DNA of 54,001 nucleotides. Origin: an uncultured Pseudomonadales bacterium (GTDB lineage Bacteria; Patescibacteriota; Microgenomatia; UBA1400; PJMF01). The stretch covers positions 1 through 54,001 of the forward strand of contig CAYUQY010000005.1 in the NCBI GenBank assembly GCA_964447075.1. The letters run 5' to 3'. Position 1 is the stretch's first letter; every line of letters begins with the position of its first letter. Made by a program: the position numbers and the translations under genes. This document shows, one piece after another, positions 1-54,001 of the stretch. Below the pieces are notes generated by a model. That model saw nothing but the letters and a program-made list of their open reading frames with translations, searched no databases and had not been told where the DNA came from.

Positions 1-176
1 ATTTAGGACTATTGAAATAATTTTTGCTGTCACCACATGGAGTTTTTTGGTAGCCCCGTCAAGCCACTGCGCGACAATAGACGGGTCTATCAGAACTTTT
101 CGATACTTGCGGACTTGTCGAGACCGTTTTGTAACGGTATCCGGTATCATCGTATCGCGGACTTGTCCGACTCTTG

Positions 177-261
177 CGGAAGTGGTGGGATTCGAACCCA
201 CGGGGCCCTTGCGAGCTCACGCTTTCCAGGCGTGTGCAATAAACCACTATGCGACACTTCC
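177..261 (-). tRNA. tRNA-Ser(GGA)
   Basis: Reverse complement folds: acceptor GGAAGTG/CACTTCC, discriminator G, anticodon arm CACGC-CT GGA AA-GCGTG, long variable arm, T-loop TTCGAAT; CCA not encoded. Confidence 0.96.
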
Positions 262-321
262 TTAATTAACAGAGATGAAATTGTATCACCCCAATCACTT
301 AATCTTGATCTGGATTTCTGC

Positions 322-477
322 GGAGATCCATCGCCCTCTAGGGATGATCTTCCCTGGACTGATAGAGTGAGTGGGTCGTGCGACTTACTAGGACTGAAAC
401 TGGTAGACCATTTGATAGAAGCAGGTGATAAACACTACTCACTCAAAGAACAAGGAGATCTCAGACGGTCGTCGTAA
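322..477 (+). pseudogene. RadC/JAB C-terminal remnant
   Basis: Translates GDPSPSRDDLPWTDRVSGSCDLLGLKLVDHLIEAGDKHYSLKEQG, colinear with the C-terminus of the intact RadC at 2259-2957 (GDPSPSSDDLVWTKRVVESCALLGLELVDHIVVARDQHYSFKEHG); the N-terminal three quarters are missing. Confidence 0.85.
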
Positions 478-478
478 T

Positions 479-637
479 CTATCGAGACATAACGACCTTT
501 ATAAAAACACGAACGGTGGGTGACCAGACACCGCGTGAGTCCTGAACAGAGAAGTCGGCAGTGAAGTTACCACGCTTGGGAAGGAAGTTGTAACACTTGA
601 TTGGTAGAAAGTACCCACACCACCCGAAAACTCCAAC
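479..637 (-). pseudogene. Frameshifted PKD-domain remnant
   Basis: Minus strand with two frameshifts gives WSF/SGGVGTFYQSSVTTSF/KRGNFTADFSVQDSRGVWSPTVRVFIKVVMSR*, matching the C-terminal PKD domain of the 3469-4659 protein (WKFSDGVTSTQSSLSKSFNRRGNFTADFTVTDSRGVTSAPVRVFIKVQRAR*). Confidence 0.85.
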
Positions 638-639
638 TT

Positions 640-1818
640 CTAATTAATTGTAATATTGACTGATTGAGTGACGGTGTTGCCTGATGGGTCAGATGCTGTT
701 GCTGAGACTGAATGAGTCCCACGATTGTTAATTTTAAATCTGCAGCTATAACTTGATGTAGTATCAGTGCACTTTAGTGAGCCATCTACATAGAACTTGA
801 CAGAGCTGACAGCTATATTATCGGAAGCCGTAGCTTTAGCTGTTATTTGTGTGCGCGCGGGATAAGTTCCACCATTTACCGGGTAGGTAAGACTTAAGGT
901 GGGCTGGGTTTGATCAACTGGACTTGGACTAGGACTCGGTGATGGTGAAGGTGAAGGACTCGGAAGTGGCGATGGACTTGGTGATGGCGATGGACTCGGT
1001 GATGGCGATGGACTCGGTGATGGCAACACAGAGGCTATCGGAGATGGACTTGGAGATGGACTTGGGGATGAGCTTGATGGAGCGACAAGACTAAGAGTAA
1101 CTGCATCTACTGTCTTCAAGATGTCTGCAGGAGGCTGGCTTCTAGAACTCGTTACCTTGGAAGACTGAGAGAATGTGTAAGTCAAAGTACCAGCAGTGTG
1201 AGGGTAGAAGCGAATATTCATGAACTGGGCAGCATCTGTGGCCTGAAATCTTTCACCTGGTGCAGCAGCAGATACAATAACTTTAATCCTGACACCATGT
1301 TCCATCGGCTCGATGACTCGCGATAGAATCTTAAGCTGCGTATTATTGACATTGATAGGAGACAGCTCAATCCTTCTGTTGTCTGATGAAGCTGTGGTTT
1401 GATCAAATAATAGTGCCGGAAAATTAGCTGTGTTCACACCCAGTATTGTAAACTCAAGCTGTGCCCCATCCACGAGCACCTGGTTAGTGTCAATAGCGAG
1501 AGCTAAGTTATATGGCTGATCGAGAGCAACACTGGCACCATTCTGAGAACTAGAGATAACGACTGTCCCGCCACCTGTAGAAGCTTGGTTTCTAGGATCT
1601 AAGTTCTGACCTGGCAGACCATAGGCTACATAGAGACCACTCACGCCGACAAACAAGACTGCAGCCATGCCTAACCACTGGAGGAGACCAACCTTTTTAA
1701 ACATTTGCCCGTGTCTAGTAAATTTGTCAGTAGAAACAGCCATGCTGGAAGCATTTTCGTTCAACTCTTCGCGTGGTTGTGTAGCCTCTGGTGTGTCTTG
1801 CATAGAGTTGTGTTTCAA
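640..1818 (-). CDS. Membrane-anchored cohesin-like protein with Ser/Pro linker and C-terminal bacterial Ig-like domain
   Basis: 392-aa ORF: one N-terminal TM helix, beta-rich cohesin-like segment (VDGAQLEF...IRFYPHTAG...SSKVT...DILKTV), (SP)n linker, Ig-like end (ASDNIAVSSVKFYVDG...ATASDPSGN). Paralog of 3469-4659. Confidence 0.8.
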   Translation of the reverse strand: MKHNSMQDTPEATQPREELNENASSMAVSTDKFTRHGQMFKKVGLLQWLGMAAVLFVGVSGLYVAYGLPGQNLDPRNQASTGGGTVVISSSQNGASVALDQPYNLALAIDTNQVLVDGAQLEFTILGVNTANFPALLFDQTTASSDNRRIELSPINVNNTQLKILSRVIEPMEHGVRIKVIVSAAAPGERFQATDAAQFMNIRFYPHTAGTLTYTFSQSSKVTSSRSQPPADILKTVDAVTLSLVAPSSSSPSPSPSPSPIASVLPSPSPSPSPSPSPSPSPSPLPSPSPSPSPSPSPSPVDQTQPTLSLTYPVNGGTYPARTQITAKATASDNIAVSSVKFYVDGSLKCTDTTSSYSCRFKINNRGTHSVSATASDPSGNTVTQSVNITIN

Positions 1819-1865
1819 AATGTAAATTTAGTAAAAAAAACAGCGATCAACCCTAATATGTCTGA

Positions 1866-1993
1866 CTAAAGCAAGTACTAAGATATGAATAGTCTAAAAT
1901 ATCAACATAGCCATATCCACATCATTGTCCTCATCTATATCAGCCACTAAGCAAGTTGAAGGAGAAGGTAAGGCAGAGGAGTGTTTCTCTCAT
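1866..1993 (-). pseudogene. Internally deleted remnant of the DUF4832-dockerin gene
   Basis: Three pieces in different frames (MRETLLC; PSPSTCLVADIDEDNDVD; GYVDILDYSYLST) match the start, first dockerin loop and second dockerin loop of the 4663-6414 protein. Confidence 0.8.
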
Positions 1994-2051
1994 GTGAGGT
2001 GTTAAGAGTAGCACCTTTTTGAACAGTGATTCAAGCGGTAGTTTACATTTG

Positions 2052-2135
2052 CGGAAGCTGTGGGAATCGCACCCACGTACCTCTTGCGAGCTCACGCTTT
2101 CTAGGCGTGTACAGTAAACACTATGCGACACTTCC
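2052..2135 (-). pseudogene. Chimeric degenerate tRNA-Ser (anticodon reads AGA)
   Basis: The 5' half matches tRNA-Ser(GGA) at 177-261; the 3' half and downstream flank match tRNA-Ser(CGA) at 6473-6559. Lesions: T-loop TGCGATT, single G in the D-loop, G7xA acceptor mismatch. Confidence 0.85.
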
Positions 2136-2258
2136 TTTATATCTGTGCCTGGAACTGCACCATTGGTTCTAGCATTAGTAAGCAGGAGCGTAACTACCCT
2201 GGGCAATCACAAATTTGCAATCTATTTTAAATAATTCTTTGTTAAGATCAGAAAATAA

Positions 2259-2957
2259 ATGCAGTCAATCCTAGTAAATAGATCTACCCTACCAACTACA
2301 CTAACTACAGCCTTGCTAAGTACACAGCTCATGCCACGAGAGGTGATCCAACATCGCGGAGTAGAGTACTTGAGCACCCAGCAGTTGCTAGTACTTATTC
2401 TTGGTTCTGGCTCAAAGAAGGCTCCTGTCAAAAAACTAGCTCAACTTGTCCATCAGAAGCTCTCCCTGCGACAGAGTCAGCTATCTCTCACAGACTTACT
2501 CACTATAAGGGGGATGGGTCTAGCCAAGTCCTGTCAGATCTTGGCGGCCTTGGAGCTGGTCGAACGGCTTCGACCTAGAGACTTGCCTTTGATCTCCAAC
2601 AAAAATGAAGCTCTTGCTCAACTTGAAATGCTTAAGCACTGCCCACAAGAAAGGCTTATCTGCCTCTATCTCAACGCTCGTCATCAGCTTGTTCACCATG
2701 AAGTCGTAGCTGTGGGTAGTCTCAACCAACTAGTTCTTCAACCCTGTGACATTTTCAGACCTATCAAGTCACTACCCATTATGTATCTCATCCTCGCCCA
2801 CTCTCACCCCAGTGGCGACCCATCACCTTCAAGCGATGATCTAGTCTGGACTAAGAGAGTAGTTGAGTCTTGTGCTTTATTAGGTCTTGAGCTGGTTGAT
2901 CACATTGTTGTGGCCAGAGACCAACACTACTCCTTCAAAGAGCATGGTGAGATTTGA
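2259..2957 (+). CDS. radC: RadC/JAB-domain protein
   Basis: HhH-like IRGMGLAKSCQILAALEL, ERLICLYLNARHQL, JAB motif HSHPSGDPSPSSDD, LVDHIVV. Confidence 0.93.
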   Translation: MQSILVNRSTLPTTLTTALLSTQLMPREVIQHRGVEYLSTQQLLVLILGSGSKKAPVKKLAQLVHQKLSLRQSQLSLTDLLTIRGMGLAKSCQILAALELVERLRPRDLPLISNKNEALAQLEMLKHCPQERLICLYLNARHQLVHHEVVAVGSLNQLVLQPCDIFRPIKSLPIMYLILAHSHPSGDPSPSSDDLVWTKRVVESCALLGLELVDHIVVARDQHYSFKEHGEI

Positions 2958-3048
2958 AGTAAATGCTTATCGAAGTAAGGATTTAGTCAAGGTGAGATGT
3001 AAGCTTAGTTAATATTCTAGCCTGTAAGGTCCTACTCAAATTCATGTG

Positions 3049-3354
3049 TTAATCTAGATGAGATGTGTCCTCAACTATCTGAGACACAAGGGTCTTGAGC
3101 ACTTTCAGCTCTTCTTCCAGCTGAGATATTTTATCAACCACCAAGGCCACTTTTTCACCTGTGAATAAAGCAACGGAAACATTCAGTGTCTGTGCTAGAT
3201 CTCCAAGCTGTGCTCTGCTGGGTTGTATCTTGCCTGTCTCGAAGGCAGAGATGAGCTGTGGAGAGACTCCGATCTTACTAGCCAACTCTGACTGAGTTAT
3301 AGCCTGAGCTAAGCGGGTTTTTTTCAGGAGCTTATGAAGTGAAGGCATGCGCAA
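3049..3354 (-). CDS. XRE-family HTH transcriptional regulator
   Basis: ITQSELASKIGVSPQLISAFETGKIQPS is a typical HTH_3 pattern; short coiled-coil tail. The start may be the second Met. Confidence 0.88.
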   Translation of the reverse strand: MRMPSLHKLLKKTRLAQAITQSELASKIGVSPQLISAFETGKIQPSRAQLGDLAQTLNVSVALFTGEKVALVVDKISQLEEELKVLKTLVSQIVEDTSHLD

Positions 3355-3468
3355 GGCTGATTGGTAACAAAGCTGGTATTGTAATCACAAATCTATATTA
3401 CGAAGTAAGCTAGATTGCAAATCAGACATTCATTTTGCGACTGCTTTATAAAAAAGACTCGAAGTAAA

Positions 3469-4659
3469 TTATCTAGCTCTCTGGACTTTGATGAACACTC
3501 TGACAGGAGCAGAAGTAACACCTCTAGAGTCAGTCACAGTAAAGTCAGCTGTAAAGTTACCTCTTCTATTGAATGACTTACTCAGGCTGGACTGGGTGCT
3601 CGTAACCCCATCTGAAAACTTCCAGCGGTAACTAAAGCCAGTTGTGCCTCCCTGAGCATCGCGTCCCATACCTGTAAGAGTAGCCGCTTGATTATCATTG
3701 AGTGTAATATGGGTTGTTAGAGGCGAAGTAACGATAGCTATAGGTAGATTGAGCGGTGAGGGACTTGGAGATGGTGAAGGCATAGGGGTCGGAGATGGCG
3801 AAGAGCTTGGTGAGGAGCTAGGCGAAGCGGATGGAGAGGCTGATGGTGAAGGCATAGGAGTCGGAGATGGCGATGGTGAAGAGCTTGGCGTAGGCGAAAC
3901 AAGTGTTAGCTGCATCTGCCCAACTGTCTTCAAGATATCAAGAGGTTGGGGGTTGTCTAGAAATCTCTTCTGCGTGACTTTGGAAGACGTTGGATTAAAA
4001 CTGAACATAAGCTTGCCAGGAGTGTGGGCTGTAAAGCGAATTTTTAAAAACTGTAAGTTGCTGTTACTGGAAAAGGCTCTCAGTGATAGATCTGGAACTA
4101 TTGCAGCCCGGACATTCACGCCATTGGTGATGTTGCTTATGGCTGCAGTTTGAGCTGGAAGAATAGATAACTGTCCACCGTTAACGCTCAGAGGAATAAG
4201 AGAGACGCTGGCTTGGTCAAATAGAAGAGCTGGATTGTTGCTCGTATTCACTCCTTGAATAGTAAAATCCAACTGTACGCCATCTACTGGGATTGTGTAG
4301 GTATTGATAGCTAAAGTAAATTCATATGGCTGATTGATGGTAGTAGTAGCCAAGTGTTGAGGACTAGTGATAATTACTGTACCTGTACCACTTGAGGCTT
4401 GATTGCGACCATCTAGATTCTGAGAGGGTAAGCCATATGTAACGTACAGTGAAGAGGCACCTATTACCAAAACTAAAATGAGCATCAGCCACTGGCTAGA
4501 ATTACCTGAGTTCTTTAGACCATGTTTATGAGAAGAACTCGAGCTTGACGGGGAGCAGTAAAGTGATTGATCAGCTGTGACATCAGCATCACTACTTACC
4601 TCATATGAAGAAGATGATATGTCGTCTGCTCGCTCGTCTGATAATTTATGATTAGTCAT
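3469..4659 (-). CDS. Membrane-anchored cohesin-like protein with Ser/Pro linker and C-terminal PKD domain
   Basis: 396-aa ORF: TM helix, cohesin-like beta domain (VDGVQLDF...LKIRFTAHTPG...SSKVT...DILKTV), SP linker, PKD motif (YRWKFSDG...GNFTADFTVTDSRG). Confidence 0.8.
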   Translation of the reverse strand: MTNHKLSDERADDISSSSYEVSSDADVTADQSLYCSPSSSSSSHKHGLKNSGNSSQWLMLILVLVIGASSLYVTYGLPSQNLDGRNQASSGTGTVIITSPQHLATTTINQPYEFTLAINTYTIPVDGVQLDFTIQGVNTSNNPALLFDQASVSLIPLSVNGGQLSILPAQTAAISNITNGVNVRAAIVPDLSLRAFSSNSNLQFLKIRFTAHTPGKLMFSFNPTSSKVTQKRFLDNPQPLDILKTVGQMQLTLVSPTPSSSPSPSPTPMPSPSASPSASPSSSPSSSPSPTPMPSPSPSPSPLNLPIAIVTSPLTTHITLNDNQAATLTGMGRDAQGGTTGFSYRWKFSDGVTSTQSSLSKSFNRRGNFTADFTVTDSRGVTSAPVRVFIKVQRAR

Positions 4660-4662
4660 TAT

Positions 4663-6414
4663 TTATAGTAAACAACTCTGTTCATAATGAGTACTTAAGA
4701 AAGAATAGTCAAGTATGTCTACGTATCCATCTCTCACTGCTGGAGCTAAATCTGCTCTGGGTGGGGTGGGTGTAGTAAAAAGTGTAGCAACTAATATGTT
4801 GTAATCAAGAACATCTACCACATTGTCTTGATTGATATCAGCCACTGAGCAACTAGACGGAGGGGCGGAAGGTGAGGCGCTAGGAGAAGCACTGGGACTG
4901 GCAGATGGAGAAGCTGAGGGACTAGCTGAAGGTGAAGCGCTCGGAGTAGGTGTAGGAGAACCTGCGGCAGTAATCTCGAAGCTCTCTAAAATTTTGTTGT
5001 AACCTTTGACACCATCCCAAGCAAAGTTGTCTGCACTACCACTGCTCACATTGGCCAAGCGAACAGCATACTCAGGAATATTAGCCAATGCGGATGATCG
5101 GTCTGGCAGCCATAGAAAAACTCTGTACTGACCAGGGTCCAAAGCAGGAACACTAAAACTTAAGTTAACTGCCTTATTACCATCCTCTGGAAGCCAGGTG
5201 CGAGGGTCAGCTCCAGAAGTTTCAATTGGGTCTGAGTAAACTCCTGTTAATTTATTCTGCAAAACAACCTTTACTGGACGCTGATAGTACATAGGAGCGT
5301 AGCCAGAATTCTTGATAGTTAGCGGAAGAGTAAGAGCTGAGTTGGCAGCTGCGGTGGTAGGTAGATTAGAAGTGACTAAAGAGAAGCGGTAGCCCAGCTT
5401 ATTAACAAGAGTCGGCCAACATCCGCCATCCTTAAGCTTCATTATTGCCCTGGGCTGTCCAGAACTATCAAGTCCGTCAGGCCACACTCCATGCAGAGCA
5501 GTCCAGTGCATCTTGGACATCTTGTCATAGGCATTGTCACAAGTCACTTGATCTGAGTTTTGACAGAGCTCTCCAGTCATAGGCACATACTTGGTCTCAT
5601 TAGCTACGTAATCTTCTGTCTGTGTGTCAGTTTTTCCAACAATGTAGTATCCCTCCCATGACCTTGTAGCCATAAGACAGTCATTGTGAAAACTAGACTT
5701 AGAAAAATGAGACCCATTGAATGCCGTAGCTTGCGTGAGTGTTTGATCAGGAAAAAATTTGTTTCTTAAGGACGGGTACCTAAGTGCTACAAAGATAGGT
5801 TGAGTTGGATCTTGAAAAACATCCTCCATATAAGTATGCACTCCAAATAAGTCTATAAGATCTTGACCAGTAAGATCATTTCCATTGTCGCCACCATCTC
5901 CATTTGGATCTAGAGTTAAAAAATTATCTGAGTGATGCCACTCTCCATGCTCACCAACATATCCAGTGTATACTTGATAAATAATATCCTGGTTATTTAA
6001 TAGAATCTGTCTTAGAACATCAATATGCCTCTTAATCCTTATTGCAGATGCATCAGCGCTACTGGATCCGTACTTAACAATTACGATTGCCTTTAAGTTA
6101 GCGGCTCGAACTGCTGCCAGGTGTGTTGAAAGAGAATCAGTATATGTCGAAGTAATTGAATCAGAGCTGTTGGGAATGACAATGCCCACTCGCACCATAG
6201 TGGATGGAGTAGATGCGTGCGTCCTAACACCTGAGTAACTAGGGCTATCGTTAATTAGATTTTTGACGTGAAAAGTCCCTCTCTCAGGATTCAAGATGTT
6301 AGTAGTGAGGTCTTCCACATATGTTGTGTTTGCAGTCTGCGACCTAGCAGCTGGCGGCATGGCCAAACCAACCACAACGAATAAAGAAAGCAAGCCGAGG
6401 AGTGTTTTTTTCAT
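4663..6414 (-). CDS. Secreted DUF4874/DUF4832-type putative glycoside hydrolase with C-terminal dockerin
   Basis: Signal peptide from MKKTLL (ATG at 6414); motifs LNPERG, GEHGEWH, FHNDC, GELC, LGYRF; SPSA linker; two Ca-loop repeats ADINQDNVVDVLDY and DGYVDILDY. Confidence 0.8.
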   Translation of the reverse strand: MKKTLLGLLSLFVVVGLAMPPAARSQTANTTYVEDLTTNILNPERGTFHVKNLINDSPSYSGVRTHASTPSTMVRVGIVIPNSSDSITSTYTDSLSTHLAAVRAANLKAIVIVKYGSSSADASAIRIKRHIDVLRQILLNNQDIIYQVYTGYVGEHGEWHHSDNFLTLDPNGDGGDNGNDLTGQDLIDLFGVHTYMEDVFQDPTQPIFVALRYPSLRNKFFPDQTLTQATAFNGSHFSKSSFHNDCLMATRSWEGYYIVGKTDTQTEDYVANETKYVPMTGELCQNSDQVTCDNAYDKMSKMHWTALHGVWPDGLDSSGQPRAIMKLKDGGCWPTLVNKLGYRFSLVTSNLPTTAAANSALTLPLTIKNSGYAPMYYQRPVKVVLQNKLTGVYSDPIETSGADPRTWLPEDGNKAVNLSFSVPALDPGQYRVFLWLPDRSSALANIPEYAVRLANVSSGSADNFAWDGVKGYNKILESFEITAAGSPTPTPSASPSASPSASPSASPSASPSASPSAPPSSCSVADINQDNVVDVLDYNILVATLFTTPTPPRADLAPAVRDGYVDILDYSFLSTHYEQSCLL

Positions 6415-6472
6415 GTGAGGTATTAATAGTAGCACCTTTTTTGCGCACCACACAATCGGTAGTTTACATTTG

Positions 6473-6559
6473 CGGAAGCGGTGGGAATCGAACCCACGTA
6501 CCCCTTGCGAGGTCCAAGGTTTTCGAGACCTGGCCGATAGGCCGCTCCGGCACGCTTCC
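6473..6559 (-). tRNA. tRNA-Ser(CGA)
   Basis: Acceptor GGAAGCG/CGCTTCC, anticodon loop CT CGA AA in stem AGGT/ACCT, long variable arm, T-arm GTGGG-TTCGATT-CCCAC. Confidence 0.94.
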
Positions 6560-6613
6560 TTGTGTTTGAGAGTTAATTATCTCACCAATTATCACATTTG
6601 GCCTCTCTACATC

Positions 6614-6642
6614 AAATAGCCGGCTGGGTAGCCGGCTATTTT
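6614..6642. terminator. Intrinsic terminator, possibly bidirectional
   Basis: Perfect hairpin AAATAGCCGGCT-GGGT-AGCCGGCTATTT, just downstream of the stop of the 6669 ORF. Confidence 0.7.
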
Positions 6643-6668
6643 AAATTACTTTTTAAAGTAGACTAGGA

Positions 6669-8276
6669 TTAGTAGTCTAAGGTACTACCCATATCTGGAG
6701 CAGTAGTATCGTCCTCAAAAGGAGCCTGAATACTCTGCACTCCCTTCTTAGCAGAACCAGTCTTCAGCTCATTACTGTACATAGAGGAGCTCTTCATACT
6801 CTCCATGTAGCCCCTCATGAGCTCTACTACATCCACAATGTTCTCTGTAGGCTCAACAAGTGGTGTGAACTTGCCGCGACTTTTCTCTTCGGAACTCATT
6901 TTAAAGGTCATACTCTCGAGCTTGAATTGACTCATGATCTGCTCACTAGTGGCACCACTCTTGCTAGCAGCGTAATCTATGAATTGCCTTAGGCTATCCT
7001 CAGTCACAGCCATGGTCATAGAACTACTGAGAACCGTGCCGTCTACTGGACTGACAGCTACTTTTACATCTTGCAGCTTCACGACTGCTATCAAGCGTCC
7101 AAACACCTCTTTCGTCTCAACCATTGACTCTGGGTTAGACTCTAGACTACTCATCATCTCGTTGAAGACCTCTTCAGAGTAGATGTCCTCGCACTTCACT
7201 GATGAGCTAGCGTACATACCTGTCTCATTACAGTAAGTTATGAGATCAGTACGATGATCTTTGAAAAGCTTTGGCAGTCCACCAGCGAAAGTCATCAATC
7301 TCTGGGACATCTCTTGAGTATTGATGTCCAGATCCATCATGACTGCGCTCTGGCCATTGACTGCACCACGAGTGTGATTGGTCACGGTCATGTACTCACT
7401 CATCTTGTCCAAGCCTGAAGTACCAGCCAATTTGTAGACATCGGGCTTGATGCTGTTGATGAATTTATTGAGAGCTGCTTCCATTGTCTCTAATGAAGCT
7501 ACTTGAGCACCTGGCTCACCACCAGAAAGCTCGTTGATCATTTTCATGTACTCATCAAGGTTGAGCTTGAGATACTTATCTAGGTAAGCCTCTGGGTCAA
7601 AAAGACTGTCCGCTCCACTCTCTATACCTGCTTGCTTCTGTGCAGCTAAGACTGGTCTTAATGTCTCCATAACCTGAGGAGATAGTGAGATCTTGAAGTA
7701 AGCTAGCTTCTTGCTAACCTGAAGCATATCTAAGTTAAAACCATCTTTGCCTAGGTCTACCTGCATAATACCGCTCTTAAATGACCCGCCAAATGTCAGA
7801 TTTTGCTTCACCTGCTCCATCTTGCCATCAACAGCGTAAGTAGAAGCAGAGTCCAAGTGGACAGTCACTGGCATCATCACTGGGCCTGACTGCCCTTCAT
7901 TAGAAGCCACTTCAGCCTTAAAATCAAATGCCGCTTGTGCTGAGTACTCTCGTCCACCTATTTGTTTTACGTAGTTAAGGTCGAACTCTCTGCCCAAACC
8001 CGTAGCAAGAAGTTCCAAAGGAGTAGGAGCAAGAGAGTTGAGAACTGGTACTTGCTCGATAGGTAGCCCAGCGAAAAACTTGGAGATAGGATTACCTTGA
8101 CCGATGTTTTTAGCTGCTAGAACTGTAGTGGCACCAAGGACGACTATGACACCAATTACCAAACCAAGTCCGGCAAACTTACCAGATGAACCTCTGGGAG
8201 AAGAGATTTGAGTCTGGGTGGGCATGGCGGCCATAGGGCTGGGCCTTGCGGCTCGATTGGTGGGAAGTGAGTTCAT
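6669..8276 (-). CDS. Membrane-anchored hypothetical protein
   Basis: Long ORF with one N-terminal TM helix; ATG at 8276 is preceded by GAGGG; no family recognised. Confidence 0.8.
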   Translation of the reverse strand: MNSLPTNRAARPSPMAAMPTQTQISSPRGSSGKFAGLGLVIGVIVVLGATTVLAAKNIGQGNPISKFFAGLPIEQVPVLNSLAPTPLELLATGLGREFDLNYVKQIGGREYSAQAAFDFKAEVASNEGQSGPVMMPVTVHLDSASTYAVDGKMEQVKQNLTFGGSFKSGIMQVDLGKDGFNLDMLQVSKKLAYFKISLSPQVMETLRPVLAAQKQAGIESGADSLFDPEAYLDKYLKLNLDEYMKMINELSGGEPGAQVASLETMEAALNKFINSIKPDVYKLAGTSGLDKMSEYMTVTNHTRGAVNGQSAVMMDLDINTQEMSQRLMTFAGGLPKLFKDHRTDLITYCNETGMYASSSVKCEDIYSEEVFNEMMSSLESNPESMVETKEVFGRLIAVVKLQDVKVAVSPVDGTVLSSSMTMAVTEDSLRQFIDYAASKSGATSEQIMSQFKLESMTFKMSSEEKSRGKFTPLVEPTENIVDVVELMRGYMESMKSSSMYSNELKTGSAKKGVQSIQAPFEDDTTAPDMGSTLDY

Positions 8277-8423
8277 ATTTCCTTCTTTAGTACTAGAATT
8301 AACTGATTGGGTGGCAGGCGTCATGGACAGATCCTTTCAAAAAACTATGTTCTTGCGCAACATTATATACTACAAAGAAATTGTGCGCCTATTTTAGAAA
8401 CAATTCAATCCTCAAACTCAACT

Positions 8424-8499
8424 TTCTCGGCTCAACCTTCAACTCTTGATACTTATTCTCGGCTCAACCTTCAACTCTTGACACTTATTCTCGGCTCAA
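8424..8499 (+). repeat. 32-bp tandem repeat, about 2.4 copies
   Basis: TTCTCGGCTCAACCTTCAACTCTTGAYACTTA starts at 8424 and 8456, with a partial copy at 8488; no spacers. Confidence 0.9.
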
Positions 8500-8525
8500 A
8501 TCTATCTTTCATCTCAAACCTACTG

Positions 8526-8597
8526 TGCACCCATCAGGAATCGAACCTGAATCCAAGGTTCCGCAAACCTTTATTCTATCCGTTGAACTATGAGTGC
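8526..8597 (-). tRNA. tRNA-Arg(GCG)
   Basis: Acceptor GCACTCA/TGGGTGC, anticodon arm AAGGT-TT GCG GA-ACCTT, T-loop TTCGATT. Confidence 0.94.
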
Positions 8598-8634
8598 ATT
8601 TTGCGGCTAATGAGATTTTAACATGAGAAGGAGG

Positions 8635-9198
8635 TTATTTGTCCAAATCGATCGGTATTTTAGTCGACAACCAGCTGGCAGCTTTTTCAAAAGATGAGGC
8701 CGGCGGTCTCTCCTGAAGTAGAACTTCAGCTAGAATTAGATCTAGCTGTTCCTGTGTTTTTTCCCCAAGAAGTAGAGTCACCCTATGAGGAAATCTACCC
8801 AGCTCAAACTGGGCCACCACTGCCCCACTACGTAGCTCGTACCAATATCTGCCCAGCTCTCCCCAGAGATAGAGCTGATCATCACTTCTTATCCCATAGG
8901 ACGTCAGCTGATGGTGTACAACATTGGGAGGAATGGCTGAGAACACATAAGCGACAAAACCTATCGAGATTACTACCGCTACGGACAGAAACTGCTGCAA
9001 GACAATCAAAATGAGCGAAATTAGAAAGACTATCAAAAAAACAGTAGTGTAGTACTGCCTGCCTCGACTTTTAAAAGACCTTGAGTGTGCCTCCCACTCA
9101 AGTAAGAGCTGTTCTGGTTCCGGCTTACTGAAGTTCGCAGCAAAGCCTGGATAGACGCTGGATGGCTGGGCTTGGTGGAGATTGTCAGACATGTGCAA
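8635..9198 (-). CDS. Conserved two-TM hypothetical protein (CPR-type, DUF5673-like)
   Basis: WEAHSRSFKSRGRQYY followed by a TM hairpin and a PH-like beta tail; family name recalled, not verified. The start may be the ATG at 9192. Confidence 0.7.
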   Translation of the reverse strand: MHMSDNLHQAQPSSVYPGFAANFSKPEPEQLLLEWEAHSRSFKSRGRQYYTTVFLIVFLISLILIVLQQFLSVAVVISIGFVAYVFSAIPPNVVHHQLTSYGIRSDDQLYLWGELGRYWYELRSGAVVAQFELGRFPHRVTLLLGEKTQEQLDLILAEVLLQERPPASSFEKAASWLSTKIPIDLDK

Positions 9199-9272
9199 GC
9201 TTCAGTGTACTAGGAAACTAAGAAGAAATAAACTTGCTTTAAAGGCTCTAAGGCTAGAATGGAAGAGGGGAA

Positions 9273-10268
9273 CTAAGCAGAGACGACGTGGGTAGAAGCG
9301 TCAGTCTTGGATCTTTTCTTACGTAGTCTGCGGACTACCATGATGGATATGAGCATGATCAGGATAAAAATAACGAGATGGTACGGGAAGACTATGACAT
9401 CGACAGCAGCCTGAAGAGAGTGATTCTTTTTCTCACCATAGACTAGACCAGAGCGTACCTTGTACCAACCCAGTCGAAAGTTCTGCCACTCGTAGACGAC
9501 TTGACTCCAGAAGTTCTGGAGCATGTTGCCTGTCAAAACTGGGCCAGGACCTTCCTCCCAGGTGCTCTCGAATTTACGAATAGTCTTAGGAAAGACTACG
9601 AGTTTACTTGAGTTAATAGAAATAGACTTGACCGCAGTATCGAAGACAAATGGCTCGACGTATCCGACTGGAGTGCTGTGAACTGTACCTACATTTTTGA
9701 CACGTGTAATGAAGTTGATCGGTAAGTAAGGATAGAACCAACCATGGTCAGCGGTGTCAAAAGACTCGATAACTAATTCTTCTACTATCTCGCCTCGCAC
9801 TGTCAGTAAGATTTGGCCAACTACTCTTGGTGTTAAACCCGCCCCAGTGGTTGTAATTTGATCAACTTGTTTTTCACCAGTCACCACAATCACTGCGTAG
9901 TGACCACCTGGAGGCGCATCTATAGGAACTGAGATGTGATAGGGAATCTTGGTGATTTGAGCAGGGAGAATTTCTTGAGCAAGATCGGCGTCCAGAGTAA
10001 TCCAGTGACCTAGGGTGTTTGTCCCTTCTTCAGGAAGGTAAAACTCACGATCATTCTCCTCTCCCACTTTACGGAATTCTTCTAGACTCAAAATGATTTT
10101 TTCTGATTTGCTAACTTCACCTATTATTAGAAGCTCTCCACTAATAACCTCTCCTGGAGAGGCCACGTACTCTATGGCAGGAGGAGAGAGCTGGACAGCA
10201 GAAACAAACCCTGGAAAAAAAAGAGTCACTAGGCAGAGACAGAATATTCCAAATATACCTCTGCGCAT
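9273..10268 (-). CDS. DUF916/DUF3324-like (WxL-interacting-protein-like) surface protein
   Basis: Signal peptide, LSPP start, VPIDAPPGGHYAVI, VKNVGTVHSTPVG, C-terminal TM plus basic tail. Confidence 0.7.
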   Translation of the reverse strand: MRRGIFGIFCLCLVTLFFPGFVSAVQLSPPAIEYVASPGEVISGELLIIGEVSKSEKIILSLEEFRKVGEENDREFYLPEEGTNTLGHWITLDADLAQEILPAQITKIPYHISVPIDAPPGGHYAVIVVTGEKQVDQITTTGAGLTPRVVGQILLTVRGEIVEELVIESFDTADHGWFYPYLPINFITRVKNVGTVHSTPVGYVEPFVFDTAVKSISINSSKLVVFPKTIRKFESTWEEGPGPVLTGNMLQNFWSQVVYEWQNFRLGWYKVRSGLVYGEKKNHSLQAAVDVIVFPYHLVIFILIMLISIMVVRRLRKKRSKTDASTHVVSA

Positions 10269-10274
10269 AAATAT

Positions 10275-11309
10275 CTAGTTTGAGAACATAGTATATGTAA
10301 TAATTTGAGCATAACTGGTGGCAGCGGTAGCTGTACTAATAGCTGCACTGTGTCTAACCTCAATTCTCTCACCAGTGCCAGCGGCAACTGGAGCTGTAGA
10401 GGTAGAAACTGAAGTAGCTGAGGTTGGAATAATATTAAAATTAGAATTATTGTATGGAGCAGTAGTAGTGGATGTTCCTATTTGGGTAGTTTTAAAACCA
10501 TACTCTTCTGTGCCTGCATCAATTGTCTGATTATTACCTGCAATAGCATTAATTGTATCTGAGCCGTTGAGTAAATTTCCGTCACTCATAAATTTTAGAG
10601 TATACCCAGCAGCAGAGTTTGTACCAACTTTAAGATAGTAATCGCAAAATGGAGTTGTACTGGTAAGAATAACTCCAATTGCACACACATTTGTGCCTGT
10701 GGTCAAAGCTGTATCAGAAAAGATTCCAAACTCTATTACTGGATAAACTTCAGCACTAACAGAAACTTGGTTGTCAGTAATTCCGCCACCAGCTCCATCA
10801 GCATCTAAATATCCTAGAGTGGCACCCTGATCAAGTCTTCCTGCTGCAACATCAGTCACAATTCCAACACTATAGTTGCCTGCTGAAGATGGGTTGGTGA
10901 TACCGGTTAGTTGAATTGAGATAGTAGTGCCAGCAGTTACACTTGCATCATTGGTGTCCACGGTTACCACTTGGCCTACAGTTGCGTCCAAAGTAGTACC
11001 AGCAAGTCCTGAGACTGTACCGAGCGCAACCGGCCCAGCTGCTAAATTAACACCTGATGCAAAAATTAATTTTACTTTAGTAATGTTGCCCGTTGTAGCT
11101 GTATTAAACTGCACCGTCCAACTCACCGCCGCAGTAGACTGGACATTGTTGCTCAAAGCCACACTCATGACAGTCAAGTTAAGCGCATAAGCCTGCTTTA
11201 CCACCGACAAGAGTGGCGCCAAGGTAAACATGAAAATGAGCGAGATGATGCCGATCTTCTGTGAAACTTTTCGAGGTGAAGTACGTCTGAAGAGTGAGAA
11301 TAACTGCAT
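10275..11309 (-). CDS. Secreted Thr/Ala/Gly-rich beta protein with WxL-like C-terminus
   Basis: Signal/TM segment, Ig-like repeats, ends ATSYAQIITYTMFSN; 6 bp from the DUF916-like gene. The start (11309 or 11327) is uncertain. Confidence 0.7.
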   Translation of the reverse strand: MQLFSLFRRTSPRKVSQKIGIISLIFMFTLAPLLSVVKQAYALNLTVMSVALSNNVQSTAAVSWTVQFNTATTGNITKVKLIFASGVNLAAGPVALGTVSGLAGTTLDATVGQVVTVDTNDASVTAGTTISIQLTGITNPSSAGNYSVGIVTDVAAGRLDQGATLGYLDADGAGGGITDNQVSVSAEVYPVIEFGIFSDTALTTGTNVCAIGVILTSTTPFCDYYLKVGTNSAAGYTLKFMSDGNLLNGSDTINAIAGNNQTIDAGTEEYGFKTTQIGTSTTTAPYNNSNFNIIPTSATSVSTSTAPVAAGTGERIEVRHSAAISTATAATSYAQIITYTMFSN

Positions 11310-11534
11310 ATGATAGTTAAAATACAAAATAAGATGTCTACAAAGCTCTAAAGCATTGCGACAGGAATTAGCTTACGACATTCAATTATGTCCTGTCAAT
11401 AGATCAATCCGAGAGTGATAAGTGGATCCTCGGTTCGCTCATTCAATACATCTGCCTCGTCACATATATGGGTGGATATAGGTAATTAATGATAGAATTC
11501 TCTCTTGTCGGACTGCAACAGTCCTACCCAAGCT

Positions 11535-11621
11535 GGAGAGTTGGCCGAGCGGTTTATGGCGCTAGTCTTGAAAACTAGTGGGCGCAAGCCCTCGTGGGTT
11601 CGAATCCCTCACTCTCCGCCA
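11535..11621 (+). tRNA. tRNA-Ser(TGA)
   Basis: Acceptor GGAGAGT/ACTCTCC, anticodon arm CTAGT-CT TGA AA-ACTAG, variable arm GGGC-GCAA-GCCC, encoded CCA. Confidence 0.96.
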
Positions 11622-11679
11622 GCTGATTTTTACAGTAAGTCAAACTGCAATTCTCACTGTCCTGCACTATAATTCACTC

Positions 11680-12282
11680 ATGTCCACTCAAACTCAAGTC
11701 CCGCAGCAGGAGCCTTCACAACCAAAAAAGCAGATTTTCAGAGCCCTTGAGGCAAAGTCTCTGCGCAATCGATCATCTCTCACGCGCATTGCAGATTACT
11801 TAACAGGTCTTTGTAGCACTCCAACCTTTTTGTTTCTAAACATTCTTCTGTTTGTCACCTGGATTGTTTTAAATCTACAGATTATTCCTAACTTCGCTGC
11901 GTTTGATCCGTACCCATTTGGGTTACTTACCATGGCTGTTTCTCTAGAAGCCATAGTTCTCTCCATTTTTGTGTTGGTTTCCCAAAACAGAGGAGCTCAA
12001 ACTGCAACTCTCAGAGATGAGTTGAATCTACGGATTAATCTTATCGCTGAACGAGAAATAACGAAAACACTACAACTTCTCGTGAAAATTGGGAAAAATA
12101 TGAACATACATGAAAATGATGTTGAGTTAGAAAATATGATCAAGGATATCGACGCAACTGATTTAGAACAAGTTATATTGCAGCAAATTGAGCGGGCTGG
12201 ACAGCCTCGACATAAATTAGTTAAAGGAGAGTTTTCATCAATCATCTCTTCTTTAATTAAACCACTTGTGAAACTCCGATGA
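11680..12282 (+). CDS. DUF1003-family membrane protein
   Basis: FDPYPFGLLTMAVSLEAIVLSIFVLVSQNR motif; true ATG at 11680 (the listed ORF start lies inside the tRNA). Confidence 0.88.
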   Translation: MSTQTQVPQQEPSQPKKQIFRALEAKSLRNRSSLTRIADYLTGLCSTPTFLFLNILLFVTWIVLNLQIIPNFAAFDPYPFGLLTMAVSLEAIVLSIFVLVSQNRGAQTATLRDELNLRINLIAEREITKTLQLLVKIGKNMNIHENDVELENMIKDIDATDLEQVILQQIERAGQPRHKLVKGEFSSIISSLIKPLVKLR

Positions 12283-12305
12283 GCTCATGAGCCAATCAGA
12301 ACTAT

Positions 12306-13205
12306 ATGAAGTTACTTGTAAACCAGCTCCTTGTCTTGACCATACTGCTGATAGTAAACGCCTCTCCAGCTAAAGCAGTAGAGATTGGCGGTCCACTCTC
12401 AGCACAAGATCGAGCTAGAATCCAAGAAGTGGCCAAACAAAACGCCATCAAGTACGGCGTCAATGGTGCCCCAGGCACAGCTACTACGACTAAGGCCACT
12501 AAAGCTGCCAATCTCCCCAAGTCAGCTCCAACCAAAGCTACTTCTTCTCAAAAAATTTGCAGCATAAGTGAATTTGCACCAAAGTCTGATGGTGGAAAAT
12601 GGGCGCAAAGACTCGGCTACTCCCTAGATCCTTTAACTTCATTCATGATAGATGTAGTCCACCTTCTGACTACTTGTGTGAATCCCGCGACTACACTACT
12701 AAATATTTCTGGCAAGCTAGTGATTCCACAAGATGCCACACAAAAAACAGCACTAAATATCTCTAGCAAGCTAGTGATTCCACAAGATGCCACTAAAGAA
12801 ACTCCTGTTGCCTCATTAAAAAAAATAGAAACGGCTGAGTCCGAGTGGAACAAAGGCTTCGACATCTGGATTAGTACTCAAGATTATCAGAAAGCGGCCG
12901 TCTACTACAAAAAATCGCTGGAGTTAGACCCAAACTACCCACCCGCACTCTCATCCTATGGCTATTTGTTAGGCGCCTTTTACGATCGCCCCGAAGAAGG
13001 GATCACTATGATTAAAAAAGCCATGGAGCTAGACCCAAATTGGGCCTATGCACCCTTTAATTTAGGCCTGGTCTACTCTATCAATGGCGATGATAAGAAT
13101 GGACTTTATTGGCTACAATATACCGTAGATCATTTTCCTAACCACCCAGACATCAGTCACTTCAGAGAGTACTTGAATGGTGTAAAAAATGGACCACCAC
13201 AGTAG
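12306..13205 (+). CDS. Secreted TPR-repeat protein
   Basis: Signal peptide; TPRs KAAVYYKKSLELDPNYPPA and MIKKAMELDPNWAYAPFNLG. Confidence 0.8.
   Translation: MKLLVNQLLVLTILLIVNASPAKAVEIGGPLSAQDRARIQEVAKQNAIKYGVNGAPGTATTTKATKAANLPKSAPTKATSSQKICSISEFAPKSDGGKWAQRLGYSLDPLTSFMIDVVHLLTTCVNPATTLLNISGKLVIPQDATQKTALNISSKLVIPQDATKETPVASLKKIETAESEWNKGFDIWISTQDYQKAAVYYKKSLELDPNYPPALSSYGYLLGAFYDRPEEGITMIKKAMELDPNWAYAPFNLGLVYSINGDDKNGLYWLQYTVDHFPNHPDISHFREYLNGVKNGPPQ
12698..12793 (+). repeat. In-frame 54-bp tandem duplication within the TPR gene
   Basis: LNISGKLVIPQDAT / LNISSKLVIPQDAT; copies start at 12698 and 12752. Confidence 0.9.
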
Positions 13206-13213
13206 ACTTAAAC

Positions 13214-13244
13214 ATGCCCAAACTGCCCCACACCCTTAGTTTTC
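13214..13244 (+). repeat. Direct repeat of the 5' end of the 14186 gene
   Basis: ATGCCCAAACTGCCCCACACCCTTAG(T/C)TTTC at 13214-13244 and 14186-14216 (30/31 identical). Confidence 0.9.
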
Positions 13245-13311
13245 GCAACTCAATCACTTCCTACTAAGTACTGGTATCACAACTCCCTCACACAGTAGTA
13301 AAATATACTTA

Positions 13312-13563
13312 ATGCTCACAGATACCTCTGAAATACAACTTGCTCCTGAATTACTAAAGTATTTTTGGGGAGATGATTTGCAACAGTTATCTTGGAAAAG
13401 AAACTCTACCTACATCACTCAAACTCTTCTCGAAAAAGGCGACACAGATGCGGTGCACTGGCTCTTTTCAAAAGTCGAGCGAAAAAAAGTGCTAAGCTTG
13501 CTACCAGATCTCCGCTTAAGTCCTAAATCAGCTAATTTTTGGCTACTCTACCTTGCAGAATAA
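13312..13563 (+). CDS. Small DUF6922-like protein (putative antitoxin)
   Basis: YFWG...YITQTLLEKGD..AVHWL...LSPKSANFW pattern; directly upstream of an AbiEii-type gene. Confidence 0.75.
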   Translation: MLTDTSEIQLAPELLKYFWGDDLQQLSWKRNSTYITQTLLEKGDTDAVHWLFSKVERKKVLSLLPDLRLSPKSANFWLLYLAE

Positions 13564-13568
13564 ATTTT

Positions 13569-14186
13569 ATGTATCTTGATACGCTCCCTACTCAAACCGC
13601 CAAACTTTTAAAAAGGTTGCCACTTTGCGAATCTATTAAAAACTTTTACTTATCTGGAGGCACAGCTCTAGCTTTGCAGTTGGGTCATCGCGAATCTGAG
13701 GACCTTGATTTTTTCTGTGAAAATAACTTTGATCCTCTCAAAATTCAAATAGAGCTTGAGGCTTTAAGTAAACCAAAAGAAGTGGAAGTTACCAACGGCA
13801 ATTTAAACTGTTTTTTGGACCAGGTAAAACTCCAATTTTTGCATTATCCATACAGACTTTTAGAGCCAATTGTTGAGTTGGATAACATAAAACTATCGTC
13901 AGTTCTTGACATAGCTTGCACAAAAATTATCACAATTTCTATGCGAGGAAGTAAAAAAGACTTCATTGATCTTTCTTTTTTGCTTGAACTGTACGACCTA
14001 CCCTTTTTATTTTCCAAGATAAAAGAAAAATATCATGGAATTGAGTATAATGAACCTCATCTCCTCAAGTCATTAACTTACTTCAGGGACGCTGAGCTAC
14101 AGCCATTGCCAAGAATGCACAAAGAAGTAAGTTGGGAAAAGATAAAAACAACAGTAGTTGAAAAAGTGCGGGAGTTTAAGTTTTGA
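13569..14186 (+). CDS. AbiEii/AbiGii-family nucleotidyltransferase toxin
   Basis: FYLSGGTALALQLGHRESEDLDFF and RGSKKDFIDL motifs; ATG at 13569. Confidence 0.9.
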   Translation: MYLDTLPTQTAKLLKRLPLCESIKNFYLSGGTALALQLGHRESEDLDFFCENNFDPLKIQIELEALSKPKEVEVTNGNLNCFLDQVKLQFLHYPYRLLEPIVELDNIKLSSVLDIACTKIITISMRGSKKDFIDLSFLLELYDLPFLFSKIKEKYHGIEYNEPHLLKSLTYFRDAELQPLPRMHKEVSWEKIKTTVVEKVREFKF

Positions 14187-14944
14187 TGCCCAAACTGCCC
14201 CACACCCTTAGCTTTCTTGCTCTCATCTCCACAGGAGTTTTAAGCTTTTTCGTCTGGCAGTCTCATGCTCAGAATAGCTTCCTCACCAATAAATTAAAGC
14301 TCGTCAGCACCCAGATAGACCAAATTAATATGAGGTTGGATGATATAAATCTCAACTCCCAAACTCCTACTTATGACCTAAATCTAACTCCTACTACTCC
14401 CTATCCATCTGCACCTCCTACAACACTTCTGGATAAAACAAACACTATCACTGCTACGCAGAGCTCTGCCCAAACTGCTGCTCTACAGTCTGAAGTTAGT
14501 TCTCTAAAAAACCAGCTTACTTCACTAGAAAAAAAAGTCGACGCACTTCCTCGCACACAAACTAAAGTCGTAACCAGTGCCAGTGCGACTCGCGAGTATC
14601 TAATCTTCCTCGGCTCAGGATCGACGCTGAACCGTGACTGGACAGTCATCCCTGGAGCTGGAGTTACTTTAGATTTATCAAGTTATAAAAACATCAAATC
14701 TATCAACTTCGAAGCCGGCTTATCCATCGTGAGTGGAGAGTCTTATGCCAGACTATATGATCAGACCACCCGAACGCCCTATGCCATCAGCGAGGTTATG
14801 AATAACACCAGTGGCGGCACCTGGATAACATCTCCAAGCTTTGCCTTACCCTCTGGAAGCCACTACTACACCGTCCAGCTCAAGTCCAGCAATGGTGAAC
14901 CTGCACAATTGATTGGTGCACGGCTCAAAATTAGGGCTGATTAA
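14186..14944 (+). CDS. Membrane-anchored coiled-coil hypothetical protein
   Basis: N-terminal TM, coiled coil, beta-sandwich C-terminus; ATG overlaps the TGA of the toxin gene. Confidence 0.75.
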   Translation: MPKLPHTLSFLALISTGVLSFFVWQSHAQNSFLTNKLKLVSTQIDQINMRLDDINLNSQTPTYDLNLTPTTPYPSAPPTTLLDKTNTITATQSSAQTAALQSEVSSLKNQLTSLEKKVDALPRTQTKVVTSASATREYLIFLGSGSTLNRDWTVIPGAGVTLDLSSYKNIKSINFEAGLSIVSGESYARLYDQTTRTPYAISEVMNNTSGGTWITSPSFALPSGSHYYTVQLKSSNGEPAQLIGARLKIRAD

Positions 14945-15029
14945 CTCTCGAGTAGTGCTGCAACTATGTGATTTTAGATGGTACAATTCAGACCTGGTTA
15001 GACCTGATTTGTTTATCTGCATCAAATCT

Positions 15030-15114
15030 GGAAGTGTCGCCTAGTGGCCTATGGCAGCGGTTTGCTAAATCGCGACTCGTAAGAGTCTCGTGGGTTCGAA
15101 TCCCACCACTTCCG
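15030..15114 (+). tRNA. tRNA-Ser(GCT)
   Basis: Acceptor GGAAGTG/CACTTCC, anticodon arm GCGGT-TT GCT AA-ATCGC, variable arm GACTC-GTAA-GAGTC. Confidence 0.95.
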
Positions 15115-15120
15115 CAAGTA

Positions 15121-15196
15121 ACCCTTCCCCCATAAATTAGACACACTGACTAAGATAATTGATGACAGCAAGGAGGGTAATATATGGGGGAGGGGT
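15121..15196. mobile_element. Collapsed IS3-like/MITE element (inverted ends only)
   Basis: 19-bp inverted repeats ACCCTTCCCCCATAAATTA (15121) and the reverse complement of 15178-15196 (17/19); the left end continues TAGACAC as in IS3-family ends; internal AAGGAGG. Confidence 0.55.
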
Positions 15197-15312
15197 CTGC
15201 CTCAGACTTATCTGACAAACTACGAGGGTTGTACTCGCTCGGCTTAAGCGTATTTATGGCAACTTCTGTTACCATTATTGTAGGCATGTGGCCTCTAAAC
15301 TAAAGAAAACCT

Positions 15313-16158
15313 ATGCACAACGACACCATTGCCAGACTACACAAAAACTTTGAGGGCTCTGTCCGTGTGGAAGACGGCACCGAGTTCTGGTATGCCCGGG
15401 ATTTACAACATTTGTTGGGCTATAGTCGCTGGGAAAATTTCGAGAGCGCCATTGCCAAGGCCAAGACTGCCTCTGAACATGCCAATATGATCGTTTCTGA
15501 TCATTTTCGTGAGGTCACGAAGATGATCGATATTGGTAAAGGTGGCCAACGAGAAGCAACAGACATCATGCTCACCCGCTACGCGTGTTATTTGATCGCG
15601 CAGAATGGTGACCCCAGAAAAGACGAGATTTCTTTTGCCCAGACGTACTTCGCAGTGCAAACCAGGAAGCAAGAAATAGTTGAGCAGAGAATGGGCGAGA
15701 TAGATCGCCTGCATGCACGAGAAAAACTGACCCATACTGAAAAAGAGCTTTCGGGGGTTATTTTTGAGCGAGGTGTCGACAGTCAAGGATTTGGTCGCAT
15801 TCGCAGCAAAGGCGATCAGGCACTGTTTGGCGGCTATTCCACGGGCGATATGAAAGCCAAATTGGGAGTACCAGCAAATCGCCCATTAGCTGATTTCTTG
15901 CCAGCAGTAACCATCAAGGCCAAAGATTTGGCCAGTGAGATTACCAACCACAACCTGAAGATAGATCGTGATCTGAGTGGCGAGCCGCGCATCACACAGG
16001 AACACGTGAAAAATAATCAGCATGTGCGGGAGACATTGGTTAAGAGTGGCATCCAACCAGAGCGTTTGCCGGCCAGTGAAGATGTTAAAAAGGTGGAGCG
16101 GAAGCTACAGTCCGAAACAAGAAAATTGCCAAAGTCAGTTCGAAAGTTGAAAAAGTGA
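15313..16158 (+). CDS. dinD: DNA damage-inducible protein D
   Basis: EFWYARDLQHLLGYSRWENF, DIMLTRYACYLIAQNGDPRK, FAQTYFAVQTRKQE, FGRIRSKGDQALFGG, LADFLP. Confidence 0.93.
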   Translation: MHNDTIARLHKNFEGSVRVEDGTEFWYARDLQHLLGYSRWENFESAIAKAKTASEHANMIVSDHFREVTKMIDIGKGGQREATDIMLTRYACYLIAQNGDPRKDEISFAQTYFAVQTRKQEIVEQRMGEIDRLHAREKLTHTEKELSGVIFERGVDSQGFGRIRSKGDQALFGGYSTGDMKAKLGVPANRPLADFLPAVTIKAKDLASEITNHNLKIDRDLSGEPRITQEHVKNNQHVRETLVKSGIQPERLPASEDVKKVERKLQSETRKLPKSVRKLKK

Positions 16159-16212
16159 ATAGGATGAATTTTCAGAAAGTAAAATTACAAGATCTCATTT
16201 TATTGAGTCAAA

Positions 16213-16290
16213 GGGCAGGTACCCGATAATTTAGACATTTTGTCTTTTCCTAGAGCATAATGAGACTATCTGTCCATCCCAACAAGTATG
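16213..16290 (+). mobile_element. IS3-family left-end remnant
   Basis: GGGCAGGTACCCGATAATTTAGACATTTTGTCTTTTC aligns (about 27/37) with the IS3 right end at 21030 read inward; followed by an ATG that soon loses coding sense. Confidence 0.55.
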
Positions 16291-16314
16291 AAGATCCTCT
16301 AATATCCTAAGCAT

Positions 16315-16518
16315 ATGTTTGACACACTAGATGAGGCATACTCCTACTTACATAAGGATTATCTTGACCAAGATGAATGGCAAGATAATTCTGATCCACT
16401 CCAAGCACTAATAAAGCTTAAAGGGAATCGAGAGTATCAAAGAATAGCAGTGTATGGAGTTGGACCAGGCATTCCTCTGCAGATTGGCACGGCTATGGCA
16501 TTGTCCGAGCTTCTGTAA
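16315..16518 (+). CDS. Short hypothetical protein or gene fragment
   Basis: 67-aa ORF directly upstream of the 16528 ORF; no motif recognised. Confidence 0.35.
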   Translation: MFDTLDEAYSYLHKDYLDQDEWQDNSDPLQALIKLKGNREYQRIAVYGVGPGIPLQIGTAMALSELL

Positions 16519-16527
16519 GATAATTTC

Positions 16528-24274: not shown

Positions 24275-25732
24275 ATGAGTAGATTTGCCACATTTCTGAA
24301 ACATAAAAAGCCATCTTTCAAGTTTAGCTTTCCTTTAAAAACAACGAAACACTTTCATGGTAAACGAAAGATGCTTTTTAAATCTCTGTCTGCAGTAGTG
24401 TTACTATTGATCCTCGTGGTTGGCGGAGGTTCAGTACAGTATCAGATTGTTCAAGGTTCAGGTTCTAATGGGACCACCTCTCCTGAAAGTTCTGGAAGTA
24501 GTGCCAGCAAAACCTCTCGTGAACCTGTTACCTATTCTTCTTCAGTTGAAGTAATTACTCAAGAATCTTCTTTAAGCGAGCTCGGACTTGAAAGTAGTTC
24601 GTATGCTGGGGAAGTAGTTTCAAAAATGGATAGTAATGTGTACCCTGCCCGGGAAGGCATTATTATAAGTTTGACAGTCAATATTGGTACTCTAGTACGT
24701 CAAGGACAAGTGATTGGCCAGCTCTCTGTCTCCCCTCAGTTTGATCAAATCGCAACTACTGCCGAAAAAAAAGGTGAACTAGAAAATACCCGCGGAAAGC
24801 TTGATGCAATTAATGCTCAACTCAGTGATGTTCAAAATAGACTAAATAATAGGAAATCATCTGCTGATGCCGCTAAGAATGCCAAGGTTAACAATGCAAA
24901 TAATGAATTTAATACTGGAGCAATTACTGTTCAGGAAAAAGAAGAACGCATTAAAGAAGCAGAGTCTGAGTATGCTGAAGTCGTAACCAGTGCTGATAAT
25001 GAGATCTCTTCTCTCTCCAGAGAAAAACGTGAAGCTGAAAAAGAAGTCCAGAGTGCTGAATCTGTTTCAACTGCAGTAATAAAGGGCGTAGATAAAAACA
25101 TCTATGCCACTCGTGGTGGGATAATTTCTGGCATTTTTAAAAATGTTGGTGATTCTGTTGGGCCACAAGATAAAATAGCTGCCATTGGCATAAAAACACC
25201 GACCAAAAAAGATCGTTGTGTACGCTTCAGAATTCCTGGTACTCAAACATTGCCTAAAGTTGATGATATTGTCACCATTTCTCGACCAGGAATGCCTTTG
25301 GCTAAAGAGAAAGCAAAGATTACTGGTGTAGGGACTGCTTTAGATGATAATGGGCACTATGTCGTTGAAGCATTCTTTGAGAAGATTGTCGACTGGCCCG
25401 TTCATAGCTCTGCTCGTGTGCAACTAGATAACCAATTCACTACTCAAATATTTATTCCTCTTTCTGCTGTATGGTTTGATAACGAAGGCATAACGAGTGT
25501 CTGGATTGCTGATAATCAAAATAAAATTACCGCCTATAACGTTAAAACTGGTAGAGCAGTGTCTGACAGGATTGAAATCCTCGAAGGCTTAAGAAAAGAT
25601 GATAAAGTTGTTTTGCGACCTCAGTCTTCTTTTCGCAATGGTGACTTTATTAAAGAAACTGAAGTTAATACTCAACGAAACGCACCTCCTGCAGCAGAAA
25701 GTGCGGGAGACGGTCATGCTCACGAACACTAA
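24275..25732 (+). CDS. RND efflux membrane fusion protein (CusB/CzcB-like)
   Basis: TM anchor, lipoyl-like VYPAREGII...GTLVRQGQVIG, long coiled coil, IPLSAV, VKTG...IEILEGL; His tail GHAHEH. Confidence 0.9.
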   Translation: MSRFATFLKHKKPSFKFSFPLKTTKHFHGKRKMLFKSLSAVVLLLILVVGGGSVQYQIVQGSGSNGTTSPESSGSSASKTSREPVTYSSSVEVITQESSLSELGLESSSYAGEVVSKMDSNVYPAREGIIISLTVNIGTLVRQGQVIGQLSVSPQFDQIATTAEKKGELENTRGKLDAINAQLSDVQNRLNNRKSSADAAKNAKVNNANNEFNTGAITVQEKEERIKEAESEYAEVVTSADNEISSLSREKREAEKEVQSAESVSTAVIKGVDKNIYATRGGIISGIFKNVGDSVGPQDKIAAIGIKTPTKKDRCVRFRIPGTQTLPKVDDIVTISRPGMPLAKEKAKITGVGTALDDNGHYVVEAFFEKIVDWPVHSSARVQLDNQFTTQIFIPLSAVWFDNEGITSVWIADNQNKITAYNVKTGRAVSDRIEILEGLRKDDKVVLRPQSSFRNGDFIKETEVNTQRNAPPAAESAGDGHAHEH

Positions 25733-25787
25733 AGTATTTTTTTTAAAATACTGTGAAGTAAGTAGTATTTATTAAGGAGAGGTCAAA

Positions 25788-26099
25788 ATGAAAAAAAACA
25801 TCCTGATGATTGTAGGAGTCATATTTTTATCTGTATTTCTCTCCGCATGCTCAAATCAAAAACCGGCTACTCCGCAAACAACTCCAACAGCCCAAAAGCA
25901 TGAAGATGGTACAACACATTCTGAAGGTGACTCTCATCAAGATGAGAGTAAGCCTCATGTCGATGCAACTCCTCATGCTAGCCCACAAGCTTCAAGTAGT
26001 CCCGCAACAGATGCAAAAGATGATTCTGGGCGAAAGCCAGCTTCTGTTGGAGATCATAAAGATGAAGTTCCTCATGGTGAGAATGAACCGCACAACTAG
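25788..26099 (+). CDS. His/Asp-rich lipoprotein
   Basis: Lipobox LSAC; low-complexity body with HEDG, HSEGDSH, PHVD, HKDEVPH. Confidence 0.8.
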   Translation: MKKNILMIVGVIFLSVFLSACSNQKPATPQTTPTAQKHEDGTTHSEGDSHQDESKPHVDATPHASPQASSSPATDAKDDSGRKPASVGDHKDEVPHGENEPHN

Positions 26100-26131
26100 A
26101 AGTAATTAATTTTACCTATACCTGTAGCTTT

Positions 26132-29100
26132 ATGCTGAATACTATTATCAGATTCTCTCTTGTCTACCGTTGGCTCGTCTTTGGATTAACTGGTGTGATT
26201 GTTGTAGTGGGCATGTGGAGTCTCATGACCATGAAAGTTGATGTTCTTCCGGACATCAATAAACCTACTGTTTCAGTTTTCACTGAAGGCGAAGGAATGG
26301 CTGCGGAAGAAGTAGAACAACTTATATTAGGTCAGGTGGAAGCAGCGGTAGCAGGCGCTCCTGGAGTAACACGTGTACGGAGTACTGCTTCGTTCGGATT
26401 AGCAATTGTAAATGCTGAGTTTGAATGGGGTACTGATATATATAGAAATCGACAAATTATTCAGGAACGTTTAGCTAATTTGAATCTACCAGGTGATGCC
26501 AGACCCGTCTTGGGTCCAGTTTCTTCAATCATGGGAGAAATTATGTGGGTAGGAATTACTGATGATACTCTCAAGACTAGCCCGATGGAGTTGCGTAGCT
26601 TGGCTGATTGGACGATTCGACCCGCCTTACTACGAGTAGAAGGCATTTCAGACGTTATTATCATGGGTGGAGACGTAAAAGAATGGCAAGTAAATCTTAA
26701 TGCTGAGCTTATGAGGAAGCAAGGAATCGGCTCTGAAGATGTTGTAGCAGCTGTAGAAGGTGCTTTAAGTAATAAAAGCGGTGGCCTATTGGTTCAAGGA
26801 AGTAAAGAATATCCTATTCGAATCATGGCACAGCCTTCTCAAGTGTCTGATCTAGAAAATATCACCCTTGAAACTAAGTCTGGAGACACTCTTAGGCTAG
26901 TTGATATTGCCCAATTAGTAGAGAGGCCAAGTTTAGTACGAGGAGCTGCGAGTGTAGATGGAAAACCAGGAGTAGTCCTCAGAATAGCCAAACAACCTGA
27001 TGCTGAGACTCTAATAGTAACGCAAAGCGTCGATGATGTCTTAAAAAATTTAGAGAAAAGTTTGCCACCAGGTGTAAAACTTCAGAATGATCTTTTCCGA
27101 CAAGAATGGTTTATTAATCAAGGTTTGAAGAACGTAATTGAGGGATTACGCGACGGAACTATCTTTGTGGTAATTGTGTTTATTTTATTTATCATGAACA
27201 TGAGAGTAACCTTTATTACTCTCACAGCCATTCCGCTTAGTATATTAGTAACTGCCATCGTCTTTCGCTTCTTTGAGTTCTCAGTTAATGTGATGACTTT
27301 AGGAGGGATTGCGGTTGCTATTGGCGAGCTTGTTGATGATGCCATTGTGGACGTGGAAAATGTGTTTGAACGCTTAAAAGAGTGGCGTGCGAATGGCATG
27401 AAGAAAGACCCACTAGAAGTAGTGTTTGAAGCTTCAAGTGAAGTGAGAAACTCGATTGTCTATTCAACTATTTTAGTGGCAATTGTCTTCTTACCTCTTT
27501 TCTTTTTACCTGGGGTCGAAGGAAGGTTAATTGCTTCTTTAGGCGCTGCCTACTTAATTTCACTTTTAGCATCTTTGCTTATTTCACTCACAGTCACCCC
27601 CGCTCTCTCTTTAGTCCTGCTTGCTGGTAAATCAAATAAATCTAAAAAAAATGATGATTATGCTGATAAGAAAGAAGCTGATACTAAAGTCGTAGCATTC
27701 TTAAAAAAACGGTTTACCCCAATGGTGCTGTGGGGGATTAACCACTCAACTACTCTAATTGGTACTACTTTAATAGCTGTCATTATTTCAGTGGTGATGT
27801 TAGCTATGGCAGGAAAAGAAGGTATTCCCCCATTTAATGAAGGATCTGCCACTATTTCAGTCATTTTACCAGTAGGAACAGATCTAGATACTTCAAATCG
27901 GTTTGCTACTCGAGTAGAAAATGATATTAAAAAAATTGATGGTGTTATCCGAGTAAGTCATCTTACAGGCAGGGCTAGCGCTGATCCTCATGATTCTGGG
28001 GCAAACTCAAGCGAGATTCAAGTTACCTTTGAACCTGGAAGAGAAAAAGAGACTGAGAAATTCTTTGAAAAAATTCAAAAGGTTTTAGAAACTTACCCGA
28101 GCGCAGATTTTTCTTTAGGACAGCCAATCACTCATAGAGTTGAGGAACTTCTCTCTGGTGTCAGAGCACCGATTGTGGTCAAAGTCTTTGGAGATAACCT
28201 TCAAGATCTACGGGACACTGCAGAAATGGTACGTGCTGAGTTTGCTAAAAATCCTGAGGTAAAAAATCCTCAACTGCAAAAAGAAGTGCTCGTTCCTGAG
28301 TTCAGGATATATATAAACCACCAAGAATTAGCAAATTACAATGTCTCAGCTTCACATCTTGGTGAAGAACTAGAAAATGGTTTATTAGGTGCAACAGCTG
28401 GGCAAGTACAGATCGGTGCTGCCAGAACAGACGTAGTGGTACGTTACGATGCAATCTCTAGAGGCAACTCGTACGCATTGAGAGATCTCACCTTACCATT
28501 TGAAGGACTTAATTCACTCTCTGGAGGTGCTACAGATATTCGTCTGGAAGGTGGTAGGAATAAATTCAGTCATGAGGGCGGTAAAAGAACGCTCACGGTT
28601 TCAGCTAATTATCAGGGATCTGACATTGTGGGTGCGGTTGAACAAGTTAAAACATCTCTAGAACAAAAGCAATTACCCATAGGGACTACTCTCTCTTATG
28701 AGGGTACGTATAAAAGTTCAAAAGAAAATACCCAACGCCTCGCAGTCATGTTTATTATCGGTATTATTTCCATATTTGTGGTTTTAAACAGAGCCTTCAA
28801 CTCTTCACGAATAGCACTTCTCATCATGGTCAATATTCCTTTGGTGGCTATTGGTGGTGTTGTAGCTGTCTACTTGACCGGAAGAATTGTTAATCTGGCA
28901 CATCTCGTAGGTTTTATCTCACTGGCAGGAGTTGTTTCGAGAAATGGGATCATGCTGGTTAGTCACTGCATCCAACTCATAAGAAAAGAGGGAAAACCTT
29001 TTTCTAAGGAAACAATAGTGGAAGCTACTGAAGATAGATTAGTCCCAATACTGATGACTGCTATAGTTGCTGCTTTAGGCCTTATTCCACTGATTATTAC

Positions 29101-29326
29101 TGGTAAAGAGCCGGGTAAAGAACTTTTATACCCTTTGGCAAATATCGTATTTGGTGGTGTGATGTCTTCAACTTTAATTTCTCTTTTCTTAACTCCAGCA
29201 TTATTTTATAGATTTGGAAAAGGGTACTTTAGTTCAAATGACGATTCCTCGATTTTTTCAAAGTCTAGAGAATCAACAAAGCACGCCTTAGAACGAATAA
29301 AGGCACGGTTTAAAAGACCTAAGTGA
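26132..29326 (+). CDS. CusA/CzcA-family heavy-metal RND permease
   Basis: 1064 aa; VDVLPDIN, NVMTLGGIAVAIGELVDDAIVDVEN, LFFLPGVEGRL, RNGIMLV, RLVPILMTA. Confidence 0.95.
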   Translation: MLNTIIRFSLVYRWLVFGLTGVIVVVGMWSLMTMKVDVLPDINKPTVSVFTEGEGMAAEEVEQLILGQVEAAVAGAPGVTRVRSTASFGLAIVNAEFEWGTDIYRNRQIIQERLANLNLPGDARPVLGPVSSIMGEIMWVGITDDTLKTSPMELRSLADWTIRPALLRVEGISDVIIMGGDVKEWQVNLNAELMRKQGIGSEDVVAAVEGALSNKSGGLLVQGSKEYPIRIMAQPSQVSDLENITLETKSGDTLRLVDIAQLVERPSLVRGAASVDGKPGVVLRIAKQPDAETLIVTQSVDDVLKNLEKSLPPGVKLQNDLFRQEWFINQGLKNVIEGLRDGTIFVVIVFILFIMNMRVTFITLTAIPLSILVTAIVFRFFEFSVNVMTLGGIAVAIGELVDDAIVDVENVFERLKEWRANGMKKDPLEVVFEASSEVRNSIVYSTILVAIVFLPLFFLPGVEGRLIASLGAAYLISLLASLLISLTVTPALSLVLLAGKSNKSKKNDDYADKKEADTKVVAFLKKRFTPMVLWGINHSTTLIGTTLIAVIISVVMLAMAGKEGIPPFNEGSATISVILPVGTDLDTSNRFATRVENDIKKIDGVIRVSHLTGRASADPHDSGANSSEIQVTFEPGREKETEKFFEKIQKVLETYPSADFSLGQPITHRVEELLSGVRAPIVVKVFGDNLQDLRDTAEMVRAEFAKNPEVKNPQLQKEVLVPEFRIYINHQELANYNVSASHLGEELENGLLGATAGQVQIGAARTDVVVRYDAISRGNSYALRDLTLPFEGLNSLSGGATDIRLEGGRNKFSHEGGKRTLTVSANYQGSDIVGAVEQVKTSLEQKQLPIGTTLSYEGTYKSSKENTQRLAVMFIIGIISIFVVLNRAFNSSRIALLIMVNIPLVAIGGVVAVYLTGRIVNLAHLVGFISLAGVVSRNGIMLVSHCIQLIRKEGKPFSKETIVEATEDRLVPILMTAIVAALGLIPLIITGKEPGKELLYPLANIVFGGVMSSTLISLFLTPALFYRFGKGYFSSNDDSSIFSKSRESTKHALERIKARFKRPK

Positions 29327-29569
29327 GAGAGTACCGATATTTAAGAATGGTAAAATAATGGGAGCAGTTCTGAGAATGTATGGAAGCTGAAGAGGTCTGA
29401 CTTTGCGCACTAACCGCTGAGCCTGCAGTAGAAACTCAGAACAGTTTGTGGAGGTAGGATAAATGACAGCGATGCAAATTCAATAAATCCAACAATATGC
29501 AATCGATTCCTATCTGAAGGTGGGCGGGGAAAAAATTAGAAAAAGACTCTATCAGAAAACTAAATAAGT

Positions 29570-30037
29570 ATGACCGCCCAATCTCAACTAACGCATCTAC
29601 GCTACAGTGTCGGGCTAGCCATAATAATTAGCTTGGCTGTACCAATTATCATAGTAGTGCCCATCTCCAAACTAATCTTACTATCTCAAGTCTCCGTAGC
29701 TAATCCTTACTTATATCTACTATCCTTCAGCCAATTTATTCTTACTTGTTTCTACTCTCTCATCGCTCTGATAAGGCTATTTGTCACCACTTTTCGCCTT
29801 AGAATTAGTAATATGTCTAGTCGGGAAATGGCAAAACACAGTCAACCACACATGGTGTTCAAGCAATCGCTACTACAACTCAGTCCACTCATCTTGATGC
29901 AGTTATTCGAGCTTAGTCTTGGCATCAATTTTAATAAAATCATGGCCAATTTTGGTTTGGACTTTTTTTATATTCTGATCGCCTATTTCCACAATTACCA
30001 GATCAAGTATTATCAAAAAGTGGGTGTATATAAGTAG
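29570..30037 (+). CDS. Hydrophobic hypothetical protein
   Basis: 155-aa ORF with several hydrophobic segments; no family recognised. Confidence 0.4.
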   Translation: MTAQSQLTHLRYSVGLAIIISLAVPIIIVVPISKLILLSQVSVANPYLYLLSFSQFILTCFYSLIALIRLFVTTFRLRISNMSSREMAKHSQPHMVFKQSLLQLSPLILMQLFELSLGINFNKIMANFGLDFFYILIAYFHNYQIKYYQKVGVYK

Positions 30038-30060
30038 GAAATATAAGTATGTGCCTTTAA

Positions 30061-30206
30061 CAGACCTTTGCGGAAATTAGCTCGATGATTTACTATTACA
30101 ACCACAAGAGGATTCATACTGCTCTCAAAATGCGGCCAGTCGCTTACAGGGAGAAGTTAATTAACAGACCGAAAAGACAGATTGTTTAAAAAACGGGCAC
30201 CTTGCC
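30061..30206 (+). mobile_element. IS3-family transposase C-terminal remnant with right end
   Basis: QTFAEISSMIYYYNHKRIHTALKMRPVAYREKLINRPKRQIV*; the last 47 nt are 43/47 identical to the reverse complement of 21030-21076. Confidence 0.88.
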
Positions 30207-30235
30207 TAGACTTATTTAGAGATTAAAGTAAATCA

Positions 30236-31009
30236 TCACGGCAACTTCACAAATGGTGTCGTGCCTGTCATGTATTGAGGTAGCTTGCCGTCCCACTTCT
30301 CGATAGCGCGTAGCTCGATCACGGCAGGGTTAGCTCGCAGAGCATCACCTTCTATCCGTTGGGCCTCGGCTTTTCCCTTAGCATTGGCAATATCCTGTTC
30401 AGCTTCGTACTTAACTTGCTCGAGCTTGTTCCTAGCCGCCAGCGCTTGCTGTTCGGCAGTAACTTTTTCTTCGATGGCATGATTGAATGACTCTGAAAAA
30501 TTGAAGTCTACAATGTTTAGACCTGTGACTCGAATTCCGAAGCTCCCCAATCTATCTCGAAGTTCATTTAAGATCTGATCAGAGACATCGCGTCTGTGAG
30601 TAACCAATTCTTCTGCAGTAAAACGGGCCGTAGCAGACTTGACAGACTCTTGAATCACAGGACTGATTAGTCTTTCTCTATACTCCTCACCCACTCCTTG
30701 GTAAAGAGAAATTACCTTGTCTGGCTCAAGAGCATAGTTGACCACTATTCTCGAGCTGACTGACTGTAAGTCTTTACTAGCCGCACTAGACTCTACCTCA
30801 TCTTTTTGAACTCTAATTTCGATATTTTTGATGCCATCTATAAGAGGCAGACGTAAGTGTAGGCCTTCATTTTTGACTTCGCCAGTCACGCCACCCAGAC
30901 GCAAAACTATACCGCGATAACCCACTGGCACGAATACGAACGGATTGAGAACTAAAACACCGACAAGCACTAAAATGATGATGGAGACTACTTTAGCGGG
31001 TGTAGACAT
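30236..31009 (-). CDS. SPFH/prohibitin-family protein
   Basis: VPVGYRGIVLRLG, SAASKDLQ, ATARFTAEELV, FNHAIEEKV, IEKWDGKLP. Confidence 0.93.
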   Translation of the reverse strand: MSTPAKVVSIIILVLVGVLVLNPFVFVPVGYRGIVLRLGGVTGEVKNEGLHLRLPLIDGIKNIEIRVQKDEVESSAASKDLQSVSSRIVVNYALEPDKVISLYQGVGEEYRERLISPVIQESVKSATARFTAEELVTHRRDVSDQILNELRDRLGSFGIRVTGLNIVDFNFSESFNHAIEEKVTAEQQALAARNKLEQVKYEAEQDIANAKGKAEAQRIEGDALRANPAVIELRAIEKWDGKLPQYMTGTTPFVKLP

Positions 31010-31097
31010 CTTGGCTCACTTTCGGGCAGATTTTAACCTATATTATGATCAATAGCGATCATAACATGTCAGTCTAGTTAAGATGGATATGGAATCA

Positions 31098-31646
31098 CTA
31101 CTCTAATAAATTCTCTTTTTGATACAAAAACACGTCATTTTCCTGGTTCTTATGTCGCCAATTGGGAAAGGTGAAGTGGTTGGACACTACTCTAGTCCCA
31201 GGCTTTAGCTCAGCTTGCAGCTTCCTCTCCAGCCTCTCCATTATGTAAGAAGTCGCATAGAGAAAAATTAGATCATACTTAGAGTAATCGACCTTCCAAA
31301 AACTTTGACGGATAAAAGTAGCGCGGTTTTTCAATCCCAAACGACTCGCCGCTTGCCGCGATTTTCTCACCAACCACGGATTTATTTCCACACCTACAGC
31401 AGAAAATCCATGATTAGCTAAGGCTAGAACGATCTTGCCATCTCCCGAACCTAAGTCTAAAATTCGAGACTTTCGCGTAGGTTTTCCCAACTTTATCATG
31501 GTAGCTAATTTAGCATCAGAGCTAGGCACAAATACGGGGTCATGCAAAAAAGGCACGGAAAATAAAACTTTCTTTCCCAGAAAGATTAGAACCTTAGCCA
31601 AAGAAAAACCTAAAAAAATAGCCACTAAATATACTAGTAGACTCAT
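31098..31646 (-). CDS. SAM-dependent methyltransferase
   Basis: PVFVPS, ILDLGSGDGKIV, GVEINPWL, LKPGTRVVSNHF. Confidence 0.92.
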   Translation of the reverse strand: MSLLVYLVAIFLGFSLAKVLIFLGKKVLFSVPFLHDPVFVPSSDAKLATMIKLGKPTRKSRILDLGSGDGKIVLALANHGFSAVGVEINPWLVRKSRQAASRLGLKNRATFIRQSFWKVDYSKYDLIFLYATSYIMERLERKLQAELKPGTRVVSNHFTFPNWRHKNQENDVFLYQKENLLE

Positions 31647-31847
31647 TGCTCATCCTAAAAGCTAGCTGCCCTAAATTGGGATATTTTACTCACCACCAAC
31701 CTATCAGGTTTAAAAAGATTATGCTAGGTTGGTGCCCAAAGTACTTTCAGTTTCAACTTTTCAGTTATGAAACATTTAAACCATTAGGTATAATGCACCT
31801 TCCTCAAGTTACCCAAAACAGCCTTGAAGATTAGTGAAAGTACCCTC

Positions 31848-33308
31848 ATGGAAATTATTCTCCGCTTCGACAAAGTCTCATTTGAGTTCGCCCACGACAA
31901 GCAGATTCTCGAAGAGGCTAGCTTCTCTGTCCGCAGCGGCATGAAGGTAGCTCTCATGGGCCAAAATGGCGCTGGCAAGAGCACAATCTTCAATCTGATG
32001 ACTGGCACCCTTGAGCCGACTTCCGGCCAGATCTCTGTCGATCGAAAGCAAACTGTTGCCACAGCCTACCAAGTTCTCTCCCCACAAGACATGGGACTCA
32101 CGGTTCTCGAATTTTTTCACAAGTTCTTTCCTCAGGAAATCAACGAACTGAAGAGAAAAACAGCATCGGTTCTAGATGCCGTTAATCTACAACTGCTAGA
32201 TATTGACAGTAAATTAGTCAGCTCTTGCTCAGGTGGTCAGCAGGCTCGCTTGCTTTTGGCGGCTGCCCTTATCCAGGAACCTGACTTACTCCTGCTTGAT
32301 GAGCCAACTAATAATCTAGACTCTGCTGGGATTGCTCACCTCACAAACTTTCTGATTAACTACTCCAAAAGTGTTATCGTCATCTCTCATGATGCCCAGT
32401 TCCTTAACGCCTTTACCCAAGGAGTACTTTACCTTGATAGCTATACTAGAAAAATAGAACAGTATGTTGGCAACTACCACGATGTCTTGTCAGAGATAAT
32501 GATACGCATCGAGAAAGAAAATAGAGTCAATGCTCTCAAAGCTAAGGTCATACAAGAAAACAAAGAAAAAGCAAATTTTTTCGCTCATAAGGGTGGCAAA
32601 ATGCGCAACGTAGCCAAGAAAATGCGCGAGAAAATAGAGGTCCTGGAAAGTGAAAAAGTAGAGGTGCGTAAAGAAGACAGAACCATTCGCTCTTTTGAAA
32701 TCACAGCTCAACAAAATGCTCCAGGTAACTCTTTAAAACTCACATCAGTAACTGTCATGATCGATCACAAACAAGTCACCAAGCCAGTCGACATCTCCAT
32801 TTTTAAAAATCGACATCTACAAGTTACGGGCCGCAACGGTATTGGCAAAAGTACTCTGATCAACGCTATGGCCACAGGAACTCATCCTGGACTTCATCTG
32901 CCACCCACTCTGAGAGTAGGCTACTATCGCCAAGACTTCTCCAATCTCGACTTTAATGAAACTGTGCGCACGACTTTAGAGAAAGCCATGACCTTAGCCA
33001 ATGATAATAGAAATGAAGAAGTTATGCGCTCAGTAGCATCGGGATTTTTACTTCACAAAGATGAGATAAAGGCTACCATTGGCAGCTTATCTGAAGGTCA
33101 AAAAGGACTAGTCGCCTTTGCACGTTTGGTTCTGCTTAAGCCAGGATTACTCATTTTAGATGAGCCTACTAATCATATTAATTTCCGACATTTACCAATC
33201 ATTGCCTCAGCGCTAAATAAGTATGAGGGAATTATGATTTTAGTCTCACATGTGCCTGACTTTGTGGCTCAAGTTCGCATCGATGATGTCTTGAATCTGG
33301 AGAAGTAG
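31848..33308 (+). CDS. ABC-F family ATPase
   Basis: Two NBDs (GQNGAGKST, SGGQQAR, LLLDEPTN; GRNGIGKST, LSEGQK, LILDEPTN), no TM domain; ATG at 31848. Confidence 0.92.
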   Translation: MEIILRFDKVSFEFAHDKQILEEASFSVRSGMKVALMGQNGAGKSTIFNLMTGTLEPTSGQISVDRKQTVATAYQVLSPQDMGLTVLEFFHKFFPQEINELKRKTASVLDAVNLQLLDIDSKLVSSCSGGQQARLLLAAALIQEPDLLLLDEPTNNLDSAGIAHLTNFLINYSKSVIVISHDAQFLNAFTQGVLYLDSYTRKIEQYVGNYHDVLSEIMIRIEKENRVNALKAKVIQENKEKANFFAHKGGKMRNVAKKMREKIEVLESEKVEVRKEDRTIRSFEITAQQNAPGNSLKLTSVTVMIDHKQVTKPVDISIFKNRHLQVTGRNGIGKSTLINAMATGTHPGLHLPPTLRVGYYRQDFSNLDFNETVRTTLEKAMTLANDNRNEEVMRSVASGFLLHKDEIKATIGSLSEGQKGLVAFARLVLLKPGLLILDEPTNHINFRHLPIIASALNKYEGIMILVSHVPDFVAQVRIDDVLNLEK

Positions 33309-33445
33309 GGGTTAGTAGTATCCACCTACAAATATGATGCTGAAATGGAATTATTTCTTAAAAGTGTCGAAAAATCGCTTGGTGAAGTCCTTACCAATAA
33401 TCCCTAAATCTGCTTGGGTCACCGGCCTATTTAGCTCTAACTCAC

Positions 33446-34145
33446 CTACCTCAATTTAATGTATCTCTCACTATGCTTGCCAGATTTCTCATGCGTAATG
33501 CTATCAAAAATCACCTGCCACTGGGGTCTATCGGCAGCAGCAAACTGTGATGGGTAATGATCTACCAAGTATTGATTCCTCCTGGCTCTGTCAACAGGTG
33601 ACAACTCCACCCTATGAGTAACTTCACTAGTTCTCTTACTTGTCCACAAGTATAATTCTGGCCTTTTTTGGAGTGGCTTACGATGGGGCAGGAAATATCG
33701 CACATCAGCGGCAGCCCCTACATACTTGGCCACCTGTCCCGCCACGTTATGATCAGGATGATCGATAAAAGGAGTGTTCTCGTATGGATCAAAAGAAAAA
33801 ATAGCATCAGTATCACTCTTGCTGACTATCGGCATGACTGCTCCAACCAGATCTTTTAATGGAATAGAAGGCAAACCTAAATCGGGAAAGCTCAAAATCG
33901 TCAAGCTAGCCGTCAAACTCTCCATGGCACGCTTGGCCTCCTCTGCGCGAACCTGAGCCATCTCTGGTGGAGTGAGACTCGATCTCTGTGGAATTCCCAA
34001 CTCACCAACGGTCAGAAAAATTATATGGGGGCTAACTCCAGCTTTGACAAAGACACTCCACAGCTCCAAAAAATGGAGCCTCATCGTCCGGGTGGGCCAG
34101 GATAAAAGTGGGATTGTTAAGATGTCTTACAGTTAGTTCTTTCAT
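33446..34145 (-). pseudogene. PIG-L family deacetylase, frameshifted
   Basis: ATG at 34145 with SD AAAGGA gives MKELT...FILAHPDDEAPFF, then stops. The remainder (LTVGELG, FPDLGL, DHPDHNVAG, HYPSQF) is in another frame; an A6/T6 tract at 34068-34073 lies at the shift. Confidence 0.8.
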
Positions 34146-34180
34146 AGATCTTTCCTTTTTATAAAAAATAATATTTTTTT

Positions 34181-34209
34181 AACAAAAAAACCCGCCTCTC
34201 CGGACGGGT
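34181..34209 (-). terminator. Intrinsic terminator in the PIG-L leader
   Basis: Minus strand ACCCGTC-CGGAGA-GGCGGGT followed by TTTTTTGTT, about 40 nt upstream of the PIG-L ATG. Confidence 0.8.
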
Positions 34210-34231
34210 GTTAGACACAGCTGTCCAGAGA

Positions 34232-34279
34232 CTATATTTCTATATTCTGGCAACAACAACTGGTGAGATAAGCGAACAT
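34232..34279 (-). CDS. Putative attenuator leader peptide MFAYLTSCCCQNIEI
   Basis: 15 codons with TGT TGT TGC at 34258-34250; TATAAT lies 6 nt upstream of the ATG; overlaps alternative hairpins. Confidence 0.7.
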   Translation of the reverse strand: MFAYLTSCCCQNIEI

Positions 34280-34377
34280 AAGATGATTATAAGCTAAATT
34301 TAGAATTACATCAGCTACAAAATACGCCTCCAAAACTTTTACTGATTACAAAAACTAAGGTATATGTAAGTACCAGC

Positions 34378-34776
34378 TCAAACACCAATTTTCTTAGCAA
34401 TTAAGAAAGTCAGGGTGGATACGCAGGCTGCCAGCGTCGCACCCCAGACTAAGTCTACTATAGTTACCAGGAGTGGCCAATCTTTAGCTATAGCCAGGTT
34501 TGTCAGGTCATAAGTAGCGTAGCAAACCAATCCAAACAGTGCGCCGTAAATAAGTGCATGCGTCCACGAATTTTTTTCGACAGCTGGAGCAATCACAAAT
34601 ACTACTAAGGCTACTACAAACAGCAGGTAAAAAATTATGGCCGCTACCCAATTGATATCACTTTTCATAAGTGAGCCTATTTGCTGTCTGTAGAAATCCT
34701 TGGCTACTACTCCCAACCAGATCATATCTATGAAAAAAAAGACGGGAAGCGCGATGGCAAAAAGTTTTAGTAGCAT
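34378..34776 (-). CDS. DUF2177-family membrane protein
   Basis: DMIWLG, YATYDLTNLA, DLVWG motifs. Confidence 0.88.
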   Translation of the reverse strand: MLLKLFAIALPVFFFIDMIWLGVVAKDFYRQQIGSLMKSDINWVAAIIFYLLFVVALVVFVIAPAVEKNSWTHALIYGALFGLVCYATYDLTNLAIAKDWPLLVTIVDLVWGATLAACVSTLTFLIAKKIGV

Positions 34777-34777
34777 A

Positions 34778-35182
34778 TTATTTGTTTAAGTAAGTTATGG
34801 TTAGTTGTAAACAAGTAGCAAATACTCCCCATATTAGATATGGAGTATTGGTGTAGACCACCCATCGCAAATTAGGTGATGAATGCCAAATAGCGTAGAA
34901 AGCCCAGATCAAAGTTCCCACAACAAGTAAAATATCTATAGATGCAAGGAGATTATTCTTCAGAACAAACTGGATAGGTGAAAAGGCAAAATTGAAAAGC
35001 AGATTAAGTGCAAATGGCAGCGCTACCATCCACGCAATTTGTCTAGCAAAAGTTTTGTAAAATACGAAACCAAAAGAGATGACGATGATCGCGTACAGGA
35101 CAGTCCAAACTGGGCCAAAGAGCCAGCTTGGTGGTGCCCATGTGGGCTTAATTAGCTGTGCGTACCAGGAGTAAGTGTCCAT
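34778..35182 (-). CDS. tspO: TspO/MBR-family tryptophan-rich sensory protein
   Basis: WYAQLIKPTWAPPSWLFGPVWTVLY, LNLLFN, PYLIWGVFA. Confidence 0.92.
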   Translation of the reverse strand: MDTYSWYAQLIKPTWAPPSWLFGPVWTVLYAIIVISFGFVFYKTFARQIAWMVALPFALNLLFNFAFSPIQFVLKNNLLASIDILLVVGTLIWAFYAIWHSSPNLRWVVYTNTPYLIWGVFATCLQLTITYLNK

Positions 35183-35291
35183 ACATTTAATTATTATTGC
35201 TTTGAGACATTATAATCAATAAGTGTCATAAGAAGGATCTCAATTTAACCTTACTTACAAAATAGACAAAAAAAACGCACTCACTAGATTC

Positions 35292-36404
35292 ATGCCAGAT
35301 ACAAGCCTCCCCCCAATCCAACCCACTGGGCTTCACAACTACCTCAACTTAAAGCAAGAATTTAACCTTCTCCCCAGTGTCTCACGCTACTTCTACGCCT
35401 CCTGGGAAGATGGGCTTTGGGATCTGCTGCTAAATCTGAAGATTAAGCCCGAATCTACAGCGCTAGTGCCTGAGTTTTTTTGCCAAAATGTAGTGACAAA
35501 CATGGAGGCTCATGGTTTAAAAATAATCTGGTATCCCTGTGATCGATTTTTTCGAACAGATCCGAATCAACTACTCGAGCTTATCACCGCCCACTCGCCT
35601 GCAGTTCTAGTCATCTTACATGCTGTGGGTATAACTAACCCACTTTGGTCACAAACTAACGATTGGCTGCCAAGCTTACCTAAGTCCAGTCTTCTCATCG
35701 AAGACAGCGTCCACAGAGTAGTAGATCCTGCCAAAATTACACTGCTTCATCCACGACATGTGGTTATGGATAGTTTACGCAAAGTCTCACCGCTCGTAGG
35801 CAGCAACTTATATATATCTGATCAAATCAAGATCATTCCCACAGCGTGGCAGCAAACTTGGCAGTATCAACTTCAAGTCTATGGTTGGTATCTAATTTTT
35901 CAAATGTTTTTGTCTCTACAAACTATCAATATCTCGCTTCGCTGGCAGAACTTCTGCAACCAAAGAGCAGAGCTTGTAATGCTACGCAGCTACGATGTGA
36001 TTGGCGACAGTAAACTCTCAGGAGCAGGCTGGCCAATTTTTGACTGGCTGTCTAAAAAAATAGATCACACAAAAATAGCTCAAACAAAAGTCGACCAAGT
36101 TAAGTACTACCTAGAACATCTTGCATCTGCATGGAGATCACAAAGTATCTATCAAATCCCCATCCATACATCAGATTTCGGTAGACTCAGAGGCTACCCC
36201 ATCGGCATCGAAAGTCTGAATGCTTCAAAAGTAATCTCAAGTCTGAGAGAAAAGGGTCTACTACTCAGGTTGGAATTAGACCCCAGCCCCTGGAGTAAGA
36301 AGCAAAAAGTCATTTATTTGCCGCTTGGACCACACCTCTCTGCAGATCAGATTTCATGGAGTTGTAAAACGCTTTTGAGTGCTATCATTGGCGAAGAAAA
36401 CTGA
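35292..36404 (+). CDS. Divergent DegT/DnrJ-like PLP-fold protein
   Basis: LVPEFFCQNV, LLIEDSVH, DSLRK; resembles sugar aminotransferase N-terminal motifs; tentative. Confidence 0.55.
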   Translation: MPDTSLPPIQPTGLHNYLNLKQEFNLLPSVSRYFYASWEDGLWDLLLNLKIKPESTALVPEFFCQNVVTNMEAHGLKIIWYPCDRFFRTDPNQLLELITAHSPAVLVILHAVGITNPLWSQTNDWLPSLPKSSLLIEDSVHRVVDPAKITLLHPRHVVMDSLRKVSPLVGSNLYISDQIKIIPTAWQQTWQYQLQVYGWYLIFQMFLSLQTINISLRWQNFCNQRAELVMLRSYDVIGDSKLSGAGWPIFDWLSKKIDHTKIAQTKVDQVKYYLEHLASAWRSQSIYQIPIHTSDFGRLRGYPIGIESLNASKVISSLREKGLLLRLELDPSPWSKKQKVIYLPLGPHLSADQISWSCKTLLSAIIGEEN

Positions 36405-36453
36405 CCCAACGTGCAAGGGGTAATCGGAACAAAAAATTTACTAAAGACATCAT

Positions 36454-37029
36454 ATGAAAATAGGCATCATCACAGGTTCCAACAGGCCGGGACGATTCAA
36501 TATTCAGCCTGCCACGTGGATTACGAAATTAGCTAGCGCTACTCCTGAAGTTACAGCAAATCTGCTAGATCTTGAAGAGATAAATTTGCCATTTCTCGAC
36601 GAGTCTGCCCCACCCATGATGCAGAAGTACAGTAAAGAGCATACTAAATCATGGTCAAAGACCATATCTCAAATGGACGGCTACATCTTCGTGACTCCAG
36701 AATACAACCACTCTTACTCAGCTGTTCTCAAAAATGCCTTAGATTATCTACTTTCAGAGTGGAGTTACAAACCAGCCTGCTTCCTAAGTTACGGTGGTTC
36801 ATCTGGAGGCTCCAGAGCAGTCGAGCATCTCAGAACAGTTATGGCCGAACTCAAGATCTACGACCTCAAAGAACAAGTCATGATCATCAACTACTGGGGA
36901 AATTTGGACGAAAAAGGAAACTACAAGTTTGATGAAAAACTAGCCATGGCTGGCCAAAGAATGATTAATGAACTGGTTTTCTGGGCAAAGGTGATGAAAG
37001 ATGCTAGAGAAACAAGAACAAGCGTATAG
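36454..37029 (+). CDS. NAD(P)H-dependent FMN reductase
   Basis: GSNRPGR, DGYIFVTPEYNHSYSAVLKNALD, YGGSSGGSRAVEHLR. Confidence 0.93.
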   Translation: MKIGIITGSNRPGRFNIQPATWITKLASATPEVTANLLDLEEINLPFLDESAPPMMQKYSKEHTKSWSKTISQMDGYIFVTPEYNHSYSAVLKNALDYLLSEWSYKPACFLSYGGSSGGSRAVEHLRTVMAELKIYDLKEQVMIINYWGNLDEKGNYKFDEKLAMAGQRMINELVFWAKVMKDARETRTSV

Positions 37030-37228
37030 TAAGACCATGGCACGATACCCGGATGCTTGCAGCATACCAAAGCCAATAATAACTATCTTCTTGTTGATTT
37101 CACTTTTAACATTAGGAGCTTTATACACTATCGATCCCAATTGGCGCCAAGCAAAATGGTCTATTTAATCAGAGCTAGCAATCTCGCTTGCACATCTAAT
37201 TACTAGCACTAGCCAAAGGTCTGCCAAT

Positions 37229-37567
37229 ATGCCCAACTTCGATCCCATCACCTGGCTACGTCAATTTAGACTTGGGCCATTTGCCATCTTTGACTTTACG
37301 GCTACATACCTAGTTCTCTACTTACTCTCTCCTGCGATCAAGTGGCTATTCTCACTCATCCAAGTAAATATCAGAACTGCCCAAATCATGTGGCTAGCTC
37401 TGCCACTCAGTATTGTGGCGCACATAATTTCTAAACAAGATACAGCTCTAACTAAAATGTTCCTCGATCCCAACGGCCACCTTGAAGTCAAACTTCTCAT
37501 AGTCTGGATGGTGTTCATGGCGCTCAAACCTGAGAAATGCACCTCAAGCAACTCTAGATTACCTTAA
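37229..37567 (+). CDS. Small membrane hypothetical protein
   Basis: RQFRLGPFAIFD plus two to three hydrophobic segments. Confidence 0.65.
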   Translation: MPNFDPITWLRQFRLGPFAIFDFTATYLVLYLLSPAIKWLFSLIQVNIRTAQIMWLALPLSIVAHIISKQDTALTKMFLDPNGHLEVKLLIVWMVFMALKPEKCTSSNSRLP

Positions 37568-37623
37568 AATGAAGTTAGATATAAATTTCTCAACTTTTGA
37601 TTAGGTGTAGAATACGATCTACT

Positions 37624-38469
37624 ATGGAAATACAAGTCGCCACACAAAGAATCCTGCTTTTTGATGATCTTATCAATCCAGAAGATGCCAAACAAAAAGC
37701 CTGGAGTAAAAAAACTGAAGCCTTCGGCACGCTTGATAAATTTGCTAGCTTTCTCACCCGCCCTAAAGATGAGGACTTCGAGCTTATTTACAGCGAACAT
37801 CGCTACCAACCCTTCTGGCACGTCGTAGCCAAGGCAAAATATGTTTACGATAGAACGGCAGATTACCAAATAAGCTCATCCAGTCCAGAAGTTAAGTCCA
37901 TTACCTGGGAAAAGAACAAATATGAGATTGCAAATGGTCACTTCCATGTATCAGTAACTGAGCACTGCCAGCAAGAAGAGCATGATGAAGTCTTGGTGGA
38001 TGGTGTGACAGGCAAAGCGCGTCCTGATCTCAAAAAATACTTGTCGATGTCACCCAAAGTAGTCACTGACGACCTGGAGAAGAAAGTGACCGCCAACTCT
38101 ATCGTAGTGCCTCCACAGGCTCGTGTCTCGGCAATTATGCGAGATGCACTATCCAAAATGATCAAGGGCATTCAAGCCGATAAAATTCTTGAAGAGTCTG
38201 TAGAAGTGCAGTGTGTTGACCTTTACTACTACCCTGTCTATGCCTTTCAATTCACTTGGAAGTCCAAGAACAAAGAAGCGATCGTAGAAGTAGATGGTCT
38301 GACTGGTGAGGTAGGCACTGGCAACCGCACCTTCAATGAGTACCTAGGTAAAGTTCTAGATCAAAACTTCTTGTTCGACCTAGGCGCTGATGCGGCAGGC
38401 ATGCTCATACCAGGCGGCAGCATCGCTGTCAAAGTAGCTAAGAAGTATATTGAGACTAAGAAGAAGTAA
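37624..38469 (+). CDS. Conserved hypothetical protein
   Basis: Clean ORF from ATG 37624 with strong coding codon pattern; function unrecognised. Confidence 0.75.
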   Translation: MEIQVATQRILLFDDLINPEDAKQKAWSKKTEAFGTLDKFASFLTRPKDEDFELIYSEHRYQPFWHVVAKAKYVYDRTADYQISSSSPEVKSITWEKNKYEIANGHFHVSVTEHCQQEEHDEVLVDGVTGKARPDLKKYLSMSPKVVTDDLEKKVTANSIVVPPQARVSAIMRDALSKMIKGIQADKILEESVEVQCVDLYYYPVYAFQFTWKSKNKEAIVEVDGLTGEVGTGNRTFNEYLGKVLDQNFLFDLGADAAGMLIPGGSIAVKVAKKYIETKKK

Positions 38470-38508
38470 GGCATGGAATTAAGATAACACTCTTAGGTCT
38501 TAACTAAA

Positions 38509-40743
38509 TCATTTTTTTTCAAAACTTTCCCACAACATCTTCGCCACTCCAAGCGCAGTACCGTCAAAGACTGATTGGCGCTTTACCCTCAACCCCAAAG
38601 TCTCAGATTGTATCCTAGCTAAGTCATCATTCTGACTCATGCCGCCGTCTAGCCAAACTTCTCTTGGCTTAATTGGGCACTTGGCGATAGCATAAGCTAC
38701 TTTACTAGAAATTTCTTTCCAAATAGGTATCAGATCTTCTCCACTATCTAGTAGTGCTTGAACCCTTTGACCATACACACCTACTTTTGCTTCGACTCCA
38801 TAGAGTACTTGCGAGGAGCTGGAGGGTAAAAGGGTCGTAAACCAGCTGTCGAAAAGCTGGAACTGCGCACCAATCACCTGGACGACAAATGTGCCAGTGC
38901 CGTAGGTCACTTTAGTCATACCTGGCTCCATCTCAGCAATAGCGCAGCTAGCTTGTTGGTCTCCGCAAACTACTTCGACGCTCAGAGACTTTCCAAAAAC
39001 AGACTCATTGGTAGACCCAAAATGAGAAATAGAGCTTTGAGTCTTGGACAAGATGTTTGAGGGAACCTCGAAGATTTGACCAAGCCTCTCACTCCACCCC
39101 TGAGTCTGAATATCAAAAAGCAGAGTTCTGGCAGCATTTGTCGTATCTGTTACAAAAATGTTTTGATTTGTCTCAGGATTTTTTTTCAGCCAGTGCCAAA
39201 GGAGCCAACTATCTAAAGTTCCGATCGCCAGAGAGCCTGTGCTAGCCAGCTGTGCTGCTAACAAATTATTTTTCAGTAGCCAACTTATTTTTGAAGCAGA
39301 GAAGTAAGGCAAAATAGGTAAGCCCGTGCGCTCTCTGACTTCTTGTCCAAATTGAGAGTTTAAAAGTAGACACTCATCTTTAGTTCTTTCATCTTCCCAG
39401 ACTATCGCCGTGGTGACAGCCTGACCGGTTTTTTTATCCCAAGCCACGACTGTCTCTCTTTGGTTGGTCAAGCCCATGGCTAAAACAGGCACTGTCACGC
39501 CTTCCAAAACTTGACGAGCCACCAAGCGACTTTTCTCAAGAATTTCATGGGGGGACTGCTCCACCCAACCAAGCAGTGACACATGTTTTTCCAAGCGTAA
39601 ATATGATTTTTTAAGTAGCTTCAAATCACGACTAAAAAGACAAGCTTTGACACCAGTCGTGCCCACATCTATGACGAGCATTAATGCATCTAAAGAGTTG
39701 GAGACTATGTTACTCTCCTGAAATCCAGTAATCTTACTTTCCTCATTTTTAACTTTTTCTGAAGATGAAAAACTGCTGGTCATACTCCTGAGTGGTACGA
39801 GCATGCTAGACATAGTAGTAATCAACCTAGTTAGAGAAGCCAGTACTGCAGTCTTTTCTACTAAAATATTTTCTATGGCTTCTAAAAGTGGTAAGTCTGT
39901 CTGAGGTCGACTTCTAATCAGCTGCAACAAAGAAGGAAGCGACCGAGTACCCTCACTAGGCTTATACTCATGCCCCAAAGCAATATCGACTCCAGTTCGA
40001 TGATTTTGTGAGTCACTACTTAGTCCAGTAGCGACTAAGTCACCGACTCCAGCACTTGTCAAAACAAGTGATGGATCACCACCTAATATCTTTACCACCT
40101 GCTGCATCTCTATTATGCAGCGACTGATCAGCCAACCAGCTCGATTTGCACCCCAGTCTAGACCACTTGCCATACCCAGTAAAACAGCATAGATATTTTT
40201 CAAAACTCCCAAGAGAGCAATGGTGTGCACATCTTCATAGAACTCGAATCCAACTTTATTTTTAGAGAAAAAAGATTTGAGGTTCGCGGCTAGATTTTGA
40301 TCACTTGTGGCCACAACTGCTTGCCCACCCTTGCCTGCCATAAGCTCTTCAGCGATAAGCGGGCCGTAGAGCAGCCCCCAACTTTGGCTCGAAGGCAGCA
40401 GCCTAGATAACTCCTGATCTATGGTGAGTCCAGTTCCTGGAGTAATGCCTTTTGCCAGACACACCACGCCTGTCTCTGACTTTAAGTCAGGCAAGATTTG
40501 ACGAATCACCTCTGGAACTGCAGGTGATGGCACACATAAAAAAATTACGTCAGCTTTTTGTACCGCATCAGTGAGTGTGGTGATACCACTGCACTTAACT
40601 GGAGTTCGATCCCAGATACAGACATTCGCTCCTGATGAATTTATGAGGGTGGCTAAGGCTCGACCTATTTCACCTGAGCCAAGAATCAAAACAGATGATA
40701 CATGGGCAGTACTATCCAGCATTATGGCTCTATTGTGACACAA
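38509..40743 (-). CDS. Fusion of NAD(P)H-dependent glycerol-3-phosphate dehydrogenase and FGGY glycerol kinase
   Basis: N-half GSGEIG, LAKGI, GPLIAEE, LKNIYA, AGVGDLVAT (GpsA-like); C-half IDVGTTG, TNQRET, WEDERT, YFSASK, TDTTNAART, GDQQA, TYGTG (GlpK-like). The start is uncertain (alternative ATG 40722). Confidence 0.88.
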   Translation of the reverse strand: MCHNRAIMLDSTAHVSSVLILGSGEIGRALATLINSSGANVCIWDRTPVKCSGITTLTDAVQKADVIFLCVPSPAVPEVIRQILPDLKSETGVVCLAKGITPGTGLTIDQELSRLLPSSQSWGLLYGPLIAEELMAGKGGQAVVATSDQNLAANLKSFFSKNKVGFEFYEDVHTIALLGVLKNIYAVLLGMASGLDWGANRAGWLISRCIIEMQQVVKILGGDPSLVLTSAGVGDLVATGLSSDSQNHRTGVDIALGHEYKPSEGTRSLPSLLQLIRSRPQTDLPLLEAIENILVEKTAVLASLTRLITTMSSMLVPLRSMTSSFSSSEKVKNEESKITGFQESNIVSNSLDALMLVIDVGTTGVKACLFSRDLKLLKKSYLRLEKHVSLLGWVEQSPHEILEKSRLVARQVLEGVTVPVLAMGLTNQRETVVAWDKKTGQAVTTAIVWEDERTKDECLLLNSQFGQEVRERTGLPILPYFSASKISWLLKNNLLAAQLASTGSLAIGTLDSWLLWHWLKKNPETNQNIFVTDTTNAARTLLFDIQTQGWSERLGQIFEVPSNILSKTQSSISHFGSTNESVFGKSLSVEVVCGDQQASCAIAEMEPGMTKVTYGTGTFVVQVIGAQFQLFDSWFTTLLPSSSSQVLYGVEAKVGVYGQRVQALLDSGEDLIPIWKEISSKVAYAIAKCPIKPREVWLDGGMSQNDDLARIQSETLGLRVKRQSVFDGTALGVAKMLWESFEKK

Positions 40744-40768
40744 AATTGCGATATACTAACGAGCGTCT

Positions 40769-41674
40769 ATGTCACATGCTCCCATCACTACAGCGATCAT
40801 CGCCTCAGCAGGGCTGGGCACTCGTTTTCTGCCTGTCACCAAAGTTATTCAGAAGGAACTACTCCCGATCTTGAACACCCCCATCATCGAGCACGTCGTA
40901 GCTGATTGTGTCAAAGCTGGGATCACAAGGATAATTCTTGTGCACTCAGAAAGAAATAAACAGATCAAGCAGCTCTACTCTCCAGATGATGAGTTTGTAG
41001 CTACTCTAACTAGCCTGGGCAAACGTGATAAAGCAATCGAGGTAGAACAACTTAATCAAAGATGTGAGTTCGTTTTTGTACCTCAACCCGCGAGTGCTGG
41101 TTACGGCACAGCCGTACCACTTAAGTTAGTCAAAGACCTTGTCAAAAATGAAGAGGCCTTTGTAGTTTTGATGGGTGATGACTTTCTCTATAACAATGAT
41201 GGAAGAAGTGAAATTTCGCAGATGATAACTACTTACAGGGAGTCTGGGGCTCAGGGACTCTGTACCTGCGTCCAGATGCCAGATGACAAACTATCTGCGT
41301 ATGGAGTGATGAAGTTGCTTAACCAATCAGCTCAAAGCCCATATCTTTGGCTCGAGGGCATCGTAGAAAAACCATCACTTGGAACTGCTCCAAGCAACCT
41401 AGTCAACGTAAGTAAATATATCTTCAGTCAGAGAATTTTTGAGTCACTGGAACAGCAAGTTGTAGACCCTCGCTTGAATGAGTGGCTGATCACGGACACT
41501 CTCTCTATCTTTGCTCAAAGCCAAAAAGTGGTGATCCACCAGCCCACTGGTCAGTACTTAGATGGTGGCAACATAGCAGGCTGGCTCAAAGCCAACATCA
41601 CCCTTGCTTGGAGAGAACCTCTCTTACGTCAGACTGTGATAGATACTATTAGATCACTACAACTAGAACAGTAG
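40769..41674 (+). CDS. galU: UTP-glucose-1-phosphate uridylyltransferase
   Basis: ASAGLGTRFLPVTKVIQKELLP, LMGDD, YGVM, IVEKP, YLDGG. Confidence 0.88.
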   Translation: MSHAPITTAIIASAGLGTRFLPVTKVIQKELLPILNTPIIEHVVADCVKAGITRIILVHSERNKQIKQLYSPDDEFVATLTSLGKRDKAIEVEQLNQRCEFVFVPQPASAGYGTAVPLKLVKDLVKNEEAFVVLMGDDFLYNNDGRSEISQMITTYRESGAQGLCTCVQMPDDKLSAYGVMKLLNQSAQSPYLWLEGIVEKPSLGTAPSNLVNVSKYIFSQRIFESLEQQVVDPRLNEWLITDTLSIFAQSQKVVIHQPTGQYLDGGNIAGWLKANITLAWREPLLRQTVIDTIRSLQLEQ

Positions 41675-41737
41675 TCAGAAAATTAAGAAAATGGCGTAGA
41701 TAAAGAAACCTTGTTTAACTTTGGCAGTTTGGGCAGC

Positions 41738-42229
41738 TTACTCTACAGATTTTACCAAGTAACTTACCTCTCCATTGGGAGTTGTGACTTTTACTTCATC
41801 GCCCTCTTTTTTTCCTAAGGTAGCGGCTCCTATAGGACTTTGCAGAGAGAGCTTATGAGCAGTGGGATCTGACTCGTGCTCGCTCACGAGCATGAACTTC
41901 AGCTCTGTCTTTTTAACTTTATGGACTAGCGTGACTGTACTCCCAAAATCTATCTCCTTCGATCCATGATTAACCTCTGGAACGTATCCCTCAGACAGAA
42001 CATGCTCTAGGTAGCGCAAGCGTCTAGTCACGTTGCCTAACTCAAGCTTGGCGTAGATATAAGCACCATTTTCAGAAAGGTCGCCCATCTCACGAGCAGT
42101 CTGCAGCCTCACTATAACGTCTTTGCGCTCCTGTGTTAGGCGCTCAAAATCGAGACTGTTCTTAGCGTAAGCTGCAGCTGTAAAGGGAATTTTAGAAGAC
42201 AAATTATTTTTTGGACCATAGGACAACAT
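41738..42229 (-). CDS. greA: Transcription elongation factor GreA
   Basis: AREMGDLSENGAY, IDFGSTV, LSLQSPIGAATLGKKEGD, TPNG. Confidence 0.95.
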   Translation of the reverse strand: MLSYGPKNNLSSKIPFTAAAYAKNSLDFERLTQERKDVIVRLQTAREMGDLSENGAYIYAKLELGNVTRRLRYLEHVLSEGYVPEVNHGSKEIDFGSTVTLVHKVKKTELKFMLVSEHESDPTAHKLSLQSPIGAATLGKKEGDEVKVTTPNGEVSYLVKSVE

Positions 42230-42452
42230 GTCCCATGACTGCCATTGCTACCAAGGCCCAACCGAAAACATCAAGATTTGGTAGAGCAAGATAGTGAGTC
42301 ATGAGCATTCCTAAGCCAATTCCTCCTGTGACGTGTATGATACCGCACCAACTGGTACAACAGTTACCGCAGTTATTGCAGTCGAAGCAAGATGGGGCAC
42401 TCATTGCTGAGCTTCTTGATGATTTGGTTGTTTTACTTTTACGTGCAGGCAT
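42204..42452 (-). CDS. Small Cys-rich membrane protein
   Basis: 82 aa; CFDCNNCGNCC..WC followed by two TM helices; preceded by AAGGAG. Confidence 0.7.
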   Translation of the reverse strand: MPARKSKTTKSSRSSAMSAPSCFDCNNCGNCCTSWCGIIHVTGGIGLGMLMTHYLALPNLDVFGWALVAMAVMGHVVLWSKK

Positions 42453-42635
42453 AGTTCTCCTTAAGAATATTAAGTATATAGTGTGAAAAATTTCACCACA
42501 TCTGTCAAGTAGTCACAACCTATCATCACCATATCTAATTTGATCATAGCTCTAGACATAGTACAATTGTAGATAAAGAAAATCGGTCTAGCTGAAGTCT
42601 CTCACTGCCCTAGAACTTGTTTTTCAAAAAACTAT

Positions 42636-43919
42636 ATGCCCAACGTTTCACCAAGTCTTTCACCTCTCATAAAACCTAGAAGACGCGTCTGTATGATCTC
42701 GTTCCACACCTGTCCACTCGCGAGTCAGGAAGGTAAAGAAAGTGGTGGCATGAATGTCTATGTTTTAGAACTTGCTAAGCAACTTTGTGCCCAGGGCCAC
42801 ACTGTAGACATCTACACTAGAACTCAAGAGGTCAACAATAATGGCGTAGTCCAAGTAGCCGAAAGATTACGAGTCATACATCTCATGGCAGGATCGCACT
42901 ACCAGCTTCCTAAGAATCAGCTTTTAACCGTCTCTGATGACTTTGTCGTTTCTTTCACCAAGTTTATTCAAGATAATGTTCTAGAGTACGACATACTTCA
43001 CTGTCACTACTACCTATCAGGATTCATAGGCTTACAAATTAAACAAGCCTTGGACTGGAGTACACCTTTAGTATTCACTTTTCACACACTTGCTCTGATA
43101 AAGAACTTAGTAGCTCGCAGTACGTCAGAACAAGAAACTCCTGAAAGAATTTCCAACGAGCTACTTCTTGGCTCCAAGGTGGACGCCATCATCAGTCCCA
43201 GCGAAAACGAGAGAGAGTATCTTACTCACCTCTACGGAGTAGCGCCACGAAAAATTAACATCGTCCCTCCAGGTGTGGACCTTAATCTTTTTAAGCCTAT
43301 GTCAAAAGCTACTGCTAAAAATAAAATTGGCGCAGACTTGAATCACAAAATAATTCTCTTTGCCGGACGAATCGAACCACTCAAAGGTATCGACTCCATA
43401 CTCTACGCCACGAGAATCTTACTCTCCAAAAGTCCTGAACTAGCGCCTCTTTGCGTCTGGATTGTGGGCGGAGACGTCTCCCAACCCAAGTACCTCTGGT
43501 CTGACGAACTAAAGAGACTAGAGAAGTTACGTGCCCAACTTGGTCTTACTTTTTATGTTCACTTTGCGGGACAGAATAAACAAGAGGATCTCCCCTATTT
43601 TTACAATGCGGCCGAAGTGGTCGTCATGCCCTCACACTATGAGTCTTTTGGCATGGCTGCTGCCGAGAGCTTGGCATGCGGTACACCAGTGATTACCACA
43701 AATCTAACTGGTATCTCAAACCTCTTTGACAACAAACACCAGCACTTAATAACCTCTGCTAATAATCCTCTACTTCTAGCTAAGCTTATGGAGCAAATTC
43801 TATCTGGCGCAAGCACACATTCAGCCGCTCAATTAAGAGAAACAGTGGCTGACTTAGATTGGAGTAGTACCGCTGCTAAAGTAGTCAAAGTGTACGATGA
43901 CTTGTTACCGACAAAGTAA
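42636..43919 (+). CDS. GT4 glycosyltransferase, MshA-like
   Basis: HTCPLA...SGGMNVYV, HCHYYLSG, HTLALIKN, GRIEPLKG, MPSHYESFGMAAAE. Confidence 0.88.
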   Translation: MPNVSPSLSPLIKPRRRVCMISFHTCPLASQEGKESGGMNVYVLELAKQLCAQGHTVDIYTRTQEVNNNGVVQVAERLRVIHLMAGSHYQLPKNQLLTVSDDFVVSFTKFIQDNVLEYDILHCHYYLSGFIGLQIKQALDWSTPLVFTFHTLALIKNLVARSTSEQETPERISNELLLGSKVDAIISPSENEREYLTHLYGVAPRKINIVPPGVDLNLFKPMSKATAKNKIGADLNHKIILFAGRIEPLKGIDSILYATRILLSKSPELAPLCVWIVGGDVSQPKYLWSDELKRLEKLRAQLGLTFYVHFAGQNKQEDLPYFYNAAEVVVMPSHYESFGMAAAESLACGTPVITTNLTGISNLFDNKHQHLITSANNPLLLAKLMEQILSGASTHSAAQLRETVADLDWSSTAAKVVKVYDDLLPTK

Positions 43920-43926
43920 AAAAAAT

Positions 43927-44433
43927 ATGACAAAAACTTTCTACTTATTTCGTCATGGCTTAGCTCGACTGCCAGGTCAAGACTACGGTGATGAAATTTT
44001 CTCAGCTGAGCTGGTTCCTGAAGGGATTCCGCCAATTGAGAGAATGGGCAAGTTTTTGGCACATGAAATGATCGAGGCTTGTTTCACTTCGCCATTTAGA
44101 AGGTGCTTACAAACTGCTGAAATTTTGAAACAAGCTGGGGTCAGAGAGTTCAAAACTGAAGAAAGACTCAAGGAATACGGCCCTGACCAAGAACACAACC
44201 TGCACGAGAATTTTGATCAATTTATGATCAGGATGCATGACGTGGCCAACTTTATTCGTGGTCTGGAGGCTGCCAAGATTGCTCTCTGCACCCATGGCTC
44301 TGTCGTGGCATGCCTGGCTAGACTTCTGGCTGATCGCGAGTTTACCCTAGACAACCTCCATGAATTTCCAAATCCAGGCGAGATAAAGATCTTGACTCCT
44401 AGAGGTGTAGAATACAGGGACTTCAGAAACTAA
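43927..44433 (+). CDS. Histidine phosphatase family protein
   Basis: FRHG, SPFRRCLQTA, RLKE, THG; ATG at 43927. Confidence 0.9.
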   Translation: MTKTFYLFRHGLARLPGQDYGDEIFSAELVPEGIPPIERMGKFLAHEMIEACFTSPFRRCLQTAEILKQAGVREFKTEERLKEYGPDQEHNLHENFDQFMIRMHDVANFIRGLEAAKIALCTHGSVVACLARLLADREFTLDNLHEFPNPGEIKILTPRGVEYRDFRN

Positions 44434-44498
44434 GTTTAGATTTACTTAGTAGTCTTTATAATTTCACCTTAGTTAACTTTTTAACATCTCTACACACT

Positions 44499-45158
44499 AT
44501 GCAGCTCTCCAAACTTTATCAAAAGTACTCCATCATCCCACTTCTACAGCAACACATGATGCGGGTAGCAAGTGTGGCCACACTCATACTCGATAATCTC
44601 AAGACTCCACTCACTCAGACAGAGCGAGAACTAGTCGTCAAAACCTGCCTACTACACGACATGGGTAACATCATCAAGTTCAAACTAGATGAGTTCGCAT
44701 CAGATATTCCAAATGGAGTGCTTAATTTTTGGCAAGAAAAGCAAGCAGAGTACAAAGTTAAATATGGGGACACTGCCCACAAAGCTACTCTGGCTATACT
44801 CACTGAAATCGGTGTTAGCGATAGAGTTAAACAAATTACAGACTCAATCAGCTTTGATTTGGCAGAGAAAAATACTCTAAGTCATGATCTGCCTCTAAAG
44901 ATTTGTGCCTATAGCGACCTGCGTGTCTTACCCGGTGGAGTAGGAACTTTGACAGAAAGACTCTCCGACCTTGAGATTAGATATTCTGATAAATATCCAG
45001 ATATGAGGCAAAAAGTGAGAAGGAAAAAGTTCGATGGTTTTGCCAAGATACTTGAGTCTCAAGTTTTGACTCAAACTACTATTGATGCAAGCATGATAAA
45101 CAATAACTCAATTGAACCAACTATGAAGATATTCGATGATGAGGACTACGCTATATAG
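44499..45158 (+). CDS. HD-domain protein
   Basis: HMMRVA...CLLHDMGNII...ICAYSDLRV. Confidence 0.85.
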   Translation: MQLSKLYQKYSIIPLLQQHMMRVASVATLILDNLKTPLTQTERELVVKTCLLHDMGNIIKFKLDEFASDIPNGVLNFWQEKQAEYKVKYGDTAHKATLAILTEIGVSDRVKQITDSISFDLAEKNTLSHDLPLKICAYSDLRVLPGGVGTLTERLSDLEIRYSDKYPDMRQKVRRKKFDGFAKILESQVLTQTTIDASMINNNSIEPTMKIFDDEDYAI

Positions 45159-45224
45159 AATTCAAGCCATAAGCCAAGATGCTACTGTTCGCTAAGAAGG
45201 TGATCTTTGTTTTGAAAGGACAAT

Positions 45225-46562
45225 ATGATTTTAAAATCACTAAAAAGAAAGTTCTTTCTAGCCGTCGCGCTGCTAGTGGCTTTAGTCATTTATCTAGTAA
45301 TTATCAATAAGTCACTACTCGTGTCTGAGATAGATCTGTGGCTCAAACCAAAAACACAGCTAACCAGTCTTTTAGCTGAACCATCAGCGTCCCCAAAGCA
45401 AGAATTTAGAATTTTGCCGCTAATAGTCAAGCCATCTCCTCCTCCACTCAACTTATCTCAGAGCTGGAATGAGTTTGGTTTTACTGTTCTTAAAAATATT
45501 TCTCACGACAATCATGAAAATATTGTTATCTCCCCCCTGAGCATAGCCATGGCTACATCGCTTGTCTCCAATGGAGCTAGTGGCGATACTCTTCTCAATA
45601 TCCAAAAAACTCTAAATATCTCTGATCAAAATATGACAGAGGTAAATCAGCAAGTAAAGAAATTGCTAGATAATCTTCCAGCAGACAGCGACGAGCTGAG
45701 CCTAAAAATTGCCAACTCTGTCTGGTATCGTGATGGTTTCACACTTTTTCCAGAGTTTCAAAAACTAGCCCATGACTCATACAATGCACAGGTTCAGTCG
45801 TTGGATTTTTCTTCTACATCCGCACCAAACACGATTAACTCTTGGGTTGACCAAAATACAAAGGGAAAAATCAGCAAAATCATCGATGGCCAAATAGATG
45901 AGCTAACCATGATGTACCTCATCAATGCTGTCTACCTCAAAGCCAACTGGACCAACTCCTTCGATCCAAACATTACTCACTATCGACCATTTACCTCAAG
46001 AGATGCTGTTGTCAAACAGGTGATGATGATGAAACAAACCCAGTCTGATTTTCGCTATGCAGAAAGTAGTGAGTATCAAGCCATTGAGTTGCCATACGGT
46101 AAGGATAAAAGATTTGTCATGGCTTTGATCTTACCAAAAATTGACTTACAAGCCTTCGTGGCCAAACTCAATGAAAACAGCTGGCTAGAGATTCGCCGCC
46201 AACTCAAACCTAGTGAGGGAAGCTTGATTTTACCCAAGTTCAAGATCGCCTACAAACAAGAGTTGAAAGAATTCTTACAAAAGATGGGCATGAATAATGT
46301 CTTTAGTGAGAACGCAGATTTTTCACTCTTGTCTGATTTAGTACCACTTTTTGTCAGCCAAGTACTACACAGTGCAGTCATAGAAGTCGATGAAACTGGG
46401 ACAGTAGTAGCAGCAGTAACATCAATAGCGGTCAGTACTATGAGCATTCGTGAAGAACCTAAACGTTTCCTCATGGAGCTCAACAAGCCCTTCATATTTG
46501 TGATTGTAGACACAGAGAGTGAGCAGGTATTATTCTTGGGTGTCCTCAATGAGGTTGAGTAA
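45225..46562 (+). CDS. Serpin family protein, membrane-anchored
   Basis: NIVISPLSI, IANSVW, INSWVDQNTKGKI, LINAVYLKANW, EVDETGT, NKPFIFVI. Confidence 0.93.
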   Translation: MILKSLKRKFFLAVALLVALVIYLVIINKSLLVSEIDLWLKPKTQLTSLLAEPSASPKQEFRILPLIVKPSPPPLNLSQSWNEFGFTVLKNISHDNHENIVISPLSIAMATSLVSNGASGDTLLNIQKTLNISDQNMTEVNQQVKKLLDNLPADSDELSLKIANSVWYRDGFTLFPEFQKLAHDSYNAQVQSLDFSSTSAPNTINSWVDQNTKGKISKIIDGQIDELTMMYLINAVYLKANWTNSFDPNITHYRPFTSRDAVVKQVMMMKQTQSDFRYAESSEYQAIELPYGKDKRFVMALILPKIDLQAFVAKLNENSWLEIRRQLKPSEGSLILPKFKIAYKQELKEFLQKMGMNNVFSENADFSLLSDLVPLFVSQVLHSAVIEVDETGTVVAAVTSIAVSTMSIREEPKRFLMELNKPFIFVIVDTESEQVLFLGVLNEVE

Positions 46563-46591
46563 GATTTCTTGTTCTCTTAGTAAGTATATTA

Positions 46592-47566
46592 TCAAGCGAC
46601 TGGCATTCTGACACCTGCCATAAGTTTGCTAGCTCCCGCGACACTCCCCAACATCACGCTCAAGTCTGAAGTGAGTTGAAGAAGTGGCAAGTAATGCCAA
46701 CTACTAGGCGCAGACTTAATATTTTTGAGAACTGACCAAGAGAGATAAATGGATAAAAGGATTAAAAAAGTAATCCAAAATTTTGGCTGAATCAAGCAAT
46801 AAGTGGCGAGCAGCATTCCTAGAAAATATCTTAAAAAAATAAATGCAACTTTTGGCCTCATTATTCCTGAAAAAGTATCTCCTTTGGCATAACGATAAAT
46901 GGCGTTACTAAAATTGATCAAATTTGAAGGAGCAGTCCAGCTAACTCTAGCCTCTGAGGCAAACTCTATCGGAACTTTCTTTGCTCTCAATTTTCTTGCA
47001 AAGGCGTAGTCTTCGTTGTCGTCAAGAAACTCATCAAATCCTCCCATCATTTGCCAGACTTTTTTTGTCAAAAGCATCGAGCGTGTAGCTGGTAAAAAAA
47101 GCTGTGGATTTATTTTTTCTGGTGGGATGAGGAAGTAAGGAGCTGCTGCTTCTTGAAATCGCGAGCCAGCTGCTGGTTGGTAGTAACCGGCTACGACTAA
47201 ATCAAGGGTATCACTTGTTTTGTGGTTTTTATCATGGTAGTTTTGGTAGGTTGTCACTAACTCTTCTAACCATTTTTCCTCTGGTACACAGCCAGCATCT
47301 GTAATTGCAATTAACTCATGTTTGGCGTGCAGTATCGCTTCATTACGACCCACACTTCGGTTGCCTCTTTTTTGTAAAAGCTTCAACTTGAACTTGGAAT
47401 TTTTTTGAGCGATAAATCTTAGTCTGGTCCAAGTACTATCTACAGATCCACCATCCACTACCACTATCTCACTTGGTAGTAGAGTTTGAGTTTTCAAGCC
47501 ATTTAGTAACTCTTCAATGGTGTTTTCTTCATTTAGAGTGGTAATGATTACAGAAACTTGGATCAT
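46592..47566 (-). CDS. GT2 glycosyltransferase
   Basis: VSVIITTLNEE, VVDGGSVD, IAITDAG, EDYAF. Confidence 0.92.
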   Translation of the reverse strand: MIQVSVIITTLNEENTIEELLNGLKTQTLLPSEIVVVDGGSVDSTWTRLRFIAQKNSKFKLKLLQKRGNRSVGRNEAILHAKHELIAITDAGCVPEEKWLEELVTTYQNYHDKNHKTSDTLDLVVAGYYQPAAGSRFQEAAAPYFLIPPEKINPQLFLPATRSMLLTKKVWQMMGGFDEFLDDNEDYAFARKLRAKKVPIEFASEARVSWTAPSNLINFSNAIYRYAKGDTFSGIMRPKVAFIFLRYFLGMLLATYCLIQPKFWITFLILLSIYLSWSVLKNIKSAPSSWHYLPLLQLTSDLSVMLGSVAGASKLMAGVRMPVA

Positions 47567-47692
47567 ATAGAGTGAATACTTCGAAACTGTTTTAAAAAAT
47601 TAGATTAATGTCCCACTCCAAAACAAAAATGTCACATTTTTGATAAAGTCTAACCAATCATTTTGCACTGTACTGGCTAAAAGTAAAAAGTG

Positions 47693-48790
47693 CTACTTTC
47701 TCCTCCAAAGTTTTTTATACTTTTGCACCACTAGCTCCCAACTTTGAACTCTGGCCCACCCTCTGGCAGGCAGTGAGCCACCGACATGCTTCAGAGTCGA
47801 GTTGACGACTGCACCTACATTTGCTCCAATCTGAATCCAGCTCGCGAATGGTGCCAGACTCAAGTAATCATACTTGAGCGGAGACTGATGTACAGCCACC
47901 ACCTGCAGTCCTGAGGCAAGGGCTTCGAGAATGGTAAGGTAACCGGAAACATAGGCGATCTTGTAAGAACTCCAAGGTATCTGGGAGTTGTCTATAAAGC
48001 CGTGCAGCTTCGCTGGCAGCTGTCCATTTTTAATTCTACTTTCTATTACTTTTCTTAGTTCCCCATCGCCATATATATCTAGACTCACGTTCTTACGTGT
48101 TTTTTGGACAAGGTTCTCTACTGCTCTCAAGTAGAGCTCTATCCCCGTGTCCCTCTCCAAGCGGCCCACAAAGATAATTTTAAGAACCTTCCGACTCACA
48201 CTCGAACTTTGCTGAAAATTCACTTCAGCCCCCATATTATTTAAAGTCTGACTTACTTTTTGGGTTGAGAGATCTACAGCGCCATAGGTCACCACATCTG
48301 GTTTTACTCCATACCACTTCTGATGAAAACTGCCCACACAGATATTCCCAGATGTGAGAGCTGCCGCTGCTCTGTGCCAAAATATCTGTTTTAGAGTTGG
48401 TTTCTCAGATTCAAAGCCATGAAAAGTCATGAAAAATTTCTTCCAAAAAAATACTAGCCTAAAGGGAAGAATCCAAAAAAAGACATCGTGAATGTGAATC
48501 ACCTCAGCATTTCTAATCAACTCTAGATGACACCAAAACCACCACCAAATACCCAACTTCTCACTCCATCGAAAGCGAGTTGCGAAAACTCTAGCTGATG
48601 GTGGGATACGCCATACCTTCACTCTATCCAGAACTTCTTCAAGTGGCAGATTTATATCATGTTGAGTTGTGACAAGAGTTATGTCGTGCTTTTTTAACAA
48701 CTTAGTGACGTTGTAGACGTGATTTTCTACTCCTCCCACATGAGGTGAATACAGTCTGGCTAAAAATAGAATTTTCATGAATTTACTCAA
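47693..48790 (-). CDS. GT4 glycosyltransferase
   Basis: YSPHVGGVENHV, FVGRLERDTG, ILEALASG. Confidence 0.88.
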   Translation of the reverse strand: MSKFMKILFLARLYSPHVGGVENHVYNVTKLLKKHDITLVTTQHDINLPLEEVLDRVKVWRIPPSARVFATRFRWSEKLGIWWWFWCHLELIRNAEVIHIHDVFFWILPFRLVFFWKKFFMTFHGFESEKPTLKQIFWHRAAAALTSGNICVGSFHQKWYGVKPDVVTYGAVDLSTQKVSQTLNNMGAEVNFQQSSSVSRKVLKIIFVGRLERDTGIELYLRAVENLVQKTRKNVSLDIYGDGELRKVIESRIKNGQLPAKLHGFIDNSQIPWSSYKIAYVSGYLTILEALASGLQVVAVHQSPLKYDYLSLAPFASWIQIGANVGAVVNSTLKHVGGSLPARGWARVQSWELVVQKYKKLWRRK

Positions 48791-48852
48791 GTAATTTGGA
48801 CCAATCGCAAATTTTAAATCTATTTTAAAGAGTTGTAGCGTACAAGGATGCC

Positions 48853-50709
48853 ATGAACAAAATCATCAAAAATCTCTTCACCGCGAGGGTCGCTATTCTA
48901 CTCTTTATTTTTCTGAGGACTGCTCTACCTCAGTCAGTTTCAGCTCAAGAAGTGATCTTTCAGGACTCCTTCGATGGCTACGGTAGCTATGCTTGGGCGA
49001 TGCAGCACAGTGCTCAGTATCTCAACTACACCTTGCCTTGCATGTACTATGACCTGCCAGCCAAGTGGGAACGTGTTGATAATCATCTCAACATCAACAT
49101 TGTCAGCATGGCCTGCGTGACTGAGTACACACCTGTAGGCCTAGATGTCTCAACTCTTCCGTACGGTTACGAGTATGAGCACACCATGAAGTTCGTCAAT
49201 AGTTCCTGGCAAGACAGAAATGTACTTTTACTCTGGAAAGATCCTCAGAACTGGTACAACCTGCATATATTTGGAGACTGGATCTGGGTAACCAAGATGG
49301 TCAATGGTAACCCCAATAGCATGAGTGGCTTCAGATATGTTTTTAAACCCGACGCTACATATAACTTCAAGGTTAAGATGTACAAAAATCACATCGTGGA
49401 GTTGTTCATCAACAATGTTGACGCTATAAGATTTGAAGATCCCAAGCCATACTTTACTGGCCCCTACACTATAGGTTTCCAAGCCAGTGTGGGGACTAGC
49501 GTCTCGTACTCACTCACTGAGTTTGATGATGTAGTGGTGAGATCTATTCCACCTCCACCTCCAAAAGACATAAATCTTGGTGTCAAGATTCTCAAGCAAA
49601 TTGATCCGCTCTGGAAAAATGATATCTACGACACGGCTACAACCTGGTCTAGTTCCCCCACTATGGGTAGATGGGGCTGCGCGACCACATCGGTCGCGAT
49701 GATTTTGCAGTACTATAATATTTCTGAGCTACCAAGTGGTGAGTTGCTCACGCCAGCTTCTCTTAATGCTTGGCTGAAGGCTCAGCCAGATGGCTACACC
49801 AGCGCAGGCTATATCAATTGGCAGGCTGCCACTCGCCTCACTCGCTTGATGAGTGCCAAGCTAGGTACACCCAAGCTAGAGTACAGTAGATTGTCGGGAT
49901 CGCTAGAGATCGCCCAAGCAGAGATCCGAGCCAACCGACCTGTCATTATCAATATCCCTGGCCATTTTCTAGTTGCCGATGGCATACCTGAGGATGGAAC
50001 CAAACTCAGTATCAAAGATCCTGTCTACGACTACACAACACTGGACCAGCACAACTCCTCGCTAGTTTCAGTTCGAAAGTTCCTACCTAGCCAAACAGAC
50101 TTAAGTTATTTCTTCATGGAACACTCTGAGGGATTGAAGCTGCAGCTGCTTGATTCACAAACTGGCGCTAGTACTACTCTCGAGTCATTTGCAGACTTAA
50201 TCTATGACCCACTTGAAAACTCTGGAGAGAGCTCTCAATACGTCATCCAAAGAGAAGTTTCTAAGCCCAGTTCTGGAGTGTATGATCTGAAGCTTTCTCG
50301 ATCTGAAGCTGGTCCATACTCGCTTACGTTAATCACTTATGACACTCAAGCTAATCCATTTGTATTTAAGTTATCTGGATTTGTGGGCACAACTCCAACT
50401 CTCTTTCGGTTGAAGTATGATCGCCAAACTCAATCACAACTCACGGCAGTCGTAGATTTTGCTCAAATCCGCCGCGACCTCAAAGTACTGAAGGATTTGA
50501 AACACTTTTCTAAATCGCTCACTTATAGTCAATTAGATCGCACTGCGACACTAGGGCAAGCTGCTACCTCACTCAGCTCACGCTTGCGCTATGCAGCTCT
50601 TCTGCGTACTCAGCTAGCTCAACTTGCCCCCAGCATCTCAAGTCCAGGGCGTGCATTTTTGAATCAAGAAGCAGCTTTCCTTAATACTTATCTAAGGCAA
50701 AGTCCTTAA
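48853..50709 (+). CDS. Secreted C39-like peptidase with N-terminal lectin-like beta domain
   Basis: Signal peptide; QIDPLW, GCATTSVAMIL, GHFLVADG, IKDP. Confidence 0.8.
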   Translation: MNKIIKNLFTARVAILLFIFLRTALPQSVSAQEVIFQDSFDGYGSYAWAMQHSAQYLNYTLPCMYYDLPAKWERVDNHLNINIVSMACVTEYTPVGLDVSTLPYGYEYEHTMKFVNSSWQDRNVLLLWKDPQNWYNLHIFGDWIWVTKMVNGNPNSMSGFRYVFKPDATYNFKVKMYKNHIVELFINNVDAIRFEDPKPYFTGPYTIGFQASVGTSVSYSLTEFDDVVVRSIPPPPPKDINLGVKILKQIDPLWKNDIYDTATTWSSSPTMGRWGCATTSVAMILQYYNISELPSGELLTPASLNAWLKAQPDGYTSAGYINWQAATRLTRLMSAKLGTPKLEYSRLSGSLEIAQAEIRANRPVIINIPGHFLVADGIPEDGTKLSIKDPVYDYTTLDQHNSSLVSVRKFLPSQTDLSYFFMEHSEGLKLQLLDSQTGASTTLESFADLIYDPLENSGESSQYVIQREVSKPSSGVYDLKLSRSEAGPYSLTLITYDTQANPFVFKLSGFVGTTPTLFRLKYDRQTQSQLTAVVDFAQIRRDLKVLKDLKHFSKSLTYSQLDRTATLGQAATSLSSRLRYAALLRTQLAQLAPSISSPGRAFLNQEAAFLNTYLRQSP

Positions 50710-50835
50710 GTGCTCCACCCGCATATACTACCCCTCTCAAGTGAGAGGTGCGCTGATTCCATTGCGAACTGATGTTATTTTGGGAGGTCTATATGATGAT
50801 GTAGAATTGAGGCTTATCAAACCAAAGAAAAGGTC

Positions 50836-51939
50836 ATGCTAAAGAAATCAGTCTTACTCTTCATCATCTTTACTCTTGGATTTTCATTATCTGCCTTTGT
50901 TGCGCCATGGTTTTTTCCAAACACTTTTAGCTGGCTAACTCCCACAAAGAATCTTCAGAGTTCTCAATCAAGTACTTCAGACACCATTAGCCCTAGTCTT
51001 GAGAGTGAACAGGAGTTGGTCATTTTAGGGGAAGTACCCACGACAGTCCCAGCTCCACAATCCTCACCAGAGCCACCCAAAAACATCAAGCTCCTTTTTG
51101 GCGGAGACCTGATGTTTGACCGTCACATCAGATTACATATGGCTAAAAATAGCCCTGAGTTTATTCTCGAGCCACTTAAAAATACATTTGCCAAGTATGA
51201 CATTGTGATCGCCAATCTTGAGGGTCCTGTGACTACTTCGCCATCGAAGAGCGTGAACAGCGTAGTAGGCTCGAGCAGTAACTTCATCTTTACTTTTGAG
51301 CCCAAAATTTTACCCATGCTTTATCAAAATAAATTTACCATCGTCAATATTGGCAATAATCACATCACCAATTTTGGTGAGGCAGGCATCACCCAAACCA
51401 AGGCTTTTTTAACAGAGAATAAGATTAAGTTCTTTGGCAACACCCACTCTGAAAAGTCTCCAAAGGAGCGAGTCTATGTCCACTCTACCACAACTCCAAC
51501 TCTTGCTTTTGTCAACTTTAATCAATTTGTAGCTGGTGGGTTTGAAGCCGCAGTCGCAGATGTGAAGTATGCATCTACCCAAGCCGAGATGGTGATCGTC
51601 ATGCCACATTGGGGCAATGAGTATGAAAGTGTCGCCAATAAGGTTGTTCAAAACTGGGCTCACAAGCTGGTGGATGCAGGCGCCGATCTCATCATTGGCG
51701 GTCACCCCCATGTCATCCAGCAGAGAGAAGAGTATCAGGGGAAAATTATTTACTACTCTCTTGGCAACTTTGTCTTTGATCAATACTTTGAACCCAGAGT
51801 GAAGGAAGGCTTGTTGGTCGGAGTTGAGATTTCTCCAGATGGATCTATCATCACCACTGAGCTCCCCATCAAGATCGAGAAGACTGGTCAGACTCTTCTC
51901 AAGCAACAAGACTCTCCAGAGTCACAATCAGCTCCTTAG
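50836..51939 (+). CDS. CapA/PGA_cap family metallophosphatase
   Basis: GGDLMFDR, NLEGP, IGNNH, PHWGNEY, GGHPHVIQ, YSLGNFVFDQ. Confidence 0.93.
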   Translation: MLKKSVLLFIIFTLGFSLSAFVAPWFFPNTFSWLTPTKNLQSSQSSTSDTISPSLESEQELVILGEVPTTVPAPQSSPEPPKNIKLLFGGDLMFDRHIRLHMAKNSPEFILEPLKNTFAKYDIVIANLEGPVTTSPSKSVNSVVGSSSNFIFTFEPKILPMLYQNKFTIVNIGNNHITNFGEAGITQTKAFLTENKIKFFGNTHSEKSPKERVYVHSTTTPTLAFVNFNQFVAGGFEAAVADVKYASTQAEMVIVMPHWGNEYESVANKVVQNWAHKLVDAGADLIIGGHPHVIQQREEYQGKIIYYSLGNFVFDQYFEPRVKEGLLVGVEISPDGSIITTELPIKIEKTGQTLLKQQDSPESQSAP

Positions 51940-52032
51940 GCCTTATAATCCCATTACAGTAACCTTAAAACCAAGTTTCTCATCTTTATCCAAGCAAAAC
52001 TTCTCATTTGGTTATAGAGCAAGCAACATCCT

Positions 52033-53130
52033 ATGTCTTTCTGGCAACTTTTAGAAAAACCAATCATCGGCCTCTCACCTATGGACGGTGTGACTGATCA
52101 TCCCTTTCGCCACATCACCAAGCGATATGGTGCGCCTAGCGTAATCTACACTGAGTTCACCTCTGTCGAAGGAGTCTGCCACGGAGCCACTAGGCTTCTG
52201 GAAGATTTTCTCTATGACGAGACTCAGCGTCCCATCATCGGCCAGATCTACGGCACCACTCCTGATAGTTTTCGCCAAACAGCTATCGCGCTCTGTCAGC
52301 TAGGCTTTGATGGTATCGACATCAATATGGGCTGTCCTGCCAAGAATGTGGCCCACTCTGGAGCTGGCGCGGCTTTGATCAGAACTCCCAAGTTAGCCCA
52401 ACAAATAATCGCTGCTGTTCAAAAGGGTATTAAAGAATGGCAAGAAGGCTCAACGGTTCTAGACTGCCCCAATCTCTCTGAACAAATTAGAACAGAAGTT
52501 TTGCTCAGAAAAGAAAAATTACCTCTGACTTTTCAAGAAAGTAGAGCCGTGCCAGTTTCTGTTAAAACTCGTATAGGTTATGACTCTATTGCTGTCAAAG
52601 AATGGATTCCCAACCTGCTAGAAATGGGTCTAGCAGCTATCGCCATCCACGGCCGTACGCTCAAACAACAGTACTCAGGCTCAGCGAACTGGGAAGCAAT
52701 TGGACAAGCCGTACAGATACTTAATCAGCTATCAGCCTCCAACTCCACAGTCTATCCTTCTCCCTCAACGCTTATTCTGGGAAATGGAGATGTGATTTCC
52801 AGAAAAGATGCTCTTGAAAAAATTGAGAAGTATCAACTTGATGGAGTACTACTTGGCCGTGCCACTATGGGCAATCCTTTTGTTTTTACTGAAGAGCTGT
52901 CAAGCTCTGATGATGTGCTCAAAAGATTCAAGGTAGCCTATGAACACGCCCTATTATTTGAAAACACATATAGCCACCACGAACACTATAATTTTCTGCC
53001 TATGCGAAAACACTTGGGTTGGTACGTACGAGACGTTTCCAATGCTTCCCTGATTAGGCAGGAAATTTATCAGACTCATACTGCGCAGGAGTTTAAGGAA
53101 GTGATGGAAAAATATGGATTTGCGGTATGA
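52033..53130 (+). CDS. tRNA-dihydrouridine synthase family protein
   Basis: LSPMDGVTD, GIDINMGCPAK, PVSVKTRIG, IHGRT, GNGDV, LLGRA, MRKHLGWY. Confidence 0.93.
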   Translation: MSFWQLLEKPIIGLSPMDGVTDHPFRHITKRYGAPSVIYTEFTSVEGVCHGATRLLEDFLYDETQRPIIGQIYGTTPDSFRQTAIALCQLGFDGIDINMGCPAKNVAHSGAGAALIRTPKLAQQIIAAVQKGIKEWQEGSTVLDCPNLSEQIRTEVLLRKEKLPLTFQESRAVPVSVKTRIGYDSIAVKEWIPNLLEMGLAAIAIHGRTLKQQYSGSANWEAIGQAVQILNQLSASNSTVYPSPSTLILGNGDVISRKDALEKIEKYQLDGVLLGRATMGNPFVFTEELSSSDDVLKRFKVAYEHALLFENTYSHHEHYNFLPMRKHLGWYVRDVSNASLIRQEIYQTHTAQEFKEVMEKYGFAV

Positions 53131-53262
53131 GCTCATTTCTTAGAGCTTAAGTGAACTACTTTTAGACCAGGGGTGAAAAATGAATGAGGTTGTATCTAGT
53201 GGTTGGGAACTGTGGCCTAAGGGAGGTATAATATGTCATCAGTTCTGAGGGAGAAAAAACAA

Positions 53263-53340
53263 GGCCGCTTAGTCTCAGTTGGTTAGAGCGCTCGATTCAC
53301 ATTCGAGAGGTCAGGGGTTCGAGTCCCTTAGCGGCCACCA
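53263..53340 (+). tRNA. tRNA-Val(CAC)
   Basis: Acceptor GGCCGCT/AGCGGCC, anticodon arm CTCGA-TT CAC AT-TCGAG, encoded CCA; TATAAT at 53227-53232 upstream. Confidence 0.93.
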
Positions 53341-53389
53341 AAAAATTTGAGCAGAACTAAAGTCGTAAGCAGCAAATAGTTACTATTTC

Positions 53390-53995
53390 TTAGATTTCAG
53401 AGTTTTGAACTTCCCACTCAAATCCTAGTGGCCAAGCTTTTACAGACTCACTTTCTAGTCTAGGAGCTTGGAGTATTATTGGCTGAGTGGCATCGCTTGT
53501 AGAGAAGTAAGAAAAAGAATCTTGACGCCACTTGTCTCTAGAAAGAGAGGTTACCCGCCCACTCAACTCAGAAGGTTTGGTCTCCGAAAAAACTTGCGTG
53601 AGCAGATTGTATTTTTTATAGGAGATCTCGTCTTCCTCTTTTTTGATCTTAAAGATAAGATTTTCCCTATCCAGAGCAAGATAGACCTCTGTGGCGTCAA
53701 CTGGTATTTCTCGTTCACTCAAGAGTTTTGTACTTTGGCCTTGATAATTAATTGGGATAGCTTGGACTGAAGTAATAAGTGTGCGCCTAGTATCTTCTGA
53801 ACTGACTGTCACGCTTTCTGTACTGTATAAGAGTCTTTCCTGCTTATCTACTCCAATAAAATCTGAATTTATCACTTGCTGTCCAGGTGCTAAATCAGCT
53901 CTCCCATTAGTAGACAGAATTTTAATCAACTGCATCTTGTTAGTATTGTCAACCCCCCATATTTCAGGACAGACTGCGTGAGTACTGTTTAGCAT
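53390..53995 (-). CDS. Hypothetical protein, probably partial at the window edge
   Basis: Open frame runs to the window end; no family recognised. Confidence 0.6.
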   Translation of the reverse strand: MLNSTHAVCPEIWGVDNTNKMQLIKILSTNGRADLAPGQQVINSDFIGVDKQERLLYSTESVTVSSEDTRRTLITSVQAIPINYQGQSTKLLSEREIPVDATEVYLALDRENLIFKIKKEEDEISYKKYNLLTQVFSETKPSELSGRVTSLSRDKWRQDSFSYFSTSDATQPIILQAPRLESESVKAWPLGFEWEVQNSEI

Positions 53996-54001
53996 AAGCG
54001 G

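Follow-up and report, generated by a model that had tools for sequence, protein, structure and literature searches.

Probable duplication of a surface-protein gene block through exchange between serine tRNA genes of different anticodon

Organization of the locus

The window analyzed here, a stretch of DNA of 54,001 nucleotides from an uncultivated bacterium, opens with an array delimited by three minus-strand serine tRNA genes, which ARAGORN and Rfam both place at 176-261 (GGA), 2051-2135 and 6472-6559 (CGA). They bound two gene units, A and B, whose features are listed below as read along the minus strand.

6472-6559, minus strand: tRNA-Ser(CGA), head of the array (ARAGORN; Rfam tRNA, 43.4 bits)
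4663-6453, minus strand: unit A enzyme, DUF4874 and DUF4832 (Pfam DUF4832, 3e-43; DUF4874, 4e-17)
3469-4659, minus strand: unit A anchor protein (Pfam PKD_4, 7e-11; cohesin modules by AF2 and Foldseek)
3049-3354, minus strand: unit A XRE-type HTH regulator (Pfam HTH_3, 1.7e-13)
2259-2957, plus strand: unit A radC, UPF0758 N-terminal domain and RadC-like JAB domain (Pfam RadC, 4.6e-30)
2051-2135, minus strand: chimeric tRNA at the join, anticodon AGA, with a GGA-type 5' part (54 nt) and a CGA-type 3' part (32 nt)
1963-2050, minus strand: unit B remnant of the enzyme leader and first codons (blastn)
1874-1964, minus strand: unit B dockerin remnant (GYGYVDILDYSYLS...), containing stop codons
640-1818, minus strand: unit B anchor paralog, intact ORF (Pfam Big_7, 5e-16)
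469-647, minus strand: unit B PKD C-terminal remnant, behind a new stop codon (blastn)
322-458, plus strand: unit B radC remnant, last ~45 codons in frame (Pfam RadC, 3e-8 on ORF 37-477; blastn, 69%)
176-261, minus strand: tRNA-Ser(GGA), tail of the array (ARAGORN; Rfam, 59 bits)
20-104, minus strand: conserved non-coding flank downstream of tRNA-Ser(GGA), GAAAAGTTCTGATAGACC... and a hairpin

The two units lie in direct orientation, and comparison of the window with itself yields six ordered blastn blocks that align 174-2137 with 2049-6586. The elements 3' of the middle tRNA follow the same order as those 3' of the CGA tRNA, namely, the enzyme 5' end, the dockerin, the cohesin-fold protein, the PKD end, and the radC end. 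Identity is 77% between 1963-2137 and 6385-6561 (enzyme 5' end and tRNA, with 1973-2020 90% identical to 6394-6441), 76-78% between 1874-1964 and 4690-4862 (dockerin remnant), 60% at the nucleotide level between 932-1635 and 3761-4449 (cohesin-fold gene), 59% between 469-647 and 3459-3635 (PKD end), and 69% between 322-458 and 2814-2950 (radC C-terminus). The PKD remnant is also detected by tblastn at 479-598 (65% over 40 aa, E = 3e-10) and includes the in-frame stretch KRGNFTADFSVQDSRGVWSPTVRVFIKV. In unit B the radC remnant immediately precedes the GGA gene, in the same way that the unit A radC precedes the chimera, so the repeat unit runs from tRNA to tRNA.

Unit B has been extensively pruned. 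The catalytic domains of its enzyme and the N-terminal two thirds of its radC are deleted, and blastn found no counterpart of the HTH regulator in 1-2050. The first-pass annotation had described collinear duplicated units, the second of which lost the enzyme and radC and kept a remodeled surface gene; this description holds, with the regulator now counted among the losses.

The source assembly is metagenome-derived, and both Logan contigs that carry the array end at 174-184, as might be expected of an assembly artefact. Yet the window is matched at 100% identity by these two independent Logan assemblies, by one over 174-14659 and by the other over 184-8554, and three independent assemblies agree across the whole array. 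At 59-90% identity, moreover, the units are too diverged for a collapsed or mis-joined repeat, which excludes an artefact of this kind, and chance resemblance is excluded by the breakpoint and flank statistics presented below. An artefactual or fortuitous origin is hardly credible.

The anchor proteins and the enzyme

The unit A enzyme comprises a signal peptide, DUF4874 and DUF4832 domains (putative, glycoside-hydrolase-like), a Ser/Pro linker, and a dockerin-like C-terminus. It is called as 583 aa in the Logan contigs, and its true start is likely the ATG near 6414. Its C-terminus aligns with profile positions 2-52 of the 57 in Dockerin_1 at 21.3 bits (E = 3e-4), below the 22.9-bit cut-off, and an enzyme homolog that is 33% identical (P0018) carries PF00404. 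The unit A anchor consists of an N-terminal TM helix, a cohesin-fold domain, a Ser/Pro linker, and a PKD domain; in the unit B paralog, a TM helix, a cohesin-fold domain, and a Ser/Pro linker are followed by a Big_7 Ig domain that replaces PKD.

Although no Pfam cohesin match was found for the anchor domain, all 35 of the PDB matches that Foldseek returned for its AF2 model (pLDDT about 75-85) at E <= 0.001 are cohesin modules, with TM values reaching 0.73 and a best E of 1.5e-6, and the domain is accordingly modeled as a cohesin beta-sandwich. The domain labels of the first-pass annotation thus stand on unequal footing: RadC, HTH, and PKD are recognized by Pfam, cohesin by its predicted fold, and dockerin falls just under the cut-off.

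The enzyme and anchor genes are adjacent here and in two distant relatives. The enzyme tail may bind the anchor as dockerins bind cohesins. The likely outcome is a pair of surface anchors with different cohesin-fold domains, together with one dockerin-bearing enzyme. As in cellulosome-type cohesin-dockerin display, the gene for an enzyme that ends in a dockerin-like tail immediately precedes the gene for a membrane-anchored cohesin-fold protein. Unlike cellulosome anchoring scaffoldins, each anchor bears a single cohesin and is held by an N-terminal TM helix instead of SLH or sortase; the system further differs from cellulosomes in having no Pfam cohesin match and a DUF4874/DUF4832 catalytic domain of putative activity.

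The chimeric tRNA at the join

The outer tRNA genes, both with perfect acceptor stems, are the parents of the middle one, the GGA gene of its 5' part and the CGA gene of its 3' part. The local GGA and CGA genes differ at 25 alignment columns, two of which match neither parent in the chimera; of the scorable columns, the leading 18 follow the GGA gene and the final five the CGA gene. A single breakpoint accommodates 23/23 scorable sites, a result equaled by 4/20000 shuffles. The switch point falls inside a 10-nt block common to both parents, CTCGCAAGGG, which constitutes the variable-arm stem and GNRA loop in both tRNA genes. The hybrid proposed by the first-pass annotation is thus borne out, with its anticodon corrected to AGA, derived from GGA via G34 to A34.

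The chimera also carries bases specific to this locus, namely, T19 on the GGA side and the T in GGTAC, T59, and G67 on the CGA side, all of which differ in the relative discussed below and in the loci of other genomes (L005-L009). Its similarity to the local GGA and CGA genes exceeds its similarity to their counterparts in other genomes, and the hybrid reading thereby survives the comparison on which it had been staked.

The flanks extend the CGA affinity of the 3' half. The downstream flank of the chimera aligns with that of the CGA gene at a local alignment score of 50.5 (shuffle mean 9.1), and the first 15 nt after the two tRNAs are identical. On the upstream side, the exchange would predict homology between 262-391, before the GGA gene, and 2136-2265, before the chimera. 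These two stretches show no detectable similarity (score 8.0, shuffle mean 8.6); a deletion in unit B has taken out the region concerned.

At 38.2 bits, the chimera scores lowest with Rfam among eight tRNAs, yet lies above the 29-bit threshold. Its defects comprise a G7:A66 acceptor mismatch, a U55-to-G change in the T-loop, and the loss of one D-loop G; with a UGUU D-loop and a UGCGAUU T-loop, it departs from the hallmarks of functional tRNA (7-bp acceptor stem, G18G19, and T54-Psi55-C56). The cloverleaf still folds. A promoter-like site for tRNA-Ser(CGA) is present at 6615-6588, and a crude sigma-70 consensus scan found none upstream of the chimera.

Origin of the tandem array

We consider it probable that the surface-protein gene block was duplicated through exchange between the two different serine tRNA genes, leaving the half-and-half tRNA at the joint. 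That array anatomy and the 5' GGA / 3' CGA polarity are those expected when the head CGA gene and the tail GGA gene of a single-copy locus recombine is well supported, in keeping with the order anticipated by the first-pass annotation. The history that we judge probable begins with an ancestor reading, on the minus strand, tRNA-Ser(CGA) - cassette - tRNA-Ser(GGA), in which the cassette would have encoded the dockerin-tagged DUF4874/DUF4832 enzyme, the membrane-anchored cohesin-fold/PKD protein, the XRE regulator, and radC. The GGA gene of one copy would then have been joined to the CGA gene of another, with the switch within the shared variable-arm block, giving rise to a direct tandem array of CGA - cassette - chimera (5' GGA / 3' CGA) - cassette - GGA. 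Subsequently, the distal unit would have lost the catalytic part of the enzyme, the regulator, and most of radC, while its anchor gene remained intact, the Big_7 domain taking the place of the PKD tail.

The manner of joining is constrained by the parents themselves, which are identical at 63/88 positions (72%), with longest identical blocks of 11 and 10 nt; had the CGA T-loop formerly read TTCGAAT, as it does in the relative, the longest block would reach 19 nt. RecA-dependent exchange in E. coli usually requires a minimum of ~20-30 bp of perfect homology, more than is found at the exchange point, and short repeats of ~10-12 bp can suffice for tandem duplication. Given only short identical blocks between the tRNA genes, short-homology (microhomology) recombination or template switching would be more probable than a classical RecA crossover. 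Of the unequal crossover put forward by the first-pass annotation, the exchange structure is therefore retained, whereas homologous crossover is doubtful.

Alternatively, the tandem duplication could have had ordinary breakpoints, one of them situated, for instance, ahead of the CGA gene; the middle gene, at first a full CGA copy, would later have had its 5' 54 nt overwritten through gene conversion by the GGA gene. The chimera and the CGA gene do have marginally similar upstream flanks (score 13.5 vs 9.0, reached by 4/300 shuffles), this being one of six comparisons and in AT-rich sequence. In addition, tRNA-Ser(ACT) at 20594 has a mosaic look, a hint that serine tRNA genes exchange sequence with one another. 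Conversion, however, needs two events where one suffices, and does not predict which half is converted, whereas a single exchange predicts the observed polarity; nor does it account for a repeat unit that runs from tRNA to tRNA, with a radC end before both the GGA gene and the chimera. We regard this alternative as very unlikely.

A relative without the interval

Genome and metagenome scans found no relative with the single-copy CGA-cassette-GGA locus that the first-pass annotation had suggested seeking. The only syntenic relative found, GCA_964479905.1 (L003), matches the window from tRNA-Ser(GCT) to tRNA-Ser(CGA) and is without the whole interval. Its CGA gene is followed at once by the sequence that in the window lies downstream of the GGA gene (score 41.5 vs 9.0), the conserved segment at 20-104 serving as the marker that ties the two. 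The same GAAAAGTTCTGATAGACC motif also follows tRNA-Ser(GGA) in an unrelated contig (L008), which indicates that its link to GGA is the older state. The CGA tRNA of the relative carries the GGA-type acceptor base A67, resulting in a C6:A67 mismatch; A67 is the only clearly informative site for a hybrid (single-breakpoint test, 1006/20000), and the 3' end is equally of GCT type. With this GGA-type base and the GGA downstream flank, the relative looks like the product of a reciprocal deletion by the same two tRNA genes, leaving a 5' CGA / 3' GGA gene; the opposite recombination of the pair would have deleted the interval.

The absence of the interval from the relative could also suggest genomic islands, namely, that two related islands were inserted in turn by a since-lost tRNA-targeting integrase, the chimera being an attachment-site hybrid. 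Att-like partial copies of the tRNA 3' end lie downstream of tRNA-Ser(GGA) in L005, L006, L008, and L009, and a 72-nt insert bounded by ...TCCGCAAG repeats follows the GGA gene of the window. Mobile elements often carry RadC and XRE regulators, and PHROG matches were obtained for both here. The array resembles tyrosine-integrase tRNA islands and prophages in presenting a variable block at a tRNA-Ser 3' end, with RadC and an XRE regulator, that is absent from a relative. It differs from them in that no integrase or recombinase emerged when every ORF of at least 90 aa in 1-21 kb was scanned with Pfam and PHROGs, and in that no partial tRNA copy is present in the window, 5' and 3' tRNA patterns matching full-length genes only. 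All three tRNAs are full length, the junction tRNA being drawn from two genes, and the units are homologous over their whole length, with ordered homology over ~1.9 kb of unit B, beyond any att core. Integration would further predict mismatched outer tRNAs and an intact "empty-site" tRNA, the opposite of the perfect acceptor stems in the window and the mismatch in the relative. Finally, the array has no phage, plasmid, or viral-contig matches. Serial island insertion is thus highly improbable at this locus. Nonetheless, given the att-like scars at tRNA-Ser(GGA) elsewhere and a single locus here, the broader claim of the first-pass annotation, that tRNA genes amplify and diversify surface genes rather than act as integrase targets, is not established as stated.

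Age of the two units

The anchor proteins of units A and B are 47% identical (BLASTP, E = 1e-51). Among 1.84e9 representative proteins, the best match to the paralog B cohesin domain is paralog A (49%, E = 1e-41), followed by a protein 35% identical, and in this exhaustive search the two cohesin domains are each other's best match. The divergence of synonymous sites, which the first-pass annotation had proposed to examine, is saturated between the units (pS 0.71-0.91), a level that marks both units as old. The radC remnant combines a pN of 0.19 with a pS of 0.79, and pN is 0.19-0.24 across the radC and PKD remnants, values which indicate that selection acted on them through most of the period over which they diverged.

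Saturation also means that the divergence of the units could predate their joining. Unit B might then be a diverged cassette allele that came in from a related organism by way of the same tRNA joint, for instance on a circle that CGA x GGA recombination had released and that carried a 5' GGA / 3' CGA tRNA; it would have been integrated by recombination at the serine tRNA genes. The pairing of saturated synonymous sites with low pN in the remnants fits such an import, as does a chimera that is merely ~8% diverged from its parents, and a deletion of the kind seen in the relative would release exactly such a circle. Against it, no donor lineage is known, the nearest paralog B homolog besides paralog A being the 35% match, and no transfer machinery lies in or beside the cassette. 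The data fit equally an old in-genome duplication with both copies long functional, the two histories being indistinguishable at such divergence. On balance, we consider import rather unlikely and in-genome duplication the probable course.

A more ambitious proposal is that serine isoacceptor tRNA genes form a recombinase-free cassette system in this lineage, with the chimera long kept as a working gene. Were this so, the surface-gene block between the CGA and GGA genes would be excised, deleted, re-inserted, or duplicated time and again as these genes exchange; GCA_964479905.1 would represent the deletion state and the window the duplication state, and the chimera would be, rather than an immediate pseudogene, a novel A34 serine tRNA that recombination had created. 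We hold this to be speculative and, on present evidence, distinctly unlikely.

Comparison with known rearrangements

The locus cleanly exemplifies an already familiar type of rearrangement and represents no new mechanism. Bacterial tandem duplications via dispersed repeats were reportedly described by Anderson and Roth and by Edlund and Normark. The repeats involved include rrn operons, IS elements, and REP sequences in Salmonella and E. coli, and short repeats mediate ampC and lac duplications. Like these, the present case displays a direct tandem array, a join that is a chimera of the outer end sequences, and a reciprocal product that is a deletion. Unlike these, the repeats are two isoacceptor tRNA genes, 72% identical, and in contrast to transient amplifications the array is ancient and diverged, with a junction gene that is still tRNA-like.

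A second parallel comes from plastids, where a cereal chloroplast inversion is said by Hiratsuka et al. (1989) to have arisen by recombination between distinct tRNA genes, with hybrid tRNA pseudogenes. The phrase from their title on recombination between distinct tRNA genes is cited by 118 papers of the collection searched, PMC8486006 and PMC12371153 among them. Both cases involve recombination of non-identical tRNA genes and chimeric tRNA sequences at rearrangement endpoints. The plastid events are inversions in organelle genomes, whereas here a bacterial chromosome carries a duplication and its relative probably a deletion, and the tRNA genes, unlike those in plastids, accept the same amino acid.

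Three serine tRNA genes and the cassettes between them

Of the eight tRNA genes that ARAGORN places in the window, six are for serine. These six lie within the first 20.7 kb, where the anticodons GGA, AGA, CGA, TGA, GCT, and ACT succeed one another across 176-20679 with accessory genes in between. The three tRNA-Ser genes named by the first-pass annotation, and the gene order it described between them, are present (ARAGORN, Rfam, Pfam, and ORF listing).

Genes of the locus, read along the minus strand from tRNA-Ser(CGA) to tRNA-Ser(GGA); gene order from Pfam and the ORF listing, tRNAs from ARAGORN
6472-6559, minus: tRNA-Ser(CGA), Rfam 43.4 bits
4663-6453, minus: enzyme, 596 aa, DUF4874 and DUF4832
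3469-4659, minus: anchor protein of unit A (paralog A), 396 aa, PKD domain at its end
3049-3354, minus: XRE-type HTH protein
2259-2957, plus (opposite strand): radC, between the HTH gene and the middle tRNA
2051-2135, minus: middle tRNA-Ser, anticodon called AGA, Rfam 38.2 bits
640-1818, minus: anchor protein of unit B (paralog B), 392 aa, Big_7 domain at its end
Inside ORF 37-477: radC C-terminal fragment, between paralog B and tRNA-Ser(GGA)
176-261, minus: tRNA-Ser(GGA), Rfam 59.0 bits

Unit A is the copy between the CGA and middle tRNA genes, and unit B the degraded copy between the middle and GGA genes. Paralog B went unmatched when looked up exactly as the longest ORF, since gene calls give it a later start.

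The middle tRNA gene is a chimera

The GGA and CGA genes, identical overall at 63/88 positions, differ at 25 columns of a serine tRNA alignment. The middle gene agrees with GGA over the first 18 scorable columns and with CGA over the last 5, matching neither parent at two columns that include the first base of the anticodon. A single breakpoint accounts for 23/23 scorable sites, a fit equalled by 4/20000 shuffles of the site labels, and bears out the proposed hybrid with a 5′ GGA and a 3′ CGA portion. This breakpoint lies between columns 48 and 59, within CTCGCAAGGG (10 nt), which together with CGTGGGTTCGA (11 nt) forms the longest blocks common to both parents. Bases absent from the same genes elsewhere, namely, T19 on the GGA side and GGTAC, T59, and G67 on the CGA side, tie the hybrid specifically to its two local neighbors rather than to serine tRNAs at large. 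That the join arose during assembly is so improbable as to be excluded, given that three assemblies are identical.

Compared with its parental halves the chimera has changed at 7/85 positions, and three of the seven changes affect conserved tRNA features (G7:A66, U55 to G, and the loss of one D-loop G). Because of these three changes, and with no promoter-like site seen before the gene, the chimera may now be decaying. If it was functional, it would exemplify a new tRNA gene born by recombination. A search with tRNA 5′ and 3′ patterns found no partial tRNA copies anywhere in the window.

Two collinear units of considerable age

The comparison of the two units suggested in the first-pass annotation, run as sensitive blastn of 1-2300 against 2041-6700, yielded collinear blocks, all in the same order.

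Blocks shared by the two units (blastn)
Unit B 322-458, unit A 2814-2950: radC C-terminus, 69%
Unit B 469-647, unit A 3459-3635: end of PKD domain, 59%
Unit B 932-1635, unit A 3761-4449: anchor gene, 60%
Unit B 1874-1964, unit A 4690-4862: dockerin, 76-78%
Unit B 1963-2137, unit A 6385-6561: enzyme leader, first codons and tRNA, 77%

A tblastn comparison upholds the match in PKD (65% identity over 40 aa, E = 3e-10). When 1830-2050 is translated, the signal-peptide start of the enzyme runs straight into the second dockerin repeat, and the translation contains stop codons. The losses ascribed to the second copy are thus evident: the enzyme is reduced to its start and a dockerin remnant and radC to a C-terminal fragment, the deletion having taken the 5′ two thirds of radC together with its promoter region, and the anchor ORF is kept with its Big_7 end. 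Downstream flanks of the chimera and the CGA gene align with a local score of 50.5 against a shuffle mean of 9.1, their first 15 nt being identical. The upstream flanks of the chimera and the GGA gene score 8.0 against 8.6, the region being deleted in unit B, and this comparison does not separate a single exchange from a tandem duplication followed by conversion of the middle tRNA. The latter is nonetheless highly unlikely, as it takes two events and leaves the observed polarity unpredicted.

Synonymous differences between the units, whose measurement had been proposed at the outset, are saturated: pS and pN are 0.71 and 0.36 for the anchor domain, 0.79 and 0.19 for the radC fragment, and 0.91 and 0.24 for the PKD fragment. 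Because synonymous sites are saturated and the spacer just past the conserved 15 nt is essentially random, the divergence of the units is old, on the order of that separating the window genome from its syntenic relative on contig L003 (orthologs 47-69% identical). Through most of this period, purifying selection acted on the now-broken pieces of unit B. The anchor genes bear no sign of recent conversion, a reading rejected on a sliding nucleotide identity of 0.38-0.67.

The little-changed chimera would either have been under long constraint or have been joined long after the two cassettes diverged. Import of an already diverged cassette through the same tRNA joint would account for this discrepancy in age, but is unlikely, as no outside donor for unit B is visible in protein searches. 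When the TM-plus-cohesin region of paralog B was searched exhaustively with HMMER against 1.84 billion representative proteins, paralog A was the top match (49%, E = 1e-41) and the next match was 35% identical; in a word-based search, the only match of paralog A above 33% was itself.

A probable reciprocal deletion in a relative

One homolog (P0028, 47% identity) of the 551-aa protein flanking the locus lies on L003, a contig of GCA_964479905.1 that is syntenic with the window: it carries tRNA-Ser(GCT), tRNA-Ser(TGA), four homologous ORFs, tRNA-Arg(GCG), a 537-aa gene, and tRNA-Ser(CGA), so that the tRNA order GCT-TGA-Arg(GCG)-CGA is common to both. The cassette is absent after the L003 CGA gene, which is followed within 4 nt by ATCGAAAAGTTCTGATAGACCCGTCTATT..., a sequence that in the window stands downstream of the GGA gene (flank score 41.5 vs 9.0). 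The association of this motif with GGA is the older one, because the motif also follows the 3′ end of tRNA-Ser(GGA) in L008, an unrelated metagenome contig. The L003 tRNA itself is of CGA type through the variable arm, where it has a compensatory A-U to G-C change, and its acceptor 3′ strand reads CACTTCC as in the GGA gene, creating a C6:A67 mismatch.

The simplest reading is that in the L003 lineage the CGA and GGA genes probably recombined in the T-arm/acceptor region with deletion of the interval, the reciprocal of the window event. Only one diagnostic site inside the L003 tRNA is clear, the single-breakpoint test is weak (1006/20000), and the GCT gene of L003 has an identical 3′ end as well; the T-loop, for its part, may differ because of a change confined to the window lineage.

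A relative with a single-copy CGA-cassette-GGA locus, which the first-pass annotation had proposed to seek, did not emerge from two genome-contig and two metagenome-contig scans. Those with an alignment of the 551-aa flank protein returned no relative in genome or metagenome contigs, and those with a degenerate 46-nt pattern of both tRNA 5′ halves matched only GGA genes, in non-syntenic genomes (L005-L009); these loci are uninformative on ancestral CGA-GGA linkage because no CGA gene lies within ~6 kb upstream.

Integrase-mediated accretion at tRNA genes is extremely improbable and was rejected: no integrase was found in the first 21 kb of the window, none of the tRNAs is truncated, the units are homologous throughout, and the mismatch sits in the "empty" site of L003 and not in the "occupied" ones. 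A viral-contig pattern scan, a radC scan, and blastn against phages and plasmids returned only tRNA or low-complexity matches.

A probable single exchange through short homology

The observation, a chimera joining collinear units, is confirmed. One exchange between the CGA and GGA tRNA genes would generate the chimera, its polarity, and the tRNA-to-tRNA repeat unit, and the same kind of event would also give the L003 arrangement. The structural core of the original interpretation is supported. Its wording as an unequal crossover fits less well: the minimal homology requirements for RecA crossover are established, and because the blocks common to the parents span only 10-11 nt, we favour short-homology recombination or template switching over a classical RecA crossover. 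Likewise, the idea that tRNA genes serve to amplify surface genes draws on this one locus and is not established in general.

Chimeras at join points are textbook products of exchange between dispersed repeats in bacterial duplications, and for the cereal plastid inversion the widely cited, accepted explanation is recombination between distinct tRNA genes, with hybrid tRNA pseudogenes left behind. To our knowledge, non-identical tRNA genes as rearrangement endpoints have so far been documented mainly for plastid inversions, and we found no description of a bacterial duplication joined between two isoacceptor tRNA genes in an incomplete coverage of the literature. The cereal case likewise involves distinct tRNA genes and hybrid tRNAs, whereas the window event is a bacterial duplication. 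The locus is thus a well-preserved example, with a probable reciprocal event in a relative, of a known kind of rearrangement; its mechanism is not new, and current understanding of recombination is unchanged. Because the join point was kept inside a tRNA gene, the parents, polarity, and 10-nt exchange site are directly readable, making this a clear natural record of how a rearrangement arose. In a bacterial chromosome, tRNA genes that differ in sequence but serve the same amino acid can be endpoints of duplication and probably also of deletion.

A putative surface-display pair

The last 65 residues of the enzyme score 21.3 bits against Dockerin_1 (profile positions 2-52 of 57; cut-off 22.9 bits), and P0018, a 33%-identical homolog, bears PF00404. 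Neither anchor protein matches Pfam cohesin. An AlphaFold2 model of the anchor from a nine-sequence alignment reaches pLDDT ~75-85 across residues 95-255, and 35/35 of its PDB matches at E <= 0.001 are cohesin modules (best E = 1.5e-6, TM up to 0.73). A homologous anchor gene directly follows a dockerin-bearing gene in two distant relatives. We infer that the cassette encodes a small surface-display pair, in which an N-terminally membrane-anchored cohesin-fold protein would hold, by putative binding, the dockerin-tagged enzyme. The locus would then offer a concrete case of such a pair diversifying after duplication, the anchor retained with a new C-terminal domain and the remaining duplicated genes decayed. 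PDB sequence matches of the enzyme were only to low-complexity circumsporozoite protein and were discarded.

In the distant relatives L010 (960-4393) and a JGI 3300071358 contig (genes 4487-7331), the dockerin-bearing gene stands directly before the homologous TM/cohesin-fold anchor gene, with secE-nusG-rplK-rplA downstream of both; the two look like a module conserved in this group of uncultivated bacteria.

The downstream flank of tRNA-Ser(GGA)

A conserved non-coding element of ~125 nt, composed of GAAAAGTTCTGATAGACC, a hairpin, and ...TTCAAC.GCC, occurs in three contexts that are otherwise unrelated, each time directly after the 3′ end of a tRNA-Ser gene. No Rfam family covers it, and its consensus fold is a hairpin with almost no covariation among only three sequences.

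Occurrences of the conserved element
Window 20-104, minus
L003 7740-7871
L008 3270-3401

In the window, a 72-nt insert (105-175, minus), absent in L003, separates the GGA tRNA from this motif. The insert is bounded by ...TTCCGCAAG and ...GTCCGCAAG, contains GACAAGTCCGC twice, and resembles a scar left at the 3′ end of the tRNA by an old integration. Four other genomes hold one or more partial copies of the tRNA-Ser(GGA) gene's own 3′ end within ~120-250 nt downstream.

Partial copies of the tRNA-Ser(GGA) 3′ end
L005 ~1912-2172 (terminator likewise duplicated)
L006 ~5893-6152
L008 3125-3270
L009 ~1124-1324

These look like arrays of att-like scars, and the GGA tRNA would therefore also be an integration hot spot. 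Both independent Logan contigs over the locus stop at 174-184, exactly the 3′ end of this gene, which may reflect strain-level variation just downstream.

Other features of the window

Two serine tRNA genes of the window carry A34, namely, the AGA chimera and a perfectly formed tRNA-Ser(ACT) at 20594-20679 on the plus strand (Rfam 53.9 bits; fold z = -4.5). According to PMC8266599, bacterial A34 normally occurs only in tRNA-Arg and, in some bacteria, also in tRNA-Leu. The ACT gene looks like a mosaic, TGA-like on both strands of the acceptor stem and GCT-like in the D and anticodon arms.

Compared with L003, the window has an extra block at 11622-14183, directly after tRNA-Ser(TGA), with DUF1003, a TPR protein, a DUF6922-like small gene, and an AbiEii toxin-family gene, a further insertion or deletion beside a tRNA gene. 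Serine tRNAs also bound a second accessory block, from GCT to ACT (15116-20593), which encodes a Bro-N/phrog_8036 protein, a 545-aa protein without hits, a cupredoxin, a Y-family DNA polymerase, and a DUF6504-like protein; the L003 contig stops at its GCT gene, short of the counterpart. Two tandem copies of a 32-nt unit, 97% identical, occupy 8424-8487 in the spacer between tRNA-Arg(GCG) and the downstream 551-aa gene. Farther along, a single 744-aa ORF (38509-40743, minus) combines glycerol-3-phosphate dehydrogenase and FGGY (glycerol-kinase-like) domains, and a 445-aa serpin is encoded at 45225-46562 on the plus strand.

Follow-up and report, generated by a model that had tools for sequence, protein, structure and literature searches.

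A candidate cysteine-codon attenuator and a predicted prfB-like +1 frameshift site at a PIG-L deacetylase gene of Patescibacteria

The window analyzed here, a 54,001-nt stretch of DNA, carries on its minus strand a gene of the PIG-L deacetylase family and, directly upstream of it, a compact leader region. In the direction of transcription, the locus consists of a -10 box, a short leader ORF with tandem Cys codons, RNA segments with alternative pairing partners, a putative intrinsic terminator, and the PIG-L gene, which is divided between two reading frames (Table 1). The upstream neighbor is a DUF2177 gene on the same strand as the PIG-L gene. A preliminary description had listed the TATAAT-N6-ATG arrangement, the leader peptide, a 1:2 hairpin, a 9-bp antiterminator, and a terminator made of a hairpin and a U-tract; all of these were recovered base for base upstream of the PIG-L gene. 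The assignment of the downstream gene to PIG-L (PF02585) also held, but the change to the +1 frame within this gene had been overlooked.

Table 1. Features of the leader region and the PIG-L gene in the 54,001-nt window.
Feature	Position	Strand	Remark
-10 box TATAAT	34286..34291 (34291-34286)	minus	read from sequence; leaderless-type promoter
6-nt spacer, -10 box to leader ATG	34285-34280	minus	first base of ATG at 34279
Leader ORF, MFAYLTSCCCQNIEI plus stop	34232..34279	minus	15 codons and TAG stop (34234-34232)
Three tandem Cys codons TGT TGT TGC (codons 8-10)	34250..34258	minus	proposed sensor
Segment 1, anti-antiterminator 5' arm	34246..34264	minus	overlaps Cys codons; partner 34229-34215 (MFE folds)
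Segment 2	34215..34231	minus	alternative partners: segment 1 or segment 3
Segment 2 pairing strand, TCTCTGGAC	34231-34223	minus	first base directly 3' of leader stop
Segment 3, GTCCGGAGA	34197..34205	minus	last 3 nt of terminator 5' arm and loop; antiterminator partner of segment 2
Putative intrinsic terminator	34183..34209	minus	GC-rich 7-bp stem, 6-nt loop, U7
Ribosome-binding site AAGGAAAG and PIG-L ATG (34145)	34143..34157	minus	read from sequence
PIG-L ORF1, frame 0, MKELTVRHLNNPTFILAHPDDEAPFFGAVECLCQSWS plus stop	34032..34145	minus	contains catalytic/metal-binding AHPDDE motif
Candidate +1 frameshift cassette GGAG-UGU-CUU-UGU	34047..34059	minus	SD-like element, E-site Cys, slippery Leu, A-site Cys
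Slippery CUU	34052-34050	minus	
0-frame A-site UGU (Cys)	34049-34047	minus	
PIG-L ORF2, frame +1, from GTC at 34048: VKAGVSPHIIFLTVGELG...HPDH...RPELYLW...YPSQF...KLR plus stop	33446..34048	minus	

No Shine-Dalgarno (SD) sequence was found upstream of the leader ATG in the window, and the leader is the sole short ORF (sORF) with a TATAAT-ATG start and a Cys-Cys (CC) pair in the 54-kb window. In the minimum free energy (MFE) fold of the free RNA, the CCAGA...TCTGG hairpin with its UAUA-GAAA-UAUA tip is present, and an outer stem (ACCAGUUGU/ACAGCUG.GU) lengthens this 1:2 hairpin, with all three Cys codons inside. The alternative duplex of segments 2 and 3 consists of 9 bp (eight Watson-Crick pairs and one G-U pair) with a calculated energy of -15.4 kcal/mol, which is better than 99.3% of 16-nt windows in the surrounding 2 kb. 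The terminator hairpin, ACCCGTC-CGGAGA-GGCGGGT (34209-34190) followed by T7 (34189-34183), was the best terminator-like match in the 8 kb scanned. Taken alone, the fold of the window leader did not differ significantly from that of shuffled sequences (z = -1.42; 18 of 200 shuffles folded equally well or better); the significance of the leader comes from comparison across loci, not from the single-sequence fold. Rfam contained no family for the window leader (gathering threshold and permissive E-value) or for ten related loci (gathering threshold), the only hits being chance terminator-like matches (E>2) and tRNAs, and the T-box and riboswitch readings were therefore dropped.

We compared 19 distinct related PIG-L loci, mostly from Patescibacteria metagenomes. 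They are a sample and not the total: a metagenome scan with the family alignment gave five loci, and most of the others were collected protein by protein. Cys codons in orthologous leaders, whose absence the preliminary description had named as evidence against an attenuator, were present: orthologs of 39-61% identity and three unshifted relatives each have a short ORF of their own. In 10 of the 19 loci (that of the window, here called WIN, with L006, L014, L017, L018, L019, L010/11, L012, L013, and L023), each distinct and sitting among unrelated neighboring genes, a short, mostly leaderless-type ORF with two to three tandem Cys codons is followed by an intrinsic terminator-like hairpin. Among random ATG-started sORFs of 12-30 codons from the window, just 2% have a CC pair; on this basis the binomial P for 10 of 19 is ~1e-12, a value that counts homologous loci as independent. 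Cys accounts for 29 of the 179 residues in the ten leaders (16%) versus 0.7% in the long ORFs of the window, and Cys is the only amino acid that recurs in tandem from leader to leader. The tandem Cys is the one element common to all ten peptides, with K/P-G after the Cys run in five; otherwise, leader sequence and composition vary freely beside enzymes of 39-61% identity. The distance from the stop-proximal Cys pair to the stop is exactly five codons in eight leaders, four in L017, and 13 in L023. Eight of the ten have the arrangement TAnnnT-N6-9-ATG; in seven of them the spacing is 6-8 nt and no SD sequence is present. A 5' UTR of a few nt is possible in L018 and L013. The equivalent of segment 2, CTCTTGGAY/CTTGGGT, begins 0-4 nt past the leader stop in eight core loci.

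All ten leaders end in a hairpin with a GC-rich 5-9-bp stem directly followed by 6-8 U. From the end of this terminator to the PIG-L start there are 13-40 nt in WIN, L006, L014, L017, L018, L019, and L023, and likewise in L024, a distant locus whose leader has a single Cys codon. A gap of this length leaves no space for a second promoter, and no promoter-like sequence was seen between terminator and PIG-L start in 7 of the 10 tandem-Cys loci. Because the upstream gene is divergent in L006, L014, and L019, the terminator there does not belong to it. Apart from probable chance matches within coding regions, no poly-Cys leaderless sORF was found outside the PIG-L leaders in the window and the fetched loci.

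The duplex of segments 2 and 3 measures 7-9 bp in eight loci and cannot coexist with the terminator hairpin; a comparable G-rich segment 2 is seen in L013 and L023. The preliminary description had pointed to covarying stems as a check, and compensatory changes in the antiterminator, coupled to changes in the terminator stem, were indeed seen, though as few independent events (essentially two clades and the window). In detail, antiterminator pairs 8 and 9 change from A-U to G-C and from C-G to U-A, with G-U intermediates, while the terminator pairs at the same two segment-3 nucleotides change from G-C to A-U and from U-A to C-G. At pairs 1-4, both sides differ between the window and the other loci, and pairing is kept. 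These pair counts were taken from an anchor-based register, the MAFFT alignment having two sequences out of register. The duplex was unusually stable in eight of nine loci tested (Fisher combined P ~1e-7, the loci being homologous).

With a ribosome footprint on the Cys codons, constrained folding gave the antiterminator as the MFE structure for the window and for 5-6 of the nine other leaders; with a footprint on the stop codon, or with ribosome-free RNA, the terminator formed in all leaders. In L006, L019, and L012, the terminator stayed the equilibrium MFE structure despite a ribosome stalled on the Cys codons, and antitermination there would therefore have to be kinetic. Segment 1 is clear in the window, L017, L013, and L023, where it overlaps the Cys codons or lies 3' of them. 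In L006, L014, L018, and L019 it precedes the Cys codons by 10-15 nt, which places it at the rear edge of the footprint, and in L010 and L012 it is weak; the position of segment 1 is thus not conserved between loci. The predicted folds match the trp-like logic that had been proposed for the window, in which a stall masks segment 1 and allows 2:3 pairing and a ribosome at the stop allows termination.

The downstream gene itself has an unusual architecture. AHPDDE is encoded in frame 0 and the remainder of the enzyme in frame +1 in 16 of the 19 loci (16 of 17 close loci). Positions 2-19 of the Pfam PIG-L profile were matched only when ORF1 was joined to ORF2, and the joined product matched PF02585 at profile positions 2-125 of 129 with 71.2 bits against a cut-off of 28.2. 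Frame +1 stops (L001, L002) together with frame 0 stops (six loci) confine the shift point to an 11-nt interval, ACTGTCTTTGT. The junction UGU-CUU-UGU is nearly invariant, this 9-mer being 88-100% identical over the 16 loci versus 62% at other third codon positions. The P site reads CUU-U in 15 of the 16 loci and UUU-U in L006; its third position is invariant, and a synonymous Leu codon never replaces CTT. In all 16, UGU (Cys) occupies the A site, with the frame 0 stop 0-4 codons further on; a stop codon (UAA or UGA) is found there in none of them. The E-site codon before CUU is UGU in 14 of 16 loci and U-purine-U (UGU or UAU) in 15 of 16; the unshifted relatives have no Cys at this position, which is synonymous-free. 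A GGAG element lies 3 nt 5' of the slippery codon in nine of the 16 loci, and GGNN in 13; the same bases encode a conserved L-E/D. No 3' stimulatory structure for frameshifting was found (alifold 0.0 kcal/mol, z-scores near 0). The shift falls at codon 32 of the 232-codon trans-frame reading in the window and at codons 30-36 in most loci, an early position that is typical of sensor-type frameshifts according to a recoding review (PMC5009743).

Both halves of the gene are under purifying selection, and no gaps were needed to align the trans-frame products with the unshifted relatives P0026/27/31/36 or with the solved diacetylchitobiose deacetylase, Dac. Two other routes to the C-terminal part were rejected. 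Transcriptional slippage or a homopolymer error does not fit, because the upstream T-runs lack conservation and are cut off from the junction by frame +1 stops. A separate start at the ATG in GAT-GAx is blocked by in-frame stops after this ATG in L001, L002, L010, and L012. From the sequence comparison, the split is best described as a programmed +1 frameshift of the prfB type whose A-site codon specifies Cys, and the full-length protein is a predicted product. Leader and shift site occur together in 8 of the 19 loci; eight orthologous loci have the shift site and no leader, and three have the leader alone, all of them unshifted and L024 among them. Every one of the 19 loci carries a leader, a shift site, or both.

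The AlphaFold2 (AF2) model of the trans-frame product, built with database proteins as the alignment, reached a pLDDT of 95.8 and placed the junction within helix 23-34. AHPDDE and HPDH are invariant in the alignment, and RPELYLW and YPSQF are conserved C-terminal motifs of this family's own. The closest solved fold is that of Dac (TM 0.81-0.84, identity 20-22%), whereas BshB, BC1534, and MshB gave TM values of 0.67-0.75. NCBIfam scores were below the equivalog cut-offs for BshB1 (32.9 vs 182.5), Mca (23.1 vs 277), and BshB2 (18.9 vs 195). The role in cysteine salvage that the preliminary description had proposed was backed by none of the tests: Dac is the nearest fold, and the matches to the MshB, BshB, and Mca families lie far below their cut-offs. 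Across the loci, no conserved gene neighborhood hinted at a pathway for the enzyme, and an exact look-up of the window's PIG-L ORF returned no record. Outside the shift site, only two Cys residues occur in 3720 residues versus ~26 expected, and none occurs there in the unshifted relatives.

The conserved leaders and terminators, the covarying antiterminator, the two-frame architecture, the near-invariant shift site, and the well-formed trans-frame product, all read from the sequences, point to a ribosome-mediated transcription attenuator that probably reads charged tRNA-Cys and is coupled to a second Cys-codon device within the PIG-L gene. Transcription would start ~7 nt past the TATAAT box, with the RNA beginning at or beside the leader AUG, and a 70S ribosome would translate the 15-codon leader while RNA polymerase proceeds. 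When Cys-tRNA is plentiful, the ribosome would reach the UAG and its footprint would cover segment 2; the terminator (3:4) would then pair, and the hairpin with U7 would end transcription before PIG-L. In ribosome-free RNA, 1:2 would pair and the terminator would form again. When Cys-tRNA is scarce, a stall at codons 8-10 would mask segment 1 and leave segment 2 exposed to pair with the distal 5' arm and loop of the terminator once these are made, so that no terminator forms and the polymerase enters the gene. Full-length PIG-L would be made only through the +1 shift, in which peptidyl-tRNA-Leu would slip from CUU to UUU while the A-site UGU awaits decoding; an unshifted ribosome would end translation five codons on with a 37-residue fragment. 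Slow decoding of UGU would drive the slip, and frameshifting would also rise at low Cys-tRNA. From this arrangement we infer that initiation is leaderless, that termination and antitermination take place in vivo, that the system responds to cysteine, and that UGU drives the slip; together these would amount to Cys-tRNA sensing in two tiers. A point against the second tier is that a starved ribosome must still decode the Cys codon right before CUU.

A bolder form of this reading, which we put forward tentatively and with less than even confidence, is that the site is the first natural 'hungry-codon' programmed frameshift used as an amino-acid sensor. Synthesis of full-length PIG-L would then require Cys-tRNA to be so scarce that the A site at CUU-UGU stays empty. 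Roughly half of the lineages would stack this shift on the Cys-leader attenuator as a two-step, AND-like gate without a regulatory protein, and the Cys-free enzyme would serve a cysteine-starvation response of Patescibacteria, with a GlcNAc-containing thiol or a precursor of one as a possible substrate.

The strongest competing reading accepts the attenuator and takes the +1 frameshift as constitutive, either setting a fixed ratio of products or simply being tolerated, so that cysteine would be sensed by the leader alone where there is one. The A-site UGU could then be incidental, a by-product of the slippery U and a Val GUN codon. The first U of UGU is needed by the slippery site, and the GU that follows supplies the first two bases of the +1-frame Val codon; with all three bases constrained in this way, conservation of UGU is by itself no proof of cysteine sensing. 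The eight loci without a leader may simply not be regulated by cysteine, and +1 sites at sense codons are usually inefficient unless a tRNA is limiting (PMC5009743). Several features sit badly with a constitutive shift: its sensor-typical early position, the additional UGU before CUU in an enzyme otherwise free of Cys and where the unshifted relatives have none, and the presence of a Cys-codon device at every locus, with unshifted genes always accompanied by a leader. None of the shifted loci places UAA or UGA in the A site, where a stop codon, by the example of prfB, would be expected to make a constitutive shift most efficient. We regard the constitutive reading as a serious possibility, if one with somewhat less than an even chance of being right. 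The leader and hairpin might instead act after transcription, on the initiation of PIG-L translation or on mRNA stability. We know of no description of intrinsic termination in Patescibacteria, and the sole poly-Cys leaderless sORF dissected by experiment, in mycobacteria, sequesters an SD sequence (10.1101/834739). Such a mode of action is unlikely here, given that the hairpin and U-run have canonical terminator form in all ten leaders and that the SD sequence of PIG-L, 25-35 nt past the hairpin, is not paired with the leader in the predicted folds.

The short ORF could also encode a functional Cys micropeptide with its own terminator, with PIG-L expressed independently, or the element could sense the general state of translation. 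Small Cys-rich peptides do exist, K/P-G follows the Cys run in five leaders, and the AT-rich spacer of 70-100 nt past the terminator in L010, L012, and L013 could hold a promoter. The free variation of the leaders around their tandem Cys, the short, promoter-free gap before PIG-L in most tandem-Cys loci, and the covarying antiterminator, which would have no role in a plain peptide gene, all argue against this; in addition, the element accompanies PIG-L through unrelated neighborhoods, and Cys alone is repeated in tandem. We consider this reading quite improbable. The two-frame gene might finally be a pseudogene, or its frame change an error of assembly or sequencing, with the terminator doing no more than ending the DUF2177 transcript. 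The window has a T6 run 20 nt before the junction, one T fewer would also restore the frame, and the upstream gene is on the same strand. But the same codon is split by +1 in 16 independently assembled loci whose proteins share 39-61% identity and whose halves are both under purifying selection; frame +1 stops between the homopolymer region and the junction (L001, L002, L010, L012) exclude a shift at the homopolymer, and the upstream gene is divergent in L006, L014, and L019. The comparative data have already refuted this reading, and we give it next to no weight.

Classical leader-peptide attenuators control the trp, his, leu, thr, pheA, and ilv operons of Proteobacteria and trp of Corynebacterium/Streptomyces, and this mode of regulation is considered mainly proteobacterial, with some cases in Actinobacteria. 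The element described here resembles them in its leader ORF with tandem codons, its terminator, and an antiterminator that uses the terminator 5' arm; an upstream segment would likewise sequester the antiterminator unless masked by a stalled ribosome, and the readout would be ribosome position. It differs in that cysteine would be sensed, the mRNA is apparently leaderless, segment 2 lies immediately past the stop, and the target is a single PIG-L deacetylase gene of Patescibacteria (Candidate Phyla Radiation, CPR) rather than an amino-acid biosynthetic operon. To our knowledge, almost nothing is known of gene regulation in the CPR. The comparison, supported by covariation, suggests that reduced CPR genomes use ribosome position as a metabolite sensor; being compact (~100 nt), the element lends itself to tests in heterologous or cell-free systems.

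Cysteine leaders have been described in other phyla. The polycysteine leaderless sORFs of mycobacteria form the 'Cys ribulon' (Canestrari et al. 2020, bioRxiv 10.1101/834739; Mol Microbiol 114:93), in which the dissected case is translational: an RNA duplex hides the SD sequence, and there is no terminator (10.1101/834739). Both systems have a short ORF, in our loci apparently leaderless, in which two or more Cys codons in a row act, here by prediction, as a Cys-tRNA sensor for the downstream gene. They differ in the terminator and covarying antiterminator found here, without involvement of the SD sequence, and there is no homology between the sequences. Among the mycobacterial targets is an operon with mshA; an MshA-like GT4 glycosyltransferase and a phosphatase (42636-44433) are likewise encoded in the window, the MshA-like gene 8 kb away. 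In Rhodobacterales, uORFC-8-2 upstream of cysS is a predicted leader with two tandem Cys codons, and its terminal U-run would fit an intrinsic terminator (Brewer et al. 2021, PMC8632094); in Actinobacteria, leaders with two tandem Cys codons in a uORF, without terminators, were predicted upstream of cys/cbs genes (Seliverstov et al. 2005, PMC1262725). Like the window's element, both are predicted to act as ribosome-mediated attenuators through a uORF with tandem Cys codons, but their targets are the Cys-tRNA synthetase or cysteine biosynthesis genes of other phyla, and the Cys codons of uORFC-8-2, at positions 14-15, lie within the first stem. The preliminary description's claim of novelty thus stands for the CPR host and the PIG-L target, that is, for a predicted transcriptional tandem-Cys attenuator in the CPR on a PIG-L gene, whereas the principle of the tandem-Cys leader was already known, uORFC-8-2 being a predicted precedent for a transcription attenuator of this kind.

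The +1 site of prfB (release factor 2, RF2), AGGGGG-UAU-CUU-UGA-C, shifts at codon 26 in E. coli. The PIG-L site shares with it a slippery CUU in the P site with U as the next base, the lack of a 3' structure, a U-purine-U E-site codon (15 of 16 loci), an early position (codon 32 here), and a functional protein predicted from shifted ribosomes only; the GGAG/GGNN that precedes CUU by 3 nt in most loci may correspond to the SD-like element of prfB. It differs in that the A-site codon is UGU (Cys) and not a stop, so that the titrated factor would be Cys-tRNA instead of RF2; in addition, the gene encodes a PIG-L enzyme, and one locus has UUU-U in place of CUU-U. The yeast sites of Ty1/ABP140/EST3 (CUU-AGG-C) and the 'hungry-codon' shifts of E. 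coli likewise involve +1 movement of peptidyl-tRNA-Leu on CUU with a slow sense codon in the A site; in yeast, however, the tRNA for the slow codon is constitutively rare, and the E. coli shifts came from artificial constructs. Conserved programmed +1 frameshifts other than that of prfB are rare in bacteria, and in the one proposed here the A-site sense codon specifies the amino acid that the leader would sense. A 2016 recoding review stated of natural starvation-induced frameshifting that yields a functional trans-frame protein that 'no examples are known' (PMC5009743), a gap that would be answered if frameshifting here responds to Cys-tRNA. A gate without a regulatory protein would, if it exists, suit very small genomes.

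Among PIG-L/LmbE deacetylases (Dac, MshB, BshB, Mca, LnmX, TT1542), the enzyme shares PF02585, AHPDDE, HPDH, and the predicted fold, and is set apart by its low identity to Dac and its own C-terminal motifs. The frame change also has a practical consequence for annotation. Of the 55 family representatives (E<1e-10), about two-thirds have been called without the N-terminus; gene callers systematically misread members of the family as proteins truncated at the N-terminus and devoid of the catalytic AHPDDE motif.

The PIG-L gene in the window follows a short ORF with tandem Cys codons (segments 1:2, anti-antiterminator; 2:3, antiterminator; 3:4, terminator). Re-reading of the window reproduced every coordinate of leader, hairpin and terminator in the preliminary description, which had taken this region for a cysteine-sensing transcription attenuator. 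In the free RNA, CCAGA and UCUGG close a hairpin with a UAUA-GAAA-UAUA tip, and an added outer stem spans all three Cys codons. The duplex of segments 2 and 3 has eight Watson-Crick pairs and one G-U pair (-15.4 kcal/mol). The window leader folded no better than shuffled sequence (z = -1.42), so the case must rest on comparison among loci; an Rfam search of the leader matched no family. A TspO gene lies upstream of the DUF2177 gene. The earlier assignment to the CPR holds, because the neighbouring ABC-F protein shares 70-72% identity with proteins named Candidatus Woesebacteria, Pacebacteria and Roizmanbacteria, and the MAGs carrying PIG-L relatives are named 'Patescibacteria group' and 'Pacebacteria'.

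Features of the window, and leaders of PIG-L relatives at other metagenome loci (L numbers)
Feature	Coordinates	Strand	Sequence, basis or remark
-10 box TATAAT	34291-34286	minus	sequence; 6-nt spacer before leader ATG
Leader ORF	ATG 34279, stop TAG 34234-34232	minus	MFAYLTSCCCQNIEI; sequence
Three leader Cys codons	34258-34250	minus	sequence
Segment 2	34231-34223	minus	TCTCTGGAC; first base directly 3' of leader stop codon
Segment 3	34205-34197	minus	GTCCGGAGA; pairing partner of segment 2
7-bp GC-rich hairpin + U7	34209-34183	minus	folding; separate from 1:2 hairpin
DUF2177 membrane-protein gene	34776-34378	minus	leader lies between it and PIG-L gene
PIG-L/LmbE deacetylase gene start	ATG 34145	minus	RBS AAGGAAAG; sequence
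PIG-L frame 0	ATG 34145, stop 34034-34032	minus	...ILAHPDDEAPFFGAVECLCQSWS; sequence
Frameshift junction	34052-34047	minus	GGAG-UGU-CUU-UGU; whole gene 33446-34145
PIG-L frame +1	down to 33446	minus	VKAGVSPHIIFLTVGELG...; carries rest of enzyme
MshA-like GT4 gene	42636-43919	plus	8 kb from PIG-L gene
Histidine-phosphatase-superfamily gene	43897-44433	plus	overlaps GT4 gene
tRNA-Ser genes	176-261, 2051-2135, 6472-6559	minus	
tRNA-Ser genes	11535-11621, 15030-15115, 20594-20679	plus	
L006 leader			MKISRFIHCCHKGTA
L014 leader			MTISMICSCCLKGIC
L017 leader			MTITYISTSCCCPGAT
L018 leader			MKVQETISCCKGSSR
L019 leader			MNTLQECMSCCKGLDL
L010/11 leader			MNSKKTTLSCCVRPKL
L012 leader			MKKTKLFTNCCINPLK
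L013 leader			MPKKLFSHNSCCCPSQFKEGDSCCRKLTK
L023 leader			MEIILRNNFVCCCTFRNVGKVYLYVK

We compared 19 distinct loci, 16 with a +1 split of the PIG-L gene (39-61% identity) and three with unshifted, one-frame relatives. In ten of the 19, a tandem-Cys short ORF followed by a hairpin and U6-8 lies just 5' of the PIG-L gene, and this comparison of orthologous leaders supports the attenuator interpretation. Tandem Cys is the only feature common to all ten leaders; K/P-G after the Cys run recurs in five. Cys accounts for 29 of their 179 residues, compared with 0.7% in the window's long ORFs. CC occurs in just 2% of random sORFs of this size, which gives P ~1e-12 for 10 of 19 loci when homologous loci are counted as independent. 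The distance from the stop-proximal Cys pair to the stop is exactly five codons in eight leaders (four in L017, 13 in L023). Seven leaders have a -10 box 6-8 nt from the ATG and no Shine-Dalgarno sequence, that is, a leaderless arrangement. Gene neighbours vary between loci, and the upstream gene is divergent in L006, L014 and L019, so that the terminator there cannot end another gene's transcript. Only 13-40 nt separate terminator and PIG-L start codon in seven tandem-Cys loci, and also in L024. A search of the whole window and the fetched loci found the same sORF pattern nowhere besides PIG-L leaders, save for probable chance hits within coding sequence.

At L018 (1531-1620, plus strand), in-frame extension gives a 29-codon ORF (MLVFLFICCILGIIMKVQETISCCKGSSR) with a second CC pair, which makes it similar to the L013 leader with its two Cys clusters. 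In L024 (1881-1990, plus strand), a distant unshifted relative at 35% identity, the 20-codon leader is preceded by an SD and contains one Cys codon (…KACLATPS*); the locus also has an antiterminator-like GAGAGGTT repeat and, 5 nt (ATTGT) before the gene start, a strong terminator. The topology is that of an attenuator, though one of uncertain amino-acid specificity.

In eight loci, the strand right after the stop (CTCTTGGAY; in L010/L012, CTTGGGT) forms pairs with the terminator loop and the three bases of the 5' arm that precede it. A change of the terminator stem from CCGTC/GACGG to CCACC/GGTGG goes with a change of segment 2 from GGAC/GGAT to GGGT: antiterminator pair 8 changes from A-U to G-C and pair 9 from C-G to U-A, with G-U intermediates, and the terminator pairs of the same two segment-3 bases change from G-C to A-U and from U-A to C-G. 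In four consecutive loop/segment 2 pairs of the window, both partners differ from those of the other loci, and pairing is kept in all four. L013 and L023 reach the same topology with other sequences: CCC is followed at once by a C/U-rich segment 1, segment 2 is rich in G and the terminator arm in C. Because the sample holds few independent events, we regard this covariation of antiterminator and terminator as good but not overwhelming.

We then set a 28-nt ribosome footprint on the RNA of ten leaders and refolded them. With the footprint on the stop codon or absent, the terminator formed in all ten. With a Cys codon in the A site, the MFE structure was the antiterminator in the window (-17.0 kcal/mol), L014, L017, L010, L013 and L023, the two states tied in L018, and the terminator remained more stable in L006, L019 and L012. 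Antitermination in these last three would need to be kinetic, which is plausible, since transcription reaches segment 4 only after segments 2 and 3. The position of segment 1 varies: four loci have it 3' of the Cys codons, and four others at the trailing edge of the footprint of a stalled ribosome. The predicted folds support the trp/his attenuator logic of the preliminary description; leaderless initiation, termination and the cysteine response are our inferences.

The PIG-L gene itself is split: frame 0 encodes the AHPDDE part and joins frame +1 at UGU-CUU-UGU, and Pfam PIG-L is matched from position 2 by the joined sequence only. The same split at the same codon occurs in 16 independently assembled loci (the window, L001-L004, L006, L010, L012, L014 and L016-L022), so it is not an error. 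Owing to the split, gene callers start all these proteins from an ATG that falls within the GAT-GAx codons of HPDDE; the family's public gene calls lack the catalytic motif, and about two thirds of 55 family representatives (E<1e-10) are likewise truncated at the N-terminus. The shift must fall within 11 nt (ACTGTCTTTGT), bounded by frame +1 stops in L001/L002 and by frame 0 stops in six loci. The 9-mer is 88-100% identical, all three synonymous positions included, against a mean of 62% at other third positions; in L006, UUU-U replaces CUU-U. Exactly 3 nt 5' of CUU stands GGAG in 9 of the 16 loci and GGNN in 13, the same layout as in prfB (AGGGGG-UAU-CUU-UGA). No conserved downstream structure was seen 3' of the junction.

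When CUU is read, U skipped and GUN read next, the products align gap-free to the unshifted proteins P0026, P0027, P0031 and P0036 and to a solved diacetylchitobiose deacetylase. The window product is predicted with pLDDT 95.8 and pTM 0.92, its junction L32|V33 lying within helix 23-34. We weighed a change of frame arising by transcriptional slippage or by a homopolymer error, decay of the two-frame gene into a pseudogene, and independent initiation of the C-terminal part; all four were excluded. Programmed frameshifting as such is very probably the correct reading.

All 16 loci have UGU (Cys) as the 0-frame A-site codon at the shift, and 14 have UGU also directly before CUU. Outside the shift site, the sixteen trans-frame proteins have two Cys in 3720 residues, against ~26 expected from the window proteome, and four unshifted relatives have none. 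All 19 loci have a leader or a shift site: eight have both, eight the shift site only, and three unshifted genes the leader only (two with CCC, L024 with its single Cys codon). We read leader and shift site as two devices that both titrate Cys-tRNA; while UGU in the A site stays vacant, peptidyl-tRNA-Leu would have time to move from CUU to UUU, the slow UGU being comparable to the rare AGG codon of yeast Ty1 and the stop codon of prfB. Each UGU base is also constrained by the slippery site and the +1-frame Val codon, so conservation alone is no proof of sensing, and we put a cysteine response of the frameshifting at slightly under an even chance. According to a 2016 recoding review, no natural example was known of starvation-driven frameshifting yielding a functional protein (PMC5009743). 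The PIG-L shift is a candidate for the first natural hungry-codon sensor.

The principle of a Cys leader is already known. Mycobacterial poly-Cys leaderless sORFs also sense cysteine, but translationally, via SD sequestration (10.1101/834739); Actinobacterial Cys leader peptides lack the terminators found here (PMC1262725); and a tandem-Cys transcription attenuator, the uORFC-8-2 motif, has been predicted 5' of cysS in Rhodobacterales (PMC8632094). New are the phylum, the combination of leaderless start and terminator, the target gene and, foremost, the coupling of an attenuator to a prfB-like frameshift with an A-site Cys codon. The predicted frameshift is a truly new case of a rare mechanism.

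The closest solved folds to the PIG-L product are archaeal diacetylchitobiose deacetylases (TM 0.81-0.84), followed by LnmX, BC1534, MshB, TT1542 and BshB; its NCBIfam scores fall short of the BshB1, Mca and BshB2 cut-offs by an order of magnitude. The GT4 protein matches MshA (D-inositol-3-phosphate glycosyltransferase, TIGR03449) over its full length with 308 bits, below the equivalog cut-off of 462, and other GT4 families with ~107 bits or less. Together with the histidine phosphatase, it could make a GlcNAc-inositol-type substrate for an MshB-like PIG-L enzyme, which is one lead towards a thiol connection. The window showed no gene resembling MshC or MshD. In M. smegmatis, a poly-Cys sORF lies in front of the mshA operon itself (10.1101/834739). 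Cysteine salvage as the role of the enzyme is speculation. Between greA and the MshA-like gene, an unannotated 82-codon ORF (42204-42452, minus strand) specifies a small protein whose N-terminus has a Cys cluster (CFDCNNCGNCCTSWC) and whose C-terminal half is hydrophobic.

Six tRNA-Ser genes are spread over 21 kb with anticodons GGA, AGA, CGA, TGA, GCT and ACT, one per Ser codon box member; of these, the two with A34, AGA and ACT, are unusual for bacteria. Immediately 3' of tRNA-Ser genes, the genes of a DUF1003 protein and a 117-aa protein (starts 11680 and 20697, plus strand) stand directly behind TATAAT-N6/7-ATG, a type of start also found in PIG-L orthologues without leader (L002, L016, L020). 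This pattern suggests wider use of leaderless mRNAs in this genome. Positions 18306-29326 encode a cupredoxin, a CueO-like multicopper oxidase, a BlaR1/M56-BlaI-type sensor-repressor pair, an RND adaptor and a CusA/CzcA-like RND pump, suggestive of copper/metal handling and envelope stress and an unusual cargo for a small CPR genome. In a 744-aa ORF (38509-40743, minus strand), residues ~15-315 are a GpsA-like NAD(P)H glycerol-3-phosphate dehydrogenase and residues ~354-667, fused to it, the N-terminal two thirds of a glycerol kinase.
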